Source: a virus (Duplodnaviria > Caudoviricetes). Taken from it: a stretch of 51,015 nt of DNA. Both the position numbers and the translations under genes were made by a program. Location of the stretch: positions 1-51,015 of the IMG/VR virus record IMGVR_UViG_3300025645_000111; one strand, given 5' to 3'. This document shows, piece by piece, positions 1 to 51,015 of the stretch. Under the pieces are notes generated by a model. It searched no databases. It was not told the origin of the DNA and saw only the letters and a list, made by a program, of their open reading frames with translations. Numbering within the stretch: the first letter of the stretch is position 1; each line of letters starts with the position of its first letter.

Positions 1-145
1 AGATTGTGCTGCAGCCTTCTGCGCTGCGGTCTGCCCCATTTGAGAAGCCAGTGTTTGATCTGCGCCAAACTGTGTTTGTGATACGTCACCAGTACGCCTA
101 GCAATGTCTGCCTGAAATGCAGCACGTTGCGCGGCAGTATTTCCT
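1..145. repeat. Terminal direct repeat, left copy (probable circular-assembly overlap)
   Basis: 1-145 equals 50871-51015 except position 19 (c) vs 50889 (t); the ORF reads through the junction in frame. Confidence 0.9.
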
Positions 146-2301
146 AACTGAGAAGAAAGAGCCTGGTCTGCGCCAAACTGTGTTTGTGATATATCGCCTG
201 CCCTTCTTGCCAGGTCAGACTCAGCTGCACCTAACTGTGAAGCAGAAGAACCAAGCTGAGAAGCAACGGTCTGCCCTGCGCCAAATCTTTGCGAACCGGC
301 AGCAGCTAAACGATCTGCAATGCTTTGATTAGCAGCCAGGTCGCCAGAAGCCTCCTGGGACATTCTGCCAGATAGTGATTGGTCTGCAGTAAGCCTGCTC
401 GCCGCACCCTGACTCAATGTATTTGCAGCACCCTGCTGGGCACTCAAGTCCTGACCGCCAAGAGATGCAAGCCCTTCTGCTGCGCCACGCTGAGCTCCCT
501 GCTGTCGAGCAAACTCACTCATCGCAGTGTTTTGAGCGTTCTGGAATCCCTGAGCTCTTAGACCGCCAACCTCTTTGGCCAATCCTCTACCCATTGCTTC
601 CGCTCGCTCTGCAGCAGTCAACCTAGCCCTAGAGCCAAAAGCAGACTCACCGCCAGTCTGTATATCTCTAGCGGTCTGAGCCATGTCGGACTGAGCCAAC
701 CCTTTAGTGGCGTCCTGGATCATTTGGTTGACTACACTATCTTCATACGGGTTCATATACTGAGAAGTAGTTGACGGATCAAATGCCCCTACAGAACCAC
801 GCAGTAAATCCCTGGACTCATTTAGCCCAGCAGAGAAATCATCAACCGCACCAATCCCACGCTGTTCTGCGTCAGACAGTCTGTTGCCGAAACGGTCAAC
901 AGCGGCACCAAGCCTTGCTGTAGCTTCACCTTGTCGGTTGGTAAATCGGTCAACAGCTCCACGCTCCTGGCCTAATGCCTGGTTGAGCTCTTGATTTAAT
1001 TTTGCTTCTGCACCCTGCAGAGATGTGGTGGCCTGACCCAAGCCTTGGCCAAGACGATCTACGGCACCTTCTTGCCTGGCTAAGGAGCCAGATAAGCCCT
1101 CGCCTAAACCTTCAATCCCCTGCCTAAGTGCTGCAGTTGACTGACCTAAACCAGAATCTAAAGTACGACCAGCCTGCTCTTGCCTGGACAAAGATTGTGT
1201 TAATCCAGCCCCTAAGCCTTGAACACCTTCTCTAAGCGCTGCAGTTGAAGAGTCCAGTCCTGATCCCAGGCCAGCGACAGCTCGACGCTGTTCTGCCAAA
1301 GATCCACCTAAACCTCCACCAAGCTCATTTACTGATCGAGATAAACCCTGAGTTGCTTGCCCTACTTGGCCAGAGAATTGTCCTTCTGCGCCTCTAGCTA
1401 AACCTTCTATTCCACCCAGGTCTCGCGCAAACCGATCACCAGATTGTCGAAGCATCGCACCCTGCTGCCCAAGTGCCTGACGTTGCTGACTTGCACCACC
1501 GGCCAGCTCCCTGGCAGCGCCAGCAAGTCCTCGATCAAAACCGGCTGTAGATCTTCTAGCCAAATCATCAATATTAGATAAGTCGCGTCCAAATCTATTG
1601 GCAGCTAACTGACCAGTCCGCTCAGATCCAGCAAGATCTCGCTTAAACCTGTTAAGGTCATTAGCTGCAAACCGATCCACATCACCCATTCGGTCGTCAA
1701 ATGCAGAGGCTGCACCCCTGGATAAATTCTCTACGCCCTGGGCACGTTGGTCGAATTGCTGCTGAGTTTGAAGCGCTTGTTGCTCTTGAGCAGACAAGTC
1801 TCTCCGTAATTCATTTGTTGCTCGCTGCGCTTCGCTCTGGTTTCTGCGAATGCCGCCTAATGCGTCACCCAAACCACGCTGGGCTTGAAACTCAGATATG
1901 CCTGCGCCACGCTGCAACTCTTGGAGTGACTGCTGCTGAGAAGCAAGCTGAGCCTGCTGCCCTTCACCCAGGGCACCAAGGCCCTGCTGATACGCATCTT
2001 GAGAAGCCTGGAGAAAAGGCTCTTGAGAACCAACGGCCTCTCTTGCCATTTCAAAGGCTGCTTGTTGGTCTGGGCTAAACCCAGCAATCTCCTGGGGAGT
2101 AACCAGGGGACGACCCTGCTCATCAAAGAAACTGCGCTCGGCAGCTTGCATCGCTCCAGGTATAAAACCGCCCTGGCCATCTAAGCCATAAAGCATTTGC
2201 TGGACAATAGGGTCCATGCTGGTTTCAGTCTTTTGAATACCAGCTACATAAGGAGAAGCGGCGCCACCTTCTTGAAACCTTTTAATTTGGGCGGGGGACA
2301 T
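1..2301 (-). CDS. 5' part of a ~1111-aa Gln/Ala/Gly-rich internal virion (ejection/pilot-like) protein continuing at 50870..49836
   Basis: Manual translation from ATG 2301 (in-frame ATG also at 2307): MSPAQIKRFQEGGAASPYV...QYMNPYEDSVVNQ...QMGQTAAQKAAAQS with no stop to position 1; joins the 49836..50909 ORF; absent from the ORF track because it runs off the edge. Confidence 0.85.
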   Translation of the reverse strand, partial: MSPAQIKRFQEGGAASPYVAGIQKTETSMDPIVQQMLYGLDGQGGFIPGAMQAAERSFFDEQGRPLVTPQEIAGFSPDQQAAFEMAREAVGSQEPFLQASQDAYQQGLGALGEGQQAQLASQQQSLQELQRGAGISEFQAQRGLGDALGGIRRNQSEAQRATNELRRDLSAQEQQALQTQQQFDQRAQGVENLSRGAASAFDDRMGDVDRFAANDLNRFKRDLAGSERTGQLAANRFGRDLSNIDDLARRSTAGFDRGLAGAARELAGGASQQRQALGQQGAMLRQSGDRFARDLGGIEGLARGAEGQFSGQVGQATQGLSRSVNELGGGLGGSLAEQRRAVAGLGSGLDSSTAALREGVQGLGAGLTQSLSRQEQAGRTLDSGLGQSTAALRQGIEGLGEGLSGSLARQEGAVDRLGQGLGQATTSLQGAEAKLNQELNQALGQERGAVDRFTNRQGEATARLGAAVDRFGNRLSDAEQRGIGAVDDFSAGLNESRDLLRGSVGAFDPSTTSQYMNPYEDSVVNQMIQDATKGLAQSDMAQTARDIQTGGESAFGSRARLTAAERAEAMGRGLAKEVGGLRAQGFQNAQNTAMSEFARQQGAQRGAAEGLASLGGQDLSAQQGAANTLSQGAASRLTADQSLSGRMSQEASGDLAANQSIADRLAAAGSQRFGAGQTVASQLGSSASQLGAAESDLARRAGDISQTQFGADQALSSQLGNTAAQRAAFQADIARRTGDVSQTQFGADQTLASQMGQTAAQKAAAQS
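60..300. repeat. Degenerate 108-bp (36-aa) coding tandem repeat
   Basis: ctgcgccaaa cores at 60, 168 and 276, with a further copy at 50822; peptide unit DLARRAGDISQTQFGADQ. Confidence 0.8.
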
Positions 2302-2303
2302 AA

Positions 2304-4304
2304 TCATGCTGGCTCTCCTGCAAAGTCTCTGAACAGCTTCATCATGTCGTACATTAGCTTTGTGCCTTTCTCCCTGGACTCTTCACCCAGGGGTTGCAAT
2401 GTAATGATGCCGCCGTCTTTTTTCATCTCGAAAGCTCCAGCACCTCTTACTGCCTGGCCCGTCATGACGAACTCGCCATCGGATAGCATGGCAGGAATGT
2501 CATCACTTACCTCAGTGCCTGGTCCTTCGATATCGCCAACCATTCTTTGAAACTCTTCCATAGAGACGTTGCCGCCATCAGCATAAGACATGACAGGTCC
2601 GCCGTATCTCATTCCTTCCGCTTCAGTTGGTGGTGGGGTTGGTCTTCCACCGCTCAAGGTCGGGAAGGTATTAGCAGGCAGCAAGCCAAACTCAACAGGG
2701 TTAGGGGCTTCCCCTCCTGTACGTCTTGCAATCTCTGCTTCAATATTGTATCGGCCAGCCGCGTTCATAGAGGTCAACGGCGTCTGTGCTACACCTTTAG
2801 AGTTCTTGGCTTCATCATAAGCGAGCTTACCCAGCAAGCCGGCCAGGCCAAGCGCTGCAATGTCTTTGCCTCCAAAGCCACCGCCACCGCTACCACCGCC
2901 AGTGATAGACTTGATAAAGTCAGGTGTTGGATTGCTCCCACCAAATCCTAAGCTGTCGCCTATGTTCTTTATGTAGTCTGGGGTGTCAAACGCCTCATCA
3001 ATAAAGCTGCCATTGGTGAATGGGTTCAAACCAGACAGTACACTGGAGGCCGCTCCTGCAGCTGCACCAGTGCCGGCCATCATCTGGCCACCTGGTACGT
3101 TTAGCATTTGGCCAGCGATAATCATGTTGGGGTCAGTTATGTGCGGGTTATTTGCCATCATTTCTTCAACAGATACGCCGTACTGCTGGGCTATCTGAGA
3201 GAGCGTATCCCCAGATTGAATCTGATATTGCTCTGGCACTCCTGCCATTCCAGCACCGCCAAGACCCGCTGCAGTGGTAAGACCTCTTCCAACCATTCCG
3301 GTAGGAGCTCCAGGCAGCTGACCAGGATTGAGCACGCTACCTGTTGCAGCTACACCAGGCAGCGCTGCCTCTCCTGAGTAAGTTGCTGTTTTTAGCAATC
3401 CAGGAATACCCTTGTTACCTGCAGCACCACCGAAGATGGTGTCCATGGGGCTAGAGACAAGGTTACCAATACCGCTCTTTAACGCAGCACCAGTGCCGGT
3501 TAAACCGGCGCCTATCCCGCTGAAAAAGTTACCGCCACCAGCTTTAGTGATATTAGAGATGTTAGATCCAATACTTCCGCCAGTAGCAGCGGGGCCAGCT
3601 ACAGTCAGCAAAGCCAGGGGATTGGCTCTGCCTTTTGCAACATCGTATACAGTGAATGCTTTGTTAGCCAAAGCAGCGATAGGCTGCCATGGACCAGGTA
3701 TAAATTGAGCTACCTTGGCAAGAGGTTTGACAACCTTCTTAACAACCTTCTTAACGCTTTTTGCAATCTTCTTAAAGAAGCCGAATTCTTCCAGCCCAGT
3801 AATTGGGTTTAATGAGGCGATGCCCAAACCAACTACAGCCTGGTGTGGGTCAATATCTAATTCTTCAAATCTTTGCTGAACGACACGCTCAAACTCTGGA
3901 TCCTCAAATGCTTCAGGCGGAAGGACAACCTCACCTGGTCGGAGGTGAGCCAGGGCAGTATCATCGCCACGACCTTCTGCTGCCAGGGCAATAGCCTGCT
4001 CAGCCATGGGCGCGTTAGCCCCAACCATAGCGGCTTCAGCCAGGTGCTCATATGTTCTTTTTTCTGTGGGATCGTCTGTGGCCTGGGCTTGCATCATCAT
4101 CTCTTCGATGGCTGCAGCAATATCGGCATTCGGGTCTTGAGTTACGGCCTGCTCTACAACGGCCTCTTGAGCTTGGCCCATCAAGGCCATTTGATCCTGG
4201 GAAGGTGCTGCGCCGCCATCTCTCATCATGACAACTGGCCCTCCCATGTTCATTGGTTGGGCTTCAAGACTTGCAAGCAGTTGATCTTCTAATTTCATAT
4301 TCAT
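2304..4304 (-). CDS. Internal virion/ejection-type protein with a LysM domain
   Basis: 666 aa; LysM-like YQIQSGDTLSQIAQQYGVSVEEMMANNPHITDPNMIIAGQMLNVP; GRGDDTALAHLRPGEVVLP and GPGTEVSDDIPAMLSDGEFVM segments; Gly-rich; follows the tail genes. Confidence 0.75.
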   Translation of the reverse strand: MNMKLEDQLLASLEAQPMNMGGPVVMMRDGGAAPSQDQMALMGQAQEAVVEQAVTQDPNADIAAAIEEMMMQAQATDDPTEKRTYEHLAEAAMVGANAPMAEQAIALAAEGRGDDTALAHLRPGEVVLPPEAFEDPEFERVVQQRFEELDIDPHQAVVGLGIASLNPITGLEEFGFFKKIAKSVKKVVKKVVKPLAKVAQFIPGPWQPIAALANKAFTVYDVAKGRANPLALLTVAGPAATGGSIGSNISNITKAGGGNFFSGIGAGLTGTGAALKSGIGNLVSSPMDTIFGGAAGNKGIPGLLKTATYSGEAALPGVAATGSVLNPGQLPGAPTGMVGRGLTTAAGLGGAGMAGVPEQYQIQSGDTLSQIAQQYGVSVEEMMANNPHITDPNMIIAGQMLNVPGGQMMAGTGAAAGAASSVLSGLNPFTNGSFIDEAFDTPDYIKNIGDSLGFGGSNPTPDFIKSITGGGSGGGGFGGKDIAALGLAGLLGKLAYDEAKNSKGVAQTPLTSMNAAGRYNIEAEIARRTGGEAPNPVEFGLLPANTFPTLSGGRPTPPPTEAEGMRYGGPVMSYADGGNVSMEEFQRMVGDIEGPGTEVSDDIPAMLSDGEFVMTGQAVRGAGAFEMKKDGGIITLQPLGEESREKGTKLMYDMMKLFRDFAGEPA

Positions 4305-4627
4305 GGCGTGTTCACCGTTACAGTTCCCAAGCCGGATTCAATTACCTGACCAGCTGGATAGGTCTGGTGGGAATACAGATCTCGCAAAGCATTTCCATCA
4401 AAAGCCTGGTGTATTTGGTTAGTTGTATTAAAGATTATAGCACCCGTTGCAAACTGAAGGGTACTAATTTGTGTTGAGTTAAAATGGGGGGATATTGTAA
4501 AATCGACAGAACCGAGATTTATCTCCAAAACCCTAACCAAACGATTAAAGGTTTCTACATCAACCTGCGTATCTGTACCGATCCCACCAGCTGCCAGGGG
4601 AAGCCTGGTCTCAAGTAGCTTACTCAC
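4301..4627 (-). CDS. Hypothetical virion protein
   Basis: 108 aa, 4-nt overlaps with both neighbours in the structural operon. Confidence 0.7.
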   Translation of the reverse strand: MSKLLETRLPLAAGGIGTDTQVDVETFNRLVRVLEINLGSVDFTISPHFNSTQISTLQFATGAIIFNTTNQIHQAFDGNALRDLYSHQTYPAGQVIESGLGTVTVNTP

Positions 4628-6522
4628 GACCGGCGACCACTTGGTTGTATATCAATCCTGGTAGAGCCTAGCCTCCACTTATATCCAAGCTGATTGTTTG
4701 CAGTGTCGTCATCATCCGACTCAAACCTGAATACCAGCTGCCGCGCACGGCTTCTTACGTTGTTATAGGTAGATGTTCCGGTGACTTGGGTGGTGGAGTC
4801 TGTGGTCAAATCTTGACCAGGGTAATCTCTTCGTTTAAGAACTATGTTCATCGCAGGAGTGTTGCTAGAGCTGCCATCACTAAAGAAAGCAACATCAGGT
4901 ATGATCTGCTTGACAAAAGAGAAGTTCTCTCCGTCACCAATAGCGGTATCGCCAGACTCGACAAATACATTGGTCATTGGGCCGTGATTATCGTTGTAGC
5001 CCGTCTCATGCTCAAACACCAGGCTCTGCCCTGAAGACTGGGCCCCAGATAACGGCAAGTCTTCAATGCCTGCATCTAGCCAGGAGTACCGGACCAGGGA
5101 ACCAATCGACCAGGTATTCTCTTCGTAGTTGTAAATGACATACCGGCTAATCTCGCCAGTAGCATCTTCCTTGGACGGGTAGAAGAACCACATCTCACCA
5201 AACTCGGAGTTAAGACCCATATGGCATTTGAATGCCTGCTCCAGGTCTAGGTCCTCAAACACGTATTCCTGAACGGAGCAGGGCAGCTTCTTAACTGCAC
5301 CAGTGTAAACATAGAATCCGGTTTTCGACGCAAAAAACACCCCGCTCGGCGCATTTACTGCAGCCTTGGGTCCAATCAATCCGGCGCCTTCGTTTACCAG
5401 GTTTACCGCAAACGTCAGCGGTGGTCCGATAAAGTTCATGCTGTATAGGCTGGTGTCTGTCCAGATCAGGATCTCCTGCCTAGACTTCAGCCCCCCAACA
5501 ATAAAGGAACCGGAGCTCAATCGCACATCACCCGCTGAGTTAGTTGGCAGCGGCTCAAACTCCAAATCATTCTCTGAAGCAGAGAAGGCAACAAGCATAG
5601 GGTCGATAACACCAGTCCTGGCGCCACCGCTTACAGGGTCGCAACCTAAAACAACCAGGTGTCGATCAGTCTCTGAAGTAATAACCTGGAGCCCAACAGT
5701 GGGGACCTGGTTGGCACCGCTAACTGTGGCCAGCTCTTTGGCCTCAACCGTAACGCCGTTATTTTCCACCCAGCGATAAATACCCGCACCCCTGGGATTA
5801 ATTATTAAGTTCTCACCAAAGTTATCGTGGGTCCATAGCCTCAGCTGATTGACTGCAGATATGGCGTTAGCCGAACCATAGGCGCCATTGCCCCAGGTGC
5901 CGATACCCCAACCGGTACTGGTTACATAAGTATCCAGGCCCACGTTTATTTGATAGGTGCCTACAGTGCTAGAGCCGCCATTTCCAGAGTCGCTGGCATT
6001 TGCCGTAACGGTGTTACCGCTAGTGTCCTTGGCGGTTATGGTGTAGGTGTTGGCATCTGTCACCAGAAGGATTTGATATTCCTGGTTAAGTACGCCGGCT
6101 GTAATTAATCCACCCAAAGAAGCAGCGCCGCTAAATGTGACAAAATCGTTTGTCACCGCGCCATGGGCAGTATCTGTGATTGTAATTGTTGAAGAGCCGT
6201 TAGAAGCTGAAAAGGTTACATCGCCTGCAGAAGTAACCAGGCGAATAGGGGTAACGTCATTGTAAGAATTACCCTCTTCAATGTAATACTTCCAGGTGGT
6301 GCCTACGCCCAAGAACCTGGTGCCACCGAGAGAGATCCAGCTATGCAGTGCCCTGCTCAACCCAAGAAAATAATTCTGGCCGAGCTGCTGCCAGCCGCCT
6401 ACTTTCTCTACACGGGCTTTTCTAAAGCGCACAAGATTGCCATCAACCCAGCCGCCCTGGGCGCTGTAGTCGGTGGCTTCTTTATTTATGCCAGCTTGAA
6501 ACTCTATCTTTGATAGCGGCAT
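4624..6522 (-). CDS. Tail nozzle / DNA-stabilization protein (P22 gp10 or T7 gp12-like position)
   Basis: 632 aa beta-rich protein located between adaptor and ejection-type genes; function inferred from size and position. Confidence 0.65.
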   Translation of the reverse strand: MPLSKIEFQAGINKEATDYSAQGGWVDGNLVRFRKARVEKVGGWQQLGQNYFLGLSRALHSWISLGGTRFLGVGTTWKYYIEEGNSYNDVTPIRLVTSAGDVTFSASNGSSTITITDTAHGAVTNDFVTFSGAASLGGLITAGVLNQEYQILLVTDANTYTITAKDTSGNTVTANASDSGNGGSSTVGTYQINVGLDTYVTSTGWGIGTWGNGAYGSANAISAVNQLRLWTHDNFGENLIINPRGAGIYRWVENNGVTVEAKELATVSGANQVPTVGLQVITSETDRHLVVLGCDPVSGGARTGVIDPMLVAFSASENDLEFEPLPTNSAGDVRLSSGSFIVGGLKSRQEILIWTDTSLYSMNFIGPPLTFAVNLVNEGAGLIGPKAAVNAPSGVFFASKTGFYVYTGAVKKLPCSVQEYVFEDLDLEQAFKCHMGLNSEFGEMWFFYPSKEDATGEISRYVIYNYEENTWSIGSLVRYSWLDAGIEDLPLSGAQSSGQSLVFEHETGYNDNHGPMTNVFVESGDTAIGDGENFSFVKQIIPDVAFFSDGSSSNTPAMNIVLKRRDYPGQDLTTDSTTQVTGTSTYNNVRSRARQLVFRFESDDDDTANNQLGYKWRLGSTRIDIQPSGRRS

Positions 6523-6528
6523 CAGCTA

Positions 6529-6963
6529 TCACGCTAGTCGAATAATAGCGCCTGTTGCTGTTGGCGTTGGGAAGACAACAGTAAAGTCTCCAGCAGTGGA
6601 GGTCTTATCTCCACCAAAGTCCACAGCACAAACAGCTTTATCTGATTGAGTATCGTTATAAATCAAGCAGCCCCTAGCGGTGATTGTGGCATTGCTGAAG
6701 GTGAGATCATTGAAATCACATACCGCAGTAGTGCCTGTAGCGAACGGCGTTACGTTAGTAAGCGCAGATCCACCGGAGGAGTAGTTGGTCCCACTAGCCT
6801 GGCCTGTTGTGGTAAAGGCAGTTGTAGCCGCACCCAGGTTAGCCGAAGAAGTGTAAAGCGCTAACTTAAAACTGTTACCGCTAGAGTTAGTAAAATTGTG
6901 CGTACCGACAAGCAGCTCTTGCTTGAAGGACGTACATATTGCTGAAGTTATAGCCATCGTCAC
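6529..6963 (-). CDS. Putative tail structural protein
   Basis: 144 aa Thr/Ser/Ala-rich (MAITSAICTSFKQELL...FKLALYT); probable start at the second Met. Confidence 0.65.
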   Translation of the reverse strand: MTMAITSAICTSFKQELLVGTHNFTNSSGNSFKLALYTSSANLGAATTAFTTTGQASGTNYSSGGSALTNVTPFATGTTAVCDFNDLTFSNATITARGCLIYNDTQSDKAVCAVDFGGDKTSTAGDFTVVFPTPTATGAIIRLA

Positions 6964-7250
6964 AGCTCCTTTAAAAATTTGGCAACGTCACCGTGGCCAA
7001 TTTCTTCTAATTTATTGGACACTGTAACACGATCCGAAGCGATTGCGCTTCTCATGCCTGTCAATATTACATTATAAACTGCGTTTCGGAAAGCAAACGC
7101 TTGTTCTTTAATGTGAGGAGATGCTTGCTCAGATATGCCACAAATTCTATTTGTCGTCTGTTCTGCCCAAAACTCTGGGTCATGGCCACGATTGTTTGTA
7201 GTCTGAACCGTGATCTGGCCCATGCCTAAACCTATATTATCTTTAATCAT
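6960..7250 (-). CDS. Hypothetical protein
   Basis: 96 aa, coupled by 4-nt overlaps. Confidence 0.7.
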   Translation of the reverse strand: MIKDNIGLGMGQITVQTTNNRGHDPEFWAEQTTNRICGISEQASPHIKEQAFAFRNAVYNVILTGMRSAIASDRVTVSNKLEEIGHGDVAKFLKEL

Positions 7251-7969
7251 CCTTTGTATGGCTCCGGTGCTGAGGGCATGTCTATTGTCTCCAGGTTGTG
7301 CTTCTTAATCATTCCTGGAAGCATTGACCTTGGGCACAATACCCACTCACCCTCTGGGCTTGGCATTGCCACCATAGGATCTGGCAGCCTGTGATAACCA
7401 TACAGTCTGTCTGTGATCGGCACGTTACTATCAAGCAGCGTTGACCTGGGGGAGGCCCCTATGGCGATTCCTTCAGAGATGCACTTGGATATCCAAAACT
7501 CCAAGCAAGCTCTTCCTGCCTCAGCAAAGTGAATGTTCTCTTTATAGCTAAAGTCCATGCCGAACAGGTCCATCTGGCCCACCTTGTTCCACAACCCAAA
7601 TGCAATAGCATAAGCAGCGGTGGTGTTTAGGTAGGCGCATTTTGCCGAGGTTGCAACTTCGGCCAGGGGATATTCAACAATAGCTGGCACGCGCTCATCA
7701 AGCACGCAGGAGTATATTGGCTTTGTTACGCCAGGCAACAGCTTACGCATTACCTCGGTTTGATTGCCGGCATCCTCACTATCCAGATACCTGGTGGGAG
7801 GATCCATCATAAACACTCTGTCGTAATTGAATGCAGCCAAGGCTGAGTTAATTACCCAGACTTCATCCCATTCCTTAGAGTTCTCCAGGCCAATCACAAA
7901 ATCAATTTGTGAGGCGCCTAGACCGAGTATTGCAATTTTCTTATCTTTAAGTTTTTTTATTGGTTCCAT
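7247..7969 (-). CDS. Rossmann-like protein, possibly glycosyltransferase (GT29/Maf-like) fold
   Basis: KKIAILGLGAS...DEVWVINS...TAAYAIAFG...MDLFGMDF pattern; CDS is clear, function tentative. Confidence 0.45.
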   Translation of the reverse strand: MEPIKKLKDKKIAILGLGASQIDFVIGLENSKEWDEVWVINSALAAFNYDRVFMMDPPTRYLDSEDAGNQTEVMRKLLPGVTKPIYSCVLDERVPAIVEYPLAEVATSAKCAYLNTTAAYAIAFGLWNKVGQMDLFGMDFSYKENIHFAEAGRACLEFWISKCISEGIAIGASPRSTLLDSNVPITDRLYGYHRLPDPMVAMPSPEGEWVLCPRSMLPGMIKKHNLETIDMPSAPEPYKG

Positions 7970-8616
7970 TAAGTGACGCCCGTTCGTAGTAAGTCATACC
8001 TATATTCGTCCCTGGTCTCTCGGCCCTCACTCACATTCTTCATGCGAGATAAGGCTTCTTTAAACCTGGTCTCAAAGGTGGCTACTACATCGGGAGTCTC
8101 TTTTAAGAACACTGCGGCTTCAACGAGCGTACCGTACAACAAAGCATCACTATACTTAGTTGACAGCACTGTGGTGCCTGATTCGGCGCCTGCAGTCAAC
8201 GATGGTGGCTTATACAAGTAATGCAGCTCGATTGTGTAACCCGCATCAGGAACCGGTGAGAGTTCAAATGCGTCATTGTCAAACAAGCTGTAATACTTGG
8301 GCTGTCCGGTAACAGTTGAGTTTGGACTGTACTCTTTAATAAATGACGGGTGCTTAAACAGCAAATACGAATATACGTTAGAGCTGATTACCGCCAGGGA
8401 AAAAGGAGCATAGAAGTCTGTAGGTGTAGCCAGGAATCGGTTGTTCTGCGAAACCGTTCCCTGGACGTTCTTGCGCTGCTCAGGCAGCTGAACCATAGAG
8501 AAGATTCGATCCTCGGACTCTCTGATAAATTCATCCAGGTTAGCATTAAACGTGGTTTCATTTACCTGCAGGTAGTCCTGAACCGTAGACTTCAAAGTCG
8601 CTAATGTAAAGCTCAT
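7969..8616 (-). CDS. Head-tail adaptor / tail tubular protein
   Basis: 215 aa; GQPKYYS...LSPVPD..YTIELHY...LLYGTLVEA pattern typical of podophage adaptors. Confidence 0.65.
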   Translation of the reverse strand: MSFTLATLKSTVQDYLQVNETTFNANLDEFIRESEDRIFSMVQLPEQRKNVQGTVSQNNRFLATPTDFYAPFSLAVISSNVYSYLLFKHPSFIKEYSPNSTVTGQPKYYSLFDNDAFELSPVPDAGYTIELHYLYKPPSLTAGAESGTTVLSTKYSDALLYGTLVEAAVFLKETPDVVATFETRFKEALSRMKNVSEGRETRDEYRYDLLRTGVT

Positions 8617-8936
8617 GATGTAGTTACCTCCACAGATCCTACATTAGCACTTATTGCAAATGTTTGCAAAGTTGTACCTAAAATACCATCGCCCACATTC
8701 GTATACATTGTGAACACGGTGTTATCGTGGCCGTCCGAAGATGGATCTGGCCGCGACTCTTTTAAAGCCTGGGGGTCAATAGGGGTAGGCTTTCTCATAA
8801 GCTGGGGGTGCTTTGGGCTCCACTGATCTGGACCTACCAGCAAACCATCCCAGGTCTTCTTCATGTCTTTGAGCTTGTAACGAAAGCCTGTGATGTCACA
8901 GATCCCGTATGCTCTTCTGTCAGATGCGAACGCCAT
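8613..8936 (-). CDS. Hypothetical structural-module protein
   Basis: 107 aa, ICDITGFRY...KHPQL. Confidence 0.7.
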   Translation of the reverse strand: MAFASDRRAYGICDITGFRYKLKDMKKTWDGLLVGPDQWSPKHPQLMRKPTPIDPQALKESRPDPSSDGHDNTVFTMYTNVGDGILGTTLQTFAISANVGSVEVTTS

Positions 8937-9631
8937 TAGGCAATGTTATACCCACGCAGATCAGGGGCGATTCTAAACGATGCACGCTCTTCATCTTGCG
9001 ATAGTGCTCGATCAAACTCTTCCTCATACATCTGCTTGAGCATTCCTACTTTTTCGGGCGCTTTCTTGATAGCCATATAATACGCTAGTCCAGCAGCCAG
9101 GCATGGGTAGAACCGGAAAGGTAAATCCATAGTATTGGCGCCGACTCCCGCATCATCCATTCTGGATAGTACGTTGCAGTACACAGTGTACTTCCCACTC
9201 TGATCGGGTGCAGGCCAAACCGTAATGGTTGGGCTCAATGTCTTGTTGACGTAAAACTGGTTAGGCTTGCCAGTTGTTGACTTAGTTGCCAGGTGAGAAT
9301 ATTCCGCCCTGGACATCCTGCTAAGCGGCACATCGGTTACCTGGCTGCCGATTGTCTCTCTAATGAAGACATCAAGCACATCAATAGTTGCGGTTGGGTT
9401 TACAGCATCAACGTCATACTGAACCGTGTCGGCAACCATAGGTAGCGCTTTCTGGGCAACGGTCCACTGGTTTAATCCCCTATTTGCCCACTCGGCCAAC
9501 ATAAGGTTAAGGGACCGATTGGCGGACTTGAGATCATAACCAGTACGCAGCTCCAGGCCGCATCTTTCAAAGGCCTCCTCTACATACTCAGCTACATCGA
9601 GCTCAAATGTTTTAGTTCCGCTAACAGCCAT
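8936..9631 (-). CDS. Head-tail adaptor-like protein
   Basis: 231 aa; EEAFERCG...SLNLMLAEWANRGLNQW...GKPNQFY...VWPAPD. Confidence 0.6.
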   Translation of the reverse strand: MAVSGTKTFELDVAEYVEEAFERCGLELRTGYDLKSANRSLNLMLAEWANRGLNQWTVAQKALPMVADTVQYDVDAVNPTATIDVLDVFIRETIGSQVTDVPLSRMSRAEYSHLATKSTTGKPNQFYVNKTLSPTITVWPAPDQSGKYTVYCNVLSRMDDAGVGANTMDLPFRFYPCLAAGLAYYMAIKKAPEKVGMLKQMYEEEFDRALSQDEERASFRIAPDLRGYNIA

Positions 9632-9870
9632 TAGGGTCTCCGCAGGTTATTCTTTCCAATGTTAGGCATACCGCCGCCCTTCATTCCAATAGGCTTCATC
9701 TTACCACCGCCCATCTTGCCCTGCACTCTTCCATACAAACCGCAGTTGCTGCTTGAGGGAGCTCGTTTGTTTTTGGTGGCAGCTCCGCCCATGTTCATAC
9801 CCATAGCCTTCTTAGCTGCAGCTTTACCCGCTTTGGTGTACGGGAATTTTTTTCCATTTACGTTTGGCAT
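9631..9870 (-). CDS. Small basic Lys/Gly/Met-rich protein
   Basis: 79 aa with MNMGG, KMGGG and MKGGG motifs. Confidence 0.7.
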   Translation of the reverse strand: MPNVNGKKFPYTKAGKAAAKKAMGMNMGGAATKNKRAPSSSNCGLYGRVQGKMGGGKMKPIGMKGGGMPNIGKNNLRRP

Positions 9871-9871
9871 A

Positions 9872-12800
9872 TTATCTTCCTCGTCTCGTTCGTTTATCAG
9901 TAACCCTACCTCTTGGCGCCGGCCTCTTAGTCGTCGTCTTCTTAGGTGGAGCCGACTTAACAGGCTTAATTGGAGCCTTCTTAGGAGGCGCTGTCTTCAC
10001 CGGAGCTCTTTTAATAGGAGTCCTCTTGGGCGGCGGTGGCGTCTTCACTGTCCGCCTTTTAGGTGGCAGTTTTTTCTTAGGTGGATTTGGCACCGTAGGA
10101 ATTGAAATTGGTCGCCCTGGAGGTCTAACCGGCATAATTGTTCTTGTCGGTGGCTGTGGTGCAACCGGCATAATTGTTCTTGTCGGTGGCGGTGGAGTCT
10201 TAACCGTTTGCCTTGTTCTTGTCTTCGGCAGCGGGGTTGCACGCCCGTCTCCAATTCCAGTTAAGTTGCCTGGTAATGTGTCGGTGTTTATCTTAACGCC
10301 TGGCACTATGCCGGTTCCAGGTAGCATAGGTGGAACCTCAGCAGCTGGAATTCCGGTTGGGATTGTTGATCTCAGGTTTTCTATCTGCCTGCGAATAGCA
10401 CTGTCATCAAACTGCGGAATCTCGCGTTCAGAAATCTGATTAACTCTTCCACCAAGATCTCGGATTCTGGCTTGGATATCACTCGCATCAAACTGCGGGA
10501 TCTCACGATTAGCCAGGGCATCTATTCTTGACTGAATAGCGCTATCATCAAACCTGGGAATCTCCCGCTCAGAGATGGTGTTTACTCTGCCGCCAAGGTC
10601 TCTAATTCTTGCCTGAATAGCACTGTCGTCAAACTGTGGGATCTCACGATTAGCCAGGGCGTCTATTCTCTGATTAATTGAGCTTGCGTCAAACTGTGGG
10701 ATCTCACGCTCCGAGATATTGTTTACTCTTCCACCTAGCTCACGAATTCTTTGTTGAATAGCGCTATCGTCAAACTGTGGGATCTCACGCTCAGATATCT
10801 TATTTACCCTTTCACCCAAGTTTCCAAATCTTCCGCCTAGCTCTGAAATTCTTTGTTGAATGGCACTATCGTCAAACTGTGGGATCTCACGATTAGCCAG
10901 GGCATCTATTCTTTGATTAATAGAGCTTGCGTCAAACTGCGGGATCTCACGCTCGGATATTCGATTAACTCTTTCACCCAGGTTTCCAAACCTTCCGCCC
11001 AACTCTGCAATTCTTGCCTGGATATCACTGGCGTCAAACTCAGGTACTGCAGCAACCGCAGCCTCATTAGCCGCAGCCTTAGCTCTAGCGTCTTCTGCAG
11101 CCTGTCTTGCTGCAGCAATATTTGCCTGCACGCTTCTAGGGTCAAAGCCCTCGAACCGCCGTCCCAAGCCACCAACTTCGTTTTGCATGGCATCAATTCG
11201 TGCCTGCAAATCGGGGTCTACTGCTGGAGTATTTTCAATGGCAGCCGCATTATTTGCTGCGGCTTCTTGCGCTGCTGCAATGCTGGCTTGTATCGCCGCA
11301 GGATCAAAGTTACCAAACCGTCCAAACTCTCCCTGGAGAGCGTTGATTCTTTCCTGGATATCTGGGTCTATGTTAGATACAACCGCCGCGTTAGCCGCTG
11401 CTTGTTCTTCTGCCGCCCTGGCTGCTTCCTGTGCTGCTGCAATTCTTTCTTGCACAGCTGCAGGGTCAAACCCACCAAAGCGTCCTTCAAACCCACCAAA
11501 GCGTCCTTCCATGGCGTCAATTCTAGCCTGAAAGTCAGCCATTCTTTGAGCTTCGGCTTCTTCAGCTAAGCGCTGAGACTCTGCTTCTGCTGCCATCTGT
11601 GCAGCCGCTGCTTCTGCTGCTGCCGCTTCTTGGGCTGCCGCTGCCGCTGCCGCTTGTTCTTGCGCTGCCGCTTCTTCAGCAATACGATCCGCTTCTGCTA
11701 TGGCTGCTGCCTCGGCTGCTGCTTTTTCTGCAGCAACACGCTCTTGCTCAGCTGCAGCTATTGCCGCCTCTTCTGCAGTCTTAGCATCAGCCGCTGCTTG
11801 CGCTGCCGCTGCCTCTTCTGCAGCAATACGCTCTTGCTCCGCCTGGGCTGCCTGCTGGTTAGCCAGGGCCGCAGCATCTGCCTCATCTCGGATATACTGC
11901 TGAGACGACATTGTGGCAAAGGGGTCGTCCTTCTTCTCGAAGGTAAACATGGGATTGTCGGTCCTGACACCTCGGTCAAAAACCGGACGATTCATTAAAT
12001 AGTCAGCTTGAGCTGCGTAAGGGCTACCCTGGTTCCTATACTGGTCCTGGTAAAGGTTGGATAGAATGCGGTCATAACCAGCCTTGTTTTGATTGCCAAA
12101 CAAACCCTCATCACTCCCACCGCTTTCGGGGGGTCTCATTGGGGGCCTTAAAGGTGGCAGCTTAGGCGGTCTCCTGGAAGGATCATCTCTTCCTTTCCCA
12201 AAAATATCTTCAAGTATTTTCCCACCGCCAGGAAGCCGTGGTCTTGGTACTTGGGTATTCTCATCACGATCATCTATGCCATTATTGTTAGCATCTTGAA
12301 AGTCCATGGTCCTCATTGGCGGCATGAAGGGGCCATCTAAAATTACATCACCTGGACCTGGAGGGGACATAGGTGGAATTTGCCCAGGGCCTCCTCTAGT
12401 AGGGCTGTCTTTGTCAAACAAGCGTATGTCTGAACCATCTGGCCTTTGGCCAACAACGGGGTTAATTCCACCGTTTACAGGACCGCGCTCCATCCCTCCA
12501 CCGGTAGGCGGCTGAAAAATAGGAATAGTAGGCGGTAACTGTGGGCCACGGCGTTCAAGTCCATCAACGAATTGTGAGAATGGGTTCTTTATTCTTCCAT
12601 AGTTTTCTTCGGCAAACTTTCTGCTGCCGCCAGGGGATATGGGCAGGTTATCACCGCCACGGCCACCTTCACCACCCAGTCCTGGGTCGCTAAATAAGGG
12701 GTTGTTAAAAGGATTAAAAGTGTTTACGTTGCCGCCACCTGGTCGCGGGGGTGGTCTGTAACTTGGATCTCTTGGATCAACTCTTGGGCCAGCAGAACCC

Positions 12801-12892
12801 AGGGGAAATTCTCCATATCCTGGGCCACCAAGGGTGCCCATCATTGGAGCTTTCTGTCTGAATTGTTTTAGTCGGTCGTCAAAGAAGCCCAT
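9872..12892 (-). CDS. 1006-aa low-complexity repeat protein (Pro/Gly N-terminus, Ala/Glu coiled coil, REIPQFD repeats, Lys/Pro tail)
   Basis: Long uninterrupted ORF tightly packed between structural genes. Confidence 0.8.
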   Translation of the reverse strand: MGFFDDRLKQFRQKAPMMGTLGGPGYGEFPLGSAGPRVDPRDPSYRPPPRPGGGNVNTFNPFNNPLFSDPGLGGEGGRGGDNLPISPGGSRKFAEENYGRIKNPFSQFVDGLERRGPQLPPTIPIFQPPTGGGMERGPVNGGINPVVGQRPDGSDIRLFDKDSPTRGGPGQIPPMSPPGPGDVILDGPFMPPMRTMDFQDANNNGIDDRDENTQVPRPRLPGGGKILEDIFGKGRDDPSRRPPKLPPLRPPMRPPESGGSDEGLFGNQNKAGYDRILSNLYQDQYRNQGSPYAAQADYLMNRPVFDRGVRTDNPMFTFEKKDDPFATMSSQQYIRDEADAAALANQQAAQAEQERIAAEEAAAAQAAADAKTAEEAAIAAAEQERVAAEKAAAEAAAIAEADRIAEEAAAQEQAAAAAAAQEAAAAEAAAAQMAAEAESQRLAEEAEAQRMADFQARIDAMEGRFGGFEGRFGGFDPAAVQERIAAAQEAARAAEEQAAANAAVVSNIDPDIQERINALQGEFGRFGNFDPAAIQASIAAAQEAAANNAAAIENTPAVDPDLQARIDAMQNEVGGLGRRFEGFDPRSVQANIAAARQAAEDARAKAAANEAAVAAVPEFDASDIQARIAELGGRFGNLGERVNRISEREIPQFDASSINQRIDALANREIPQFDDSAIQQRISELGGRFGNLGERVNKISEREIPQFDDSAIQQRIRELGGRVNNISEREIPQFDASSINQRIDALANREIPQFDDSAIQARIRDLGGRVNTISEREIPRFDDSAIQSRIDALANREIPQFDASDIQARIRDLGGRVNQISEREIPQFDDSAIRRQIENLRSTIPTGIPAAEVPPMLPGTGIVPGVKINTDTLPGNLTGIGDGRATPLPKTRTRQTVKTPPPPTRTIMPVAPQPPTRTIMPVRPPGRPISIPTVPNPPKKKLPPKRRTVKTPPPPKRTPIKRAPVKTAPPKKAPIKPVKSAPPKKTTTKRPAPRGRVTDKRTRRGR
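10400..11050 (-). repeat. Coding repeat array: 8 x REIP[QR]FD units plus a degenerate VPEFD unit
   Basis: Recurrent tcaaactg(t/c)gggatctcacg on the + strand; units differ in length. Confidence 0.85.
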
Positions 12893-12898
12893 AACTTA

Positions 12899-13192
12899 TC
12901 ACCAATTTTTGCAAGACCAATACGAAGGTGCGAAAACGTCTTTCTTCTTCTGCACCACATCGCAGTTATGCCTTGCGCGAAATGACTTCTTTCTTGCTGG
13001 CTGGTCTGATTTTATTTTCATTTTAGGATCGCCATACCTAACCAGCTTAACCTGGTCACCTTTCTTGGCAAGAACCTTAAACTTTTTGCTGGCTCCTGGC
13101 GTCCTTACTTGTTTGTTGTAACCAGGAAAAGACTCACCCCTATAGGAGAGCCTTCCTGATTTGCTTCTCTTAACATCATCCGTGGTAGCCAT
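12899..13192 (-). CDS. Small basic hypothetical protein
   Basis: 97 aa, ends FRARHNCD...YWSCKNW. Confidence 0.75.
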   Translation of the reverse strand: MATTDDVKRSKSGRLSYRGESFPGYNKQVRTPGASKKFKVLAKKGDQVKLVRYGDPKMKIKSDQPARKKSFRARHNCDVVQKKKDVFAPSYWSCKNW

Positions 13193-13818
13193 TACGCATG
13201 GAATACAGTCATATTGGAGAAGGTGGTAACGTCATACTGCAAATAAATACCGTCCTTAAATAAGATACCCTCGTCTGGGACGGTGATATCTCTGGAAACG
13301 GTAGCGCTTGCAACCGTACCTATTTTTAACTGCGAATCACCGGTAATAGATGTTGTGAGAAAATTCAAAACACCCGCTGCAGAAGAGCAAACAATGTAAG
13401 TCCCCTGAAGCCTGGCTCTACCAGCGTAAATTGCGACTGCGGCGTTATTAGCCATTCCTACTGAAATGTTAGCTGCTGGCTGCGTATTAACCGCACCCGC
13501 AGTAACAGTCTTAAAATACTTGGTTCCGGTTACCGTAGTAGCAGAACCAAGCATAGTAAGGGTTTCAGTCTGAGCTGCGCCATCAATATCAGTACCTGTA
13601 ATCAGAATCGTTTTACCAGCATCACCGGTCCCAGTAGTTGTTACTGTGACCAGGCGAGCATTGGTAAAAGATACTGCACCGCCATCAGCGTCAGTACCAT
13701 TGATAGTAAGGGCGGTATTTGGCTGTTGGTTTGCACCTATTGAAGCAACATCTGCAGCATTAGTGTCGGCCTCAACAAAGAGGGCCGAAGCATCGCTGCC
13801 TGAAAATCTAGTGCCCAT
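13192..13818 (-). CDS. Putative virion structural protein
   Basis: 208 aa Thr/Ala/Gly beta-rich, downstream of the capsid gene; GGAGG RBS. Confidence 0.65.
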   Translation of the reverse strand: MGTRFSGSDASALFVEADTNAADVASIGANQQPNTALTINGTDADGGAVSFTNARLVTVTTTGTGDAGKTILITGTDIDGAAQTETLTMLGSATTVTGTKYFKTVTAGAVNTQPAANISVGMANNAAVAIYAGRARLQGTYIVCSSAAGVLNFLTTSITGDSQLKIGTVASATVSRDITVPDEGILFKDGIYLQYDVTTFSNMTVFHA

Positions 13819-13838
13819 GATAAGCCTCCAATAGTGGT

Positions 13839-14552
13839 TTAACGCTCGACAGAGGCCAGGATGTAATCAATGGTCATAGTCTTCGCAGCTGCTTCGCCAT
13901 TCTGAATACCAAAAGAAACAGTCAACTCTTCATCATCAACCGCGTTAGTCAGAGTAAGCTGAGAAGCTACCTGCGCGTCATTGACAAAGATCTTGAATGC
14001 ACCAGCGCCATCTTGGCCGCCATTTGGATCGTAGTGGAAAGCAACAGTGACAAAAGTGTCATCTGCCATTGCGTGAACATCTTCGTTAGAAGTTGAAGCG
14101 TTATCCTTCTCGATAGTGAAATCAAGACCGGTTGCGCCGTCAGCTTTGATGAAGTAAAAACCATCAGTAGTGTCTAGCGGAGTGGTATCAGTAATACCAA
14201 GGCCCATCACAAAGTCGGACTGAGTTGCGTCACTTACCTTGAATCGCGCTTTGAAGAACATGTTCTTGCTTGCGTCATACTTAAAGGCTTCGCCTTTGAG
14301 CTGCAAGAAATCAAGATCATTGTCACCAGCTGCGTTTGTAACAAGTAACAAGCCGCCAGATCCTGAAGCCAGGGCTTCTGTCGCGCTTCCTGTACCAGCT
14401 TCTGTGGTGGTGATAGTCCACTCATCAGCGTGATAGGTAAAGAAGTCGTTGGCGTAAGTCACATACTTGAACGGGTCCAGGTACGGAAAGTCATATAGCG
14501 GGTTTCCAGCAACTTGGTTGGAAACACCATTTCTAAAGTGTGTAGTAGGCAT
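13839..14552 (-). CDS. Putative capsid decoration / virion protein
   Basis: 237 aa beta-rich; first gene after the MCP terminator. Confidence 0.6.
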   Translation of the reverse strand: MPTTHFRNGVSNQVAGNPLYDFPYLDPFKYVTYANDFFTYHADEWTITTTEAGTGSATEALASGSGGLLLVTNAAGDNDLDFLQLKGEAFKYDASKNMFFKARFKVSDATQSDFVMGLGITDTTPLDTTDGFYFIKADGATGLDFTIEKDNASTSNEDVHAMADDTFVTVAFHYDPNGGQDGAGAFKIFVNDAQVASQLTLTNAVDDEELTVSFGIQNGEAAAKTMTIDYILASVER

Positions 14553-14680
14553 AACAGTTATCCTCGATTAACCAGCGCATTTAGCGCCATTAAGCTACTT
14601 ATACAGCAAATACTCGCTTGGCCGAATGCTGTTGTTTAATCCAAGTCTCCAAAGTATACCACCAATATTTAAAAACGCGC

Positions 14681-14710
14681 AAAAAAAAAGGGGAGCCATA
14701 AGCCCCCCTT
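14681..14710 (-). terminator. Rho-independent terminator after the major capsid gene
   Basis: Minus strand AAGGGGGGC-TTATG-GCTCCCCTT followed by a T-run. Confidence 0.8.
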
Positions 14711-14730
14711 TCCTTTTCACTAACTTAGAG

Positions 14731-15648
14731 TTATGCGCCTTGCGACCCATAAATACCACGCCAGTCAGAGAAACCAAACGAATAACGCTCACGCGCCTTG
14801 TATCGAATGTTTCCTGTGCTGAAGTCAGGCTCCATGTTAGTCTCCATCGCAGTACGCTGGAACATCTTCAGACCTTCGCCACTTTCAGTAACGGAAGTCA
14901 ACAAGAAGAAGGCGTCTGGGTCAGTCAGATAATGATTGACCGTATAGCCACCAGGCAATACGCCTGTGTTCTTGATAGCGTTGATGTCGTTGTCAGCAGT
15001 ACCTGAACGCAGTTGCGAGTTCAAGATACGGTCAGCAACAAACACCAGCTGAGGAGGTACAACCAACTTAGTAGCCTGGACCGAAACAGTAAGACCCTTA
15101 TCATCGGTAAATGTGCTGATATCAATCAGAGCATCTTCCAGGGAAGTTTCGTTCAAGTCCGCCATAGTGGTTGCACGGTTAGCCGCAGTACCACCGCCAG
15201 CCAATGGGTGAGCAGTGTTAATCATAGATACACCGTCTCCTCCAGTGAAGCTCGCAGAGAATGCGTTGTTAAGTACGTCAGCACCCTTAACCTCTTTGGT
15301 GTTAGCCATAGAGCGAGCGAGAGCTTTAACATAGCGCTTACCGAGTGAGTCATAGAGGTTATCCTCTACAGCTTCGTCAGTCAGTGCGAATGCCAGAGCA
15401 ATCGTATCGTGGGTGTAACGTGCTGAGTAAGACTCAGATGCGTTGTCAAAAACAACACCCTGGCCTTCTGTCTTAGTTGGGGCTGAACCGAATCCGGTAA
15501 TCAACACCTCTTCTTCAAAAGCACGCTGAGAATCTTCAATAGCAAAGATCTCCTCATACTCTTTCTCGTAGCTGTCGTAGCTCATGCCGAAGAGACTGTT
15601 TAGCCCAGGCTCTAGCTCTTTCGCTAGTTGTGCGCGTGAAATAGCCAT
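14731..15648 (-). CDS. Major capsid protein
   Basis: 305 aa; MAISRAQLAKELEPGL N-terminus, KLVVPPQL, RYKARERYSFGFSDWRG C-terminus; AAGGAG RBS; followed by a terminator. Confidence 0.85.
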   Translation of the reverse strand: MAISRAQLAKELEPGLNSLFGMSYDSYEKEYEEIFAIEDSQRAFEEEVLITGFGSAPTKTEGQGVVFDNASESYSARYTHDTIALAFALTDEAVEDNLYDSLGKRYVKALARSMANTKEVKGADVLNNAFSASFTGGDGVSMINTAHPLAGGGTAANRATTMADLNETSLEDALIDISTFTDDKGLTVSVQATKLVVPPQLVFVADRILNSQLRSGTADNDINAIKNTGVLPGGYTVNHYLTDPDAFFLLTSVTESGEGLKMFQRTAMETNMEPDFSTGNIRYKARERYSFGFSDWRGIYGSQGA

Positions 15649-15663
15649 TCTTTACTCTCCTTA

Positions 15664-16251
15664 TTAAGCTAAGCCAGCGCCTTTCACACCCATAATGTGG
15701 TTCTGAATAACCACCATTACGTTTGTGTTAGCACTCGCTACGTCATCGTTATCGGGATCCTGGGAAATGTCGATAGCCTTGAGAGGTAACGTGGTAGCAG
15801 TTGCTCCCGTAGTTACGTCTAGCTCAACATTGCTGCGTCCAGAAGCTGTGTCACCAACAGTTGCTTGATCGACAATATCGAAGTTTCCGAACAAGTCAGC
15901 AACTGGGAAAGCTGCGTCTGCTTGTACTTCAAATACGGTATCGGGATCGTCAATTACAAATGCGATGATGTCACTCTGTACGATAGCACCAGGGTAATAG
16001 TTGCTGAACACTTGCTCACCAGAGGTGGGGTCCGTGTACTGACAACCGTTAAATACTCCTACAACAGGAACAGTGCTTGAAGCAGCTGCACGCTGAACCG
16101 TTCCGCCGGTTAGCTGTTTTACCAGATCACCTTGGAAAATTGCGTTGGTTTCATTAGACGCAATTCTATAACGGCTCTGGCCACCTGAGTAAGGAGCTCC
16201 GCCCATCATGCGGGACGGCTTTAAACCAAATGCGGCATCTTTATTGCTCAT
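15664..16251 (-). CDS. Head-module protein (minor capsid/cement-like)
   Basis: 195 aa immediately upstream of the MCP; AIFQGDLV, GVFNGCQYTDP. Confidence 0.6.
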   Translation of the reverse strand: MSNKDAAFGLKPSRMMGGAPYSGGQSRYRIASNETNAIFQGDLVKQLTGGTVQRAAASSTVPVVGVFNGCQYTDPTSGEQVFSNYYPGAIVQSDIIAFVIDDPDTVFEVQADAAFPVADLFGNFDIVDQATVGDTASGRSNVELDVTTGATATTLPLKAIDISQDPDNDDVASANTNVMVVIQNHIMGVKGAGLA

Positions 16252-16266
16252 AGGTCATTTCCTCGT

Positions 16267-16740
16267 TTATCTTCTGCCAAAGGTTACTTGGGTATCCCTC
16301 TTTGGATCATACTTGACATAACGACCATCTTTCTGAGCATCTCCAAACATATTATTGTCAAGAGCGTCTTTTGCAGCTTGAGTCTTACCTTCGTAATATT
16401 CGCGCCGCTCGGCAATCGTTTCATCAGGAATCTTCGCAAGAAGAAGGCCCTCGTTATATATGACTCCCATATGTCTGCCATTATCCATAGTCGGTAGGCT
16501 TTCAGCCCACTCTGGAGGAAGATCTGAGCCTTTAACAAGCTCCCATCCTTCTCTAATGCGGCGAGAGACATTACTTCTGTCTTCCGCTCCCAACATGGAT
16601 TCCCGAATCCACCGGTAGGTATAACCAGGTGGTGGTTCAGGCGTTTCCAGCTTTCTTACAGGACGCCACGGTTTACGTCGAGTCTGATTATCGTGCGCTC
16701 CACTTTCACGCGAGGTGCGATTACTTTTTGATTCTGTCAT
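16267..16740 (-). CDS. Head-module hypothetical protein
   Basis: 157 aa; PPPGYTYRWIR...REGWELV. Confidence 0.7.
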   Translation of the reverse strand: MTESKSNRTSRESGAHDNQTRRKPWRPVRKLETPEPPPGYTYRWIRESMLGAEDRSNVSRRIREGWELVKGSDLPPEWAESLPTMDNGRHMGVIYNEGLLLAKIPDETIAERREYYEGKTQAAKDALDNNMFGDAQKDGRYVKYDPKRDTQVTFGRR

Positions 16741-16741
16741 G

Positions 16742-17719
16742 TTACATCTCCTCCCTTGCTGAGATTTTTTGTTTCTCTTTAGCTACGTGCCGCAACCATG
16801 TATCCATATCCATGTTATGCGGCTTTAAGCCACGGAGGCGCTCCACTTCAGAGTTACTAAAAGTAACACCGCTCCTGTTGCCTCGTGTTTTTTGCCGTCC
16901 GCCTGAAGAGGCGGAGGAAGAGACTCTTTGCACGGCGGGTCTGCTTCCATTTTGTACAGCTTTGTTATTGCCTGGTGTGGCATTAACAAGTTTAGGATAT
17001 ACTTTTCCAACCCGACTGTCCAATTCACCGTAATAGTCATCACTATCAGGCTCAAATCCTTCGTTGATTAAATTGAAGTGGGTGAAGTAAGCATACTGGG
17101 TTGCTTGGAGATGTTCTTGATCTTCTCCATTGCCATACCATTGATTTCTTTCGTGCCAGGTCAACGCTTGTTCAGTTGGCTCTGCAGTAGCTGGTTGTGC
17201 TTGCTGCTCCTCATATGCCTGATACTGACCTTGATCCTGGTACTGTTGAGCTTGAGCCTGGGCTTGTGCTTGAGCAGCTTGCTGCCTGGAAGCCTGGACC
17301 CGAAGGCGCTCTTTCTGAATCGACATGTCATTTTTAAGCGTAGTCGCTTTAGACATTAATTCAGGATCACCACTAGCAACGGCCTTCTTGTACAGGTCGT
17401 CAACTTGGGCCTCTTTTGCTTCAACCGCCTCGGCTTCTTTTGATAAAACCGTCTGGTCTTGCTGGGCGGTATAAGCTCGATATTGTTGAAGCTCTCGCTC
17501 TTTAGCCAGGGCAATTTGCTCTAACTGTGCAGCTCGATCTTCTGCCTGTTTGTTCTTGGCGTTGAGCTTGTTAATTCTTTTGCTAACAGACTTGGTGTAA
17601 TTTTCCAGCTCATCTTCGCTGCTGGATTTTACCTCCTCACCTTCAGGTGGATCGTCAACAATTTCAATCTCTAAGTCTTCATTTTCTTGCAGTTCTTCTG
17701 CCTGGTTGTTCTCAATCAT
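16742..17719 (-). CDS. Capsid scaffolding protein
   Basis: 325 aa, acidic N-terminus, long coiled coil, between portal and MCP. Confidence 0.7.
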   Translation of the reverse strand: MIENNQAEELQENEDLEIEIVDDPPEGEEVKSSSEDELENYTKSVSKRINKLNAKNKQAEDRAAQLEQIALAKERELQQYRAYTAQQDQTVLSKEAEAVEAKEAQVDDLYKKAVASGDPELMSKATTLKNDMSIQKERLRVQASRQQAAQAQAQAQAQQYQDQGQYQAYEEQQAQPATAEPTEQALTWHERNQWYGNGEDQEHLQATQYAYFTHFNLINEGFEPDSDDYYGELDSRVGKVYPKLVNATPGNNKAVQNGSRPAVQRVSSSASSGGRQKTRGNRSGVTFSNSEVERLRGLKPHNMDMDTWLRHVAKEKQKISAREEM

Positions 17720-18141
17720 CGGAAGCTCACTATGTCGTCAGGGTCTAGGATAGTACCAATGACCTCATCGTCATTGATAATGCGGACTTCTGCGCCATCT
17801 TCCAACTTAAACCTAGCGCCAGAATATCGACCAATGAGAACCCATTGCTTTTCAGCGCACCAAGGCTTTTCACCATACTTTGTCGTATCGTTATAGCAAA
17901 GAGGACCCATCTTTACGACATAAGCAACAACCGTTGCCAGCGCCTCTCTGTCCATGGTCTCCTTTGTAAGGGCAATGCCACCTTTTGTCTGAGCTTGGCC
18001 GGCATAAGGAAGAACAAGCATCCTCCAACCAGTCGGGGTTGGCATGCGGTCAATCAAGCTCATGTCCAATAGGCTTGGATCTAAAACGCGGTTATCGCCC
18101 TCCAGATAAGCACTGTCGATACTAGATGATGGTTTACTCAA
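17716..18141 (-). CDS. groES: Co-chaperonin GroES-like protein
   Basis: PTGWRMLVLP...TKGGIAL mobile loop...VVKMGP...RYSG...IINDDEVIGTI. Confidence 0.85.
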   Translation of the reverse strand: MSKPSSSIDSAYLEGDNRVLDPSLLDMSLIDRMPTPTGWRMLVLPYAGQAQTKGGIALTKETMDREALATVVAYVVKMGPLCYNDTTKYGEKPWCAEKQWVLIGRYSGARFKLEDGAEVRIINDDEVIGTILDPDDIVSFR

Positions 18142-18325
18142 ACTTGTTCTCCTTATAAAAGTCTTTTATGGTCATTTCTACTAAGTTTAGCACTTCTAGC
18201 TGACCTTGCAAAGATTTATAATGTTCGATATCTTTGAGCATACCCTCCATCATGACGGTCTGTATTTGATCCCGCCTTTCGGCAACTGTCCTTTTCAGGC
18301 TTGCCGCCAGGTTTAAATCATCCAT
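18134..18325 (-). CDS. Hypothetical protein
   Basis: 63 aa, overlaps neighbours; YKSLQGQL. Confidence 0.7.
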   Translation of the reverse strand: MDDLNLAASLKRTVAERRDQIQTVMMEGMLKDIEHYKSLQGQLEVLNLVEMTIKDFYKENKFE

Positions 18326-18522
18326 TACACTTTCTCGTAATAGTACAAACCTTTAGTTGCAGCGCCTGTGCCTCTAGTCTTCATGCGCTTTACTTCACCA
18401 CCCATCTTCATGCCCTTTGCCGTTTTCATGGCAATGGCAACAGCCTGGGCTTGAGGCTTTCCTTCTGAGCGAAGTTTTTTAATATTCTTACCGATTGATT
18501 TTTTACCTTTGTCTAATGGCAT
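18325..18522 (-). CDS. Small basic protein
   Basis: 65 aa; GKPQAQAVAIA, MKMGGEV, RGTGAATKG. Confidence 0.7.
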   Translation of the reverse strand: MPLDKGKKSIGKNIKKLRSEGKPQAQAVAIAMKTAKGMKMGGEVKRMKTRGTGAATKGLYYYEKV

Positions 18523-18932
18523 TATTTTTTACTCCTAGCTTTTGCTTTAGGTTTTGCTGCGTCCTTTTTCTTAGGCGCAACTTTTTTCTTAGGCGCAGTC
18601 TTCTTAGGGACAAATGCCTCATTAATATCTGGGGTAGAGGGGTCGTCAGCGACATAATGGCCCTTGTCATCCCTTGCTCGCTCCATTTCAACAGGAGCTG
18701 GGGCAACCATCTCAACCTTGGCATTAGCAGCAATTTCTTTCTCAGCTGCAGCCTGGGCAACTTCGTCACCATTGATCCTGGCTATCTTTGCAGCTAACCG
18801 CAAAGAATCTGCTTTGGCAGCGGCTTTCTTCGCAACCTCTTCTTTATCCCTGATTAGCTTTTCAGCCTGGCGCTCTAGCTTTTTAATAGCCTTGAGCTCT
18901 TCTTGTTTTTCTAAAATATAACTTGTCGTCAT
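18522..18932 (-). CDS. Lys/Ala-rich hypothetical protein
   Basis: 136 aa; RARDDKGHYVADDPSTPDINEAF and a very basic tail. Confidence 0.7.
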   Translation of the reverse strand: MTTSYILEKQEELKAIKKLERQAEKLIRDKEEVAKKAAAKADSLRLAAKIARINGDEVAQAAAEKEIAANAKVEMVAPAPVEMERARDDKGHYVADDPSTPDINEAFVPKKTAPKKKVAPKKKDAAKPKAKARSKK

Positions 18933-21433
18933 CTCATGCCTCCAAATTTGGCTCTCATTTCGGCCAGCTTTAGATTAGCTTGCTGATCCAGACGTTGTTC
19001 AGCGATGCCCAGCTTATCGTCGGCGACCTGTTTCTGAGTGTTAATACGCTCCTGAGCAATAGCAACATCCTGCAAGTTCTCGTCCTGCTTGGCTTGCTGC
19101 TTCATGTCAAACTGCTCAGAATCCTGGTCTATCTCTTTGTTTCTCAACTGTAACTCTTGCTGCCTAATGGCAACCAAAGGATCTGTCTCCGATCCCGTAT
19201 CCATAGAGGCAAGCAACTCTTGCGTAAGCTGCGCCATAATCGGGGCGCTGTACTGCTCTTGCATCATCTGAATTTGTCCCTGCATTGCTGCTACCTGGTC
19301 AGGCGGCACCTGGCCGGACTGCGCTTGCTGCTGCATGCCCTGGATCTGCTCCTGGACTTCAGGAGGCATTTGCTCCTGGGCAGCTTCGGTGGCCATAAAC
19401 TGCAAGTGCTGCATCATGTGGGATATAATTCCACTCTGCAGCTGGGGCGTTGTTTTTACTATCTCAGTCATAAAGAGAGACTTATGCGCCTCAATATGCG
19501 CCTGGTGATTCTGAGGCGGGAATGCGTTAGCAGGCTGCCCCATCATAAATCCACTGTTCTCCATACCAGCATCCACCGGAGAAGGCGGCTGTGGCACAGG
19601 GGGAGGAGTTAGCAGTGAATCGACGTTATCAACCCCCAGGGCTGCATACATCCGGCGATAAGCCTCATAGATGCCATTGGGTCCATGTATCTGTGGATTG
19701 CTTTGCACCATTGTCAGCAGCTCTTGAGCTAGAGTAATTCTCTGGCTCTGGCTAAAGATATTAGGATCACTGACTGGAATAATATCCACTCGACCGTCAA
19801 AGTCCTCTCCCTTTATTTCTTGGGGTCCGGTGCCGGTGTTATATGGATAGCTAGGTGGCAGATACTCGCCAAAAACTTTTGCAAGTAAATTAAACTCTAA
19901 GCGCTGCGAATAATGCAGCCGCTTATGAATCGCGGACATAACTTTTGTGCCGCGCTCTAACAATGCGACTGTGGTGCCAACAGGCATAGCCTGGTTAGCA
20001 TCGCCAATGTTCATATCGCCAATGCTGGCAAACCGCTTGCCTGAATCAACCAGCATAGCAAGCATGCCCTGAAGCACGCTGCTTGGTTCTTTAATTGGTA
20101 ACGGAATAAGGTTGTCTTTTAGAGACGCGCCAGTGGTATCAATGTCTCTAAACTCACCTGGCTGTAAAGGCTCATCTTCATCGCGTATTCGCATGCCGCG
20201 TGCTTTAAAGCCTGCAGGTAAGTTAGCCAAGGTGCCGGCATCAATAAGCTGGCGAAGAATAGACGTTGACGCCTTGGATATACCGCCAATCATATGGCTT
20301 AACCCAAGACCGTAAAAACCCAAGCCTGGTAAAAACTTGTACTGAACAAAGAAATTAATCTTGTCCTTGGAGGGATCTTCTTCCTGGTAGTTGCGTCTAA
20401 TAGCAAGAACCTTCTGACTGCCTTCGTCTATAGTGACAATGTACGGCAGCTTTAACCCAGTCTCCTCGCCATCTTCCCCCAAATCTTCAAAGCCAGGTAA
20501 GTCCAGGACGCAATGGGTCTCATAGACAACGTGATCTCTGTCCTCCTGGTAGCTTGGCGACATTCCTTCAATTTCATCAATCTGCTCTTCAATCTCATCT
20601 CGACTAAAGTGCTGCCCACCACCCTTGAGCTCAACATCGGCATAAAACCCAGAAAGCTGCTGCTTCTTGATTTCATTCCTAGACATGTTGATAACGTGAG
20701 TCACTCGCTCGGCTGAGCTTAGATCTGTGGCCTCGTAAGGGACTATTAAGTCCTGGGGCATAATAAACTTGGATAACGCACGGTTCTGAACCGTGTCGTA
20801 ATAAACTTTCTTAAACGCGCTGCCGGCCAGAGGCAAATAAAACAACAGCATGTCTAGCTCTGGGTCGTACTCCTGCATCACATTCATGATGTAGAAGTTC
20901 ATGAACTCCTGAACGCGGTCAGCCTGCATCTCAACTTCAGCAGTTCTTGCTCCCACGATCTCTGTCTTAACAGGACCTTTTGCTGGCAGCAGTTCTTTGT
21001 ATGCCTGGGCCTGAAACTGCGTTACAGCTTCTGCAAGTATAGGGTGAATAACGCCGGAGCTTCCCTGGAAGGGTGTGGACCTGGCATCATCAAACTTCAT
21101 GCCCAGGTACTTTAAGCCGTCTGTGTAAGTCTTTTCCCAATCGGATCTTGACTCTTTGTCGGCCTTAATTGACTCTAAAACATCGCCAGCTAGAGAGCTA
21201 AGCTCTCCTGAATCAAGGTAATCAACCAGGTTGACGTTGAAATCTATCTGAGGCGCTTCATCTATCGCGTCGATTTCATCATCGACCAGGATATCTTTTT
21301 CTGTGACCAGAATCTGCGCTGCGTTCTCAATCAAGTCCTGGCGAGTAGGCTCTTGCGTAACTTGCATACCAGAACCCAACTGGATTATGTCGCCATCGTC
21401 CTCAGTGCCTAAGTTTCTTTTTTCAATCGCCAT
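18929..21433 (-). CDS. Portal protein
   Basis: 834 aa directly after terL; HPILAEAVTQFQA, GSAFKKVYYD, Gln-rich C-terminal coiled coil. Confidence 0.85.
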   Translation of the reverse strand: MAIEKRNLGTEDDGDIIQLGSGMQVTQEPTRQDLIENAAQILVTEKDILVDDEIDAIDEAPQIDFNVNLVDYLDSGELSSLAGDVLESIKADKESRSDWEKTYTDGLKYLGMKFDDARSTPFQGSSGVIHPILAEAVTQFQAQAYKELLPAKGPVKTEIVGARTAEVEMQADRVQEFMNFYIMNVMQEYDPELDMLLFYLPLAGSAFKKVYYDTVQNRALSKFIMPQDLIVPYEATDLSSAERVTHVINMSRNEIKKQQLSGFYADVELKGGGQHFSRDEIEEQIDEIEGMSPSYQEDRDHVVYETHCVLDLPGFEDLGEDGEETGLKLPYIVTIDEGSQKVLAIRRNYQEEDPSKDKINFFVQYKFLPGLGFYGLGLSHMIGGISKASTSILRQLIDAGTLANLPAGFKARGMRIRDEDEPLQPGEFRDIDTTGASLKDNLIPLPIKEPSSVLQGMLAMLVDSGKRFASIGDMNIGDANQAMPVGTTVALLERGTKVMSAIHKRLHYSQRLEFNLLAKVFGEYLPPSYPYNTGTGPQEIKGEDFDGRVDIIPVSDPNIFSQSQRITLAQELLTMVQSNPQIHGPNGIYEAYRRMYAALGVDNVDSLLTPPPVPQPPSPVDAGMENSGFMMGQPANAFPPQNHQAHIEAHKSLFMTEIVKTTPQLQSGIISHMMQHLQFMATEAAQEQMPPEVQEQIQGMQQQAQSGQVPPDQVAAMQGQIQMMQEQYSAPIMAQLTQELLASMDTGSETDPLVAIRQQELQLRNKEIDQDSEQFDMKQQAKQDENLQDVAIAQERINTQKQVADDKLGIAEQRLDQQANLKLAEMRAKFGGMR

Positions 21434-22917
21434 TAGTAATATACCACCCTATCTCGTTTTAAGAATTGGGCCTCGTCTTGATAATCAGTCTCCAAGTTTA
21501 GGAACCCGCCTTGCCGGAACCGCATCAATGCCATTGTAGCACTGTCGCAAAAATCATCGTGCTCACCAAACGGAAAGGCCGCCATTTCCTCAATTACTTC
21601 TTCTGCAAAACCCTCTTCTGGAGCCCACACCATTCCTGATTCAAAAATAGGCGCCACTGAATTCATTCTTGCTATTTTATCTTGACCACGGCTCGGTGTA
21701 TATGCCATAACAGGTATTCCCATTCGACGCAACTCCTGCGTCAATGGTGTACCACTTGCCTTTGCTTCAATTAAAACGCAATCAGGTTCCCAATATTTAT
21801 ACTCATCATACGCTAATCTCTTCAATTCTGGAAAGTCTAAGCGAACACGCTTAGCGTCCAGGAGCATAATCGCCTCTGGACCCTCTGCCTCTGGCTCAAA
21901 AACAGCCCAGGTTGTAATGGCAGAATAGTCAGCAGTTTCCTTGGCTGAGAAGGCGGTATCATAGCTTTGAATAACGTAGCTGTAGGCTGGGACCTTTTCC
22001 TCTTCCCAGGTTTGCCACCACTCTCTTTTGACTATCGCGCCGCTTTGAGCGGTGGGCTGCTGCATCCACTGAGCATTCCATTTGCTGATCGGCAGCGAAG
22101 CCTTAACCGATAAGAGTTCTTCTTTGTTCCAAAACTCAGGCCATAAAGGCTCTTCTGACTCAGGCATGATCGCAGGAAATTCAACAACCTCCCACTGATC
22201 GGCGTGCTCATCACCCTGGCGAGAAAGGACCTTTCCAACCAGGTCTTTGGTGCTCCACCTGGTCATCACAATGATAATGATCCCGCCAGGCTGCAGACGC
22301 TGCCTGGGACCAGATGTATACCATTCGTATGCTGCATCCATGGATGTGGGAGAAAGGGCGTCTTGCTCAGAGTGAGGGTCATCAATAATTAGAAGGTCAG
22401 CACCACGACCAGTAATAGCGCCACCAACACCAGCATAGAAGGATTCACCTTCCTGGTTAGTGGTCCATCTTCCTGCAGACTTGTTGTCTGATTGTAATTT
22501 TAAATCAGGAAAGACATGCTGATAGTCTTCGCTATCAATAAGGTTTCTGACTTTCCGGCCAAACCTGACAGCAAGCTCTGCGGTGTGAGTCGTCTGAATA
22601 ATCTTGAGATCACCCCTGCGCCCCATCATCCAGGCTGGAAAGAAGGTGGATGCAAACTCAGATTTGGAATGCCTGGGCGGCAAGCAAACAATTAAACGCT
22701 TGAGCTTACCATCGGCAATACGATTAAACTTTTCGCCAATGATCTTATGATGTCGCCCCAGGATACACTCAGGCCACATATGCTTGACAAAGTTAATGAA
22801 GTCGCCCTGGCAGTCGTCTTGCGTTTCAAGTCTCTGATATCGGCTCAGAAGAGCCATAGCTTCGTTCTTTTCTGCCTCAGACAGGACATCAAAGTCCTTG
22901 AAGTCTATGTCAGACAT
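21433..22917 (-). CDS. terL: Terminase large subunit
   Basis: Walker A variant LPPRHSKS, Walker B LLIIDD, coupling motif MTRW, nuclease YDTA and HDDFCD; probable start MSDIDF at 22917. Confidence 0.92.
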   Translation of the reverse strand: MSDIDFKDFDVLSEAEKNEAMALLSRYQRLETQDDCQGDFINFVKHMWPECILGRHHKIIGEKFNRIADGKLKRLIVCLPPRHSKSEFASTFFPAWMMGRRGDLKIIQTTHTAELAVRFGRKVRNLIDSEDYQHVFPDLKLQSDNKSAGRWTTNQEGESFYAGVGGAITGRGADLLIIDDPHSEQDALSPTSMDAAYEWYTSGPRQRLQPGGIIIIVMTRWSTKDLVGKVLSRQGDEHADQWEVVEFPAIMPESEEPLWPEFWNKEELLSVKASLPISKWNAQWMQQPTAQSGAIVKREWWQTWEEEKVPAYSYVIQSYDTAFSAKETADYSAITTWAVFEPEAEGPEAIMLLDAKRVRLDFPELKRLAYDEYKYWEPDCVLIEAKASGTPLTQELRRMGIPVMAYTPSRGQDKIARMNSVAPIFESGMVWAPEEGFAEEVIEEMAAFPFGEHDDFCDSATMALMRFRQGGFLNLETDYQDEAQFLKRDRVVYY

Positions 22918-23353
22918 GGGACCATTCTTCTTCAAGCCAAAGAAGAGCTTCAGCCTCTCTGCGCCGCACCAGGCCATCTAGGACCTTGCCGCCGGCTTTA
23001 TTCCATCGCTTTATTTGATGAGGTACGTCATCCAGGTCCCCAGAGTTTAGCCTGGTCAGAAGCGTAGAAGATTTTAGATTAGTTGGCCCCAGGTTGAACG
23101 TCCAGGCAACCAGGGCATCAAATTGATTTTGCGTGAGCTCTGTATCTACCAGGTCATTGACATAACCCTCAAACTCTACCAGGTCATCTATGAGGATCGT
23201 CTCAGCATCGTCCTTGGTGCAAGTATCGCCTTCACTTACTCCCCTGGTATGGCCATAGCCTATAGTCCAAACGTCTGCGCTGCACTGATACGCATTTAAT
23301 TCACAGCCCTCAAACTTCTTAATTAAAGCTATGCCTTCTCCGCTTGTTTTCAT
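22910..23353 (-). CDS. Endolysin (GH24 phage lysozyme)
   Basis: IKKFEG...YQCSADVWTIGYGHT...QNQFDALV...GLVRRREAE; probable start 23353 with AGGAG RBS. Confidence 0.92.
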   Translation of the reverse strand: MKTSGEGIALIKKFEGCELNAYQCSADVWTIGYGHTRGVSEGDTCTKDDAETILIDDLVEFEGYVNDLVDTELTQNQFDALVAWTFNLGPTNLKSSTLLTRLNSGDLDDVPHQIKRWNKAGGKVLDGLVRRREAEALLWLEEEWSHV

Positions 23354-23470
23354 GATCTTTGGCTTCTCCTGGTGACGCTGCTGTGTTATGCAATTTTTGA
23401 TAACATTGTACAGTCGAATTAGCTGGGCGTATATAATCATCTTCCAGGCAACCAGGTTTTGTGGGGTGGA

Positions 23471-23848
23471 CTACTTCTCTCGCTGAACGCCCTTGGTCTT
23501 TTCATAGGAGCGCATCGCGCCCATGCCGAGCATGCCCATGAGGACGGGGGTGAGAAGGGATGGGTCAACTTCTGGCACATCAAACCAAATGCCGAGTATC
23601 TGGGCCAGCAGTACGTTGTATAAAAGACCGATTCCGCAAATCCAGCCGACAAAGGGACGCCAGCCGGCGACGAACAGTGATTTATGGGCAGCCTCTACTT
23701 TGTTTACTTCCAGCTGCGCTTTGTTTATCTCTAATGCTTGCTTAGAGGCCAGGGTGGATATCTCATGGGCCAGGGCGTTAGCCTGGTCCTTATCCTCGAT
23801 AAATTTATCCAGGAGTCCAGCGACTGGTCCAATTAGCTTATCAAGCAT
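23471..23848 (-). CDS. Holin (3TM / GTA-type holin family)
   Basis: SLFVAGWRPFVGWICG and LMGMLGMGAMRSYEK; upstream of the endolysin. Confidence 0.8.
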   Translation of the reverse strand: MLDKLIGPVAGLLDKFIEDKDQANALAHEISTLASKQALEINKAQLEVNKVEAAHKSLFVAGWRPFVGWICGIGLLYNVLLAQILGIWFDVPEVDPSLLTPVLMGMLGMGAMRSYEKTKGVQREK

Positions 23849-24033
23849 TATTCCATCCACTTAGATGCGGCAAACACCGCAATGATTGTTGGGTAAATAC
23901 CCCAAAGCATAGCCTCTAGCTTGTCAAATCGCTTGCTGCCACCATCTAGTCTGCGGCCAATGTTCTCATACCTAATCAGGCACTCAGCCTCATGCTTTTC
24001 AAGTCGGGCAATTGTCTCTTTTACTGTGGCCAT
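23848..24033 (-). CDS. Small membrane protein of the lysis region
   Basis: 61 aa; HEAECLIRY coiled coil plus C-terminal hydrophobic helix. Confidence 0.7.
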   Translation of the reverse strand: MATVKETIARLEKHEAECLIRYENIGRRLDGGSKRFDKLEAMLWGIYPTIIAVFAASKWME

Positions 24034-24049
24034 AATTTATAATTTAAAG

Positions 24050-24277
24050 TTAGTCTAGTGGTCTCTGGGCGGGAATGCCTATCCTGCCCCGTTCTTCTTC
24101 CTCTTCATCAGCCTTGATGGTGGAAATGTCTATCCCTTCTGTCACAAAGATATCAGGATAGCATACTGTCTTTTTCGGGTCACTGACGCAAAAAAAGCCG
24201 GTGAACTCCATCACATAAGAATCTTGGTCCTCCGATTCCCATATTCTGTTTGACCAGGCGCGAGTCTCTACGTCCAA
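24050..24277 (-). CDS. Hypothetical protein; frame open further upstream to 24490 without a canonical start
   Basis: ORF-track TTG start; manual translation shows no stop up to 24490. Confidence 0.45.
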   Translation of the reverse strand: MDVETRAWSNRIWESEDQDSYVMEFTGFFCVSDPKKTVCYPDIFVTEGIDISTIKADEEEEERGRIGIPAQRPLD

Positions 24278-24438
24278 AGAAACTCCGAGCGTGACGGCTA
24301 GTCTATTGTAAATATAGACCGACCTACTGGGGCTGCATTTTCCTATGTTGTACCTAAACCAATGTATGGCTCGCAGCTTCCGCTCGGTGGTATCGTGTAC
24401 TCCGCCAAGAAGATTAAAGGTTGCCAGGTCGCAAGCCT

Positions 24439-24750
24439 TTACTTCTGGTTTTGTGCGATAAGCAGCTCCACCAGCGTTTGAAGTTTTGCATCACTGGCCT
24501 TAGCCGTTTCCTGCATGTCCGTCAGACTCTTGGCAATGCTCTTGATTGCCTGCTCATTTAATTTTGTGGATGTGCCGTTCTCAACAGCCTTTTTGTTGGT
24601 CTCAACAACAATTTTTTCCACACGATCAAGCTCCTTCTTGGTGGTCTCAGCATTTGCCTGGGCTGCGCCATAAGACACGGCCCCGACAAAAAGAGAAATT
24701 ACCAAGGGGAGCATATAAGTTGGGATAGTGATCCCTTTATCATCTGACAT
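24439..24750 (-). CDS. Membrane-anchored coiled-coil protein (possibly spanin-like)
   Basis: N-terminal hydrophobic helix followed by a coiled coil; AGGAGG RBS. Confidence 0.65.
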   Translation of the reverse strand: MSDDKGITIPTYMLPLVISLFVGAVSYGAAQANAETTKKELDRVEKIVVETNKKAVENGTSTKLNEQAIKSIAKSLTDMQETAKASDAKLQTLVELLIAQNQK

Positions 24751-24759
24751 GCTTGCCTC

Positions 24760-24984
24760 CTAGTGAGACGATTCAACCGCCTCTTCATCATCAAAAGAGC
24801 TTGTCAACATGTTTACAAAAGCCTCGCGGCCTACCTGCAGCTGATCCATATTAAACCGCAAATTACCTAGCTTCTTATCCAGGTCCGCTATGTGGTTGAC
24901 CATAGCAATCTGCTGCTCATTTAAGTCTTCTATGTTGTGCTCTACGTCATTAACAGTAATGGTTTTCTTTTCATTTTTCGCCAT
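24760..24984 (-). CDS. Small coiled-coil protein of the tail-fibre cluster
   Basis: 74 aa; AAGGAG RBS. Confidence 0.7.
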   Translation of the reverse strand: MAKNEKKTITVNDVEHNIEDLNEQQIAMVNHIADLDKKLGNLRFNMDQLQVGREAFVNMLTSSFDDEEAVESSH

Positions 24985-25008
24985 TATAAGTCTCCTTTAG
25001 TTTTAAAT

Positions 25009-25161
25009 TTATTTGTCCTTCCTGTTCCACAGGTCAAACAAGGTTTTTACTTTTTCCTTAATCTGCTCGATATCTGCGTGCATTTTAGCCAGCACAATTA
25101 CTAGAGTTACAAACCCTAATGCAATGGGCCAAAGTGCCCCAATGGCGTCAAGACCATCCAT
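25009..25161 (-). CDS. Small membrane protein (50 aa)
   Basis: Manual translation MDGLDAIGALWPIALGFVTLVIVLAKMHADIEQIKEKVKTLFDLWNRKDK. Confidence 0.65.
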   Translation of the reverse strand: MDGLDAIGALWPIALGFVTLVIVLAKMHADIEQIKEKVKTLFDLWNRKDK

Positions 25162-25193
25162 ATACCTGGCATCTCAAAGTTTAACACGGTGGA

Positions 25194-25544
25194 TTAAGAC
25201 GACCAGGGAACCCCTGAAGCTGTCGTTGCAGCCGCATCAATTTGCTTTTGAACCTTAGCGTCACGGTCCGCTTCTACGCGAGCTTTAGCTTCGGCAGCGG
25301 TTTCGTCGCCTTCGATCAAGCTGTCGTAGACCCAACCAAGAACATCGTTCTCTGTTAGATCAGCGTATGGAATAAAGTCTGAAGCTGAAGCATCATATGT
25401 GCATCGCAGCTTGCCTCCTTCAGAAGCAGTGTACGATGGAGTACCATCGCTTGCCGCTACCATCGACCAGTAAACTAAAAAGACACCGCCATCGGCGTCC
25501 GTGTGTTGCATGTCCTGTATGGACCATGTGTTGTTAATTGCCAT
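25194..25544 (-). CDS. Tail-fibre-associated protein
   Basis: 116 aa directly after the fibre; FIPYADLTENDVLGWV; AAGGAG RBS. Confidence 0.7.
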   Translation of the reverse strand: MAINNTWSIQDMQHTDADGGVFLVYWSMVAASDGTPSYTASEGGKLRCTYDASASDFIPYADLTENDVLGWVYDSLIEGDETAAEAKARVEADRDAKVQKQIDAAATTASGVPWSS

Positions 25545-25568
25545 GTTTCTTTCTCCTTTAATGACAGT

Positions 25569-28500
25569 TTATGATTCTAAGTCCGCTACTCGCGCACGTA
25601 GGGTTTGTATTTCTTTGACAAGCATTGGGACTAGCTTGCTGTAGTCCACACCCATCATTTCGTCAGGGTCTTCTAAGGCTGATACTGCTTCTGGTGCAAC
25701 GATTTGTAATTCTTGAGCTACCATACCGTAATCTTGGTGAGAGCCGTCTGCTTTCCAATCAAACTTGCGTACTTGGATGGAGTCTATCTTGCTACCTGCG
25801 TCATCAGCGTCTGCAATGTTTTCTTTGAGGCGTTGGTCTGATGAGGTGTTGTAGGCAGTCCCACTTGAATTGGATATAATTGACCCTTTGTTAGCACCGC
25901 CAAGATAGAAAAATAATTGGCTACCTGACCCAGTATCTATTGCAACCCCATAGGCGTTTGCATTAGAGTTTGTGAAATGCCCAACAAAATGTGATGCTTG
26001 GTTTTCACTTACTGTAAGTGTAGCCTGTTGTGTAGCAGTACCCATACATACTGCATTATTACCACTATCGACAAACAGCATATGGGTGTCGCTGTCAGAC
26101 TCAACGCGGAAGTCTTGCCCTGCGTTACCTGCATCGTTAAATATAGCTCCAGACGAATTTAACGCCATGAGACTAATCCAACTGATACTTGCGTCTGACC
26201 CTGTGTCAGCGGCATAGTTAAAATTATATGCGGCACTACCTGTTTGGAGCATGGTTGGGGCATAGCCCGTAAGCCGTTGTTTCCACCCAGAACCGTAGTA
26301 AGCGTTGTGTAGTAAGTAAGTGAAGTTGTTATCTACAGAGAGGTTAAAACAAGCATTGGAGTAACTAGCCCCTTGAAAAGCGTAAAGGTTATCTGCAACT
26401 ACAACGCTGTTGCCGCCTATCCATGATGGTACACCTGCGGGCATTCCCATTGAAACAATATCTTCACCACTATCAACAAACAGCATATGGGTGTTGTTGT
26501 CAGACTCAACGCGGAAGTCTAATGAGGCTGAACCACCTTCGTTAGCTATGACACCACCACTTGTGAGAGACAGGACATTTGTTACTGATCCTACATAATA
26601 ATCGTACCCGCTTGCGTAGAACCTAGCCGTGTCATACGCGGCGGTAGAGCGGTTATAGAACTGGACAAGGCTGGTAGTGGTATTTATACCCTGTGGACCG
26701 AGCTCAATACCGGACGAGCCGTCCTTAGATACTACAAACTCATAACTTGGCGCTCCGGTGCCGATCCCGACCCGATTATTATTAGCATCAACAAACAACA
26801 TATTAGCGTTGCCGTTAGACTCAACGCGGAAGTCACGGTCTACGCTTGCATTGTTTATTACTAGCTCGCTCGGCAAAATATCTAAAGCGTTTACGGCATT
26901 ACCCGCAGTCATGACTTGGATGTCCATTCCAAAATCTTCGGTGCCGTCGGTTACGTCCTTTATGTAAGAACGCACTTTCATATAATCTTTTATCGCACCT
27001 GCACTATTTCTACCTTGATAAAAAATAGTTGATAAAGGGTCATCATCAGCAGGGCTTGAGGAGTCTCTGAAAAGAACTATGTCTGGCCCAGAAGCATTAT
27101 TTGCCTGTGTGCTGTGTAAAGTTAGGTATGTTCCATCAAGAGTATTTTTTATTATTGCATCACCAAGAACGGACAATGTTTTAGTTGGTGTTGACTCGCC
27201 TATACCGACTCTATTATTGCCACCATCAACCCTTATCATATTAGCGTTGCCGTTTGACTCAACGCGGAAGTCTACATCTGCACTATCTTCGTTAAATATA
27301 ACACCACCTGCGGCACGAACATCTAGTATATCAGTGCTTGAGATGTACATCTTTCCAACAGTCTGACTGCCAGAATTAGTTTCCATATTAATGTTGCCAA
27401 TTTCGTTCGCACCATTAACAAAACTTATTACACCACTGTCAGCACCATTAGATGCTGTAGAGCCAATGTTTAATCTACCTCTGTTAGCTGTGCCAATAAT
27501 ACCTACATAGGTTCTTGCGGCAGTGCCATCGCTTGTAACATCACCGTCAGCTACGCCTATTCCGACAGAGCCGAGGTTATTGATGGTCATTTTTGCTGAG
27601 TTCACGCCAGACGTAGCTGTCTGAAACTGAAGGCCAGAAGACAAAGTTGTGCCGCTATTGACCTCTGCAACAGCGCTAATTCGAGCCATTTGTTGCGTAT
27701 TACCATCCCCATTACGATCACCAGCAAACACGATGCCGGGGCCAAAGCCTGTAGTAGTAGTGCCAGAGGAACGGGCGTTAAGGTACAGTTTCGTATCTAC
27801 AGCGTTTGTTGTACCCGTAGAACTTGATATTCTTAAACCATTTGCTTGAACAGAGCCATCACCAATACCTACACCGTCTGCACCAGCATCAACAAACAAC
27901 ATATGTGACAGGTTGTCAGACTCAACGCGGAAGTCTAGGTTCACGGCAGTATCGTTGATTACAACTTCTTGAGTATCTGCATGCAGAATACTACGGCTGT
28001 TTGTTACGTCATAAATGTCTAACGAACCGTTGGCTACTTGTCCATCCGCAATTCTCCAATTCTTAGTGGTTGCACCGGTTTTAGCAATTTCAAATCCGAC
28101 TGTACTATTTCCGCCAACTTCTGTTTTTACTAGCGTTGTGCCTGTTGATTTTTCAACATGGAGGATTTCATCGGCGGATTCAACGCCTATACCTACGTTC
28201 CCGCGATCTAACGTAAGCGTGTTGTTATATGCGGTGCCGTTGTTTGTAAGGTGAAACTGATACCCAACAACGCCGCTTGCGACTATCGCTGAGTCTAGCT
28301 CTAAGAAAAAATTATCTTCCCCCGAAGCGTAGGAACCTCTTAGTATGTTGGCGTTATCACCAAACTGTATATCTAAAGGTGCGGCAGGGGAGCTAGTAAA
28401 CAAACCAACGCGACCATTACCTGCATCAACAAACAAAGCATGAGTGTTAGCGTCTGATTCAACGCGGAAGTCCCTATCGGCACCTGTTTCATTGAAAGTG

Positions 28501-29714
28501 ACATTGCCGCCGTCTATTTGGAAATAGTTGACGTAATTTGAACCGTTGTCTGTTGAAAGGAGGTATTGAAAATCATCACTGCCCCCGCCGTTGAACAAAA
28601 GCCTATGTCGGTTTTGGAAAGTAGATGTGCTAGGGCTTTCTAAATATAATTGTAAACCGCCATTTCCGGTTCGTATATTTGCGTAATTTGCGCCAGCAAA
28701 CGCGTCGTTATCAAAAATTAATTTTGGTTCATCGGCATCCGTTGCTGTGTCGTTACGCAAGGTCAGGGTGTTTGCGCCTACAAGCGTAGCGGTTGTTCCA
28801 GTTAAAGCACCATCAATGTCCACGACATCAAGGTTAGTAGTGCCGTCTACGTCTATGTCGCCTGAGATGTCTAGGCTTGCCGCAATGATCTCGCCGCTTG
28901 CGTTGATGGCTCCGTTAATATCAATCGTAGTAGCAGCTATCTGAATCTCTGTGTCAGCAACGAGGTCGAGCTGTCCGTCTGCGCTTGAGTTTATGTATAT
29001 GGCTGAATCACGGAATTGAACTTTCTGTGCGGTTGTTACTTCTATATCAGTTGATCCAGTGGTATTACCCTGGGCCAAAACCTCAGCCAGGGTGTCAAAA
29101 GATGCTACCGAAGAATCAACATACGCCTTAATAGACTGCTGTGTGGCCAGGGCGGTTGCGCTATTGGAGGACATGTTGTCCTGGTCCAGGATGTCAGTTA
29201 CCGCAACAGCTCCGGTGCCAGAAAGTGAGTCAAACTCAACAGCCGCTGCATCAACAGTGCCAGAAGCAGTCAGGTTGACAACCGTGGTGGTGCCGGTAAG
29301 GTCAGTATCAACTAATAGGTCATAAACAACAGCGCCGCTGCCGGCACCGTCTGTGGCAATCATCTTCACCTGGCCAGCTGGGACCGCAACATTTGCGCCA
29401 GAGCCCTGGGAGAAGGTAAGGGTAGAGTTGGTGGTATTTTCAACCATCCAAACTTTAGATAAGGTGTTAGGTGCCAGGGTAACAGTACAAGCCTGGCCGC
29501 CGCCGGTCAGTTTTAAGTAAAACGACCTGGCTGAGTCAGCTGTTCCATCGGCAACAGTGATTGTATGAGTGGAGGCGTTAGCAATAGCTTCGGAGCCATA
29601 ACCCAAGGCTTCACCAATCAGTTCCAGGTTGGTGTTAGTGGTTGTGCCCCAGGTTCCAGATCCTTCACCTGTTGCCAGCTCAGTAAGCCGTAAGTTATTA
29701 ACGTAAGTAGCCAT
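25569..29714 (-). CDS. Modular tail fibre with C-terminal intramolecular chaperone (peptidase S74)
   Basis: 1381 aa; six DFRVES[DN] repeats; C-terminal SSDQRLKENI...GMVAQEL...VDYSKLVPMLVKEIQTL. Confidence 0.9.
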   Translation of the reverse strand: MATYVNNLRLTELATGEGSGTWGTTTNTNLELIGEALGYGSEAIANASTHTITVADGTADSARSFYLKLTGGGQACTVTLAPNTLSKVWMVENTTNSTLTFSQGSGANVAVPAGQVKMIATDGAGSGAVVYDLLVDTDLTGTTTVVNLTASGTVDAAAVEFDSLSGTGAVAVTDILDQDNMSSNSATALATQQSIKAYVDSSVASFDTLAEVLAQGNTTGSTDIEVTTAQKVQFRDSAIYINSSADGQLDLVADTEIQIAATTIDINGAINASGEIIAASLDISGDIDVDGTTNLDVVDIDGALTGTTATLVGANTLTLRNDTATDADEPKLIFDNDAFAGANYANIRTGNGGLQLYLESPSTSTFQNRHRLLFNGGGSDDFQYLLSTDNGSNYVNYFQIDGGNVTFNETGADRDFRVESDANTHALFVDAGNGRVGLFTSSPAAPLDIQFGDNANILRGSYASGEDNFFLELDSAIVASGVVGYQFHLTNNGTAYNNTLTLDRGNVGIGVESADEILHVEKSTGTTLVKTEVGGNSTVGFEIAKTGATTKNWRIADGQVANGSLDIYDVTNSRSILHADTQEVVINDTAVNLDFRVESDNLSHMLFVDAGADGVGIGDGSVQANGLRISSSTGTTNAVDTKLYLNARSSGTTTTGFGPGIVFAGDRNGDGNTQQMARISAVAEVNSGTTLSSGLQFQTATSGVNSAKMTINNLGSVGIGVADGDVTSDGTAARTYVGIIGTANRGRLNIGSTASNGADSGVISFVNGANEIGNINMETNSGSQTVGKMYISSTDILDVRAAGGVIFNEDSADVDFRVESNGNANMIRVDGGNNRVGIGESTPTKTLSVLGDAIIKNTLDGTYLTLHSTQANNASGPDIVLFRDSSSPADDDPLSTIFYQGRNSAGAIKDYMKVRSYIKDVTDGTEDFGMDIQVMTAGNAVNALDILPSELVINNASVDRDFRVESNGNANMLFVDANNNRVGIGTGAPSYEFVVSKDGSSGIELGPQGINTTTSLVQFYNRSTAAYDTARFYASGYDYYVGSVTNVLSLTSGGVIANEGGSASLDFRVESDNNTHMLFVDSGEDIVSMGMPAGVPSWIGGNSVVVADNLYAFQGASYSNACFNLSVDNNFTYLLHNAYYGSGWKQRLTGYAPTMLQTGSAAYNFNYAADTGSDASISWISLMALNSSGAIFNDAGNAGQDFRVESDSDTHMLFVDSGNNAVCMGTATQQATLTVSENQASHFVGHFTNSNANAYGVAIDTGSGSQLFFYLGGANKGSIISNSSGTAYNTSSDQRLKENIADADDAGSKIDSIQVRKFDWKADGSHQDYGMVAQELQIVAPEAVSALEDPDEMMGVDYSKLVPMLVKEIQTLRARVADLES
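26098..28472 (-). repeat. Six direct 17-bp repeats GACTTCCGCGTTGA(G/A)TC inside the fibre gene
   Basis: + strand gactcaacgcggaagtc at 26098, 26503, 26818, 27256 and 27919, and a one-mismatch copy at 28456; spacings 405, 315, 438, 663 and 537 bp. Confidence 0.92.
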
Positions 29715-29730
29715 TTTTTGTCCTCACTTG

Positions 29731-30714
29731 CTAAGCAGCATCGCGCCCAGCGTCAATTTCTTGGTAACCTGGGGACTGTGAAACTGATATAGAAGCCCAC
29801 CCAGGACTTTGCCCATCGTTTATTGTATTGTAGTTTGGATCTTGATTGGTGTCTATCTCTCCATACACCAAAGGAGCGCCCAAGTCTACACTTACAGCCA
29901 AGCCCACTGGGAATGCGGATGCGCCTAACTTTAACGTAACATCGCCAACCGCTACGCCAATCTCAAAGCCAACGGGCTCTACAATTGTGTTGTTGTAAAC
30001 AATGACGCTGCCAATGGCAGATGTCATCGCCAGGGATCCCGCAGTCACATTGGCTTTCGCCTGGACAGAAGCAGATCCCACTGCAGAAGTTATTGCCAGG
30101 CTGCCGGCTGTCACATTTGCTTCGGCATCAACAGCTGCAGCGCCAACAGCAGAAGTAATCGCCAGGGTGCCAGCTGTCACATTTGCTTCAGCATCAACAG
30201 CTAGGGCGCCTACTGCAGAAGTTATTGCCAGGCTGCCGGCTGTCACATTTGCTTCAGCATCTACCGTTACGCTGCCAATGGCTGAGGACATAGACAGTCC
30301 AGTCACCTGGACAACTGCGCCGGCAACTACCTGGGCAGCGCCAATACCAGACGTAATCGCCAGGGATGGGGCTGTAACATTAGCAACCGCATTGACTGTT
30401 AAGCTGCCAACGCCTGAAGTAATAACGCCGGCTGAAGATACAGCAACATCTGCTGCAGCGGTAGCGGTAACGCTGCCAACTGCCGAAGATATAGATAACC
30501 CAGTAACCTGGACGACAGCGCCAGCTACAACTTGCGGGGCACCAACTGCCGAGGTTATTGCTGGGGAAACAGGGGTCACGTTGGCTTCTGCAACAATAGT
30601 TACACTGCCAACGGCTGAGGTGATTACACCAGCGGTCGATAAAGTTACAGGCAGCGAAGTACCCCAGGCGCCTTCGCCCCAGGTTCCGCGACCCCAGCCG
30701 GTTAATGTGGCCAT
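29731..30714 (-). CDS. Tail-associated repeat protein (20-aa Val/Ala/Thr/Ser repeats)
   Basis: 327 aa; N-terminal GWGRGTWGEGAWG; AEANVTAGSLAITSAVG units with 60-bp periodicity. Confidence 0.75.
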   Translation of the reverse strand: MATLTGWGRGTWGEGAWGTSLPVTLSTAGVITSAVGSVTIVAEANVTPVSPAITSAVGAPQVVAGAVVQVTGLSISSAVGSVTATAAADVAVSSAGVITSGVGSLTVNAVANVTAPSLAITSGIGAAQVVAGAVVQVTGLSMSSAIGSVTVDAEANVTAGSLAITSAVGALAVDAEANVTAGTLAITSAVGAAAVDAEANVTAGSLAITSAVGSASVQAKANVTAGSLAMTSAIGSVIVYNNTIVEPVGFEIGVAVGDVTLKLGASAFPVGLAVSVDLGAPLVYGEIDTNQDPNYNTINDGQSPGWASISVSQSPGYQEIDAGRDAA

Positions 30715-30857
30715 TAGCCGCCTAGCTCTACTTTCGCCTCTTCAAGATGTTCTTTACACTCATTCAAGATTTGACGAACGGGCGTTGTCATGTAATCTTG
30801 TTCGAGCATGCCGTCAATCTTGGTCAGAGCATATTCCACATTTTCTAGTGCGCTCAT
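30714..30857 (-). CDS. Small hypothetical protein
   Basis: MSALENVEYAL...; GGAG RBS before ATG 30857 (ORF track start is probably over-extended). Confidence 0.6.
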   Translation of the reverse strand: MSALENVEYALTKIDGMLEQDYMTTPVRQILNECKEHLEEAKVELGG

Positions 30858-30888
30858 AACGATCTCCAAATGAAGCCCCATTATACAC

Positions 30889-31680
30889 CTATGCAGCTTC
30901 GCCGATACCTTGGAATTTGCGGTCCAGGATACGGCGTACTTTAGAGTAAGTGATATCAGCAGCGCAAGCGTGGAGCGATGCGACCTGCTTAGCAATCTTC
31001 CTGGGGCCCAGCCCTCGGTCCCGCAGTTTGTAAATCGTCATCAACACATCCTGCTCTTCGGGGATCTCCTCCAGGCGAGTCCTGGTCTTATTGCCGTGCT
31101 TCTCCTGGACCTTAGCGTAGCCATAAGGAGCGCTGCCACCAATGAAGTATCCGCGAGAGGCCCAATCTACCTTGCCATCACCAAATCGGTCCTTGATGGT
31201 GGAGTGTTCTATCTCAGCAACCGCTGAAAGCACCATAAGCATGATCTGGTTAGCCATTTCGTTCATATCAAACTTAGATCTCAGGCCCTTCTGGCCTTCT
31301 GGCTTAGGATATACGATGGGCACCTCGCCAAACTGCTCACAAAAGAACAATGTAATGCCAATATCTTGCAATACGGGGATAATTGACAGCAAATCGGCGC
31401 TGGACCTGGATAATCGGTCCAATCGAGTGCAAACAATGACATCATGACGATCAATGATGTCGGTGAGCTCTTTACTGCCTGGTCGATCCAGGATTGGCCT
31501 GGTGCCGGACACGCCGTCATCTACCAGGAACTCTGTAACCTCTCGGTTATACTTCTCTTTAACAAAGTCAGCAATCTGCTGCTGCTGAACCTCTAAGGAC
31601 ACGCCAGATCGTACCTGCTCTTTAGTCGATACCCTGACATAGCCATAAATATTGTTGATTTGCTTGAGCGGATTAATCAT
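30889..31680 (-). CDS. Serine recombinase (resolvase/invertase catalytic domain with a short C-terminal DNA-binding region)
   Basis: YGYVRVSTKEQ (catalytic Ser), DDGVSG, RP, RLDRLSRS, GSAPYGY; 263 aa. Confidence 0.9.
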   Translation of the reverse strand: MINPLKQINNIYGYVRVSTKEQVRSGVSLEVQQQQIADFVKEKYNREVTEFLVDDGVSGTRPILDRPGSKELTDIIDRHDVIVCTRLDRLSRSSADLLSIIPVLQDIGITLFFCEQFGEVPIVYPKPEGQKGLRSKFDMNEMANQIMLMVLSAVAEIEHSTIKDRFGDGKVDWASRGYFIGGSAPYGYAKVQEKHGNKTRTRLEEIPEEQDVLMTIYKLRDRGLGPRKIAKQVASLHACAADITYSKVRRILDRKFQGIGEAA

Positions 31681-31931
31681 ACAGCCTTTCTCTCCCTACA
31701 CTTGAACCCATAATCGGTAACTTCCTGAAACAAACGCTGCCAGTTGATGTTCAATGGCTGCCGATCACTAGCCCTATCGGCAAACAAGACCTGGCCATTC
31801 TTTACGAGCTCAACTGCAGCATAGTTTTTAGGCACACCGTCATAGACGATCTCGATGTCGTGCGCCAGGCAAATCCGGCGCACTCTGTTAGCAAATACTT
31901 TCTTCACCCTGGCTTCTTCAGATACTGGCAT
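31677..31931 (-). CDS. Hypothetical protein
   Basis: 84 aa in a coupled operon. Confidence 0.7.
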   Translation of the reverse strand: MPVSEEARVKKVFANRVRRICLAHDIEIVYDGVPKNYAAVELVKNGQVLFADRASDRQPLNINWQRLFQEVTDYGFKCRERKAV

Positions 31932-32113
31932 TAACGTGCCCTCCCTTGAAGAAGAGCACGGATCATCTTGGCTTCCTTCGCTTTAATGCGAGGGTCCTTC
32001 TTGATCTCTTTCTCCACAGAATCAACCCTGATAATCTTTGACACGCCAGGTATGAAGCAATCATCTACCATTTTCTTGCGCTCTGCTCTTGTCATGCTTT
32101 CCCAGTTACCCAT
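31931..32113 (-). CDS. Hypothetical protein
   Basis: 60 aa in a coupled operon. Confidence 0.65.
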   Translation of the reverse strand: MGNWESMTRAERKKMVDDCFIPGVSKIIRVDSVEKEIKKDPRIKAKEAKMIRALLQGRAR

Positions 32114-32360
32114 TCATCTTCTCCTCAAATTCAGCCCAAGCCTCTTTACCCGCGTCACTGTTCGCAGCTTCTTCCGCGATGGTGACCATGTAGTGGCCCA
32201 ACTCTTCTTCACCGTAAGTGGCTAACTTGACCAACTCTGCAGCGGTCATACCAACCTCTTCGGCACCCTGGTTAAAGACCGCAGGCAACATCATGGCAAC
32301 AGCCGGCGGAACACCGAACCTGGTTGCGAAGACCTCGATCTCGTTGACTAAAACACTCAT
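32106..32360 (-). CDS. Hypothetical early protein
   Basis: 84 aa, TAAGGAG RBS, first gene after a boxed promoter. Confidence 0.75.
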   Translation of the reverse strand: MSVLVNEIEVFATRFGVPPAVAMMLPAVFNQGAEEVGMTAAELVKLATYGEEELGHYMVTIAEEAANSDAGKEAWAEFEEKMNG

Positions 32361-32387
32361 TTCTCACTCCTTAATTACTACATTGCT

Positions 32388-32416
32388 AATGTATCCTATA
32401 TCGTGTCGTTGTGCAA
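32388..32416 (-). promoter_or_regulatory. Sigma70-like promoter with AACGACACGATA spacer box
   Basis: TTGCAC-aacgacacgatatagga(17)-TACATT. Confidence 0.75.
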
Positions 32417-32450
32417 GCATAAATATACTTTAATTTAATTTAATAAATAG

Positions 32451-32479
32451 TTGCACAACGACACGTTATTAGGTATATT
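32451..32479 (+). promoter_or_regulatory. Sigma70-like promoter with spacer box
   Basis: TTGCAC-aacgacacgttattagg(17)-TATATT. Confidence 0.75.
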
Positions 32480-32510
32480 GTAAATGTAAGTTAATTATTA
32501 AGGAGAAGTT

Positions 32511-32822
32511 ATGACTGCGTTTGTTAAAGAAGATTTTGCCTGGGACGGTATGTACTTAATGTATCGAGGCCGTCACTCTGAGTCTGTCAATATGGAGGTT
32601 GCACACCCTAACTGTCACCCTTCATGGATCGGCAAGCCAAAGCCAGCGTTTATTGCTCGCTTCAAATACGGCAGCAAGCCCTGGAAGTCTTGGGTAAACT
32701 GCTTGATGGATAACTATACTGTCGAAGGTTATCTCCAGGCTTGCAAAGAAAGCAGCCCGTTAGAGGCCGTCCAGGCTAAAGGTTACAAGGGTCGCGGCAG
32801 GTATAAGAGGATGGCAGCGTGA
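32511..32822 (+). CDS. Hypothetical early protein
   Basis: 103 aa, TAAGGAG RBS. Confidence 0.75.
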   Translation: MTAFVKEDFAWDGMYLMYRGRHSESVNMEVAHPNCHPSWIGKPKPAFIARFKYGSKPWKSWVNCLMDNYTVEGYLQACKESSPLEAVQAKGYKGRGRYKRMAA

Positions 32823-32894
32823 TAGATATTGCGTTGCTTTTTACAGCCACAATGATGGGAGGGCTCCTGGCTCTCCTATTTGCCGAGGATAAAA

Positions 32895-33008
32895 ATGAGT
32901 AAAATCATTATTGAGTTAGACAAAGAGGACGCTGAAGAAGTCCTTAAAACCCACGCGGAAATCCTGGAGTTATTGCGGGAGATCCTCAAGGAGCTGCAAG
33001 ATGGATAA
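32895..33008 (+). CDS. Small hypothetical protein (37 aa)
   Basis: MSKIIIELDKEDAEEVLKTHAEILELLREILKELQDG; GAGGA RBS. Confidence 0.55.
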   Translation: MSKIIIELDKEDAEEVLKTHAEILELLREILKELQDG

Positions 33009-33210
33009 GTATTTCGACACTCTGGACCAGGCTGAATTGTTCCACGTGGAACCTGGTATGACTGAGAAGCAGCGAATGAAAATCTACAAACGTGCCCTGA
33101 ACGTGCATCATAACGCGGGGCCTGAAGCCAAACACATCGTAAAAATCTGGAGAGAGCAGAAAGATGAGCAAAGGTCACACCCAACGCCCCACCAATATGA
33201 AGAGTTTTAG
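33001..33210 (+). CDS. Hypothetical protein
   Basis: 69 aa, AAGGAG RBS. Confidence 0.6.
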   Translation: MDKYFDTLDQAELFHVEPGMTEKQRMKIYKRALNVHHNAGPEAKHIVKIWREQKDEQRSHPTPHQYEEF

Positions 33211-33349
33211 CGACAATTTTGATCGCATCTTCAACAAACCAACCGATCCTCGATTCTGTGACGCGCATGATTTGCGCCTGGTTGAGGACCCTAAAACCAA
33301 ACAAATGGTTTGCCCACACTGTGAGCAAGCCAAAGGAGAAGCAATATGA
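33164..33349 (+). CDS. Small zinc-ribbon-like protein
   Basis: CDAH...CPHC. Confidence 0.6.
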   Translation: MSKGHTQRPTNMKSFSDNFDRIFNKPTDPRFCDAHDLRLVEDPKTKQMVCPHCEQAKGEAI

Positions 33350-33540
33350 GTGCAGATAGATACGAGCTGGAAGAGTTCTTCCAGGCAGAGAGCGGCAGCG
33401 GGTACGTTGTTACCAGGCGCTGCGGTGAAGCAAGTTATGAGGAGATAATAGCCAGGCGTGCCAAGATCCTGGATAAGCAAAAGAAGCCTCACGGGATCTA
33501 TTACATTAGCCCCCAGGGCGAGCGCAGCCGAGTTAAGTAG
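33346..33540 (+). CDS. Hypothetical protein
   Basis: 64 aa, AAGGAG RBS. Confidence 0.65.
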   Translation: MSADRYELEEFFQAESGSGYVVTRRCGEASYEEIIARRAKILDKQKKPHGIYYISPQGERSRVK

Positions 33541-33551
33541 GCTGCAATTAG

Positions 33552-33580
33552 TTGTACAACGACACGATAAGTGTTACAAT
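33552..33580 (+). promoter_or_regulatory. Sigma70-like promoter with spacer box, upstream of the HD hydrolase
   Basis: TTGTAC-aacgacacgataagtgt(17)-TACAAT with extended -10 TGn. Confidence 0.78.
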
Positions 33581-33607
33581 AAACTGTATTGAGAAGGGAG
33601 GTGTGTT

Positions 33608-34048
33608 GTGGTTGCTGGGTTTCAAAAGGCTTTAGAGGTTGCCGTTGCCGAGTATGAGGAGCTGTTCGATAAGAACGGCTTGCCTATCATATTCCACGCG
33701 ATGGCCGTAGCCAAACCCATGATGGAGAAGTATGGCGAGACGCATGCTATTGTTGGATTGTTGCATGACGCTTACGAGAACGTCTGGAATACTGAGCAAG
33801 ATTTCATCGAGTGCGGTGAGATCTTTGGTCCTGAAATAGAGGCTGCGGTTCGAGCGGTCACTAAGGCCCCTGGTGAGGATTACTTGGAAGAATACATCCC
33901 CAGGTGTTTTGCCAACCCGATTGCAAAAGCAGTTAAGGTGTGCGACCTCAAAAACAACTACAATGGTCTTGACAGTATACCCAAGCCTGCCGATAGAAAA
34001 AGATTGGCAGCCAAGTATGCAGCAGCATTGCTCATGGCAGGAGAATAA
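33608..34048 (+). CDS. HD-domain hydrolase, SpoT/Mesh1-like small alarmone hydrolase
   Basis: DKNGLPIIFHAMAVA...GLLHDAYE...FGPEIEAAVRAVTK...VKVCDLKNN; GGGAGG RBS. Confidence 0.85.
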   Translation: MVAGFQKALEVAVAEYEELFDKNGLPIIFHAMAVAKPMMEKYGETHAIVGLLHDAYENVWNTEQDFIECGEIFGPEIEAAVRAVTKAPGEDYLEEYIPRCFANPIAKAVKVCDLKNNYNGLDSIPKPADRKRLAAKYAAALLMAGE

Positions 34049-34049
34049 T

Positions 34050-34283
34050 ATGGAAAAGATAGAGAGTTATTGGACCTGGGAAGAAGCGCCAGGCGTTTTA
34101 GTTGACTACGGTGACGATAATTTTGGTGGATTTCACCTAGCCCAGGGCTCTGACGAATGGGAAAAACAGACCGAGTGGGATGTCGTTCAGTGGTTTAAAG
34201 AGGGTAAAAAGCTATCTAAGCCCAGTTTTGAAATGAAATACGGAAAGATCGGGGACCAGCTTCCACAACTCCCCCTTTCATAA
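34050..34283 (+). CDS. Small Trp-rich acidic protein (candidate immunity protein)
   Basis: 77 aa from ATG 34050 (AGGAG RBS), coupled to the HD gene; immunity role is inference. Confidence 0.65.
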   Translation: MEKIESYWTWEEAPGVLVDYGDDNFGGFHLAQGSDEWEKQTEWDVVQWFKEGKKLSKPSFEMKYGKIGDQLPQLPLS

Positions 34284-35484
34284 ACTTATCCACAAGCTGC
34301 TCCACAATAGCAGGATCCGCTGCATCAAAAGCAGCACCAAACAGGCGCCTCTGCTCAGCAAGCGCCTTATTGTATAGCTTCAGCTTAGTACCAGGTATCT
34401 CGTGGTTGTACCGGCCTTCTAGCTTCCTGGAGTAATCATACCAGCGGTGAGCTCCCTGCTCCCCCGCATCAAACATTTCAGGCGTCTTAATCTGGATCTC
34501 AGCAACAATCTTCTTGCCGGTAGCCGGATCATCAACCAGGACATTCATCTTCCGGTCAAAGTAACCAGATTCAGGTATGCGCTGCCAACCTCGGTCGATA
34601 GTCGTGTACATCTGGCCTATTTGACTCACAGCCTCTTCTGCCTGGTCTGCAGTATCTATGTAAATCGTTGTTCTTACGCCATCGGTGAAGTCTGCCGGCG
34701 CCAGGCCCTTTCTCTCAACCTTGGTGGCTATGCTTTTCGGCGTCTTGACCTCAACATCAAACTGGCTGCCATCTTTTAGGTTGATAAACTTATCAGCTTT
34801 CTTGCCACCAACTGACTTAGCCACTGAGTCAATGTTAGCCTGGAATGAAGGGTTCACTGTGTTAGCTCGCTGGACCATGGCTTCAACCGAATTAAGATCA
34901 CCTTGCTGCCGTTTAAGTGCAGCCTCAATCTCTCTCACTCGCTCAATACCCAGCTCCTGGAATACAGGGGTGGTTCTGATCGGACCATCTACCTTGGTGC
35001 CCTGCTCAATCGCTGCAACTAACCTGGCGGCATCAATGGCTTCAACACCATCACCTACCCTGGCAACATCCTGGGGCAGATTATCAATTCCACCGGTCAG
35101 CTTCATGGCTTTTCTAAGTGCGCCTGGTGCCTTCAACGCGGTCCCCAGCGTAGCTCCGAGCGGCGGAATCACGTAGGTCGCATCACCCAGGACGCCTAAC
35201 GCCTGCAGCGCAGGATCTAGGATGTTGCCCTGGCGAATGTTCTCCAGGATAGAAGGATTGTTTTCGGCATCAAATATATCGGTGAGACCTGTATCAGACG
35301 ATGGCATTCCAGGCATATTACCGGTAGCATCAACAGTCGCTGCCCCAGGAAGTAGTTGCGCTGCAAAATACGCAGCCTGCTCCTCAGTCAGAAAAGGATC
35401 ACTCTTCTCTTCGGGATCGCGCATCATATCACTGACGCTGCCCCCAAGGTTAAAAGCGAATATGTCGATATCGTCTCTATTCAC
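34216..35484 (-). CDS. RelA/SpoT-family synthetase (SAS-like) domain protein with a long N-terminal extension
   Basis: VKTPKSIATK, TDGVRTTI, ESGYFDRKMNV, AEIQIKT, AHRWY; GTG start with GAGGTG RBS. Confidence 0.82.
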   Translation of the reverse strand: MNRDDIDIFAFNLGGSVSDMMRDPEEKSDPFLTEEQAAYFAAQLLPGAATVDATGNMPGMPSSDTGLTDIFDAENNPSILENIRQGNILDPALQALGVLGDATYVIPPLGATLGTALKAPGALRKAMKLTGGIDNLPQDVARVGDGVEAIDAARLVAAIEQGTKVDGPIRTTPVFQELGIERVREIEAALKRQQGDLNSVEAMVQRANTVNPSFQANIDSVAKSVGGKKADKFINLKDGSQFDVEVKTPKSIATKVERKGLAPADFTDGVRTTIYIDTADQAEEAVSQIGQMYTTIDRGWQRIPESGYFDRKMNVLVDDPATGKKIVAEIQIKTPEMFDAGEQGAHRWYDYSRKLEGRYNHEIPGTKLKLYNKALAEQRRLFGAAFDAADPAIVEQLVDKFMKGGVVEAGPRSFRISFQNWA

Positions 35485-35491
35485 CTAATAA

Positions 35492-35584
35492 TCACCTCGT
35501 AAGTAAATGCCAAAGGGCAATTGAGACAAATACGACAACTAGCGCTAAGCCTTTCCAAGTGTCGGGGTCTCTCCAATCATCCAT
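35492..35584 (-). CDS. 30-aa single-pass membrane microprotein
   Basis: MDDWRDPDTWKGLALVVVFVSIALWHLLTR fills the gap upstream of the synthetase. Confidence 0.55.
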   Translation of the reverse strand: MDDWRDPDTWKGLALVVVFVSIALWHLLTR

Positions 35585-35588
35585 TGCA

Positions 35589-35774
35589 TCACCTAAATGA
35601 ATCGTCTGGGCCCACTATCGGCCTCATGAAATTTTCGGTGCCTGGTTCAGATTCGGATCTAGCCACCCTATTATCAAAAAAATCTACTGCTTCATAATAA
35701 TCCATGTCGCTCTTTTCAACAAGCAAAGCGATGCAGCGGTCACGATCTCCAGGACCATCTCTAAAGTCAGTCAT
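35589..35774 (-). CDS. Hypothetical protein
   Basis: 61 aa acidic. Confidence 0.55.
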   Translation of the reverse strand: MTDFRDGPGDRDRCIALLVEKSDMDYYEAVDFFDNRVARSESEPGTENFMRPIVGPDDSFR

Positions 35775-35788
35775 TAACCAGGTACACT

Positions 35789-36145
35789 TTAGTCAGTTGG
35801 ATTAGGATCTTTGTAAAGGGCCTCAACAGTGCCGATCCTTATTGTGAGCTCATGAACACGGTCCTGCATTTCCCGCAGCTCGGACAAATCTCTATCAAGG
35901 CCCTCAATCATCATGTCTTGCCTGGCATCTGCCGGCAGAGCACCTAGCTGGCCCCTGGGCCAAAGGATGCGAAACTCAGAGTTGGACTTGATCTCAACAT
36001 CGGTTAGCTCAATCTTATGCTCCAGGGCAGTCAATCGAGACTCAACCGTAAAATACGCCATGGTCGATACCGCTGTAAAAGCAATCATTGCCAGGAGGTT
36101 TTTAAGTGGAATGGTGAGAGCGGTATTCTCGTTGAGCTCGGTCAT
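35789..36145 (-). CDS. Membrane-anchored coiled-coil protein
   Basis: 118 aa, N-terminal hydrophobic helix; FRILWPRG. Confidence 0.7.
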   Translation of the reverse strand: MTELNENTALTIPLKNLLAMIAFTAVSTMAYFTVESRLTALEHKIELTDVEIKSNSEFRILWPRGQLGALPADARQDMMIEGLDRDLSELREMQDRVHELTIRIGTVEALYKDPNPTD

Positions 36146-36390
36146 TACCGTTTCCTATAGGTCCTGGTCTTGCCAGCCACCTTCTTGGGCTGAGCGCTAT
36201 GCTGCTTACCCTTCTTTGTATCCGCTCGCTTCTTCCTGGTAGTCGCTGCATATTCCTTGTCGGACAGCGCCTTGATAGCCTTCTTCGGTAAATAACGCTC
36301 ACCGGTTTCAGCGCTAGGCTTACCGGACTTCGTGGTCCATTTCTGTTTAGTCCACTTCTTCAGGGACTTTTGGGGTTTCTTTAATGCCAT
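36145..36390 (-). CDS. Small highly basic protein
   Basis: 81 aa; QKSLKKWTKQKW, TGERYLPKKAI. Confidence 0.75.
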   Translation of the reverse strand: MALKKPQKSLKKWTKQKWTTKSGKPSAETGERYLPKKAIKALSDKEYAATTRKKRADTKKGKQHSAQPKKVAGKTRTYRKR

Positions 36391-36575
36391 TATTTTTTAT
36401 AGCCTCCCCCCGCCTTCTTATATTCAGAAGCCAGCAATTGAGCCTTCCTGGCAGACCATTGACCCGCCTTTCCGCCCTTAGTACCAGCCTTGATACGATT
36501 GAACAGGTTTTTACGCATTGTGGGCTTAGTATAATTGCCCGAAGCATTCACCGTCGATTTTTTTTTGACCGCCAT
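36390..36575 (-). CDS. Small highly basic protein
   Basis: 61 aa; GQWSARKAQLLA...GGGY. Confidence 0.75.
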   Translation of the reverse strand: MAVKKKSTVNASGNYTKPTMRKNLFNRIKAGTKGGKAGQWSARKAQLLASEYKKAGGGYKK

Positions 36576-36993
36576 AACTACCCTCCTTAAAGTATTTACC
36601 CAATAGTATAAACCATTGGTCCAAAGTCATTACCACGGTTTGCGCGTTGTCGCGCTCGAAACCAGGGTTGATCGCGTGAATCGGCACGCAGACCCTTATG
36701 GCTTTGTTGTTAAACTTATAGATAAGGACGGGAGTTCTGTCACCGCACGCCTCAAGCACCTGGTCCCACCAGGCGGGGGCATACCACCAGCCACTCTTAT
36801 ACGCCTTGGCCTCAATAGCATGACCAGGTATCTCAATGTCACACATGCCTGCAGTCTGATATTGATCGAGGTTGCGCTTACAGGTGAGGTCCTGGCCATT
36901 ACCATCGACTACCCCGTTATCCGCGAAAAAAGTATTTAGGCGCTTGACCAAATCACGCTCGAAGGCAGCTCCTTTGTTGCGTGAATCAGCCAT
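36526..36993 (-). CDS. PD-(D/E)XK nuclease, Holliday-junction resolvase-like
   Basis: SRNKGAAFER...CDI...AIEAK. Confidence 0.7.
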   Translation of the reverse strand: MADSRNKGAAFERDLVKRLNTFFADNGVVDGNGQDLTCKRNLDQYQTAGMCDIEIPGHAIEAKAYKSGWWYAPAWWDQVLEACGDRTPVLIYKFNNKAIRVCVPIHAINPGFERDNAQTVVMTLDQWFILLGKYFKEGSYGGQKKIDGECFGQLY

Positions 36994-37517
36994 ATCATCA
37001 TTTCCTTTTATTTAAAAATTTGAAAAAAATTTTTCCCCCCAGGCAACCCAAACGTCCCTAGAGTTTACCCCCCTGGACAATTTGGTGTGCAAAAATTTGC
37101 ACATAGAATCTGAAAGGGCAAAGTGTTTATCCATTACAGAATTTTAGTTACTGAATGTGTAAAACTCAAGTAAACCTATCCCGCTGGCCGCCGCCCCATT
37201 TAGGGGGGTGCCGCCCCAAAAAAACCAAAGGGATTCGATCTCGTTTTCTGGATCCATAGGGGTCCAATAAAATCCTGCCCTGGTGGCCCATATCCAGGCA
37301 AATCAGGCCCAATCAGCCCTGTTTGTGACCCCCGTGCTCACAGGGGGCGCGGACCAGGCTGCTCAATCCCTGGCAAAACCTGCCCTATATCACTGATTCT
37401 TATGGGAATTCCCTTTTTTATAACTTTTTTGCATATATCTGGGCACCAAAAAGAAAGAGCCCTCTTTCTTGGTTATATTCAACCTTCCCCAGGCTACCCT
37501 TTGCTTCGCAACTTGCG
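36994..37517. other. 524-bp non-coding region downstream of terS (candidate packaging site or genome end)
   Basis: No ORF of 60 aa or more; G, C, A and T homopolymer runs and palindromes such as TGTGCAAAAATTTGCACA near 37087. Confidence 0.4.
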
Positions 37518-38045
37518 CTACACATCCTTGTCATCGTAGGTAGTTTTTATGCCCAATAAATCGTTCAGCCTCTCCTTGATATCCTCCTTGGTCATGCGCT
37601 CCAGGTTGGCGTTGATGTTAAGGTTTTGGCTGCGTTGTATTGACAGACCTGCCAGGCTGTTGAGCTCCTTCACCGCACTCACGGCAGCATTGTATGCGCC
37701 CTGCTCGAACGATGTCTCGGCGATATTCCATAGCATCGCACCAGTCTTTTCTGGCGTGATTGCATATTTCTCGCGCAGCTCTTCCTGGGCGATCCGCACT
37801 GCTTTTGTCACCTTCGGATGATCCCTACCGTTCAGCATCTTCGATGCGGCATTAGCTGGGAAGCTGAAGCCTGCTCTTCGAGCTGCCTCTGTCTGTCCGC
37901 ATGCACCTTCGGTGTAGTGCCAGACGAACCCTGCTTGCATATCGGTAATGCCCAGCTCCTCGTCTGCGACGAATTGAATGGGCGCGTTTGTGAGCTTAGG
38001 CTTTTCCTTCTTGGGTCTGCCTAATTTCTTTTCTTCTTCAGCCAT
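37518..38045 (-). CDS. terS: Terminase small subunit
   Basis: TDMQAGFVWHY...TEAARRAGF...ASKML...PKV HTH pattern. Confidence 0.78.
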   Translation of the reverse strand: MAEEEKKLGRPKKEKPKLTNAPIQFVADEELGITDMQAGFVWHYTEGACGQTEAARRAGFSFPANAASKMLNGRDHPKVTKAVRIAQEELREKYAITPEKTGAMLWNIAETSFEQGAYNAAVSAVKELNSLAGLSIQRSQNLNINANLERMTKEDIKERLNDLLGIKTTYDDKDV

Positions 38046-38197
38046 AAGTCTCCTGCCATTTTTGCGAACATCCGTTCGGCCTCACCGTGGGCCAGTGGTC
38101 TCTCGCCGTAGCTCTCTCTTTCATCTTTGTTCATTAGCCGCCACTTATTGAAATTTTCGTTATAAGTAAGCTGCTCATCATAATCAAACACATCCAT
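38021..38197 (-). CDS. Hypothetical protein (58 aa)
   Basis: Manual translation MDVFDYDEQLTYNENFNKWRLMN...; GGAG RBS. Confidence 0.6.
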   Translation of the reverse strand: MDVFDYDEQLTYNENFNKWRLMNKDERESYGERPLAHGEAERMFAKMAGDLWLKKKRN

Positions 38198-38199
38198 AG

Positions 38200-38503
38200 T
38201 CTTCTCCAGTGTACAGTGTAGGGTATAGTAGGTGTCTCATAGTAAGGCTATATGACCCTATATAAACTATAAATAACTCTACTTTATACTTATATAAAAC
38301 TGCTCTACCTAAAAGACTATACCCTACCCTACCTATAAAAAAACAAGCGATATATCAAGGACTTACGCATACACCTAACAGGGTACAGTGTATAGCTAAT
38401 CTCATTGTATAAATTTGCATACATTATCGTGTCCACTTATACCAACTTTATACATCGACACGATACACCAATTATGCCTACCTGTACCCTGCACCTCACC
38501 CTG
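38200..38503. other. Candidate replication origin / control region
   Basis: AT-rich non-coding tract next to the primase-helicase with GTACAGTGTA x2, TACCC repeats and an inverted GACACGATA pair. Confidence 0.45.
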
Positions 38504-40666
38504 TCACATATCCCACTTCGGGGCCGGTGGGAAGGTGTCATCTGCGGTGACTACCGCGTCATAATCCAGGTCATATATCTTCTTGCCATTGCTATATCTT
38601 GGTTCAACACCACGATCAGCGAGCACCCTGGCAGCGTCTTTGAAGTCCGCCATCCTGGGGTTGTTGATTCCCATGTCTCTGAGCAAGTGCGTCATTTGCA
38701 CTGGCTTCTTGTCTGCACTGTCAAACCGTATGTATTGTAGCAGTAGGTCTTCGACCGCGCTCTGGGTTCTAAAGAACTCGTTGCTGTCCTGCAGCATGAC
38801 CCGCTCTTCACTTGTAAGGAACCAGTTACGATCTCCCTTGGCATACATCGTCTGCTTGATCTCGGCCCACACTTGTTGCATGTTCAAGCCATGGCGCCAG
38901 TCTATCTCTGTCACCGGTACAACCCAGAACCGTCTGTTGCCGCTGGTGTCGATCAAGAACTCCCTCTCATTCACACTGGCATAGAACGCTGTGCGCCGCT
39001 GGTAATTGCTAAACGCTCGGTCATAAGGTAGGCGTAACTCATCGCTGCGCTTGGTTAGGAATGCCTTGAGCTGGTCAATATCTGCACGCTTGAAGGTGGA
39101 TCCCAACTCTCCGAGCTCGCATATCCAATGGCTAACACACTGCTTCACACTGTCCTTGTCCTGGGGATTCAGTGTAGCGCCTTCCAGCAGCCACTCTTTG
39201 TTCGGTGCCAGGCTGTTGAACCACTGCGTCTTACCGACTGCCTGGGCTCCCTGGAATACCAGGATACCCTCCAAATTAGCTCCGCCCTCCTCGCATGCTG
39301 CAGCAACACATCCTTGCAGCCACTTCTTCATCAGCATCTCTTTGAGCGGCTCATTAGGACTCTTAATGGTATCTAGGAACATCTGCAGCCTGGCCTTTCC
39401 ATCCCAGGGCTCACTCTCCATCCACTCCTTGACCGGATTGTACTCCCTGGCCAGCAGCTTCAGATTGAACCGGATACGTTCATGGGGGATCCCCATCTTG
39501 ATAGCACGGTCCTCGATCTCAATAATCGCCGCGTCATCCTTTAGGTCAGCGATAAACTTCTGGTTGGGTATGTGTATCTCGATCGCCTTCTTAATGACGT
39601 TGTAGTCCACCTCTATCTGATTGGTAACCAGGACGCCACGATGATTGTCCTTGGTGTGCAGGAAGCGCCCATTGCTGTTGCGCTCAAAGTCATACTCCTC
39701 CGGTATCCTCACCTCTTGCAGCGCCGGAATCACCTCTCCCTGCAGCGCTTCTTTGTGATCGTTGTAATCCCCCTTAGACTGCGGCATCAACACCTCAGCC
39801 TGGCCACCCCCACTCTTCACCGCCTGGGCTGCCTTAATTGCCTCTTTCTCGCCGGTCGCATTGTCATCGAAATCCGCGATGAAAATATGCTTGGCCTCAG
39901 CGAAGTGCTTGAATATGACTTCCGCAACAGGAGCCAGGTTGTAAGCATCAAAGCTCACCACCACCGGCTGCTTCATATCCTGGTAGTAACTGGCAGCTGT
40001 CGCATACCCTTCACAGTAGTTGATAGTGTGAGCGCCCTGGAGTAGGTCCTGGCCCAGGATGAAGAAGCTGCCCTTCTTCTTGGAACCAGTAAGGAACATC
40101 TTCCCCCCACCATCGTCAATATACTGCAGACCGACAATACTGAGAGATGCGTCCAGGAGAGGGATCATCAAGCGCCCATCGTTGTGCTGCTTGAGACCGT
40201 GACTTAATACATTCTTCTTGGTTAGGTAAGGGTGCTCGCTGCAGTCCTGGGCACCCTCCCAGATATTAGTGCTGCGCTTAGCAGCTCGGTTGTTCTTCTC
40301 TTCTTTCTTTGCCTGAGCTTCTGCCTGGAGCTGCTTGATCTCCTCTCGCTGCTCATCAGTCATCTTATAGCTGCTGCTGTTGTTCGGCTTCCAGGTTGCG
40401 GTGGGGTTAGCACTATCTACACGATAGTCACCGCATCGGCCAAAAGGGACGGTCTGGTCCGCCCAAAATTGATACCAACCAGTGAGCTTCTGCTTGCCAC
40501 CGACATCCATATAGGCTCTGCCAATGCTGCCATCGACCAGGAGGCCCTTCTTTTGGTCCAGTTGTAAGCCATTGTCTGCCAGGAACGATTCAAACTCTTG
40601 CCGGAAATTGCCCGTTATGGGCCTTGATTTATCTTTTTTATTGGTTGCACTGACTAGAAATGACAT
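38504..40666 (-). CDS. Toprim primase fused to a VapE-family helicase
   Basis: HPYLTKK, LQYI, CEGYATA, IADFDD (Toprim); FQGAQAVGKT Walker A, ELGEL, RLPYDR, GNRRFWV (VapE); probable start 40666. Confidence 0.85.
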   Translation of the reverse strand: MSFLVSATNKKDKSRPITGNFRQEFESFLADNGLQLDQKKGLLVDGSIGRAYMDVGGKQKLTGWYQFWADQTVPFGRCGDYRVDSANPTATWKPNNSSSYKMTDEQREEIKQLQAEAQAKKEEKNNRAAKRSTNIWEGAQDCSEHPYLTKKNVLSHGLKQHNDGRLMIPLLDASLSIVGLQYIDDGGGKMFLTGSKKKGSFFILGQDLLQGAHTINYCEGYATAASYYQDMKQPVVVSFDAYNLAPVAEVIFKHFAEAKHIFIADFDDNATGEKEAIKAAQAVKSGGGQAEVLMPQSKGDYNDHKEALQGEVIPALQEVRIPEEYDFERNSNGRFLHTKDNHRGVLVTNQIEVDYNVIKKAIEIHIPNQKFIADLKDDAAIIEIEDRAIKMGIPHERIRFNLKLLAREYNPVKEWMESEPWDGKARLQMFLDTIKSPNEPLKEMLMKKWLQGCVAAACEEGGANLEGILVFQGAQAVGKTQWFNSLAPNKEWLLEGATLNPQDKDSVKQCVSHWICELGELGSTFKRADIDQLKAFLTKRSDELRLPYDRAFSNYQRRTAFYASVNEREFLIDTSGNRRFWVVPVTEIDWRHGLNMQQVWAEIKQTMYAKGDRNWFLTSEERVMLQDSNEFFRTQSAVEDLLLQYIRFDSADKKPVQMTHLLRDMGINNPRMADFKDAARVLADRGVEPRYSNGKKIYDLDYDAVVTADDTFPPAPKWDM

Positions 40667-40740
40667 TATTTTGTTGATCCTCCGCTTAGAATGTGTAGAA
40701 TAGTGCAAACTTATACAAACAATCAAGAGGTATTTGCAAA

Positions 40741-41496
40741 ATGGCACTAACAGCAAGCGCAGGATCGGGTGGTGAATCCACCTTTGAAACCGTACCACCA
40801 GGCTCTTACGAGGCTATCTGCTATCGACTTGTCGATGCAGGCACAGCGGAGGAAGATTACAAGGGAGAGATCTCCAAGAAGCATAAAATTTATATCTTCT
40901 GGGAAATCCCTGAGCTCACACTGAGCGATGGCCGCCCATATTCTATCTTCCACGGGTACACTTTGTCACTTAATGAGCGCAGTAATCTGCGTCGAGATCT
41001 CCAGGCATGGCGTAACCGGCCATTCACTGAGGAAGAGCTGCAGGCTTTTGACCTGACCAAGCTGCTCGGTGTGACCTGTAAGATCAACGTGGTCCTAAAT
41101 AGCAACGGCAACGCAAAGGTTGATGGCATTTTCTGCTCTGACCAGGGCGCCAAGCGCGTTGAAACCACGAACCCGACCTCAGTGTTTGACCTCGAAGAGT
41201 ACACCAAAGAATTTTCCGGCGAGAGCTGCGAGGCCAGCAAGGCGATGTGCGATGTCTTTGAAGAGCTGCCACGCTTCATCCAATGGCGAATTGCCGGTTG
41301 CGATGAAGACGGTAGAGACCAGCAGGCCCCGTGCTTTGAAGTGGCTGCAGCCTGGAAGAAAGGCGGCAATGTAACCAGCACACCACCTGTGTCTGGCTTA
41401 GAAGCAATGGCTGCTGATAAAGCAAAAGCGACAAAGAAGTCAAAAAAGAAGGAAGAGCCTGAAGAGGACTTCATCGACGACGACATCCCGTTTTAG
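40741..41496 (+). CDS. Single-stranded DNA-binding-like replication protein
   Basis: 251 aa with acidic DDDIPF C-terminal tail; divergent from the primase. Confidence 0.7.
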   Translation: MALTASAGSGGESTFETVPPGSYEAICYRLVDAGTAEEDYKGEISKKHKIYIFWEIPELTLSDGRPYSIFHGYTLSLNERSNLRRDLQAWRNRPFTEEELQAFDLTKLLGVTCKINVVLNSNGNAKVDGIFCSDQGAKRVETTNPTSVFDLEEYTKEFSGESCEASKAMCDVFEELPRFIQWRIAGCDEDGRDQQAPCFEVAAAWKKGGNVTSTPPVSGLEAMAADKAKATKKSKKKEEPEEDFIDDDIPF

Positions 41497-41505
41497 GAAC
41501 CTGCT

Positions 41506-41943
41506 ATGAAAATTGAACTCACAGACGACCAGCGAGAAGACCTGGAGGCGTTCCAGGTCAATGGCGGCCTGAGCAATACAGCAATGGCTGGGCACCTGGG
41601 TGTTAGCCCTGGGGTTTGGTCAAGAGCAATGGAAGGCCAGCCGGTACGCATCAGCAGCTACAAGAAACTGGTGGCGTGCCTGGAGCCTGACGTTGATGAC
41701 CAGATGGCAGCTGCCCACGATATGGTCAACTCACCCAACCATTATGCTGACTCCGAGATAGAGTGCATTGACGCTATGGTTGCAGCCTTTGGCACCGAGC
41801 GTGTCAGGGCTTACTGTGAGCTTGCTGCATTCAAGTATCAGTGGCGATGTGGGAAGAAACCAGGCAATGACGCCGACCAGGAAAAGGCCAAATCAGTTTG
41901 GTATTTACGTTACTCAATGGGGGACGACCCCCGAAAGGATTAG
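41506..41943 (+). CDS. Cro-like HTH fused to a DUF3310-like domain
   Basis: LSNTAMAGHLGVSPGVWSRAMEG then DMVNSPNHY...IECID...KYQWRCGKK...VWYL. Confidence 0.7.
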   Translation: MKIELTDDQREDLEAFQVNGGLSNTAMAGHLGVSPGVWSRAMEGQPVRISSYKKLVACLEPDVDDQMAAAHDMVNSPNHYADSEIECIDAMVAAFGTERVRAYCELAAFKYQWRCGKKPGNDADQEKAKSVWYLRYSMGDDPRKD

Positions 41944-41944
41944 T

Positions 41945-42715
41945 ATGGATTTTAAACCAGGCATATACGAAGACCTCGATTATCCAACATATGACTCCAT
42001 CCCCGCATGGAGATCCCACGATTTAACCTCGATAGCCAAGTGCCCATTCACCTGGAAGAACCGCAAGTTCAACAACTCGCCGGCTCTCCTGGAGGGCAGG
42101 GTGCAGCACACCGTCTTTCTGGAGCATCACAAGTTCCACGACGAATTTGCCCTGGAGCCCAATGTGGACCGGCGCACTAAGGTGGGCAAAGAAGAGTATG
42201 CCGATTGGCTTACCTCGGTTGGTGACCGCACCCCTTGCAAGCAAGATATGTATGAAGTCTGCATGGAGCGCCGAGAGGTAGTTGCTGAGTACATACCCAA
42301 GCCAGAGCATCGAGTAGAGCTCACGCTTTGCTGGGAATGGTTGGGGCAGCCATGTAAGGGCAAATTAGATTGGCATACTGGCACTGACATCTGGGACCTC
42401 AAGACTTGCAGAGACGCATCCCCCAGGGGCTTCAAGTCAGCTATTAACAGCTTCAAGTATCACCAGCAAGCAGCCTATTATGTTGCCGGCTGCCGAGCCG
42501 TTGGTCTTCCGACTGAGAAGTTTTACTTCCTGGCCCAGGAGAAGATGGCCCCTTACCCCTATGCTGTCTATACCCTTTCAGATGAAGCCATAGCCTACGC
42601 AGATGCTAAGAATGAACAGGCCCTGGCAATCGGTATGGCGTGCAGGGAGAGTGACATCTACCTGCCTTATAACCAGGAAGGCATCAAGGAGTTTGACATA
42701 GGTGATCTTTACTAA
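41945..42715 (+). CDS. PD-(D/E)XK exonuclease VIII/RecE-like protein
   Basis: GRVQH, CKGKLDW, DLKT, YHQQAAYY; probable start 41945. Confidence 0.82.
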   Translation: MDFKPGIYEDLDYPTYDSIPAWRSHDLTSIAKCPFTWKNRKFNNSPALLEGRVQHTVFLEHHKFHDEFALEPNVDRRTKVGKEEYADWLTSVGDRTPCKQDMYEVCMERREVVAEYIPKPEHRVELTLCWEWLGQPCKGKLDWHTGTDIWDLKTCRDASPRGFKSAINSFKYHQQAAYYVAGCRAVGLPTEKFYFLAQEKMAPYPYAVYTLSDEAIAYADAKNEQALAIGMACRESDIYLPYNQEGIKEFDIGDLY

Positions 42716-42908
42716 AGAAGAGCAGGAGCGTGAGGACATGTGGGCTGAGCAGAAAAAGTATTATGCTGCCAGGTCAGTATGGCGTAAACGCTTCCAGGAA
42801 GTCCCCAGCAGGCGCCACGGCAAAACTTGGGGCCAGTGGTTCGAGAAGATGTTTGGAGAGAACCTGGACGATTACGCTAAGCGTATGGCTAAAAAAAAGC
42901 CTGGGTGA
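42702..42908 (+). CDS. Hypothetical protein
   Basis: 68 aa; TWGQWFEKMFG. Confidence 0.65.
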   Translation: MIFTKEEQEREDMWAEQKKYYAARSVWRKRFQEVPSRRHGKTWGQWFEKMFGENLDDYAKRMAKKKPG

Positions 42909-42915
42909 CCAGGCT
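42891..42915 (-). terminator. Terminator between convergent operons
   Basis: AGCCTGG-GTGA-CCAGGCT hairpin with a T-run on the minus strand. Confidence 0.7.
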
Positions 42916-43003
42916 ATTTATTTCTAAATCTCCACCAATCAATTAGGTTTTGAATCACTAAGACTGCAATTAAGCAGTCTAAAAAAAGTAAAAAATCAAT
43001 CAT
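42914..43003 (-). CDS. 29-aa hydrophobic microprotein
   Basis: MIDFLLFLDCLIAVLVIQNLIDWWRFRNK, overlapping the upstream stop. Confidence 0.4.
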   Translation of the reverse strand: MIDFLLFLDCLIAVLVIQNLIDWWRFRNK

Positions 43004-43151
43004 CGCAGGCTTTGCACCAGGGAATATCCCTCCCCTCTTCATCCTCTACCAGGCCAAGCTCCTCACCACACTTTTCACAGAACTCAGCCTCCACCCAATC
43101 AAGGTCCCCATGATGCCAGTCGGGGTCCTTGATATCCCAGTCACCGATCAC
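42996..43151 (-). CDS. Small zinc-ribbon protein (51 aa)
   Basis: GTG start overlapping the upstream TGA; CEKC...CKAC. Confidence 0.6.
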   Translation of the reverse strand: MIGDWDIKDPDWHHGDLDWVEAEFCEKCGEELGLVEDEEGRDIPWCKACDD

Positions 43152-43486
43152 CACTCAATCCTGTCGTGAATGGCAACTGCTCCATACCAACTTTGACCTA
43201 AAAGCTCTCGACATTTATCGCTGAAACGACTGTCGCTTGTTCCACCATAGTTTCCGCCAAACATTGTCCACTTGCCTTCAGCATCCGCCGGCTCGATTCT
43301 CAATATCTTTCTACCACCTATCGGCTCAGCCATAACCAAGACAGCAGCGGGGCTGTCTTCGCTGGGCTCAAATGGCCCCTCAACATTTGTGAGACATAAC
43401 TGCTTTGCGGTAGCGCTAATACCGCCTGCGGTGCTGTCACCAAGATCGTTTCGATAAACATAAACTGTCATACCCATTAGAACCAC
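43148..43486 (-). CDS. Hypothetical early protein
   Basis: 112 aa; MFGGNY..TSDSRF...IHDRIE. Confidence 0.72.
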   Translation of the reverse strand: MVLMGMTVYVYRNDLGDSTAGGISATAKQLCLTNVEGPFEPSEDSPAAVLVMAEPIGGRKILRIEPADAEGKWTMFGGNYGGTSDSRFSDKCRELLGQSWYGAVAIHDRIEW

Positions 43487-43671
43487 TCCTTTTGACCAGT
43501 AATTGCGTGACGCATCTCAAGCACAACAAAGGGACATGTCACATCCATTGTCTGGGTTCCAGCCCACTCACAAGCCTGGTCCCAGGTTGGGAACCGCATG
43601 ACCTTGAAGCCATGCTGCCCATTCTTTACACCTCCACAGTGAAAGGTATCCATCTCAACCGTAATCATCAC
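43477..43671 (-). CDS. Hypothetical protein
   Basis: 64 aa, GGAGG RBS. Confidence 0.65.
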   Translation of the reverse strand: MMITVEMDTFHCGGVKNGQHGFKVMRFPTWDQACEWAGTQTMDVTCPFVVLEMRHAITGQKEWF

Positions 43672-43865
43672 TCACCTCCTTCAGCTTCGATCATCTCATC
43701 ACAGAACCCCATGGCTTTCTCAAAGGCGTTTTGCGCCTCCTCATCTCTGCCGCACTGCATCATGAACGCCATGAATTGCAACTGAAACTTTATCTTGCTC
43801 GCAGCGCTCTGCTCTTCCTTGATCTCGTTACCGAACATGTCTATTGCTTGACCCATCTCACTCAC
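43668..43865 (-). CDS. Hypothetical early protein
   Basis: 65 aa, GAGGAG RBS, first gene after a boxed promoter. Confidence 0.7.
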   Translation of the reverse strand: MSEMGQAIDMFGNEIKEEQSAASKIKFQLQFMAFMMQCGRDEEAQNAFEKAMGFCDEMIEAEGGE

Positions 43866-43895
43866 TCCTCAATTGATTAATTACCCTACATACAT

Positions 43896-43925
43896 ATAGT
43901 CTCATATTATCGTGTCGTTGTATAC
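43896..43925 (-). promoter_or_regulatory. Promoter with spacer box (weaker hexamers)
   Basis: GTATAC-aacgacacgataatatga(18)-GACTAT. Confidence 0.6.
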
Positions 43926-44010
43926 ATCTTTACACATTATATATAGACCGTGTAGTTATAAGGGCTGCAGCTGATATGCACTTTTATTCTATATATATTT
44001 GTGCAAACAC

Positions 44011-44039
44011 TTGCACAACGACACGATATGTGTGATTAT
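44011..44039 (+). promoter_or_regulatory. Promoter with spacer box
   Basis: TTGCAC-aacgacacgatatgtgt(17)-GATTAT. Confidence 0.7.
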
Positions 44040-44077
44040 AGCTATGTGGTAATCAATTAGTAATTAAGGAGAACGAT

Positions 44078-44659
44078 ATGAGAGCACGAATGACTAGAGA
44101 GTTTTACATCCCAGCAGACTCTGTTGAGGTTAAGCCAGAAGGCATTGACGCCGTTGCCTACTACTACGACAGCGGTGCCAACAAGCCAGCTGCCATGATC
44201 TTCATCGGCAAGCAGCAGAAGCCAGCCAAGCACTACTGCTTCAAGAGCGTCGAGCGAAGAGATGAGTATGTCCAGGAGATCTTCGAGAACGTCAAGGCCA
44301 ACGCTGAGTACAAGAAGGAGCGAGCCGCCAAGGCCAAGGCTGCCAAGACTGAGGCTGCCAACACTATCAAGGTGGGTGACATCTTCGATACTAGCTGGGG
44401 CTATGACCAGACCAATGTTGAGTTCTTCAAGGTTGTCGCCAAGAAGGGCCAGATGATCGAGGTGGTTGAGATTGGCCAGGTAACTATGGAGAGCAACCAG
44501 AACATGGATTACGTTGCCCCCAATCCTGACCACATTATCGGCAAGATCATGACCAAGAGAATCAATCAGTACGGTGGATTCAAGGCTCACGACTGCGCCA
44601 ACGCCAGCCCTTACGGTGGTCAACCTCGATATCAAACTGCCTGGGGTTACGGGCACTAA
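44078..44659 (+). CDS. Hypothetical early protein in its own transcription unit
   Basis: 193 aa; KVGDIFDTSWGYDQTNVEFFKVV; TAAGGAG RBS; strong C/G-ending codon bias. Confidence 0.8.
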   Translation: MRARMTREFYIPADSVEVKPEGIDAVAYYYDSGANKPAAMIFIGKQQKPAKHYCFKSVERRDEYVQEIFENVKANAEYKKERAAKAKAAKTEAANTIKVGDIFDTSWGYDQTNVEFFKVVAKKGQMIEVVEIGQVTMESNQNMDYVAPNPDHIIGKIMTKRINQYGGFKAHDCANASPYGGQPRYQTAWGYGH

Positions 44660-44665
44660 TCAACC

Positions 44666-44681
44666 AGCCCCTTCGGGGGCT
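44666..44681. terminator. Hairpin between convergent genes
   Basis: AGCCCC-TTCG-GGGGCT (cUUCGg tetraloop); only a short U tail. Confidence 0.65.
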
Positions 44682-45417
44682 ATTCGATCTCTTCGTAAAT
44701 GTGTTTATTCCTAGACTTATTATGTAACCAGAATACCAGGAGGTATCTGTCGCCACTCTCCACTGCCAAGCCCCTGTGGAGATTGGTGAAGGATGGGAAT
44801 ATAAGGGCATGGCCAGAGGGCAAGGGCTTGAGCGTTCCATGATTATGGAATTCAGTACCGCCACCGACATACCCTCCAGTGTTCAGCGGAACAACCACCG
44901 AGATATCTGCAGACTCATCATGGTGCCAGGCACCTTTCTGCTTATCCTTGGGGTTGTAGTTTGCTATCTGCACCGAGGAGATATCAAAGCAATCTCTCTG
45001 ATACAGGCTTAGGAATATAGGGTTGAGGACAGTCTGCACCACGAACCACATACGGCTATACAGCTCAGGACAGTGGTCCCGCAGCACAATCTCTGGGATT
45101 TGCCTGAGCTCATCCTCATCCTCATTCGGTTTAAATGCAACGTGATCTTCCATGAGTTTGATCTCTTCGACCATCATCTTGCACCATTGCCGCCTAAACA
45201 AAGGCACGGTGTAAATGTCAGGAAAGACCCGCTTGCACATCTTATCTATGGGGGTTTTATGAAGATCCTCACGCCCCTCATTAGCTCTGTATTTGGCTAT
45301 GGCGGGGATAGATTCCTGGACGGCATCATACAGGGCATGATTGATAGGCCAGTTCGACTGCATTGAAAGAAGATAATTCTTTATTTGGTAAGTCATAGTT
45401 TGCATATTCTTACACAA
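44680..45417 (-). CDS. 2OG-Fe(II) oxygenase (lysyl-hydroxylase/OGFOD2-like)
   Basis: HHD iron motif, GGGTEF, GHALIFP, distal H in LHRG, RYLLVFW; start may be a downstream Met. Confidence 0.85.
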   Translation of the reverse strand: MCKNMQTMTYQIKNYLLSMQSNWPINHALYDAVQESIPAIAKYRANEGREDLHKTPIDKMCKRVFPDIYTVPLFRRQWCKMMVEEIKLMEDHVAFKPNEDEDELRQIPEIVLRDHCPELYSRMWFVVQTVLNPIFLSLYQRDCFDISSVQIANYNPKDKQKGAWHHDESADISVVVPLNTGGYVGGGTEFHNHGTLKPLPSGHALIFPSFTNLHRGLAVESGDRYLLVFWLHNKSRNKHIYEEIE

Positions 45418-45456
45418 AACTATAAACTGGTCCAGACAAATTTGATAGGACTAACA

Positions 45457-45642
45457 ATGACTAACGTAGAAGATAAACCACAACCAGATCGCCAGCGTAA
45501 AAGCCTGGCTGTTGACCAGCACACCTATGATTTGCTGCAGGAAATTTGCTTCGATCAGAGACGCTCAAAGATAGACCAGCTCAAGATTTTGATTGAGCAT
45601 GAGCATGACCGACTGTTCCTGGCTGCAGGGATCCAGGCGTGA
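45457..45642 (+). CDS. Small DNA-binding protein (ribbon-helix-helix-like)
   Basis: RKSLAVDQHTYDLLQEICFDQRRSKIDQLKILIE. Confidence 0.6.
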   Translation: MTNVEDKPQPDRQRKSLAVDQHTYDLLQEICFDQRRSKIDQLKILIEHEHDRLFLAAGIQA

Positions 45643-45887
45643 ATCTGTTCAATAAACCAGGGGCTTCTCGCTCAGTACCGCAAAGCTACAAGCCAGTGCT
45701 TGAGGCGTCAGAAGTTATCGACTTGTTTGCCAGGCTAACACTGCACCAGCAAGCAGCAATGATGCGACTGTTAAGCCGCAACATAGTGATCGACCTGGGA
45801 GACGACAATCGTTATATGGGATATGAGTTTGACTACAGCGTAGATGGCGCAGTGATTTCTGTTACGCCGTCTATTGATGAAGACTAA
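45639..45887 (+). CDS. Hypothetical protein
   Basis: 82 aa, GTGA overlap with the upstream gene. Confidence 0.65.
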   Translation: MNLFNKPGASRSVPQSYKPVLEASEVIDLFARLTLHQQAAMMRLLSRNIVIDLGDDNRYMGYEFDYSVDGAVISVTPSIDED

Positions 45888-48424
45888 ACCAGCCCTGCGA
45901 TACCCGATCTATTAGCTTGCATCCGCGAGGCTAATTCCCTGTCTGCGTCATTTGGTAGGATGGTTGGCGACATAGCTGACTGGAAAGAACTAGGTGCGCT
46001 AACTCCACCGGTAGAAGGCAGTGGCTCAAACATAGAACCATCTGTCGAACCGACCTGCGGAATACTCATACTGTTAAGGCTCGCCATGAGCTCTTCCCTA
46101 TTTGGCAGCAGCTTATCTGCCGTGCTCTTAGGAACAACCTGGCGGAATGCTGATTCATTGTTCTCTGGTATAGCTTTGGGACCCTGTTGAGACTCAGAGC
46201 TCTCCCAATCCATTGGCTCGATAGCATCCTGGCTCAAGCCCTGGATAACACCCTTAACCTCATCACGGATATCGGGATTAACTTCTGAGATCTGAACCAG
46301 GCGGCGGATATGCTGCCCAAAAGAGTTGGGCTTGTATGCCGCTATCTCTACACCTTTAGATAGCCACTTCACAAAGTCCTTGTTGGTCATCAACTTGGCG
46401 GAAGCATAGGGGGCAATCAACCCGCCTAACCCGTACTCAAATCCGTCACCACCCAGTAACTTTCCTGCCTCAGCAGCCAGGGGACCAAAGGTTCCCATTG
46501 CTCCTAACAGCCTGGCAGTGCCAGAGGGGTTAGCCATTTGAGCTGCAGTCTTACCTACACGGTCAATTGTAAACACCAGGTCATCAAGAGCTGGTGCCAG
46601 GTCGGCATATTCTGTTCCGCCAAACAAAGCCTCTTTCGCTTCTTTGGAAAGGTTGTTCCAGTTGGTAACAAATCTGTTTGGGGAGAAGCCGGCCTCAGCC
46701 ATCGCCTCGGCGCCAGACTTGGCGGCCTGCTCACCTAACTCAGAAGCACCCGCAGCTGATCCGGTAGGCATGCCCATTCTGCCCAGCATGTAGCCGGATA
46801 GAACATTAAACTCATCAGGCTCAAATTGACGACGAAGTTTTTCAAGACGCTCGGCGCCCTCTTTAGAACCGCTAAGCACATAGCGTAAAGCTCCCGTGGC
46901 CTCAGTCTCTCCTCGCTTGATAACATCATCAACAAAGGCAATGTCTCCGCCCTTACGCATATTCTGTTTAACAAACGCATTGGCGGCCTTATATTTATTT
47001 AAAATAGCGTTGGACGCACGCTTGCCAGCCTCACCATCAAACATGTCTATCTGAGCGTTCCCTGCGGACTTTACAAGGTTATCCAGGTCTGCGGTGACAT
47101 ATCCTATCAACTCTTTTACTTTGGCCTCAGAACGGCTTAGAGCGCCTTGTGACTCGGCCTTTCTAACCGTGCTCATCAGGCTGCTTCTAAATGCTTTCAG
47201 CTGGTTATAATCGAGCACACCATCAGCAGCATCCTGGAGCAATCGACCGGCCTGCTCTAATGCAGGATTCAAGTCGGGGGCACCAGTTGCAGTCTTAGAT
47301 TGTGCCAGGTACTTATCAACAAACTTCTTTGTGGCGCCAGCATCTGATCTAACGGTGTCGCCGATCAACTCGCCAACTTCGTCATACATTGCTTTTACTT
47401 GTTCATCGTAACGAGCCCTGGATGCCTGGGCTGCTCCCATTACTTGGTCGGCTGCTTCTGAGGTTGTTCTTACACCACCATACTTGCCAGCTAAACCGGC
47501 GGTGGCTTCATCGAGCTCTACCAGGGTTTTCTCCGCGTTCTCCTTCATGATACGAACAGACGGGGGAGCCGCTGCTAGATACTGCTCAAATAAATTAACC
47601 AGGGGATTACCGCTAACCTGGCCGGCAGTGGGGTTACTAACGCCGGCCTTAGACATTCTGTCAAGAGCTTCTTTTGCTGAGGTATCTAAGGCGTTTATTG
47701 AATACCTGATTGGGGCGCCAACCGCAAACTTAACGCCGTTATAAATCTTAGATACGATTGGACCAGCCGCAGCATTGACTGCCGCAGTGGTAGAGAAGTC
47801 ACCTAGCCTTTCCACGCCTGTCCTGTTGTCTTCGGTTTCCCCGAAGAAATCCAGAATACCAATATACGCTTCTCTTGCTGCAGCGCTGCCAAGTCCTTCC
47901 CCAGCTACAAAGCCAGCGGTTGCTGCAGGGATGGCTCCTATCACTGTGGGAGAGGCAAGAGTTCCAGCGGCTGCTGCACCACCAATACCACCACCAATAC
48001 CACCAATAGTCTCAGCTATCTCTGGACCTACATCAGCAAAGTCGCCCAGGGTAGGAATGGGCATCCCGAACAATCTGACATCCTCATCAAAAAGCGTGAG
48101 CGTCCCAGTCTCTGGATTAGTAAATACAAAGTTACCTCGGCCAAACCTGGAGGCGCCATTCTTTGGATCAAGGACCTCAACAGGCATAGCGTCAGGATAA
48201 AACTTTTTAATGGTAGCCAGCTTATCGTCAACTGATTGAGCTGCAGCCACCTGGGCTCTAATTCCGGCAGATGCGCCAGACTTGGTGTCTATTGAGTTTA
48301 AAATATCTGCCTGAGCCAGAGACATAAGTTGATCGTCAGAATAGCTTCCTAAGCTAGGAATCTCTGGAAAAACCATAGAGAGCAGTTGGTCGTCACTTAA
48401 AGTTTCTAATGCTTTTTCACTCAC
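45884..48424 (-). CDS. Large internal virion/ejection-type protein
   Basis: 846 aa Ala/Gly-rich helical protein with a hydrophobic Gly-rich stretch; last gene of the virion operon. Confidence 0.7.
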   Translation of the reverse strand: MSEKALETLSDDQLLSMVFPEIPSLGSYSDDQLMSLAQADILNSIDTKSGASAGIRAQVAAAQSVDDKLATIKKFYPDAMPVEVLDPKNGASRFGRGNFVFTNPETGTLTLFDEDVRLFGMPIPTLGDFADVGPEIAETIGGIGGGIGGAAAAGTLASPTVIGAIPAATAGFVAGEGLGSAAAREAYIGILDFFGETEDNRTGVERLGDFSTTAAVNAAAGPIVSKIYNGVKFAVGAPIRYSINALDTSAKEALDRMSKAGVSNPTAGQVSGNPLVNLFEQYLAAAPPSVRIMKENAEKTLVELDEATAGLAGKYGGVRTTSEAADQVMGAAQASRARYDEQVKAMYDEVGELIGDTVRSDAGATKKFVDKYLAQSKTATGAPDLNPALEQAGRLLQDAADGVLDYNQLKAFRSSLMSTVRKAESQGALSRSEAKVKELIGYVTADLDNLVKSAGNAQIDMFDGEAGKRASNAILNKYKAANAFVKQNMRKGGDIAFVDDVIKRGETEATGALRYVLSGSKEGAERLEKLRRQFEPDEFNVLSGYMLGRMGMPTGSAAGASELGEQAAKSGAEAMAEAGFSPNRFVTNWNNLSKEAKEALFGGTEYADLAPALDDLVFTIDRVGKTAAQMANPSGTARLLGAMGTFGPLAAEAGKLLGGDGFEYGLGGLIAPYASAKLMTNKDFVKWLSKGVEIAAYKPNSFGQHIRRLVQISEVNPDIRDEVKGVIQGLSQDAIEPMDWESSESQQGPKAIPENNESAFRQVVPKSTADKLLPNREELMASLNSMSIPQVGSTDGSMFEPLPSTGGVSAPSSFQSAMSPTILPNDADRELASRMQANRSGIAGLV

Positions 48425-49080
48425 TACAATATCCCTCGCGCTTTTAGTTTAGCCCGTAACTCGGGGTTTCTTTTTGCACGCTCCCTCAATACATCAAGCG
48501 CCTCTTCCTCAGTCAGGTCTGGTTGTGAACTATCCTTGACGCCTTTTTTAAGATCAGTAAAAGCCTTGTCTGCGTTGTTCTTCATTCCCCTAAGAGCATC
48601 TATACGCCGCTGCCTTTTACCCTCTAAAGTTTCCGGCTTGTCACCAAACTCAGGAATATACAATTGGTTGTTTAGCTCTACTTCAGCTTCGGTCAAAGCG
48701 GCACCTGACTCTTTCCTTAGTACAGCCATACTAAAGTCCTGAGACGCATTACGAAAAAGCTGATAATTAGAGGAGGTTAAAGCGTTCTCTAAAAAATCAG
48801 GAATAAATGGCGCTACAGGAAGCAAGTTGTCTTTGACTGCAGTAATGTTAAACATATCAACTGGGTTGTAACCAGAATCAACAAGGTCATCCATCACCGC
48901 CATGTTCTGCTCCATACGAAGAGCAAAACCAGCAGCGTCTTTCTGCTCTTTTGAAAATGGGGACTTCTTTTTCTCTGTTCCAGCAATAATCCCCGAAGCA
49001 GCAATAGGATCAGGAGACGCAGCTCTTTGTGGCATCTGAGTTGTAGATTGTTCAAATTCTTCTAATGTCAGTATCGGCAT
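48424..49080 (-). CDS. Putative internal virion protein
   Basis: 218 aa; AAGFALRM, VLRKESGAA. Confidence 0.65.
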   Translation of the reverse strand: MPILTLEEFEQSTTQMPQRAASPDPIAASGIIAGTEKKKSPFSKEQKDAAGFALRMEQNMAVMDDLVDSGYNPVDMFNITAVKDNLLPVAPFIPDFLENALTSSNYQLFRNASQDFSMAVLRKESGAALTEAEVELNNQLYIPEFGDKPETLEGKRQRRIDALRGMKNNADKAFTDLKKGVKDSSQPDLTEEEALDVLRERAKRNPELRAKLKARGIL

Positions 49081-49083
49081 AAG

Positions 49084-49836
49084 TTAGTCCTTGGTGAAGT
49101 ATATCATCTGACCATCTGCGCCAGGACGTTGAAATATTGGAGCACCTGAGCTGTGGTATCTCCCTGTAAATGTAGCATCTGGAAACTCTGCTGGAGCACT
49201 GGTGTCTTGCGGCTGAGTAAATATGTCTTCGACAGTAATCCCAGGAACCTGCACAACCCTGGCACCCTCTTCTGTTTGGACCGTCTGCATTCTAGGCTTC
49301 TGAACAAACTTGAGCGCGAGCTTATATTCTGGCGTGTTCTTCAACGATGGATTTTTTTCTGCTTCCAACAAAATGTTAAACATCTGAGCCTCTAGGCTCT
49401 TGCCAGCAAAGACGCCTCCCGTCTCTTTCAGTACCTGAAGATCATACTTAAACTTTGCGTCAAGCATTTTCTCCTGCATAGCTTTTGCATCTTGCCTTCT
49501 TTGCTCTACATCCTGATAAGCCATCTGCATGAGCTTGGACCGCATTTCGTCAGCTCTTTGCTGGCGCTTCTGGGCTGCCTCGCTGTAAAGATTAAATCCT
49601 GCTGCCAGGCCATAACCAATAGATGAGGGTCTACCACTTGCTGCTTGCTCAACCAAGCCTCGGCTAAGATCTGAAGCCATGCCATACAAGCCGCGCTTCC
49701 TGGTGGTAGGCATAAGAAAAGAAAGCTCCTGGGCTTTTTTATTTATTGCCTCTAGGTCGATTCCAGATTGCGGCTGATTCTGCATTGCCTGCAGCTGTTT
49801 GAAATATTCAAGGGTTGGATCCGTTGTCTCCGCCAT
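49084..49836 (-). CDS. Putative internal virion protein
   Basis: 250 aa helical, within the ejection-protein cluster. Confidence 0.65.
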   Translation of the reverse strand: MAETTDPTLEYFKQLQAMQNQPQSGIDLEAINKKAQELSFLMPTTRKRGLYGMASDLSRGLVEQAASGRPSSIGYGLAAGFNLYSEAAQKRQQRADEMRSKLMQMAYQDVEQRRQDAKAMQEKMLDAKFKYDLQVLKETGGVFAGKSLEAQMFNILLEAEKNPSLKNTPEYKLALKFVQKPRMQTVQTEEGARVVQVPGITVEDIFTQPQDTSAPAEFPDATFTGRYHSSGAPIFQRPGADGQMIYFTKD

Positions 49837-51015
49837 TATGCACCCCCTTGATTCATGTAGGTGCCGGCAGCACCTAACGCTCCTAGTCCAGTAGCAAGAC
49901 CAGCCTGCAACGCACTAGGCGGCGGAGTATAAGTTGTGCCAATAGTTGTTTGGCCGCCAGCCCCTACACCCATATTCACAAACGGCTGCAGAGCGTTGTA
50001 CTGATTAAGCGGAGCCATCTGAGCCTGCTGCATTGCTGCACGCTGGGCATCAAACATCTGCTGCTGATTACCCTGCTGCATTCCGCCGTACTGCATTAGA
50101 TTCTGCATCTGCTGCTGGCCTGCTGCCTGCTGTGCATTGCCAAGACCCTGGAGGAAACCACCATAGCCTTGCTGCGCTGCAAGTTGCTGCTGACCGATCT
50201 GCCCCTGAAGTCCGCCCATGGCGCCATAGCCCTGCGCGATAGTCGCTGCATTCTGCGCTGCATTGTTGCCCATCTGAGTCCTGGCATCCTGCATGCTTTG
50301 GCCTGCGCCCATCATTGTCTGACCAAGCTGAGTGCCGGCGCCATACATTTGATTAGCCACGTTACCCATAGTTTGACCATACTGCTGCTGAGCACCCATT
50401 CTTTGTTGAGCGCTTTGTCCCAGGCTAGAAGCCAGATTCTGCTGGTTACCCAACACCTGGCCGGCAGTGCCCTGGATAAGGTTGCCGTATCCTTGACCTG
50501 CACCCAATCTGCTTTGAGCTGCCTGGGCTTGTTGCTGTGATCTTTGCTGCTGCGAACCAAGTCTTTGTTGAGCACTTGATCCAAGCTGGGCACCATACTG
50601 TTGCTGAGCGCCTAGACGCTGTTGAGCCTGGCTACCCATTTGATTAGCCAGCTGCCCAGATACATCCATCTGCTGCTGACCGATTCTACCAATGCCTTCA
50701 CCTTCTGCCCTTTCCGCCGCAAGTCTTTGTTGCCCAGCAGATCCAAGGGTTGAGGCCAGGTTTTGCCTAGCGCCCAGGGTTGATTGAGCTGCGCCCATCT
50801 GCTGAGAGGTCAGTGCCTGGTTGGCACCAAATCGTGTTTGTGAGATATCTCCAGCTCGTCTAGCCAGGTCAGATTGTGCTGCAGCCTTTTGCGCTGCGGT
50901 CTGCCCCATTTGAGAAGCCAGTGTTTGATCTGCGCCAAACTGTGTTTGTGATACGTCACCAGTACGCCTAGCAATGTCTGCCTGAAATGCAGCACGTTGC
51001 GCGGCAGTATTTCCT
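49836..51015 (-). CDS. 3' part of the junction-spanning Gln/Gly/Ala-rich internal virion protein
   Basis: In frame with 1..2301 across the terminal overlap; ends PSALQAGLATGLGALGAAGTYMNQGGA. Confidence 0.85.
   Translation of the reverse strand, partial: GNTAAQRAAFQADIARRTGDVSQTQFGADQTLASQMGQTAAQKAAAQSDLARRAGDISQTRFGANQALTSQQMGAAQSTLGARQNLASTLGSAGQQRLAAERAEGEGIGRIGQQQMDVSGQLANQMGSQAQQRLGAQQQYGAQLGSSAQQRLGSQQQRSQQQAQAAQSRLGAGQGYGNLIQGTAGQVLGNQQNLASSLGQSAQQRMGAQQQYGQTMGNVANQMYGAGTQLGQTMMGAGQSMQDARTQMGNNAAQNAATIAQGYGAMGGLQGQIGQQQLAAQQGYGGFLQGLGNAQQAAGQQQMQNLMQYGGMQQGNQQQMFDAQRAAMQQAQMAPLNQYNALQPFVNMGVGAGGQTTIGTTYTPPPSALQAGLATGLGALGAAGTYMNQGGA
50871..51015. repeat. Terminal direct repeat, right copy
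   Basis: Matches 1-145 with one synonymous mismatch. Confidence 0.9.

What the first reader, a model, noticed from the sequence alone, without database searches (positions are those of the whole stretch)
26098..31680. Tail fibre built as an in-frame cassette array bounded by six DNA-conserved direct repeats, next to a serine recombinase
Seen: GACTTCCGCGTTGAGTC occurs five times identically and once with one mismatch (26098, 26503, 26818, 27256, 27919, 28456). It separates largely dissimilar modules of 135, 105, 146, 221 and 179 aa. All six copies use the same synonymous codons (GAC TTC CGC GTT), which selection on the DFRVES peptide alone does not require. The 17-mer has dyad ends (GACT...AGTC) and a central CGCG. 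Some pairs share longer flanks (26098 with 26503; 26818 with 27256). A serine recombinase lies about 1.2 kb upstream of the fibre start. Established: serine invertases (Gin, Cin) switch fibres using inverted sites and silent cassettes. Inference: direct, in-frame sites would instead allow deletion, insertion or exchange of whole modules, an integron-like receptor-binding diversification system. It could be driven by the recombinase or by short-homology recombination.
Basis: partly seen in the sequence, partly recalled or inferred. Interest (0 to 1): 0.85.

Follow-up and report, generated by a model that had tools for sequence, protein, structure and literature searches.

The report
Codon-locked recombination joints in phage fibre
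A 17-letter DNA word repeated six times inside a phage tail-fibre gene marks the seams where related aquatic phages have swapped, gained or lost fibre modules, most likely by ordinary homology-based recombination rather than through the neighbouring recombinase gene.

Summary
Six in-frame copies of GACTTCCGCGTTGAGTC (five exact) lie in one 1381-aa, S74-tipped tail-fibre gene (25569-29714, minus strand). A serine recombinase gene lies 1.2 kb upstream.

The word is the core of a ~33-aa repeat unit that opens each fibre module. The exact 17-mer occurs in at least 119 IMG/VR loci, often 2-4 times per gene.

Modules between cores are shuffled among phages: 236 modules fall into 146 families, in different orders and neighbourhoods. 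Sequence identity steps down at or beside the cores, in the two best pairs within a few bases after them.

Copies within one fibre share core codons (same-codon rate 0.77 within, 0.45 between loci). Other conserved codons of the unit barely do (0.54 against 0.51). This argues against peptide selection, genome codon bias or recent duplication alone, and fits homology-dependent exchange.

The recombinase link is not supported. None of 10 complete or near-complete relatives carries a resolvase domain, and all sites are direct repeats.

This is a large new example of motif-mediated recombination, known from T-even fibre genes. The scan noted the same kind of joint before on other DNA (e1-6315198, e1-5989888). 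No recombination event was observed directly.

The parts
25569..29714 (-). Tail-fibre gene, 1381 aa (P0001). It has a conserved N-terminal anchor, a variable shaft with six joints and a C-terminal intramolecular chaperone.
   Evidence: Pfam PF13884 at aa 1292-1344; PHROG tail-fibre families
28456..28472 (-). Core copy 1 (one mismatch, GAA), DFRVES at aa 415
27919..27935 (-). Core copy 2 (exact), aa 594. Identity to L087 falls from 97-100% upstream to 73% in the windows just after it and to 27% from gene nt 1843.
27256..27272 (-). Core copy 3 (exact), aa 815; start of a module of the widespread family 0
26818..26834 (-). Core copy 4 (exact), aa 961. The similarity to L077 and L003 (89%) starts exactly here.
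26503..26519 (-). Core copy 5 (exact), aa 1066. The similarity to L090 starts exactly here.
26098..26114 (-). Core copy 6 (exact), aa 1201. Near-100% identity to L090 ends one base after it.
26040..28498 (-). Span of the six repeat units of about 75-100 nt (26040-26140, 26446-26520, 26760-26860, 27198-27298, 27861-27961, 28398-28498). Consensus: xFNExxxADxDFRVESDxNxxMLFVDAGNNRVGIG.
28806..28875 (-). A second kind of joint: the last 70 nt of the conserved N-terminal anchor (aa 280-303). 39 loci share it, and their alignment ends pile up at gene nt 908-915.
   Evidence: contig joints at 28800 and 28810
25683..25841 (-). Peptidase_S74 (chaperone of endosialidase) domain, aa 1292-1344. This block is shared at 76-89% DNA identity with 12 distinct alignments in other loci, starting at gene nt 3856-3874.
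29731..30714 (-). Conserved upstream neighbour of the fibre (327 aa, no family). Homologues lie in 56 fetched loci.
25194..25544 (-). Conserved downstream neighbour, DUF7936 (116 aa). Homologues lie in 81 fetched loci.
30889..31680 (-). Small serine recombinase, 263 aa. It has the catalytic domain with R16 and S18 and a short C-terminal tail. It is a lineage-specific neighbour and not part of the joint system on present evidence.
41768..42715 (+). Exonuclease VIII (RecE)-like PDDEXK gene; the phage's own candidate recombination function
   Evidence: Pfam DUF3799; phrog_412, E 3.6e-55

Best explanation
The fibre shaft is a string of beta-rich modules. Each module opens with the same ~33-aa unit (..FNE..AD-DFRVES-x5-MLFVD-xGNN-VGIG..). 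The first 17 nt of that unit (GAC TTC CGC GTT GAG TC) are kept identical between the copies of one gene and across a large pool of aquatic phage fibres. Every copy sits in the same codon phase. Homologous recombination between two fibre genes, or between two copies in one gene, that crosses over in this identical block therefore joins modules in frame. Two crossovers replace or insert a module. One unequal crossover deletes or duplicates modules. The exchange partners are co-infecting phages or prophages. The enzymes are the general recombination functions of the host or the phage (this phage encodes an exonuclease VIII-like protein), not a site-specific enzyme.

Shown: the repeat anatomy, the module shuffling among phages, the identity steps at the cores, and the core-specific sharing of codons within a gene.

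Inferred: that crossovers occur in the core itself, which enzymes act, and that the result changes host recognition.

The neighbouring serine recombinase is an accessory gene of one sub-lineage. Its role is unknown.
For: (1) Spread. Of 218 copies, 213 are read as DFRVES in open frames of 200 aa or more.

(2) Different backbones. The window's terminase has a homologue (60-61% identity) in 2 of 5 near-complete records that carry the 17-mer and none in the other 3.

(3) Shuffling. 84 fibres with two or more joints give 236 modules in 146 families. The window reads 42-145-0-6-39, L107 reads 125-16-42-0, L003 reads 5-20-6-45 and L090 reads 113-114-39. Families 25 and 26 occur in opposite orders in L018 and L058.

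(4) Breakpoints against the window. L090 is 97-100% identical over gene nt 3286-3615, runs through core 6, and drops to 53% directly after it. L087 is 97-100% identical up to core 2, drops to 73% directly after it and to 27% from gene nt 1843. Four of eight shaft alignments start exactly at a core.

(5) Breakpoints all against all. For alignments of 85% identity or more, 28 of 60 starts lie within 5 nt of a core start (random placement gives a mean of 1.85 and a maximum of 8). 41 of 71 ends lie inside a repeat unit (null mean 20, maximum 32). In 12 of 19 events identity falls from 0.89 or more to 0.73 or less across a core.

(6) DNA-level signal. In samples chosen by peptide pattern only, copies within one locus share core codons in 446 of 582 comparisons (0.77), against 0.45 between loci (0 of 1000 permutations reach this). 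Other conserved codons of the unit give 0.54 against 0.51 (the first sample alone is). Whole units are no more alike within a gene than between loci (0.638 against 0.635), so recent tandem duplication is not the cause.

(7) Codon choice is column-specific. Asp at column 0 is GAC in 61 of 85 units, but Asp at column 15 is GAC in 4 of 83 (p 6e-21). Phe is TTC in 60 of 85 against 9 of 79. General codon bias or accuracy selection therefore does not explain it.

(8) The phage carries an exonuclease VIII-like gene and a RusA/PDDEXK-like gene.

(9) Precedent. [quoted passage not shown]
Against: No recombination event was seen directly. Only assembled contigs were available, and the joints they show at the repeats have short sides and come from mixed communities.

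Seventeen identical bases are few for RecA-type recombination. This is my recollection of minimal homology lengths, not a call.

Where a local alignment starts and ends is partly set by conservation itself. The core is identical whatever its ancestry, so the crossover can only be placed at or next to the core, except in the near-identical pairs.

With alignments of 95% identity or more, only 1 of 7 informative starts and 2 of 13 ends lie at a core, with a third end at +33. One search did not restrict these to the array region.

Other recurrent seams exist away from cores, at gene nt about 909, 1543, 2143, 2276 and 3098.

Across the whole family the core codons do vary. Pairwise identity at the five synonymous sites is 0.48-0.57, against 0.49 expected from background codon usage. 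Only 13 of 94 peptide-selected sites are the exact 17-mer.

Alignment counts include both directions of a pair and related contigs, so events are not independent.
Confidence: 0.7

Rival explanations
1. Recombinase-driven cassette system. The neighbouring serine recombinase recognises the 17-mer and deletes, inserts or exchanges modules between direct sites.
For: A serine recombinase with an intact catalytic motif lies 1.2 kb upstream. Homologues at 55-74% identity sit in the same gene order (orf84, recombinase, orf327, fibre) in 7 fetched loci, which are 6 contigs. The core has 4-nt dyad ends.
Against: A resolvase domain is found in 0 of 10 complete or near-complete records with such fibres, and a homologue in only 5 of 43 loci with 1200 nt or more of upstream sequence. 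All six sites are direct repeats. For a resolvase or invertase, direct sites would give irreversible deletion. The conserved block is 17 nt and only 4 of 8 positions per half-site are symmetric (read from the sequence); known serine-recombinase sites are longer (recalled). Different fibres use different synonymous core versions. The one inverted pair that flanks the block (25162/32020) is absent from the relatives L028 and L002. The protein falls below every curated NCBIfam cut-off.
Confidence: 0.04
2. Protein-only explanation. DFRVES is a structurally essential joint. Recombination is illegitimate or happens anywhere, and selection keeps only products joined at domain borders. Core codon identity is left over from common descent.
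For: The unit is a strongly conserved peptide, with 10 invariant columns among the six copies. Seams also occur at places that are not cores. Family-wide pairwise identity at the core's synonymous sites equals the background expectation.
Against: Within one fibre the core codons agree far more than other equally conserved codons of the same unit (0.77 against 0.54). Whole units are no more alike within genes than between them. Descent or duplication would affect both alike. Codon choice is column-specific and runs opposite to background usage. Near-identical tracts end within a few bases after the core in independent pairs.
Confidence: 0.15
3. The core is kept for an RNA or translation function, such as a hairpin, a ribosome pause for co-translational trimer assembly, or another nucleic-acid signal. 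Recombination at it is a side effect.
For: The core has dyad ends (GACT..AGTC). Its codon choice is column-specific.
Against: RNAalifold on the six units gives a consensus energy of -3.3 kcal/mol, a covariation term of -0.03, and 0 of 16 pairs with compensatory change. A fixed signal would not come in several synonymous versions that are each uniform within a gene.
Confidence: 0.04

Closest known systems
Motif-mediated recombination in T-even distal tail-fibre and adhesin genes (gp37 His boxes, gp38 glycine-rich motifs; Tetart et al. 1996 and 1998 as cited in Trojet et al. 2011, PMC3157838)
   Same: Short conserved motifs are interspersed with hypervariable segments in a host-recognition gene. 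Exchanges map within or near the motifs. Chimeras acquire new combinations of specificity determinants. No dedicated recombinase is involved. I read passages of PMC3157838. The 1996 and 1998 papers were seen only as citations in it.
   Different: Here a single 17-nt word recurs up to 8 times in one open frame, so internal shaft modules, not only the tip, can be inserted, lost or re-ordered. The word is shared by phages with unrelated terminases. It occurs in several synonymous versions, each uniform within a gene. No experimental crosses exist for this family.
Serine-invertase fibre switches (Gin with the Mu G segment, Cin with the P1 C segment)
   Same: A small serine recombinase gene lies next to a tail-fibre gene.
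   Different: The sites here are direct repeats, lie in one frame inside one gene, and have no silent opposite-strand cassettes. The recombinase is absent from most relatives.
Integrons
   Same: The picture is an array of exchangeable units bounded by repeated sites.
   Different: The genome has no tyrosine integrase. The sites are not folded attC-like sites. The units are in-frame parts of one protein, not promoterless genes.
S74-chaperone trimeric fibres (T5 L-shaped fibre pb1, endosialidases, Bdellovibrio Bd2439 fibre)
   Same: The fibre has a C-terminal Peptidase_S74 domain. The all-beta module model has its weak best Foldseek matches to the Bd2439 fibre (E 0.015) and the T5 pb1 C-terminal domain (E 0.28).
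   Different: No solved structure matches by sequence. No Foldseek match reaches E 0.001. The DFRVES unit is in no Pfam or NCBIfam model that the scans reported.

Membership tests
Conserved-motif homologous-recombination joints of phage fibre genes (T-even type) | Short conserved motifs alternate with variable segments inside a fibre or adhesin gene | tested here: met
   Six units separate five mutually dissimilar modules
Conserved-motif homologous-recombination joints of phage fibre genes (T-even type) | Relatives are mosaics whose breakpoints lie in or beside the motifs | tested here: met
   28 of 60 alignment starts lie within 5 nt of a core, against a null mean of 1.85.
Conserved-motif homologous-recombination joints of phage fibre genes (T-even type) | The motif is conserved as DNA, giving a tract of identity for crossing over | tested here: met
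   17 nt are identical in 5 of 6 copies. The within-locus same-codon rate in the core is 0.77, against 0.45 between loci.
Conserved-motif homologous-recombination joints of phage fibre genes (T-even type) | Crosses produce chimeras joined at the motifs | not testable with these tools
   Needs mixed infections. Only assembled contigs could be laid.
Serine-invertase fibre switch (Gin/Cin type) | A serine recombinase is encoded beside the fibre gene | tested here: met
   PF00239, E 3e-25. It aligns with gamma-delta resolvase so that S18 falls on the catalytic serine.
Serine-invertase fibre switch (Gin/Cin type) | Inverted recombination sites flank an invertible segment | tested here: not met
   All six cores are on one strand. 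The only flanking inverted pair is not conserved in relatives.
Serine-invertase fibre switch (Gin/Cin type) | Alternative fibre ends are encoded on the opposite strand | tested here: not met
   No copy of the 17-mer (up to two mismatches) lies on the plus strand. The fibre is one continuous frame.
Integron | A tyrosine integrase (IntI) is present | tested here: not met
   PF00589 has 0 matches in the 97%-complete genome
Integron | attC-type sites that fold as imperfect palindromes | tested here: not met
   There is no consensus structure: -3.3 kcal/mol and 0 compensatory pairs
Diversity-generating retroelement | A reverse transcriptase with a template/variable repeat pair | tested here: not met
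   PF00078 has 0 matches in the genome
Peptidase_S74 intramolecular-chaperone fibres | A C-terminal S74 chaperone domain | tested here: met
   PF13884, E 6.9e-12, aa 1292-1344
Peptidase_S74 intramolecular-chaperone fibres | Autoproteolytic release of the chaperone after trimerisation | not tested
   The catalytic residues were not examined

The most novel reading that the evidence does not exclude
The 17-nt core is more than a by-product of a conserved peptide. It is an address tag maintained because it makes modules exchangeable. Each synonymous 'dialect' of the core (for example ..CGCGTTGAGTC, ..CGCGTCGAGAG, ..CGAGTAGAATC) would define a compatibility group. Within a group, fibre modules move freely between unrelated phage backbones. 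This would be a recombinase-free, homology-addressed cassette system that structures a global pool of host-recognition modules. In this sub-lineage the exchange might be boosted by a dedicated factor such as the neighbouring serine recombinase.
Probability: 0.25. Interest if true: 0.75.

Novelty: new variant of a known kind. Interest (0 to 1): 0.55.

Why it matters
Tail fibres decide which bacteria a phage can infect. This family is very large: 1553 related proteins at E 0.001 or better, almost all unnamed and from environmental metagenomes. Its cultured members include Roseobacter phages.

The data show where, and probably how, modules move between phages with unrelated backbones. They also give a simple sequence signature for finding such seams: a core whose codons are uniform within a gene but differ between genes, while the neighbouring codons are free.

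The result also offers natural, in-frame junction points for studying fibre architecture. It gives a testable case of whether selection can maintain DNA identity for the sake of exchangeability.

Tried and rejected
Recombinase link. I looked for a resolvase domain in 10 complete or near-complete relatives and found none. I looked for homologues beside the fibre locus and found them in 5 of 43 loci with enough upstream sequence. I checked the inverted pair that flanks the block (25162-25195 and 32020-32053; 34 nt, 82%) and did not find it in L028 or L002. I rejected the recombinase as the driver.

RNA structure of the units: none.

Recent duplication or intragenic conversion of whole units: rejected, because units are no more alike within genes than between loci.

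General codon bias or accuracy selection: rejected, because codon choice is column-specific and opposite for the same residue.

Universal DNA conservation of the core across the whole family: rejected. Pairwise identity at the synonymous sites equals the background expectation.

Read-level test. Only Logan contigs were available, with no raw reads. Of 15 listed joints, 12 lie inside the fibre gene. Most of their ends fall in repeat units or at 27439 and 28800/28810. Most sides are under 30 letters, likeness was set to 90, and the samples are communities. They therefore show other fibres with other neighbours. They do not show rearrangement of this phage. Stretches without cover, and runs holding only part of the words, are not used as evidence.

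Alignments of 95% identity or more gave too few informative ends (7 starts, 13 ends).

Bacterial genomes. The exact 17-mer gave 29 stretches in 596 billion bases, 28 of them single hits in unrelated, mostly soil, lineages. That is about what chance gives by my own arithmetic (about 70 expected for a random 17-mer on both strands). Only L236, with two copies 735 nt apart, looks like a fibre. No host could be named from this.

Structure. The monomer model of one module has pLDDT 74. No Foldseek match reaches E 0.001, so the matches are leads only. No solved structure matches the fibre by sequence.

Literature. 'DFRVES' occurs in 0 papers. Three word searches listed no description of this repeat family; I saw listings and abstract starts only. 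The passages on the CRP-902 fibre in PMC10149686 name it as a tail-fibre gene and describe no repeats in it.
Full report
WHAT IS THERE

The window is a 51,015-nt virus record, about 97% complete, with 49% G+C. The 17-mer GACTTCCGCGTTGAGTC occurs five times exactly and once with one mismatch. All copies are on the minus strand, and none of 100 shuffles gave a match.

All six copies lie in one open frame, 25569-29714 (-), of 1381 aa. They are read as DFRVES at residues 415, 594, 815, 961, 1066 and 1201. The protein ends in a Peptidase_S74 chaperone domain (aa 1292-1344) and matches PHROG tail-fibre families.

The 17-mer is the core of a longer unit, consensus xFNExxxADxDFRVESDxNxxMLFVDAGNNRVGIG. 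The units are 62-84% identical as DNA over 75-100 nt. The five module bodies between units show no significant similarity to each other (best E 0.19).

A 263-aa serine recombinase (PF00239, E 3e-25) lies at 30889-31680 (-), 1175 nt upstream of the fibre start.

HOW WIDE IT IS

The exact 17-mer is present in at least 119 IMG/VR loci. Of 218 copies in these loci, 213 are read as DFRVES inside open frames of 200 aa or more, in 114 of 119 loci. The loci range from 34 to 53% G+C.

The window's terminase has a homologue in 2 of 5 near-complete records that carry the word and none in the other 3. The word therefore crosses phage backbones.

A protein search with residues 808-1100 gave 1553 relatives at E 0.001 or better. 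Nearly all are unnamed and from environmental sources.

Two cultured Roseobacter phages have such fibres. In CRP-902, 3 of 4 copies read GACTTCCGCGTTGAG followed by AGT. CRP-345 uses NFRIES variants.

In 596 billion bases of bacterial and archaeal genomes the word gave only 29 stretches, nearly all single. That is about what chance allows by my own arithmetic.

MODULES ARE SHUFFLED

I cut 84 fibres with two or more joints at the motif. The 236 modules fall into 146 similarity families. The same module sits in different company:
- The window reads 42-145-0-6-39.
- L107 reads 125-16-42-0.
- L003 reads 5-20-6-45.
- L090 reads 113-114-39.
- Families 25 and 26 occur in either order (L018 against L058).

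Module order is therefore not fixed in the population.

BREAKPOINTS

BLASTN of the window's fibre against the fetched loci gives eight distinct shaft alignments of 150 nt or more at 75% identity or more. Four start exactly at a core and two more within 26 nt. Four end 35-59 nt after the start of the next core.

At base resolution, L090 is 97-100% identical to the window over gene nt 3286-3615. It runs through core 6 and falls to 53% directly behind it. L087 is 97-100% identical up to core 2, falls to 73% directly behind it and to 27% from gene nt 1843.

All against all (85% identity or more, ends not at contig ends, inside the arrays):
- 28 of 60 alignment starts lie within 5 nt of a core start. 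Random placement gives a mean of 1.85 and a maximum of 8 in 2000 trials.
- 41 of 71 ends lie inside a unit (null mean 20, maximum 32).
- Only 6 of 71 ends lie within 5 nt of the core end.

In 19 distinct events where an alignment runs past a core, mean identity is 0.90 in the last 120 nt before the core and 0.69 in the 60 nt after it. In 12 of the 19 events identity drops from 0.89 or more to 0.73 or less. The other 7 show no step.

Caveats:
- Alignment ends are partly set by conservation.
- Both directions of each pair were counted.
- Contigs are related, so events are not independent.
- At 95% identity or more only 1 of 7 starts and 2 of 13 ends sit at a core.
- Other seams recur at gene nt about 909, 1543, 2143, 2276 and 3098.

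IS THE DNA CONSERVATION MORE THAN THE PEPTIDE NEEDS?

Within the window, copy pairs use the same codon at 77 of 90 identical core residues, against about 0.39 expected from the gene's codon usage. In the rest of the unit the figure is 92 of 152.

In 80 loci chosen by peptide pattern only, 13 of 94 DFRVES sites are the exact word, against 0.0007 expected from codon usage. Codon choice is column-specific. Asp at column 0 is GAC in 61 of 85 units, but Asp at column 15 is GAC in 4 of 83. Phe at column 1 is TTC in 60 of 85, but Phe at column 13 is TTC in 9 of 79 (p 6e-21 and 3e-15). Codon bias or accuracy selection would push both columns the same way.

Across the whole family, however, the core codons do vary. 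Pairwise identity at the five synonymous sites is 0.48-0.57, whatever the flank similarity, against 0.49 expected from background.

The decisive pattern is within against between genes. I merged two peptide-selected samples: 150 loci, which collapse to 118 groups, 30 of them with two or more units, 171 units in all.
- Core residues use the same codon in 446 of 582 within-group comparisons (0.77), against 0.45 between groups. None of 1000 permutations reaches this.
- The other conserved residues of the same unit give 638 of 1180 (0.54), against 0.51. Here 21 of 1000 permutations reach it (the first sample alone is).

Whole units are no more alike within a gene than between loci (0.638 against 0.635). 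Each of the window's units has a closer relative in another locus (72-82%) than in its own gene (56-75%).

Each fibre therefore keeps one version of the core across copies whose surroundings have separate histories. Several such versions exist. Homology-dependent exchange predicts exactly this, because a module can only enter between cores that match the recipient's. A core-limited conversion process would give the same result. Peptide selection, genome codon bias or tandem duplication would not.

THE RECOMBINASE

The protein is a generic small serine recombinase. It aligns with gamma-delta resolvase so that Ser18 falls on the catalytic serine. It is below every curated NCBIfam cut-off and matches PHROG integrase and invertase families.

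Homologues at 55-74% identity occur in the same gene order in 7 of the 201 loci then in hand, which are 6 contigs. Of 43 loci with the conserved upstream gene and 1200 nt or more of further sequence, 5 have one. No resolvase domain occurs in any of 10 complete or near-complete records with such fibres, including the two cultured phages.

The sites are direct repeats, short and only weakly symmetric. The genome has no tyrosine integrase and no reverse transcriptase. I therefore treat the recombinase as a lineage-specific neighbour of unknown role.

OTHER CHECKS

The units have no conserved RNA structure.

An AlphaFold2 model of module 3 with both flanking units (17-sequence alignment) is all-beta, with pLDDT 74. 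The unit forms three short strands at FRV, MIRV (the MLFV position of the consensus) and RVGI. Its best Foldseek matches are trimeric fibres (Bdellovibrio Bd2439, E 0.015; T5 L-shaped fibre, E 0.28). None reaches E 0.001.

The phage encodes an exonuclease VIII-like protein (41768-42715) and a RusA/PDDEXK-like protein (36526-36993). It therefore has recombination functions of its own.

Public runs hold the gene only as assembled contigs. Their joints cluster at the repeat units and at 27439 and 28800/28810, but most sides are short and the samples are communities. They agree with mosaic relatives and prove nothing about this phage.

COMPARISON AND VERDICT

The closest known case is recombination at conserved motifs in T-even fibre and adhesin genes (PMC3157838, passages read; Tetart 1996 and 1998 seen only as citations there). 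This family works like that.

It differs in four ways:
- One 17-nt word recurs up to eight times in a single frame.
- Internal modules, not only tips, are exchanged.
- The word spreads over unrelated backbones.
- The core comes in gene-uniform synonymous versions.

It is not a Gin/Cin switch, an integron or a DGR. In each case a defining feature was tested and not met.

Earlier notes of this scan describe the same kind of joint on other DNA (e1-6315198, e1-5989888). I did not find the repeat in the searched literature.

I rate the homology-joint reading at 0.7, novelty as a new variant of a known kind, and interest at 0.55.

Noticed in passing
window 28806-28875 (-), gene nt 840-909: The last 70 nt of the conserved N-terminal anchor are shared by 39 fetched loci; 11 alignments under 120 nt reach 90% identity or more, and the best seen are 94-97%. 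Their alignment ends pile up at gene nt 908-915. This is a second, different seam between the anchor and the variable shaft.
   Followed up: partly
window 25162-25195 and 32020-32053: A 34-nt inverted pair (82% complementary) brackets the whole block from DUF7936 through the fibre, orf327, the recombinase and the small ORFs. By a rough estimate it is unlikely by chance. No equivalent pair was found in the recombinase-bearing relatives L028 and L002.
   Followed up: partly
window 33608-35484: A RelA/SpoT-like protein (34216-35484, PF04607, just above the Pfam cut-off) faces a weak HD-domain protein (33608-34048).
   Followed up: no
window 32379-32488 and 33552-33581: A 55-nt imperfect palindrome lies between divergent genes. 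A 30-nt box (80%) is repeated 1.1 kb away, and it looks like repeated promoter or operator boxes (compare e1-6338078).
   Followed up: no
window 40741-42715 (+) and 36526-36993 (-): An exonuclease VIII-like gene follows a 251-aa ORF of no family, which could be its annealing partner. A RusA/PDDEXK-like resolvase lies elsewhere. Together they may form a phage recombination kit.
   Followed up: partly
window 25016-25170 (-): A small unannotated ORF of about 50 aa with a hydrophobic stretch lies just downstream of DUF7936. It is possibly a membrane protein.
   Followed up: no
window gene nt 1513-1544 (about 28171-28202): A partial copy of the unit's second half (GNVGIGV) sits in the middle of module 1. 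It coincides with a seam shared by L070 and L001, so parts of the unit can also act as joints.
   Followed up: partly
window 38504-40798 (-): A Toprim plus VapE-like primase/helicase-type replication protein.
   Followed up: no
L236 (Gammaproteobacteria MAG contig, 7047 nt): This is the only bacterial-genome record with two copies of the exact 17-mer, 735 nt apart. It is probably a phage or prophage fragment binned with the MAG.
   Followed up: no

Follow-up and report, generated by a model that had tools for sequence, protein, structure and literature searches.

The closest described relative of the locus reported here is the Apk2-Tis1/IapK-Aph1 system, in which a phage toxin is accompanied by a constant binding immunity protein and a variable enzymatic one (PMC10083569, PMC12226406). 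As described there, Apk2 belongs to the MuF polymorphic toxins of temperate phages, with a phage carrier domain followed by a C-terminal Tas1-like RelA/SpoT toxin domain; the small cognate immunity protein is always there, the second immunity protein, of the HD (p)ppApp-hydrolase type, is there only sometimes, and toxin domain and immunity are exchanged as a cassette. RelA/SpoT domains also occur in polyvalent proteins, a class described from phages and conjugative elements; they are counted there among the phage-type domains, and the phage proteins, whose strings of effector domains (RelA/SpoT, ART-PolyVal, GNAT, Zeta-like kinase) vary among orthologs, are predicted to be packaged and injected with the DNA (Iyer et al. 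2017, PMC5512222). The idea of a virion-delivered alarmone toxin is therefore already published in kind. Here we examine a 51,015-nt stretch of a Caudoviricetes record (IMG/VR IMGVR_UViG_3300025645_000111; hereafter the window), in which a toxin gene faces a two-gene unit encoding an HD-domain protein and a 77-aa protein, W77. We propose that toxin, HD protein and W77 make up a three-part polymorphic effector locus of the polyvalent type, and we consider this toxin-immunity reading of the locus as a whole, with delivery left open, to be rather probable.

The toxin gene (34216..35484, minus strand) has a GTG start codon with GAGGTGA ahead of it and encodes 422 aa, comprising a carrier N module (aa 1-130; 35095..35484(-), supported by alignment and an N-module HMM), a linker, a predicted RelA/SpoT-fold pyrophosphokinase domain (aa 198-397; 34294..34893(-), supported by structure alignment and a family profile) and a disordered tail (aa 398-422; 34219..34293(-), supported by pLDDT and conservation). 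The AF2 model of the protein has a mean pLDDT of 69.5, which falls below 50 over aa 402-422. This tail carries a conserved KFxxGGxV motif, of which G404, G405 and V407 are at least 90% conserved across the family. The features noticed in an initial sequence-only reading of this DNA are all present at the coordinates then given, and the toxin carries the divergent synthetase motifs named there: VKTPKSIATK (aa 246-255), DGVR (aa 268-271), SGYFDRKMN (aa 306-314) and EIQIKT (aa 329-334). The protein has 72 homologs with modular architectures, and the division made in that reading, into a non-catalytic carrier and a RelA/SpoT-fold toxin domain, is supported.

By sequence, the assignment of the fold is borderline: Pfam RelA_SpoT (PF04607) scores 27.5 bits over aa 246-352 against a cut-off of 27, and of the 12 close homologs matching this model all but P0003 (27.1 bits) fall short of it. 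Structure comparison of the toxin-domain model confirms it. Foldseek returns SAS1, RelP and Tas1 at E values of 1e-5 to 1e-6 (3e-6 for the synthetase fold), and VIA-align gives Z scores of 13.6 for 8vx3, 13.0 for Tas1 (6ox6_A), 12.3 for SAS1, 12.2 for RelP and 10.5 for CapRel, while the best row from outside the family, DNA polymerase mu, reaches 7.0. Against SAS1, RelP, Tas1 and SaEAS, 160-173 residues align with rmsd 2.8-3.6 and Z 12.0-13.6; since the four lie within about 1 Z unit of each other, we count them as tied. A profile built from 31 toxin-domain family members, with the window protein first, separates them when searched against the PDB: Tas1 is matched at E 1.7e-22, followed by SaEAS at 5.9e-11 and by the (p)ppGpp-synthesizing SAS/Rel enzymes at 7.6e-6 or worse. 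Searched by itself, or through a profile of its close family, the window protein matched no solved structure by sequence, so the link to Tas1 comes from the broader profile. By that profile, the toxin domain is closer to Tas1/Apk than to the (p)ppGpp synthetases, and its closest solved relative is Tas1/Apk1 of the Tas1/Apk1-Tis1 pair, a Pseudomonas aeruginosa type VI effector (PDB 6ox6) that, unlike the phage protein studied here, is delivered by a PAAR/T6SS domain.

The conserved residues of the domain include the syn1-syn5 catalytic-type residues K247, K255, D268, R271, Y308, E329, H346 and Y349, each present in 124-142 of 142 relatives (E329 in all 142, R271 in 141, D268 in 139), together with D310, R311, K312 and Q331. 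D310 and R311, each found in 137 of the 142, belong to a basic, family-specific acceptor motif, GYFDRK, in which D310 and K312 take the place of the Ser and His of the RSH motif GYxSxH; Tas1 has GYSGVN. The syn2 segment, DGVRTT, resembles DLARNT of Tas1 and RYT of Apk2, where RSH enzymes have AVR. Set against the Apk signatures as published (syn2 RYT, syn3 GxN, syn4 YH; PMC12226406), the domain agrees at R and T of syn2, but has DRK in place of GxN at syn3 and IK in place of YH at syn4; this last is RSH-like, whereas Tas1 has VN. Distant relatives of the domain lie within large phage proteins together with ART-PolyVal, LPD38, ddrB-ParB, Phage_Mu_F or DUF2213, and the best BFVD matches are proteins of the same sort. 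One such relative, P0124, does carry Phage_Mu_F.

The N module, with the alignment consensus DIDIF..NLGGSVS...LGVLGDATYxIP..G..LKAPGALRKAMK, is matched by its HMM in 52 ORFs of 53 loci, in one to three copies per ORF. It corresponds to no Pfam or LPD family of its own, and Phage_Mu_F and PAAR gave no match at E values up to 1 for the whole toxin protein or 0.01 for aa 1-128. With a hydropathy maximum of 1.2, it is not a transmembrane segment. Elsewhere the module is joined to other C-terminal domains: Zeta_toxin (62-73 bits; Pfam cut-off 22.3), ART-PolyVal (above the cut-off of 31.2 bits in five of nine matching ORFs), GNAT (weak, at or below the family cut-offs) and others without known identity. 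Homologs also combine GNAT or ART-PolyVal with RelA/SpoT, or two to three N modules with Zeta or RelA/SpoT, in ORFs of 932-1304 aa. Two comparisons isolate the exchange. At L010 the toxin domain is 95% and W77 99% identical to the window while the N part is just 40% identical; at L023 and L024 the N part is 86% identical and the flanks are the same, but the domain is Zeta and both W77 and the HD gene are missing. The survey of related phages that the sequence-only reading had proposed thus bears out its expectation of one N-terminus on several toxin domains, with the convergent partners absent upon a swap. Judged from sequence, the related viral contigs show a polymorphic-toxin pattern, and we are fairly confident that the toxin domain and its immunity form a cassette on a swap-in carrier. 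The window protein differs from the polyvalent proteins, as these are described in PMC5512222, in having a single effector domain and an N module outside the Pfam and LPD families; a dedicated pair of immunity genes is likewise more typical of polymorphic toxins.

W77 (34050..34283, plus strand) is rich in Trp (5 residues), is translationally coupled to the HD gene, and is a candidate cognate binding immunity protein on the ground of co-occurrence. All 18 toxin-domain loci whose downstream DNA is available have it, none of the 31 loci that lack a RelA/SpoT toxin domain does, and the reverse survey found the toxin domain in 20 of 20 W77 loci; because many of these loci are near-identical contigs, the counts amount to about seven clades rather than independent events. 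Its 3' end overlaps that of the toxin gene convergently by 68 nt (34216..34283), an arrangement found in all related loci, so toxin domain and W77 are physically linked. Stand-alone W77 homologs form 31 clusters, and the protein belongs to no Pfam family. The AF2 model (pLDDT 81, confident in only two of five AF2 models) was compared with 48,161 chains and placed first Tis1 (6ox6_B; 76 aa), over 61 of 76 residues with rmsd 4.1, a weak match whose Z score of 4.1 is tied with unrelated rows at 4.1-3.9; Foldseek gives E 3.9 for the same pair. Unlike the structural ranking, a sequence-profile search of W77 returned no Tis1 match, and no sequence similarity to Tis1 is detectable.

The HD protein (33608..34048, plus strand; 146 aa) is, by profile matches and adjacency, a small alarmone hydrolase homolog and a candidate enzymatic immunity protein. 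Pfam HD_4 (PF13328) gives it 21.5 bits, short of the 27.2 required, but phrog_990 ('metal-dependent phosphohydrolase') matches at E 4e-23, and the closest solved relative is 7smg_A, the (p)ppApp hydrolase Aph1 (E 4.2e-9), followed by the hydrolase domains of Rel/SpoT and MESH1. The metal ligands of the HD domain (H, HD, D) are present, and H30, H53, D54, D113 and N117 do not vary among its relatives. The ED diad is replaced by EN (HDAYEN) in all eight sequences of the window clade (the window and seven relatives, 68-85% identical), whereas the distant relatives P0266, P0267, L015 and L021 have ED. A D66K change at the corresponding position of MESH1 is reported to have severely compromised activity (bioRxiv 10.1101/325266), and the ED-to-EN change places the activity of the window protein in doubt. 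Of the residues described as conferring (p)ppApp specificity on Aph1, D24, D116 and R119 (PMC10083569), the first aligns with D21, where (p)ppGpp hydrolases have Arg; the other two appear to lack equivalents, N119 and D122 occupying their columns in a stretch where the alignment is less certain. The HD proteins of L021 and L015 read DNMDVTR and DNMDVSR here, as in Aph1. The HD gene adjoins the toxin in 8 of 17 loci with room for it and is absent from the other nine; in two further loci a canonical Aph1-like HD gene stands 2-4 kb from the toxin. The pairing seen in the sequence-only reading, of the toxin with a small immunity-like protein and a hydrolase of alarmone type, is thus supported, but the two partners are not equivalent: W77 is constant and the HD protein variable.

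These data bear on what the toxin domain makes. With ATP as the pyrophosphate donor, it would modify an adenine nucleotide at its 3'-OH, giving (p)ppApp-like products and draining ATP; the acceptor is uncertain because GYFDRK corresponds neither to GxN of Apk nor to SxH of RSH enzymes, and we put a (p)ppApp-like product at about an even chance. That the domain is something other than a (p)ppApp synthetase seems improbable to us. This alternative draws on the same acceptor motif, on the clear structural match to CapRel, on the likeness of EIQIKT to EIQIRT of RSH enzymes, and on the report that inferring or converting specificity from syn motifs failed experimentally (PMC12226406). Against it, the Tas1 profile match surpasses that of every (p)ppGpp enzyme by over 11 orders of magnitude, and the family-profile search against the PDB brought up no chain of CapRel or FaRel2. 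By profile and structure, the domain lies nearer Tas1 than CapRel. In addition, the linked hydrolases are Aph1-like, including Asp at the D24 position in the window protein; a hydrolase partner also makes sense for a nucleotide product.

The HD-W77 unit has its own sigma-70-like promoter (33552..33580, plus strand; TTGTAC-17-TACAAT with a TG-extended -10), followed by a GGGAGG ribosome-binding site. Located by a promoter scan at the place noted in the sequence-only reading, it is conserved in six related loci, where the changes improve the -10 to TATAAT. The core motif TTGYACAACGACACGWTA occurs in six copies in the window against 0.09 expected, and promoters of this class are also present in two divergent control regions of the phage. 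Upstream of the toxin gene, the 30-aa microprotein ORF (35492..35584, minus strand) recognized earlier is indeed hydrophobic (hydropathy 1.94) and a conserved neighbor, with tblastn matches of 52-100% identity in L003, L005, L008, L009, L023 and L024; because these include Zeta-toxin variants, its presence is not peculiar to loci with the RelA/SpoT domain. The locus also has a serine recombinase gene nearby. At least 595 viral contigs share one structural gene of the window phage.

Whether the toxin protein travels in the virion is a separate question. The sequence-only reading placed the toxin gene on the virion-gene strand, which is correct but uninformative, since that strand carries 52 of the 64 genes, primase/helicase and RusA among them; its further suggestion that the toxin is made late is not supported by the position of the gene, which closes the replication/recombination block (primase-helicase, RusA) and not the structural block. 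The reading had also seen a GG motif at both ends of the protein. The N-terminal one is shared with virion-module proteins, whereas the C-terminal one (aa 404-405) is a different motif. Within their first 35 aa, five of 64 window proteins, namely four virion-module proteins and the toxin, contain [LM]GG[APS], a motif defined post hoc; shuffles average 0.43 and reached five in 0 of 5,000 trials. From this motif and the analogy with polyvalent/MuF proteins, we infer that the protein may be packaged and injected into the next host, a possibility to which we give somewhat less than an even chance. Counting against it, the toxin gene lies outside the head module, with no MuF or portal link, and no match was found in cultured phages.

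The alternative is that the module acts within the producer or lysogen without ever being packaged, as a toxin-antitoxin, abortive-infection or superinfection-exclusion unit (cf. prophage toxSAS-type systems) or as a host-takeover enzyme after gene expression, the N module being a regulatory or sensor part. The place of the gene in the replication/recombination block, the antidotes' own promoter with its class shared by the two divergent control regions, and the nearby serine recombinase would all suit such a unit, as would the result that no homolog match was found in cultured phages. We nevertheless consider it unlikely. Effectors of the delivered polymorphic or polyvalent kind typically show what is seen here, an N module common to unrelated toxin domains and repeated two to three times in giant fusions, and the toxin domain has relatives in ART-PolyVal, LPD38, ddrB-ParB and MuF proteins. 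A search of 185,579 species genomes of bacteria and archaea with two patterns found no relative, and hence there is no sign of prophage carriage. In toxSAS modules (FaRel/ATfaRel, CapRel, PhRel), as described, a RelA/SpoT-fold toxin is likewise neutralised by a small protein or a small alarmone hydrolase (PMC7229694, PMC11782079); unlike them, the window locus matched no PADLOC defence model, sits on a swap-in carrier and has convergent genes rather than an operon. A further alternative, that the HD hydrolase alone counters the host stringent response or toxSAS/(p)ppApp-based defences and adjoins the toxin incidentally, agrees with the toxin-free stand-alone hydrolases described in phages (e.g., a Pseudomonas phage; PMC12846349), with the report that most Aph1 homologs are not beside toxins (PMC10083569) and with the nine toxin loci that lack an HD gene, but is very unlikely given that all eight adjacent HD genes share a fixed arrangement with W77, following the conserved promoter, that HD is lost along with W77 and the toxin domain in Zeta variants keeping the same flanks, and that an Aph1-like HD lies within 2-4 kb of the toxin in two more distant loci.

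We therefore return to the three-part effector locus. The 422-aa protein would combine a conserved non-catalytic N module with an exchangeable toxin domain, here a pyrophosphokinase of the Tas1/Apk lineage. W77 would be the cognate immunity protein, binding and blocking the toxin domain as Tis1/IapK do, and the HD protein, like Aph1, would clear the product as a further, accessory antidote; one promoter, of the class found in the divergent control regions of the phage, would drive both. The analysis shows the fold, the family placement, the domain swaps, the co-occurrence and the promoter conservation, while product, toxicity, binding, timing and virion delivery are inferred. Compared with the Apk2 system as described, the window carrier has no Phage_Mu_F match and is encoded in the replication block instead of the head module, both immunity genes are convergent with the toxin gene, overlap its 3' end and have their own promoter instead of following it in the same operon, syn3 is GYFDRK rather than GxN, and the hydrolase departs from Aph1 in having EN for ED and, apparently, in the D116 and R119 positions. 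A more far-reaching joint reading, which we regard as doubtful, is that the N module (~130 aa with its N-terminal GG leader) is an undescribed, non-MuF virion-loading or ejection carrier with which a widespread group of uncultured phages injects interchangeable toxins (Apk-like, Zeta, ART, GNAT); that antidotes expressed from host-type early promoters afterwards save the newly infected host, a takeover by 'hit, then antidote'; and that the GYFDRK domain, present in ~140 phage polyvalent proteins, makes a product that is neither (p)ppApp nor (p)ppGpp, the EN hydrolase being adapted to that product or acting as a binding sponge.

The Apk2 reports leave open whether phage-borne (p)ppApp-type toxins are carried in the virion and how they benefit the phage. 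In the locus described here, the same logic of three parts would be built independently on another scaffold, by a group of phages common in collections of viral contigs. This group provides clean natural swaps of toxin domain and antidote, which make testable which part serves as the carrier, the N-terminal leader as a packaging mark, acceptor selection by GYFDRK and the function of the EN-for-ED hydrolase. The candidate small immunity family W77 and the unannotated carrier module may also be of use to annotation pipelines.

The candidate toxin, the 422-aa product of 34216..35484(-), narrowly reaches the Pfam cut-off for RelA_SpoT (27.5 versus 27 bits, aa 246-352), in keeping with the sequence-only reading, all of whose listed features were confirmed in the window. 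An AF2 model of the protein built from 28 sequences has a mean pLDDT of 69.5 and is confident over aa 198-397, with disorder at aa 1-30, 131-150, and 402-422. Foldseek matched the model to Tas1 and to small alarmone synthetases (E 1e-5 to 1e-6), and VIA-align gave Z scores of 13.6 for SaEAS (8vx3), 13.0 for Tas1, 12.3 for SAS1, 12.2 for RelP, and 10.5 for CapRel; the first four are tied, so the subfamily is not decided by structure alone. By sequence, neither the window domain alone nor the close-family profile A2 found anything useful among solved structures. A broader profile (A6), built from 31 short members of the family and headed by the window domain, matched Tas1 at E 1.7e-22, with SaEAS next at 5.9e-11 and the (p)ppGpp synthetases no better than 7.6e-6; Tas1 being its best match, the toxin-domain family is, on sequence grounds, a branch of the Tas1/Apk lineage.

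A phmmer search of 1.84 billion representatives returned 270 relatives at E ≤0.001, 39 of them at ≤1e-10. When 52 listed relatives were compared with Pfam, 40 had no family and 12 had one at E ≤1e-4, the families being ART-PolyVal, LPD38, ddrB-ParB (three proteins), Phage_Mu_F (one), DUF2213, GNAT, L5_gp82, and RelA_SpoT. The top BFVD matches were large uncultured-phage proteins labelled DdrB-like, ART-PolyVal-like, or RelA/SpoT. Cultured phages gave no match by megablast of 32400-36200 or by tblastn of the toxin, and a scan of 185,579 bacterial and archaeal species genomes with two sequence patterns found no relative.

Among 142 relatives, E329 is conserved in all, R271 in 141, D268 and K247 in 139 each, D310 and R311 in 137 each, Y308 in 124, and K312 in 119. 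The acceptor-site motif in these sequences is G-Y-F-D-R-K; the corresponding motif is GYxSxH in RSH enzymes and GxN in Apk2/Tas1 (PMC12226406), Tas1 itself reading GYSGVN. At syn2, DGVRTT follows the Apk pattern (RxT). Unlike Apk2, however, the protein has neither the MuF domain nor the syn3 and syn4 signatures. Swaps of syn motifs, as described in PMC12226406, failed to convert specificity, so that the motifs do not tell which product is made.

The toxin domain sits at the end of a modular carrier. In the 72 relatives returned by a word-indexed search, a conserved N module of ~130 aa is followed by a linker (TGGIDNLPQ or GIxxLP variants), in some cases by inserted domains, and finally by a domain that is either RelA/SpoT-like or a Zeta-toxin kinase (62-73 bits versus a cut-off of 22.3). 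A viral-contig scan gave 53 related loci, where an N-module HMM matches 52 ORFs with one to three copies per ORF. Pfam was run on 20 of these ORFs: ART-PolyVal passed its 31.2-bit cut-off in five (L040, L041, L044, L047, and L048), Zeta_toxin was found in L031, GNAT was weak in L045 and L053 (at best 0.2 bits below the family cut-off), and six ORFs had no family. The N module itself matched no Pfam family, Phage_Mu_F included, and its best ESM Atlas score of 0.87 is below the trust level, with PT-TG at rank 30 (0.83). Pfam gave no support for its assignment as a MuF domain; the N part of the AF2 model is of low confidence. We rejected its assignment as a membrane segment, given a hydropathy maximum of 1.2. 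NCBIfam and PADLOC hold no family for the toxin, for the 77-aa Trp-rich protein (W77) encoded opposite it, or for the small upstream ORFs.

Two further features were seen among the related loci. Giant fused ORFs occur in L012 (3417-6215, 932 aa), L028 (4995-7928, 977 aa), and L029 (3789-7703, 1304 aa), each with two or three N modules and a RelA/SpoT or Zeta domain at the end; they look like tandem effector genes that have fused, or single genes before splitting. In Zeta variants of the carrier protein, a conserved ORF of ~65 aa lies at the toxin 3' end on the same strand in another frame (L023 2841-3038; L028 7816-8016; L029 7594-7800; L031 4479-4679). Three copies share 46-48% identity, and the L031 ORF falls entirely within a longer Zeta ORF; the conserved ORF may be a Zeta immunity gene, a frameshift product, or an overlap artefact.

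The window belongs to a tailed phage, as judged from PHROG scans, and the 51,015-base record has a completeness rating of 97%. The scans assigned the terminase large subunit (21433-22977), portal (18929-21433), major head protein (14731-15648), tail fibre (25569-29714), holin and endolysin, primase/helicase (38504-40798), and a RusA-like resolvase (36526-36993), as well as a 263-aa serine recombinase (30889-31680, minus strand) that matches both integrase and DNA-invertase PHROGs. The recombinase is encoded two genes upstream of the gene for the 1381-aa tail fibre; around the fibre genes we found no convincing inverted repeats, the best being 16-17 nt at 82-88%. A gap of ~525 nt (36993-37518) separates the RusA-like gene from the next gene on the minus strand and holds no ORF of at least 60 aa. 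No tRNA genes and no terminal repeat in which prefix exactly equals suffix were found in the window; 95 nt are identical near the two ends (bases 26-120 and 50896-50990, from comparison of 1-145 with 50871-51015), and the ORF exiting the left end (1-2307, minus strand) and the one entering from the right (49836-51014, minus strand) have the peptide MGQTAAQKAAAQS in common. The record probably represents a genome that is closed or permuted, with one large repeat-containing gene spanning the junction. Beside the major head gene, a 195-aa protein (15664-16251, minus strand) is shared at ≥79% identity with at least 595 related viral contigs, and the phage group is therefore abundant; the carrier-toxin gene, by comparison, was found in only 53 loci.

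That the toxin would be packaged and delivered by the virion, as originally proposed, rests on analogy, on the company its domain keeps in relatives, and on a GG motif. PMC5512222 lists RelA/SpoT among phage-type polyvalent domains predicted to be injected, and PMC5576092 hypothesises the loading of MuF toxins into heads. Five of the 64 window proteins (2304-4304, 9631-9870, 9872-12892, and 15664-16251, all on the minus strand, and the toxin) have the motif [LM]GG[APS] among their first 35 residues, against a mean of 0.43 in shuffles, none of 5000 reaching five, a figure that is optimistic because the motif was chosen after the sequences had been seen. It lies at residues 16-30 of the four virion-module proteins (MNMGGP, MNMGGA, TLGGPG, MMGGAP); in the 195-aa protein, MMGG[AS]P is kept in 77 of 80 relatives, all at least 79% identical, and the preceding residues vary. 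The motif could indicate a leader used in processing or in capsid targeting. Against packaging stand the distance of the toxin gene from the head genes and the lack of a homolog in cultured phages.

The timing of expression had been read as a late toxin facing early antidotes. The toxin gene does lie on the virion-gene strand, but this carries no information on timing, because the minus strand holds nearly all genes, structural and early-type alike. It is the final gene of the block containing primase/helicase and RusA and sits among middle-type genes, which leaves the late-toxin, early-antidote scheme unsupported; all that can be said firmly is that the antidote promoter belongs to the control-region class. 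The antidote genes are part of a short block on the plus strand (32511-34283), convergent with the toxin gene. Their promoter, at 33552-33580, is a sigma-70 match of 9/12 with an extended -10; matches of such quality are not rare (8 found versus 4.6 expected), and the promoter is credible because it is conserved in six related loci, where the changes improve the -10 hexamer, and because its 18-nt core TTGYACAACGACACGWTA is present six times in the window versus 0.09 expected. The six window promoters of the class can also be written TTGYACAACGACACG.

Copies of the core lie at 32399-32416(-), 32451-32468(+), 33552-33569(+), 38448-38465(+), 43908-43925(-), and 44011-44028(+). Five are in regions without listed ORFs of at least 60 aa, four of these in two divergent regions, 32379-32488 and near 43908-44028; the sixth, 38448-38465, is just downstream of the primase/helicase gene and points antisense into it. 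The region 32379-32488, between the minus- and plus-strand gene blocks, holds an imperfect inverted repeat of 55 nt (71% complementary and without a gap) with back-to-back core copies, one in each arm, and looks like a divergent control region. The conserved spacer suggests that the copies form a single class of phage promoter, which may include an operator; as the core is also found in phage control regions, the hydrolase-W77 unit is of the same class.

The first gene of this unit, 33608..34048(+), encodes a 146-aa HD protein that scores under the HD_4 cut-off (21.5 versus 27.2 bits) but matches phrog_990 at E 4e-23. Among solved structures it is closest to 7smg, "(p)ppApp hydrolase" (E 4.2e-9), with Rel/SpoT hydrolase domains and MESH1 next. 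The invariant D21 aligns with Aph1 D24, one of the two residues on which (p)ppApp specificity was shown to depend (PMC10083569); opposite Aph1 D116 and R119 stand N119 and D122, in a less certain stretch of the alignment. In contrast to Aph1-type hydrolases, the catalytic ED diad is EN in all eight clade sequences of the alignment (the window and seven relatives). ED and an Aph1-like DNMDV(T/S)R are retained in more distant HD relatives, the L015 and L021 proteins among them. In human MESH1 (bioRxiv 10.1101/325266), the D66K change at the Asp of the diad severely compromised NADPH phosphatase activity and made it possible to crystallise a substrate complex; the Asp-to-Asn change is milder than D66K, and the window protein may be active, retuned, or a binder.

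W77 (34050..34283, plus strand) overlaps the toxin 3' end by 68 nt and belongs to no family; its stand-alone homologs, of 75-92 aa, form 31 clusters. In the AF2 model of W77 (pLDDT 81, though only two of five models were confident), two helices pack a small sheet. Foldseek gave nothing significant at E 0.001 or better, and a W77 profile found neither Tis1 nor another meaningful match among solved structures. In VIA-align, the top-ranked chain both of 389 that were re-aligned and of 48,161 representatives was Tis1, the Tas1 immunity protein (76 aa), at a Z of 4.1 (rmsd 4.1, 61 residues) that is tied with unrelated rows at 4.1-3.9; the likeness of the modelled fold to Tis1 is suggestive and does not amount to membership.

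Co-occurrence ties W77 to the toxin domain, and tblastn of the window genes against the 53 loci agrees with an HMM search of all their ORFs. The RelA/SpoT-like domain is present in 22 loci, 18 of which have DNA past the toxin 3' end; W77 is in all 18 as a convergent, overlapping gene, even at a domain identity of only 54%, and in none of the 31 loci lacking the domain. A reverse scan with the W77 profile returned 20 loci, the same 18 contigs and two new ones, both with the domain beside W77. The HD gene adjoins in 8 of 17 loci with room for it, all in closer clades (domain at least 72% identical in the seven loci showing it whole), and lies 2-4 kb away in the more distant L015 and L021. All these counts take in near-identical contigs and correspond by identity to about seven clades. 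The same pattern of constant immunity and variable hydrolase appears in PMC10083569, which describes, for a phage MuF-fused (p)ppApp synthetase, Tis1-like immunity in all cases examined and an Aph1 that is "sometimes absent".

The Apk2, Aph1, MuF, and polyvalent-protein systems are already in the literature (PMC10083569, PMC12226406, PMC5512222, and PMC5576092), and in how it works the window locus resembles the Apk2-IapK/Tis1-Aph1 module together with polymorphic and polyvalent phage effectors. The sequence-only reading had looked to related phages for the same N-terminus joined to other toxin domains, and the survey found just this: in L023 and L024 the N part is 86% identical and the flanking genes are kept on both sides, with a Zeta domain and neither W77 nor HD. 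Conversely, the domain and W77 of L010 are 95% and 99% identical to those of the window, with an N part only 40% identical. The domain and its partners thus move as one cassette, a hallmark of polymorphic toxin systems.
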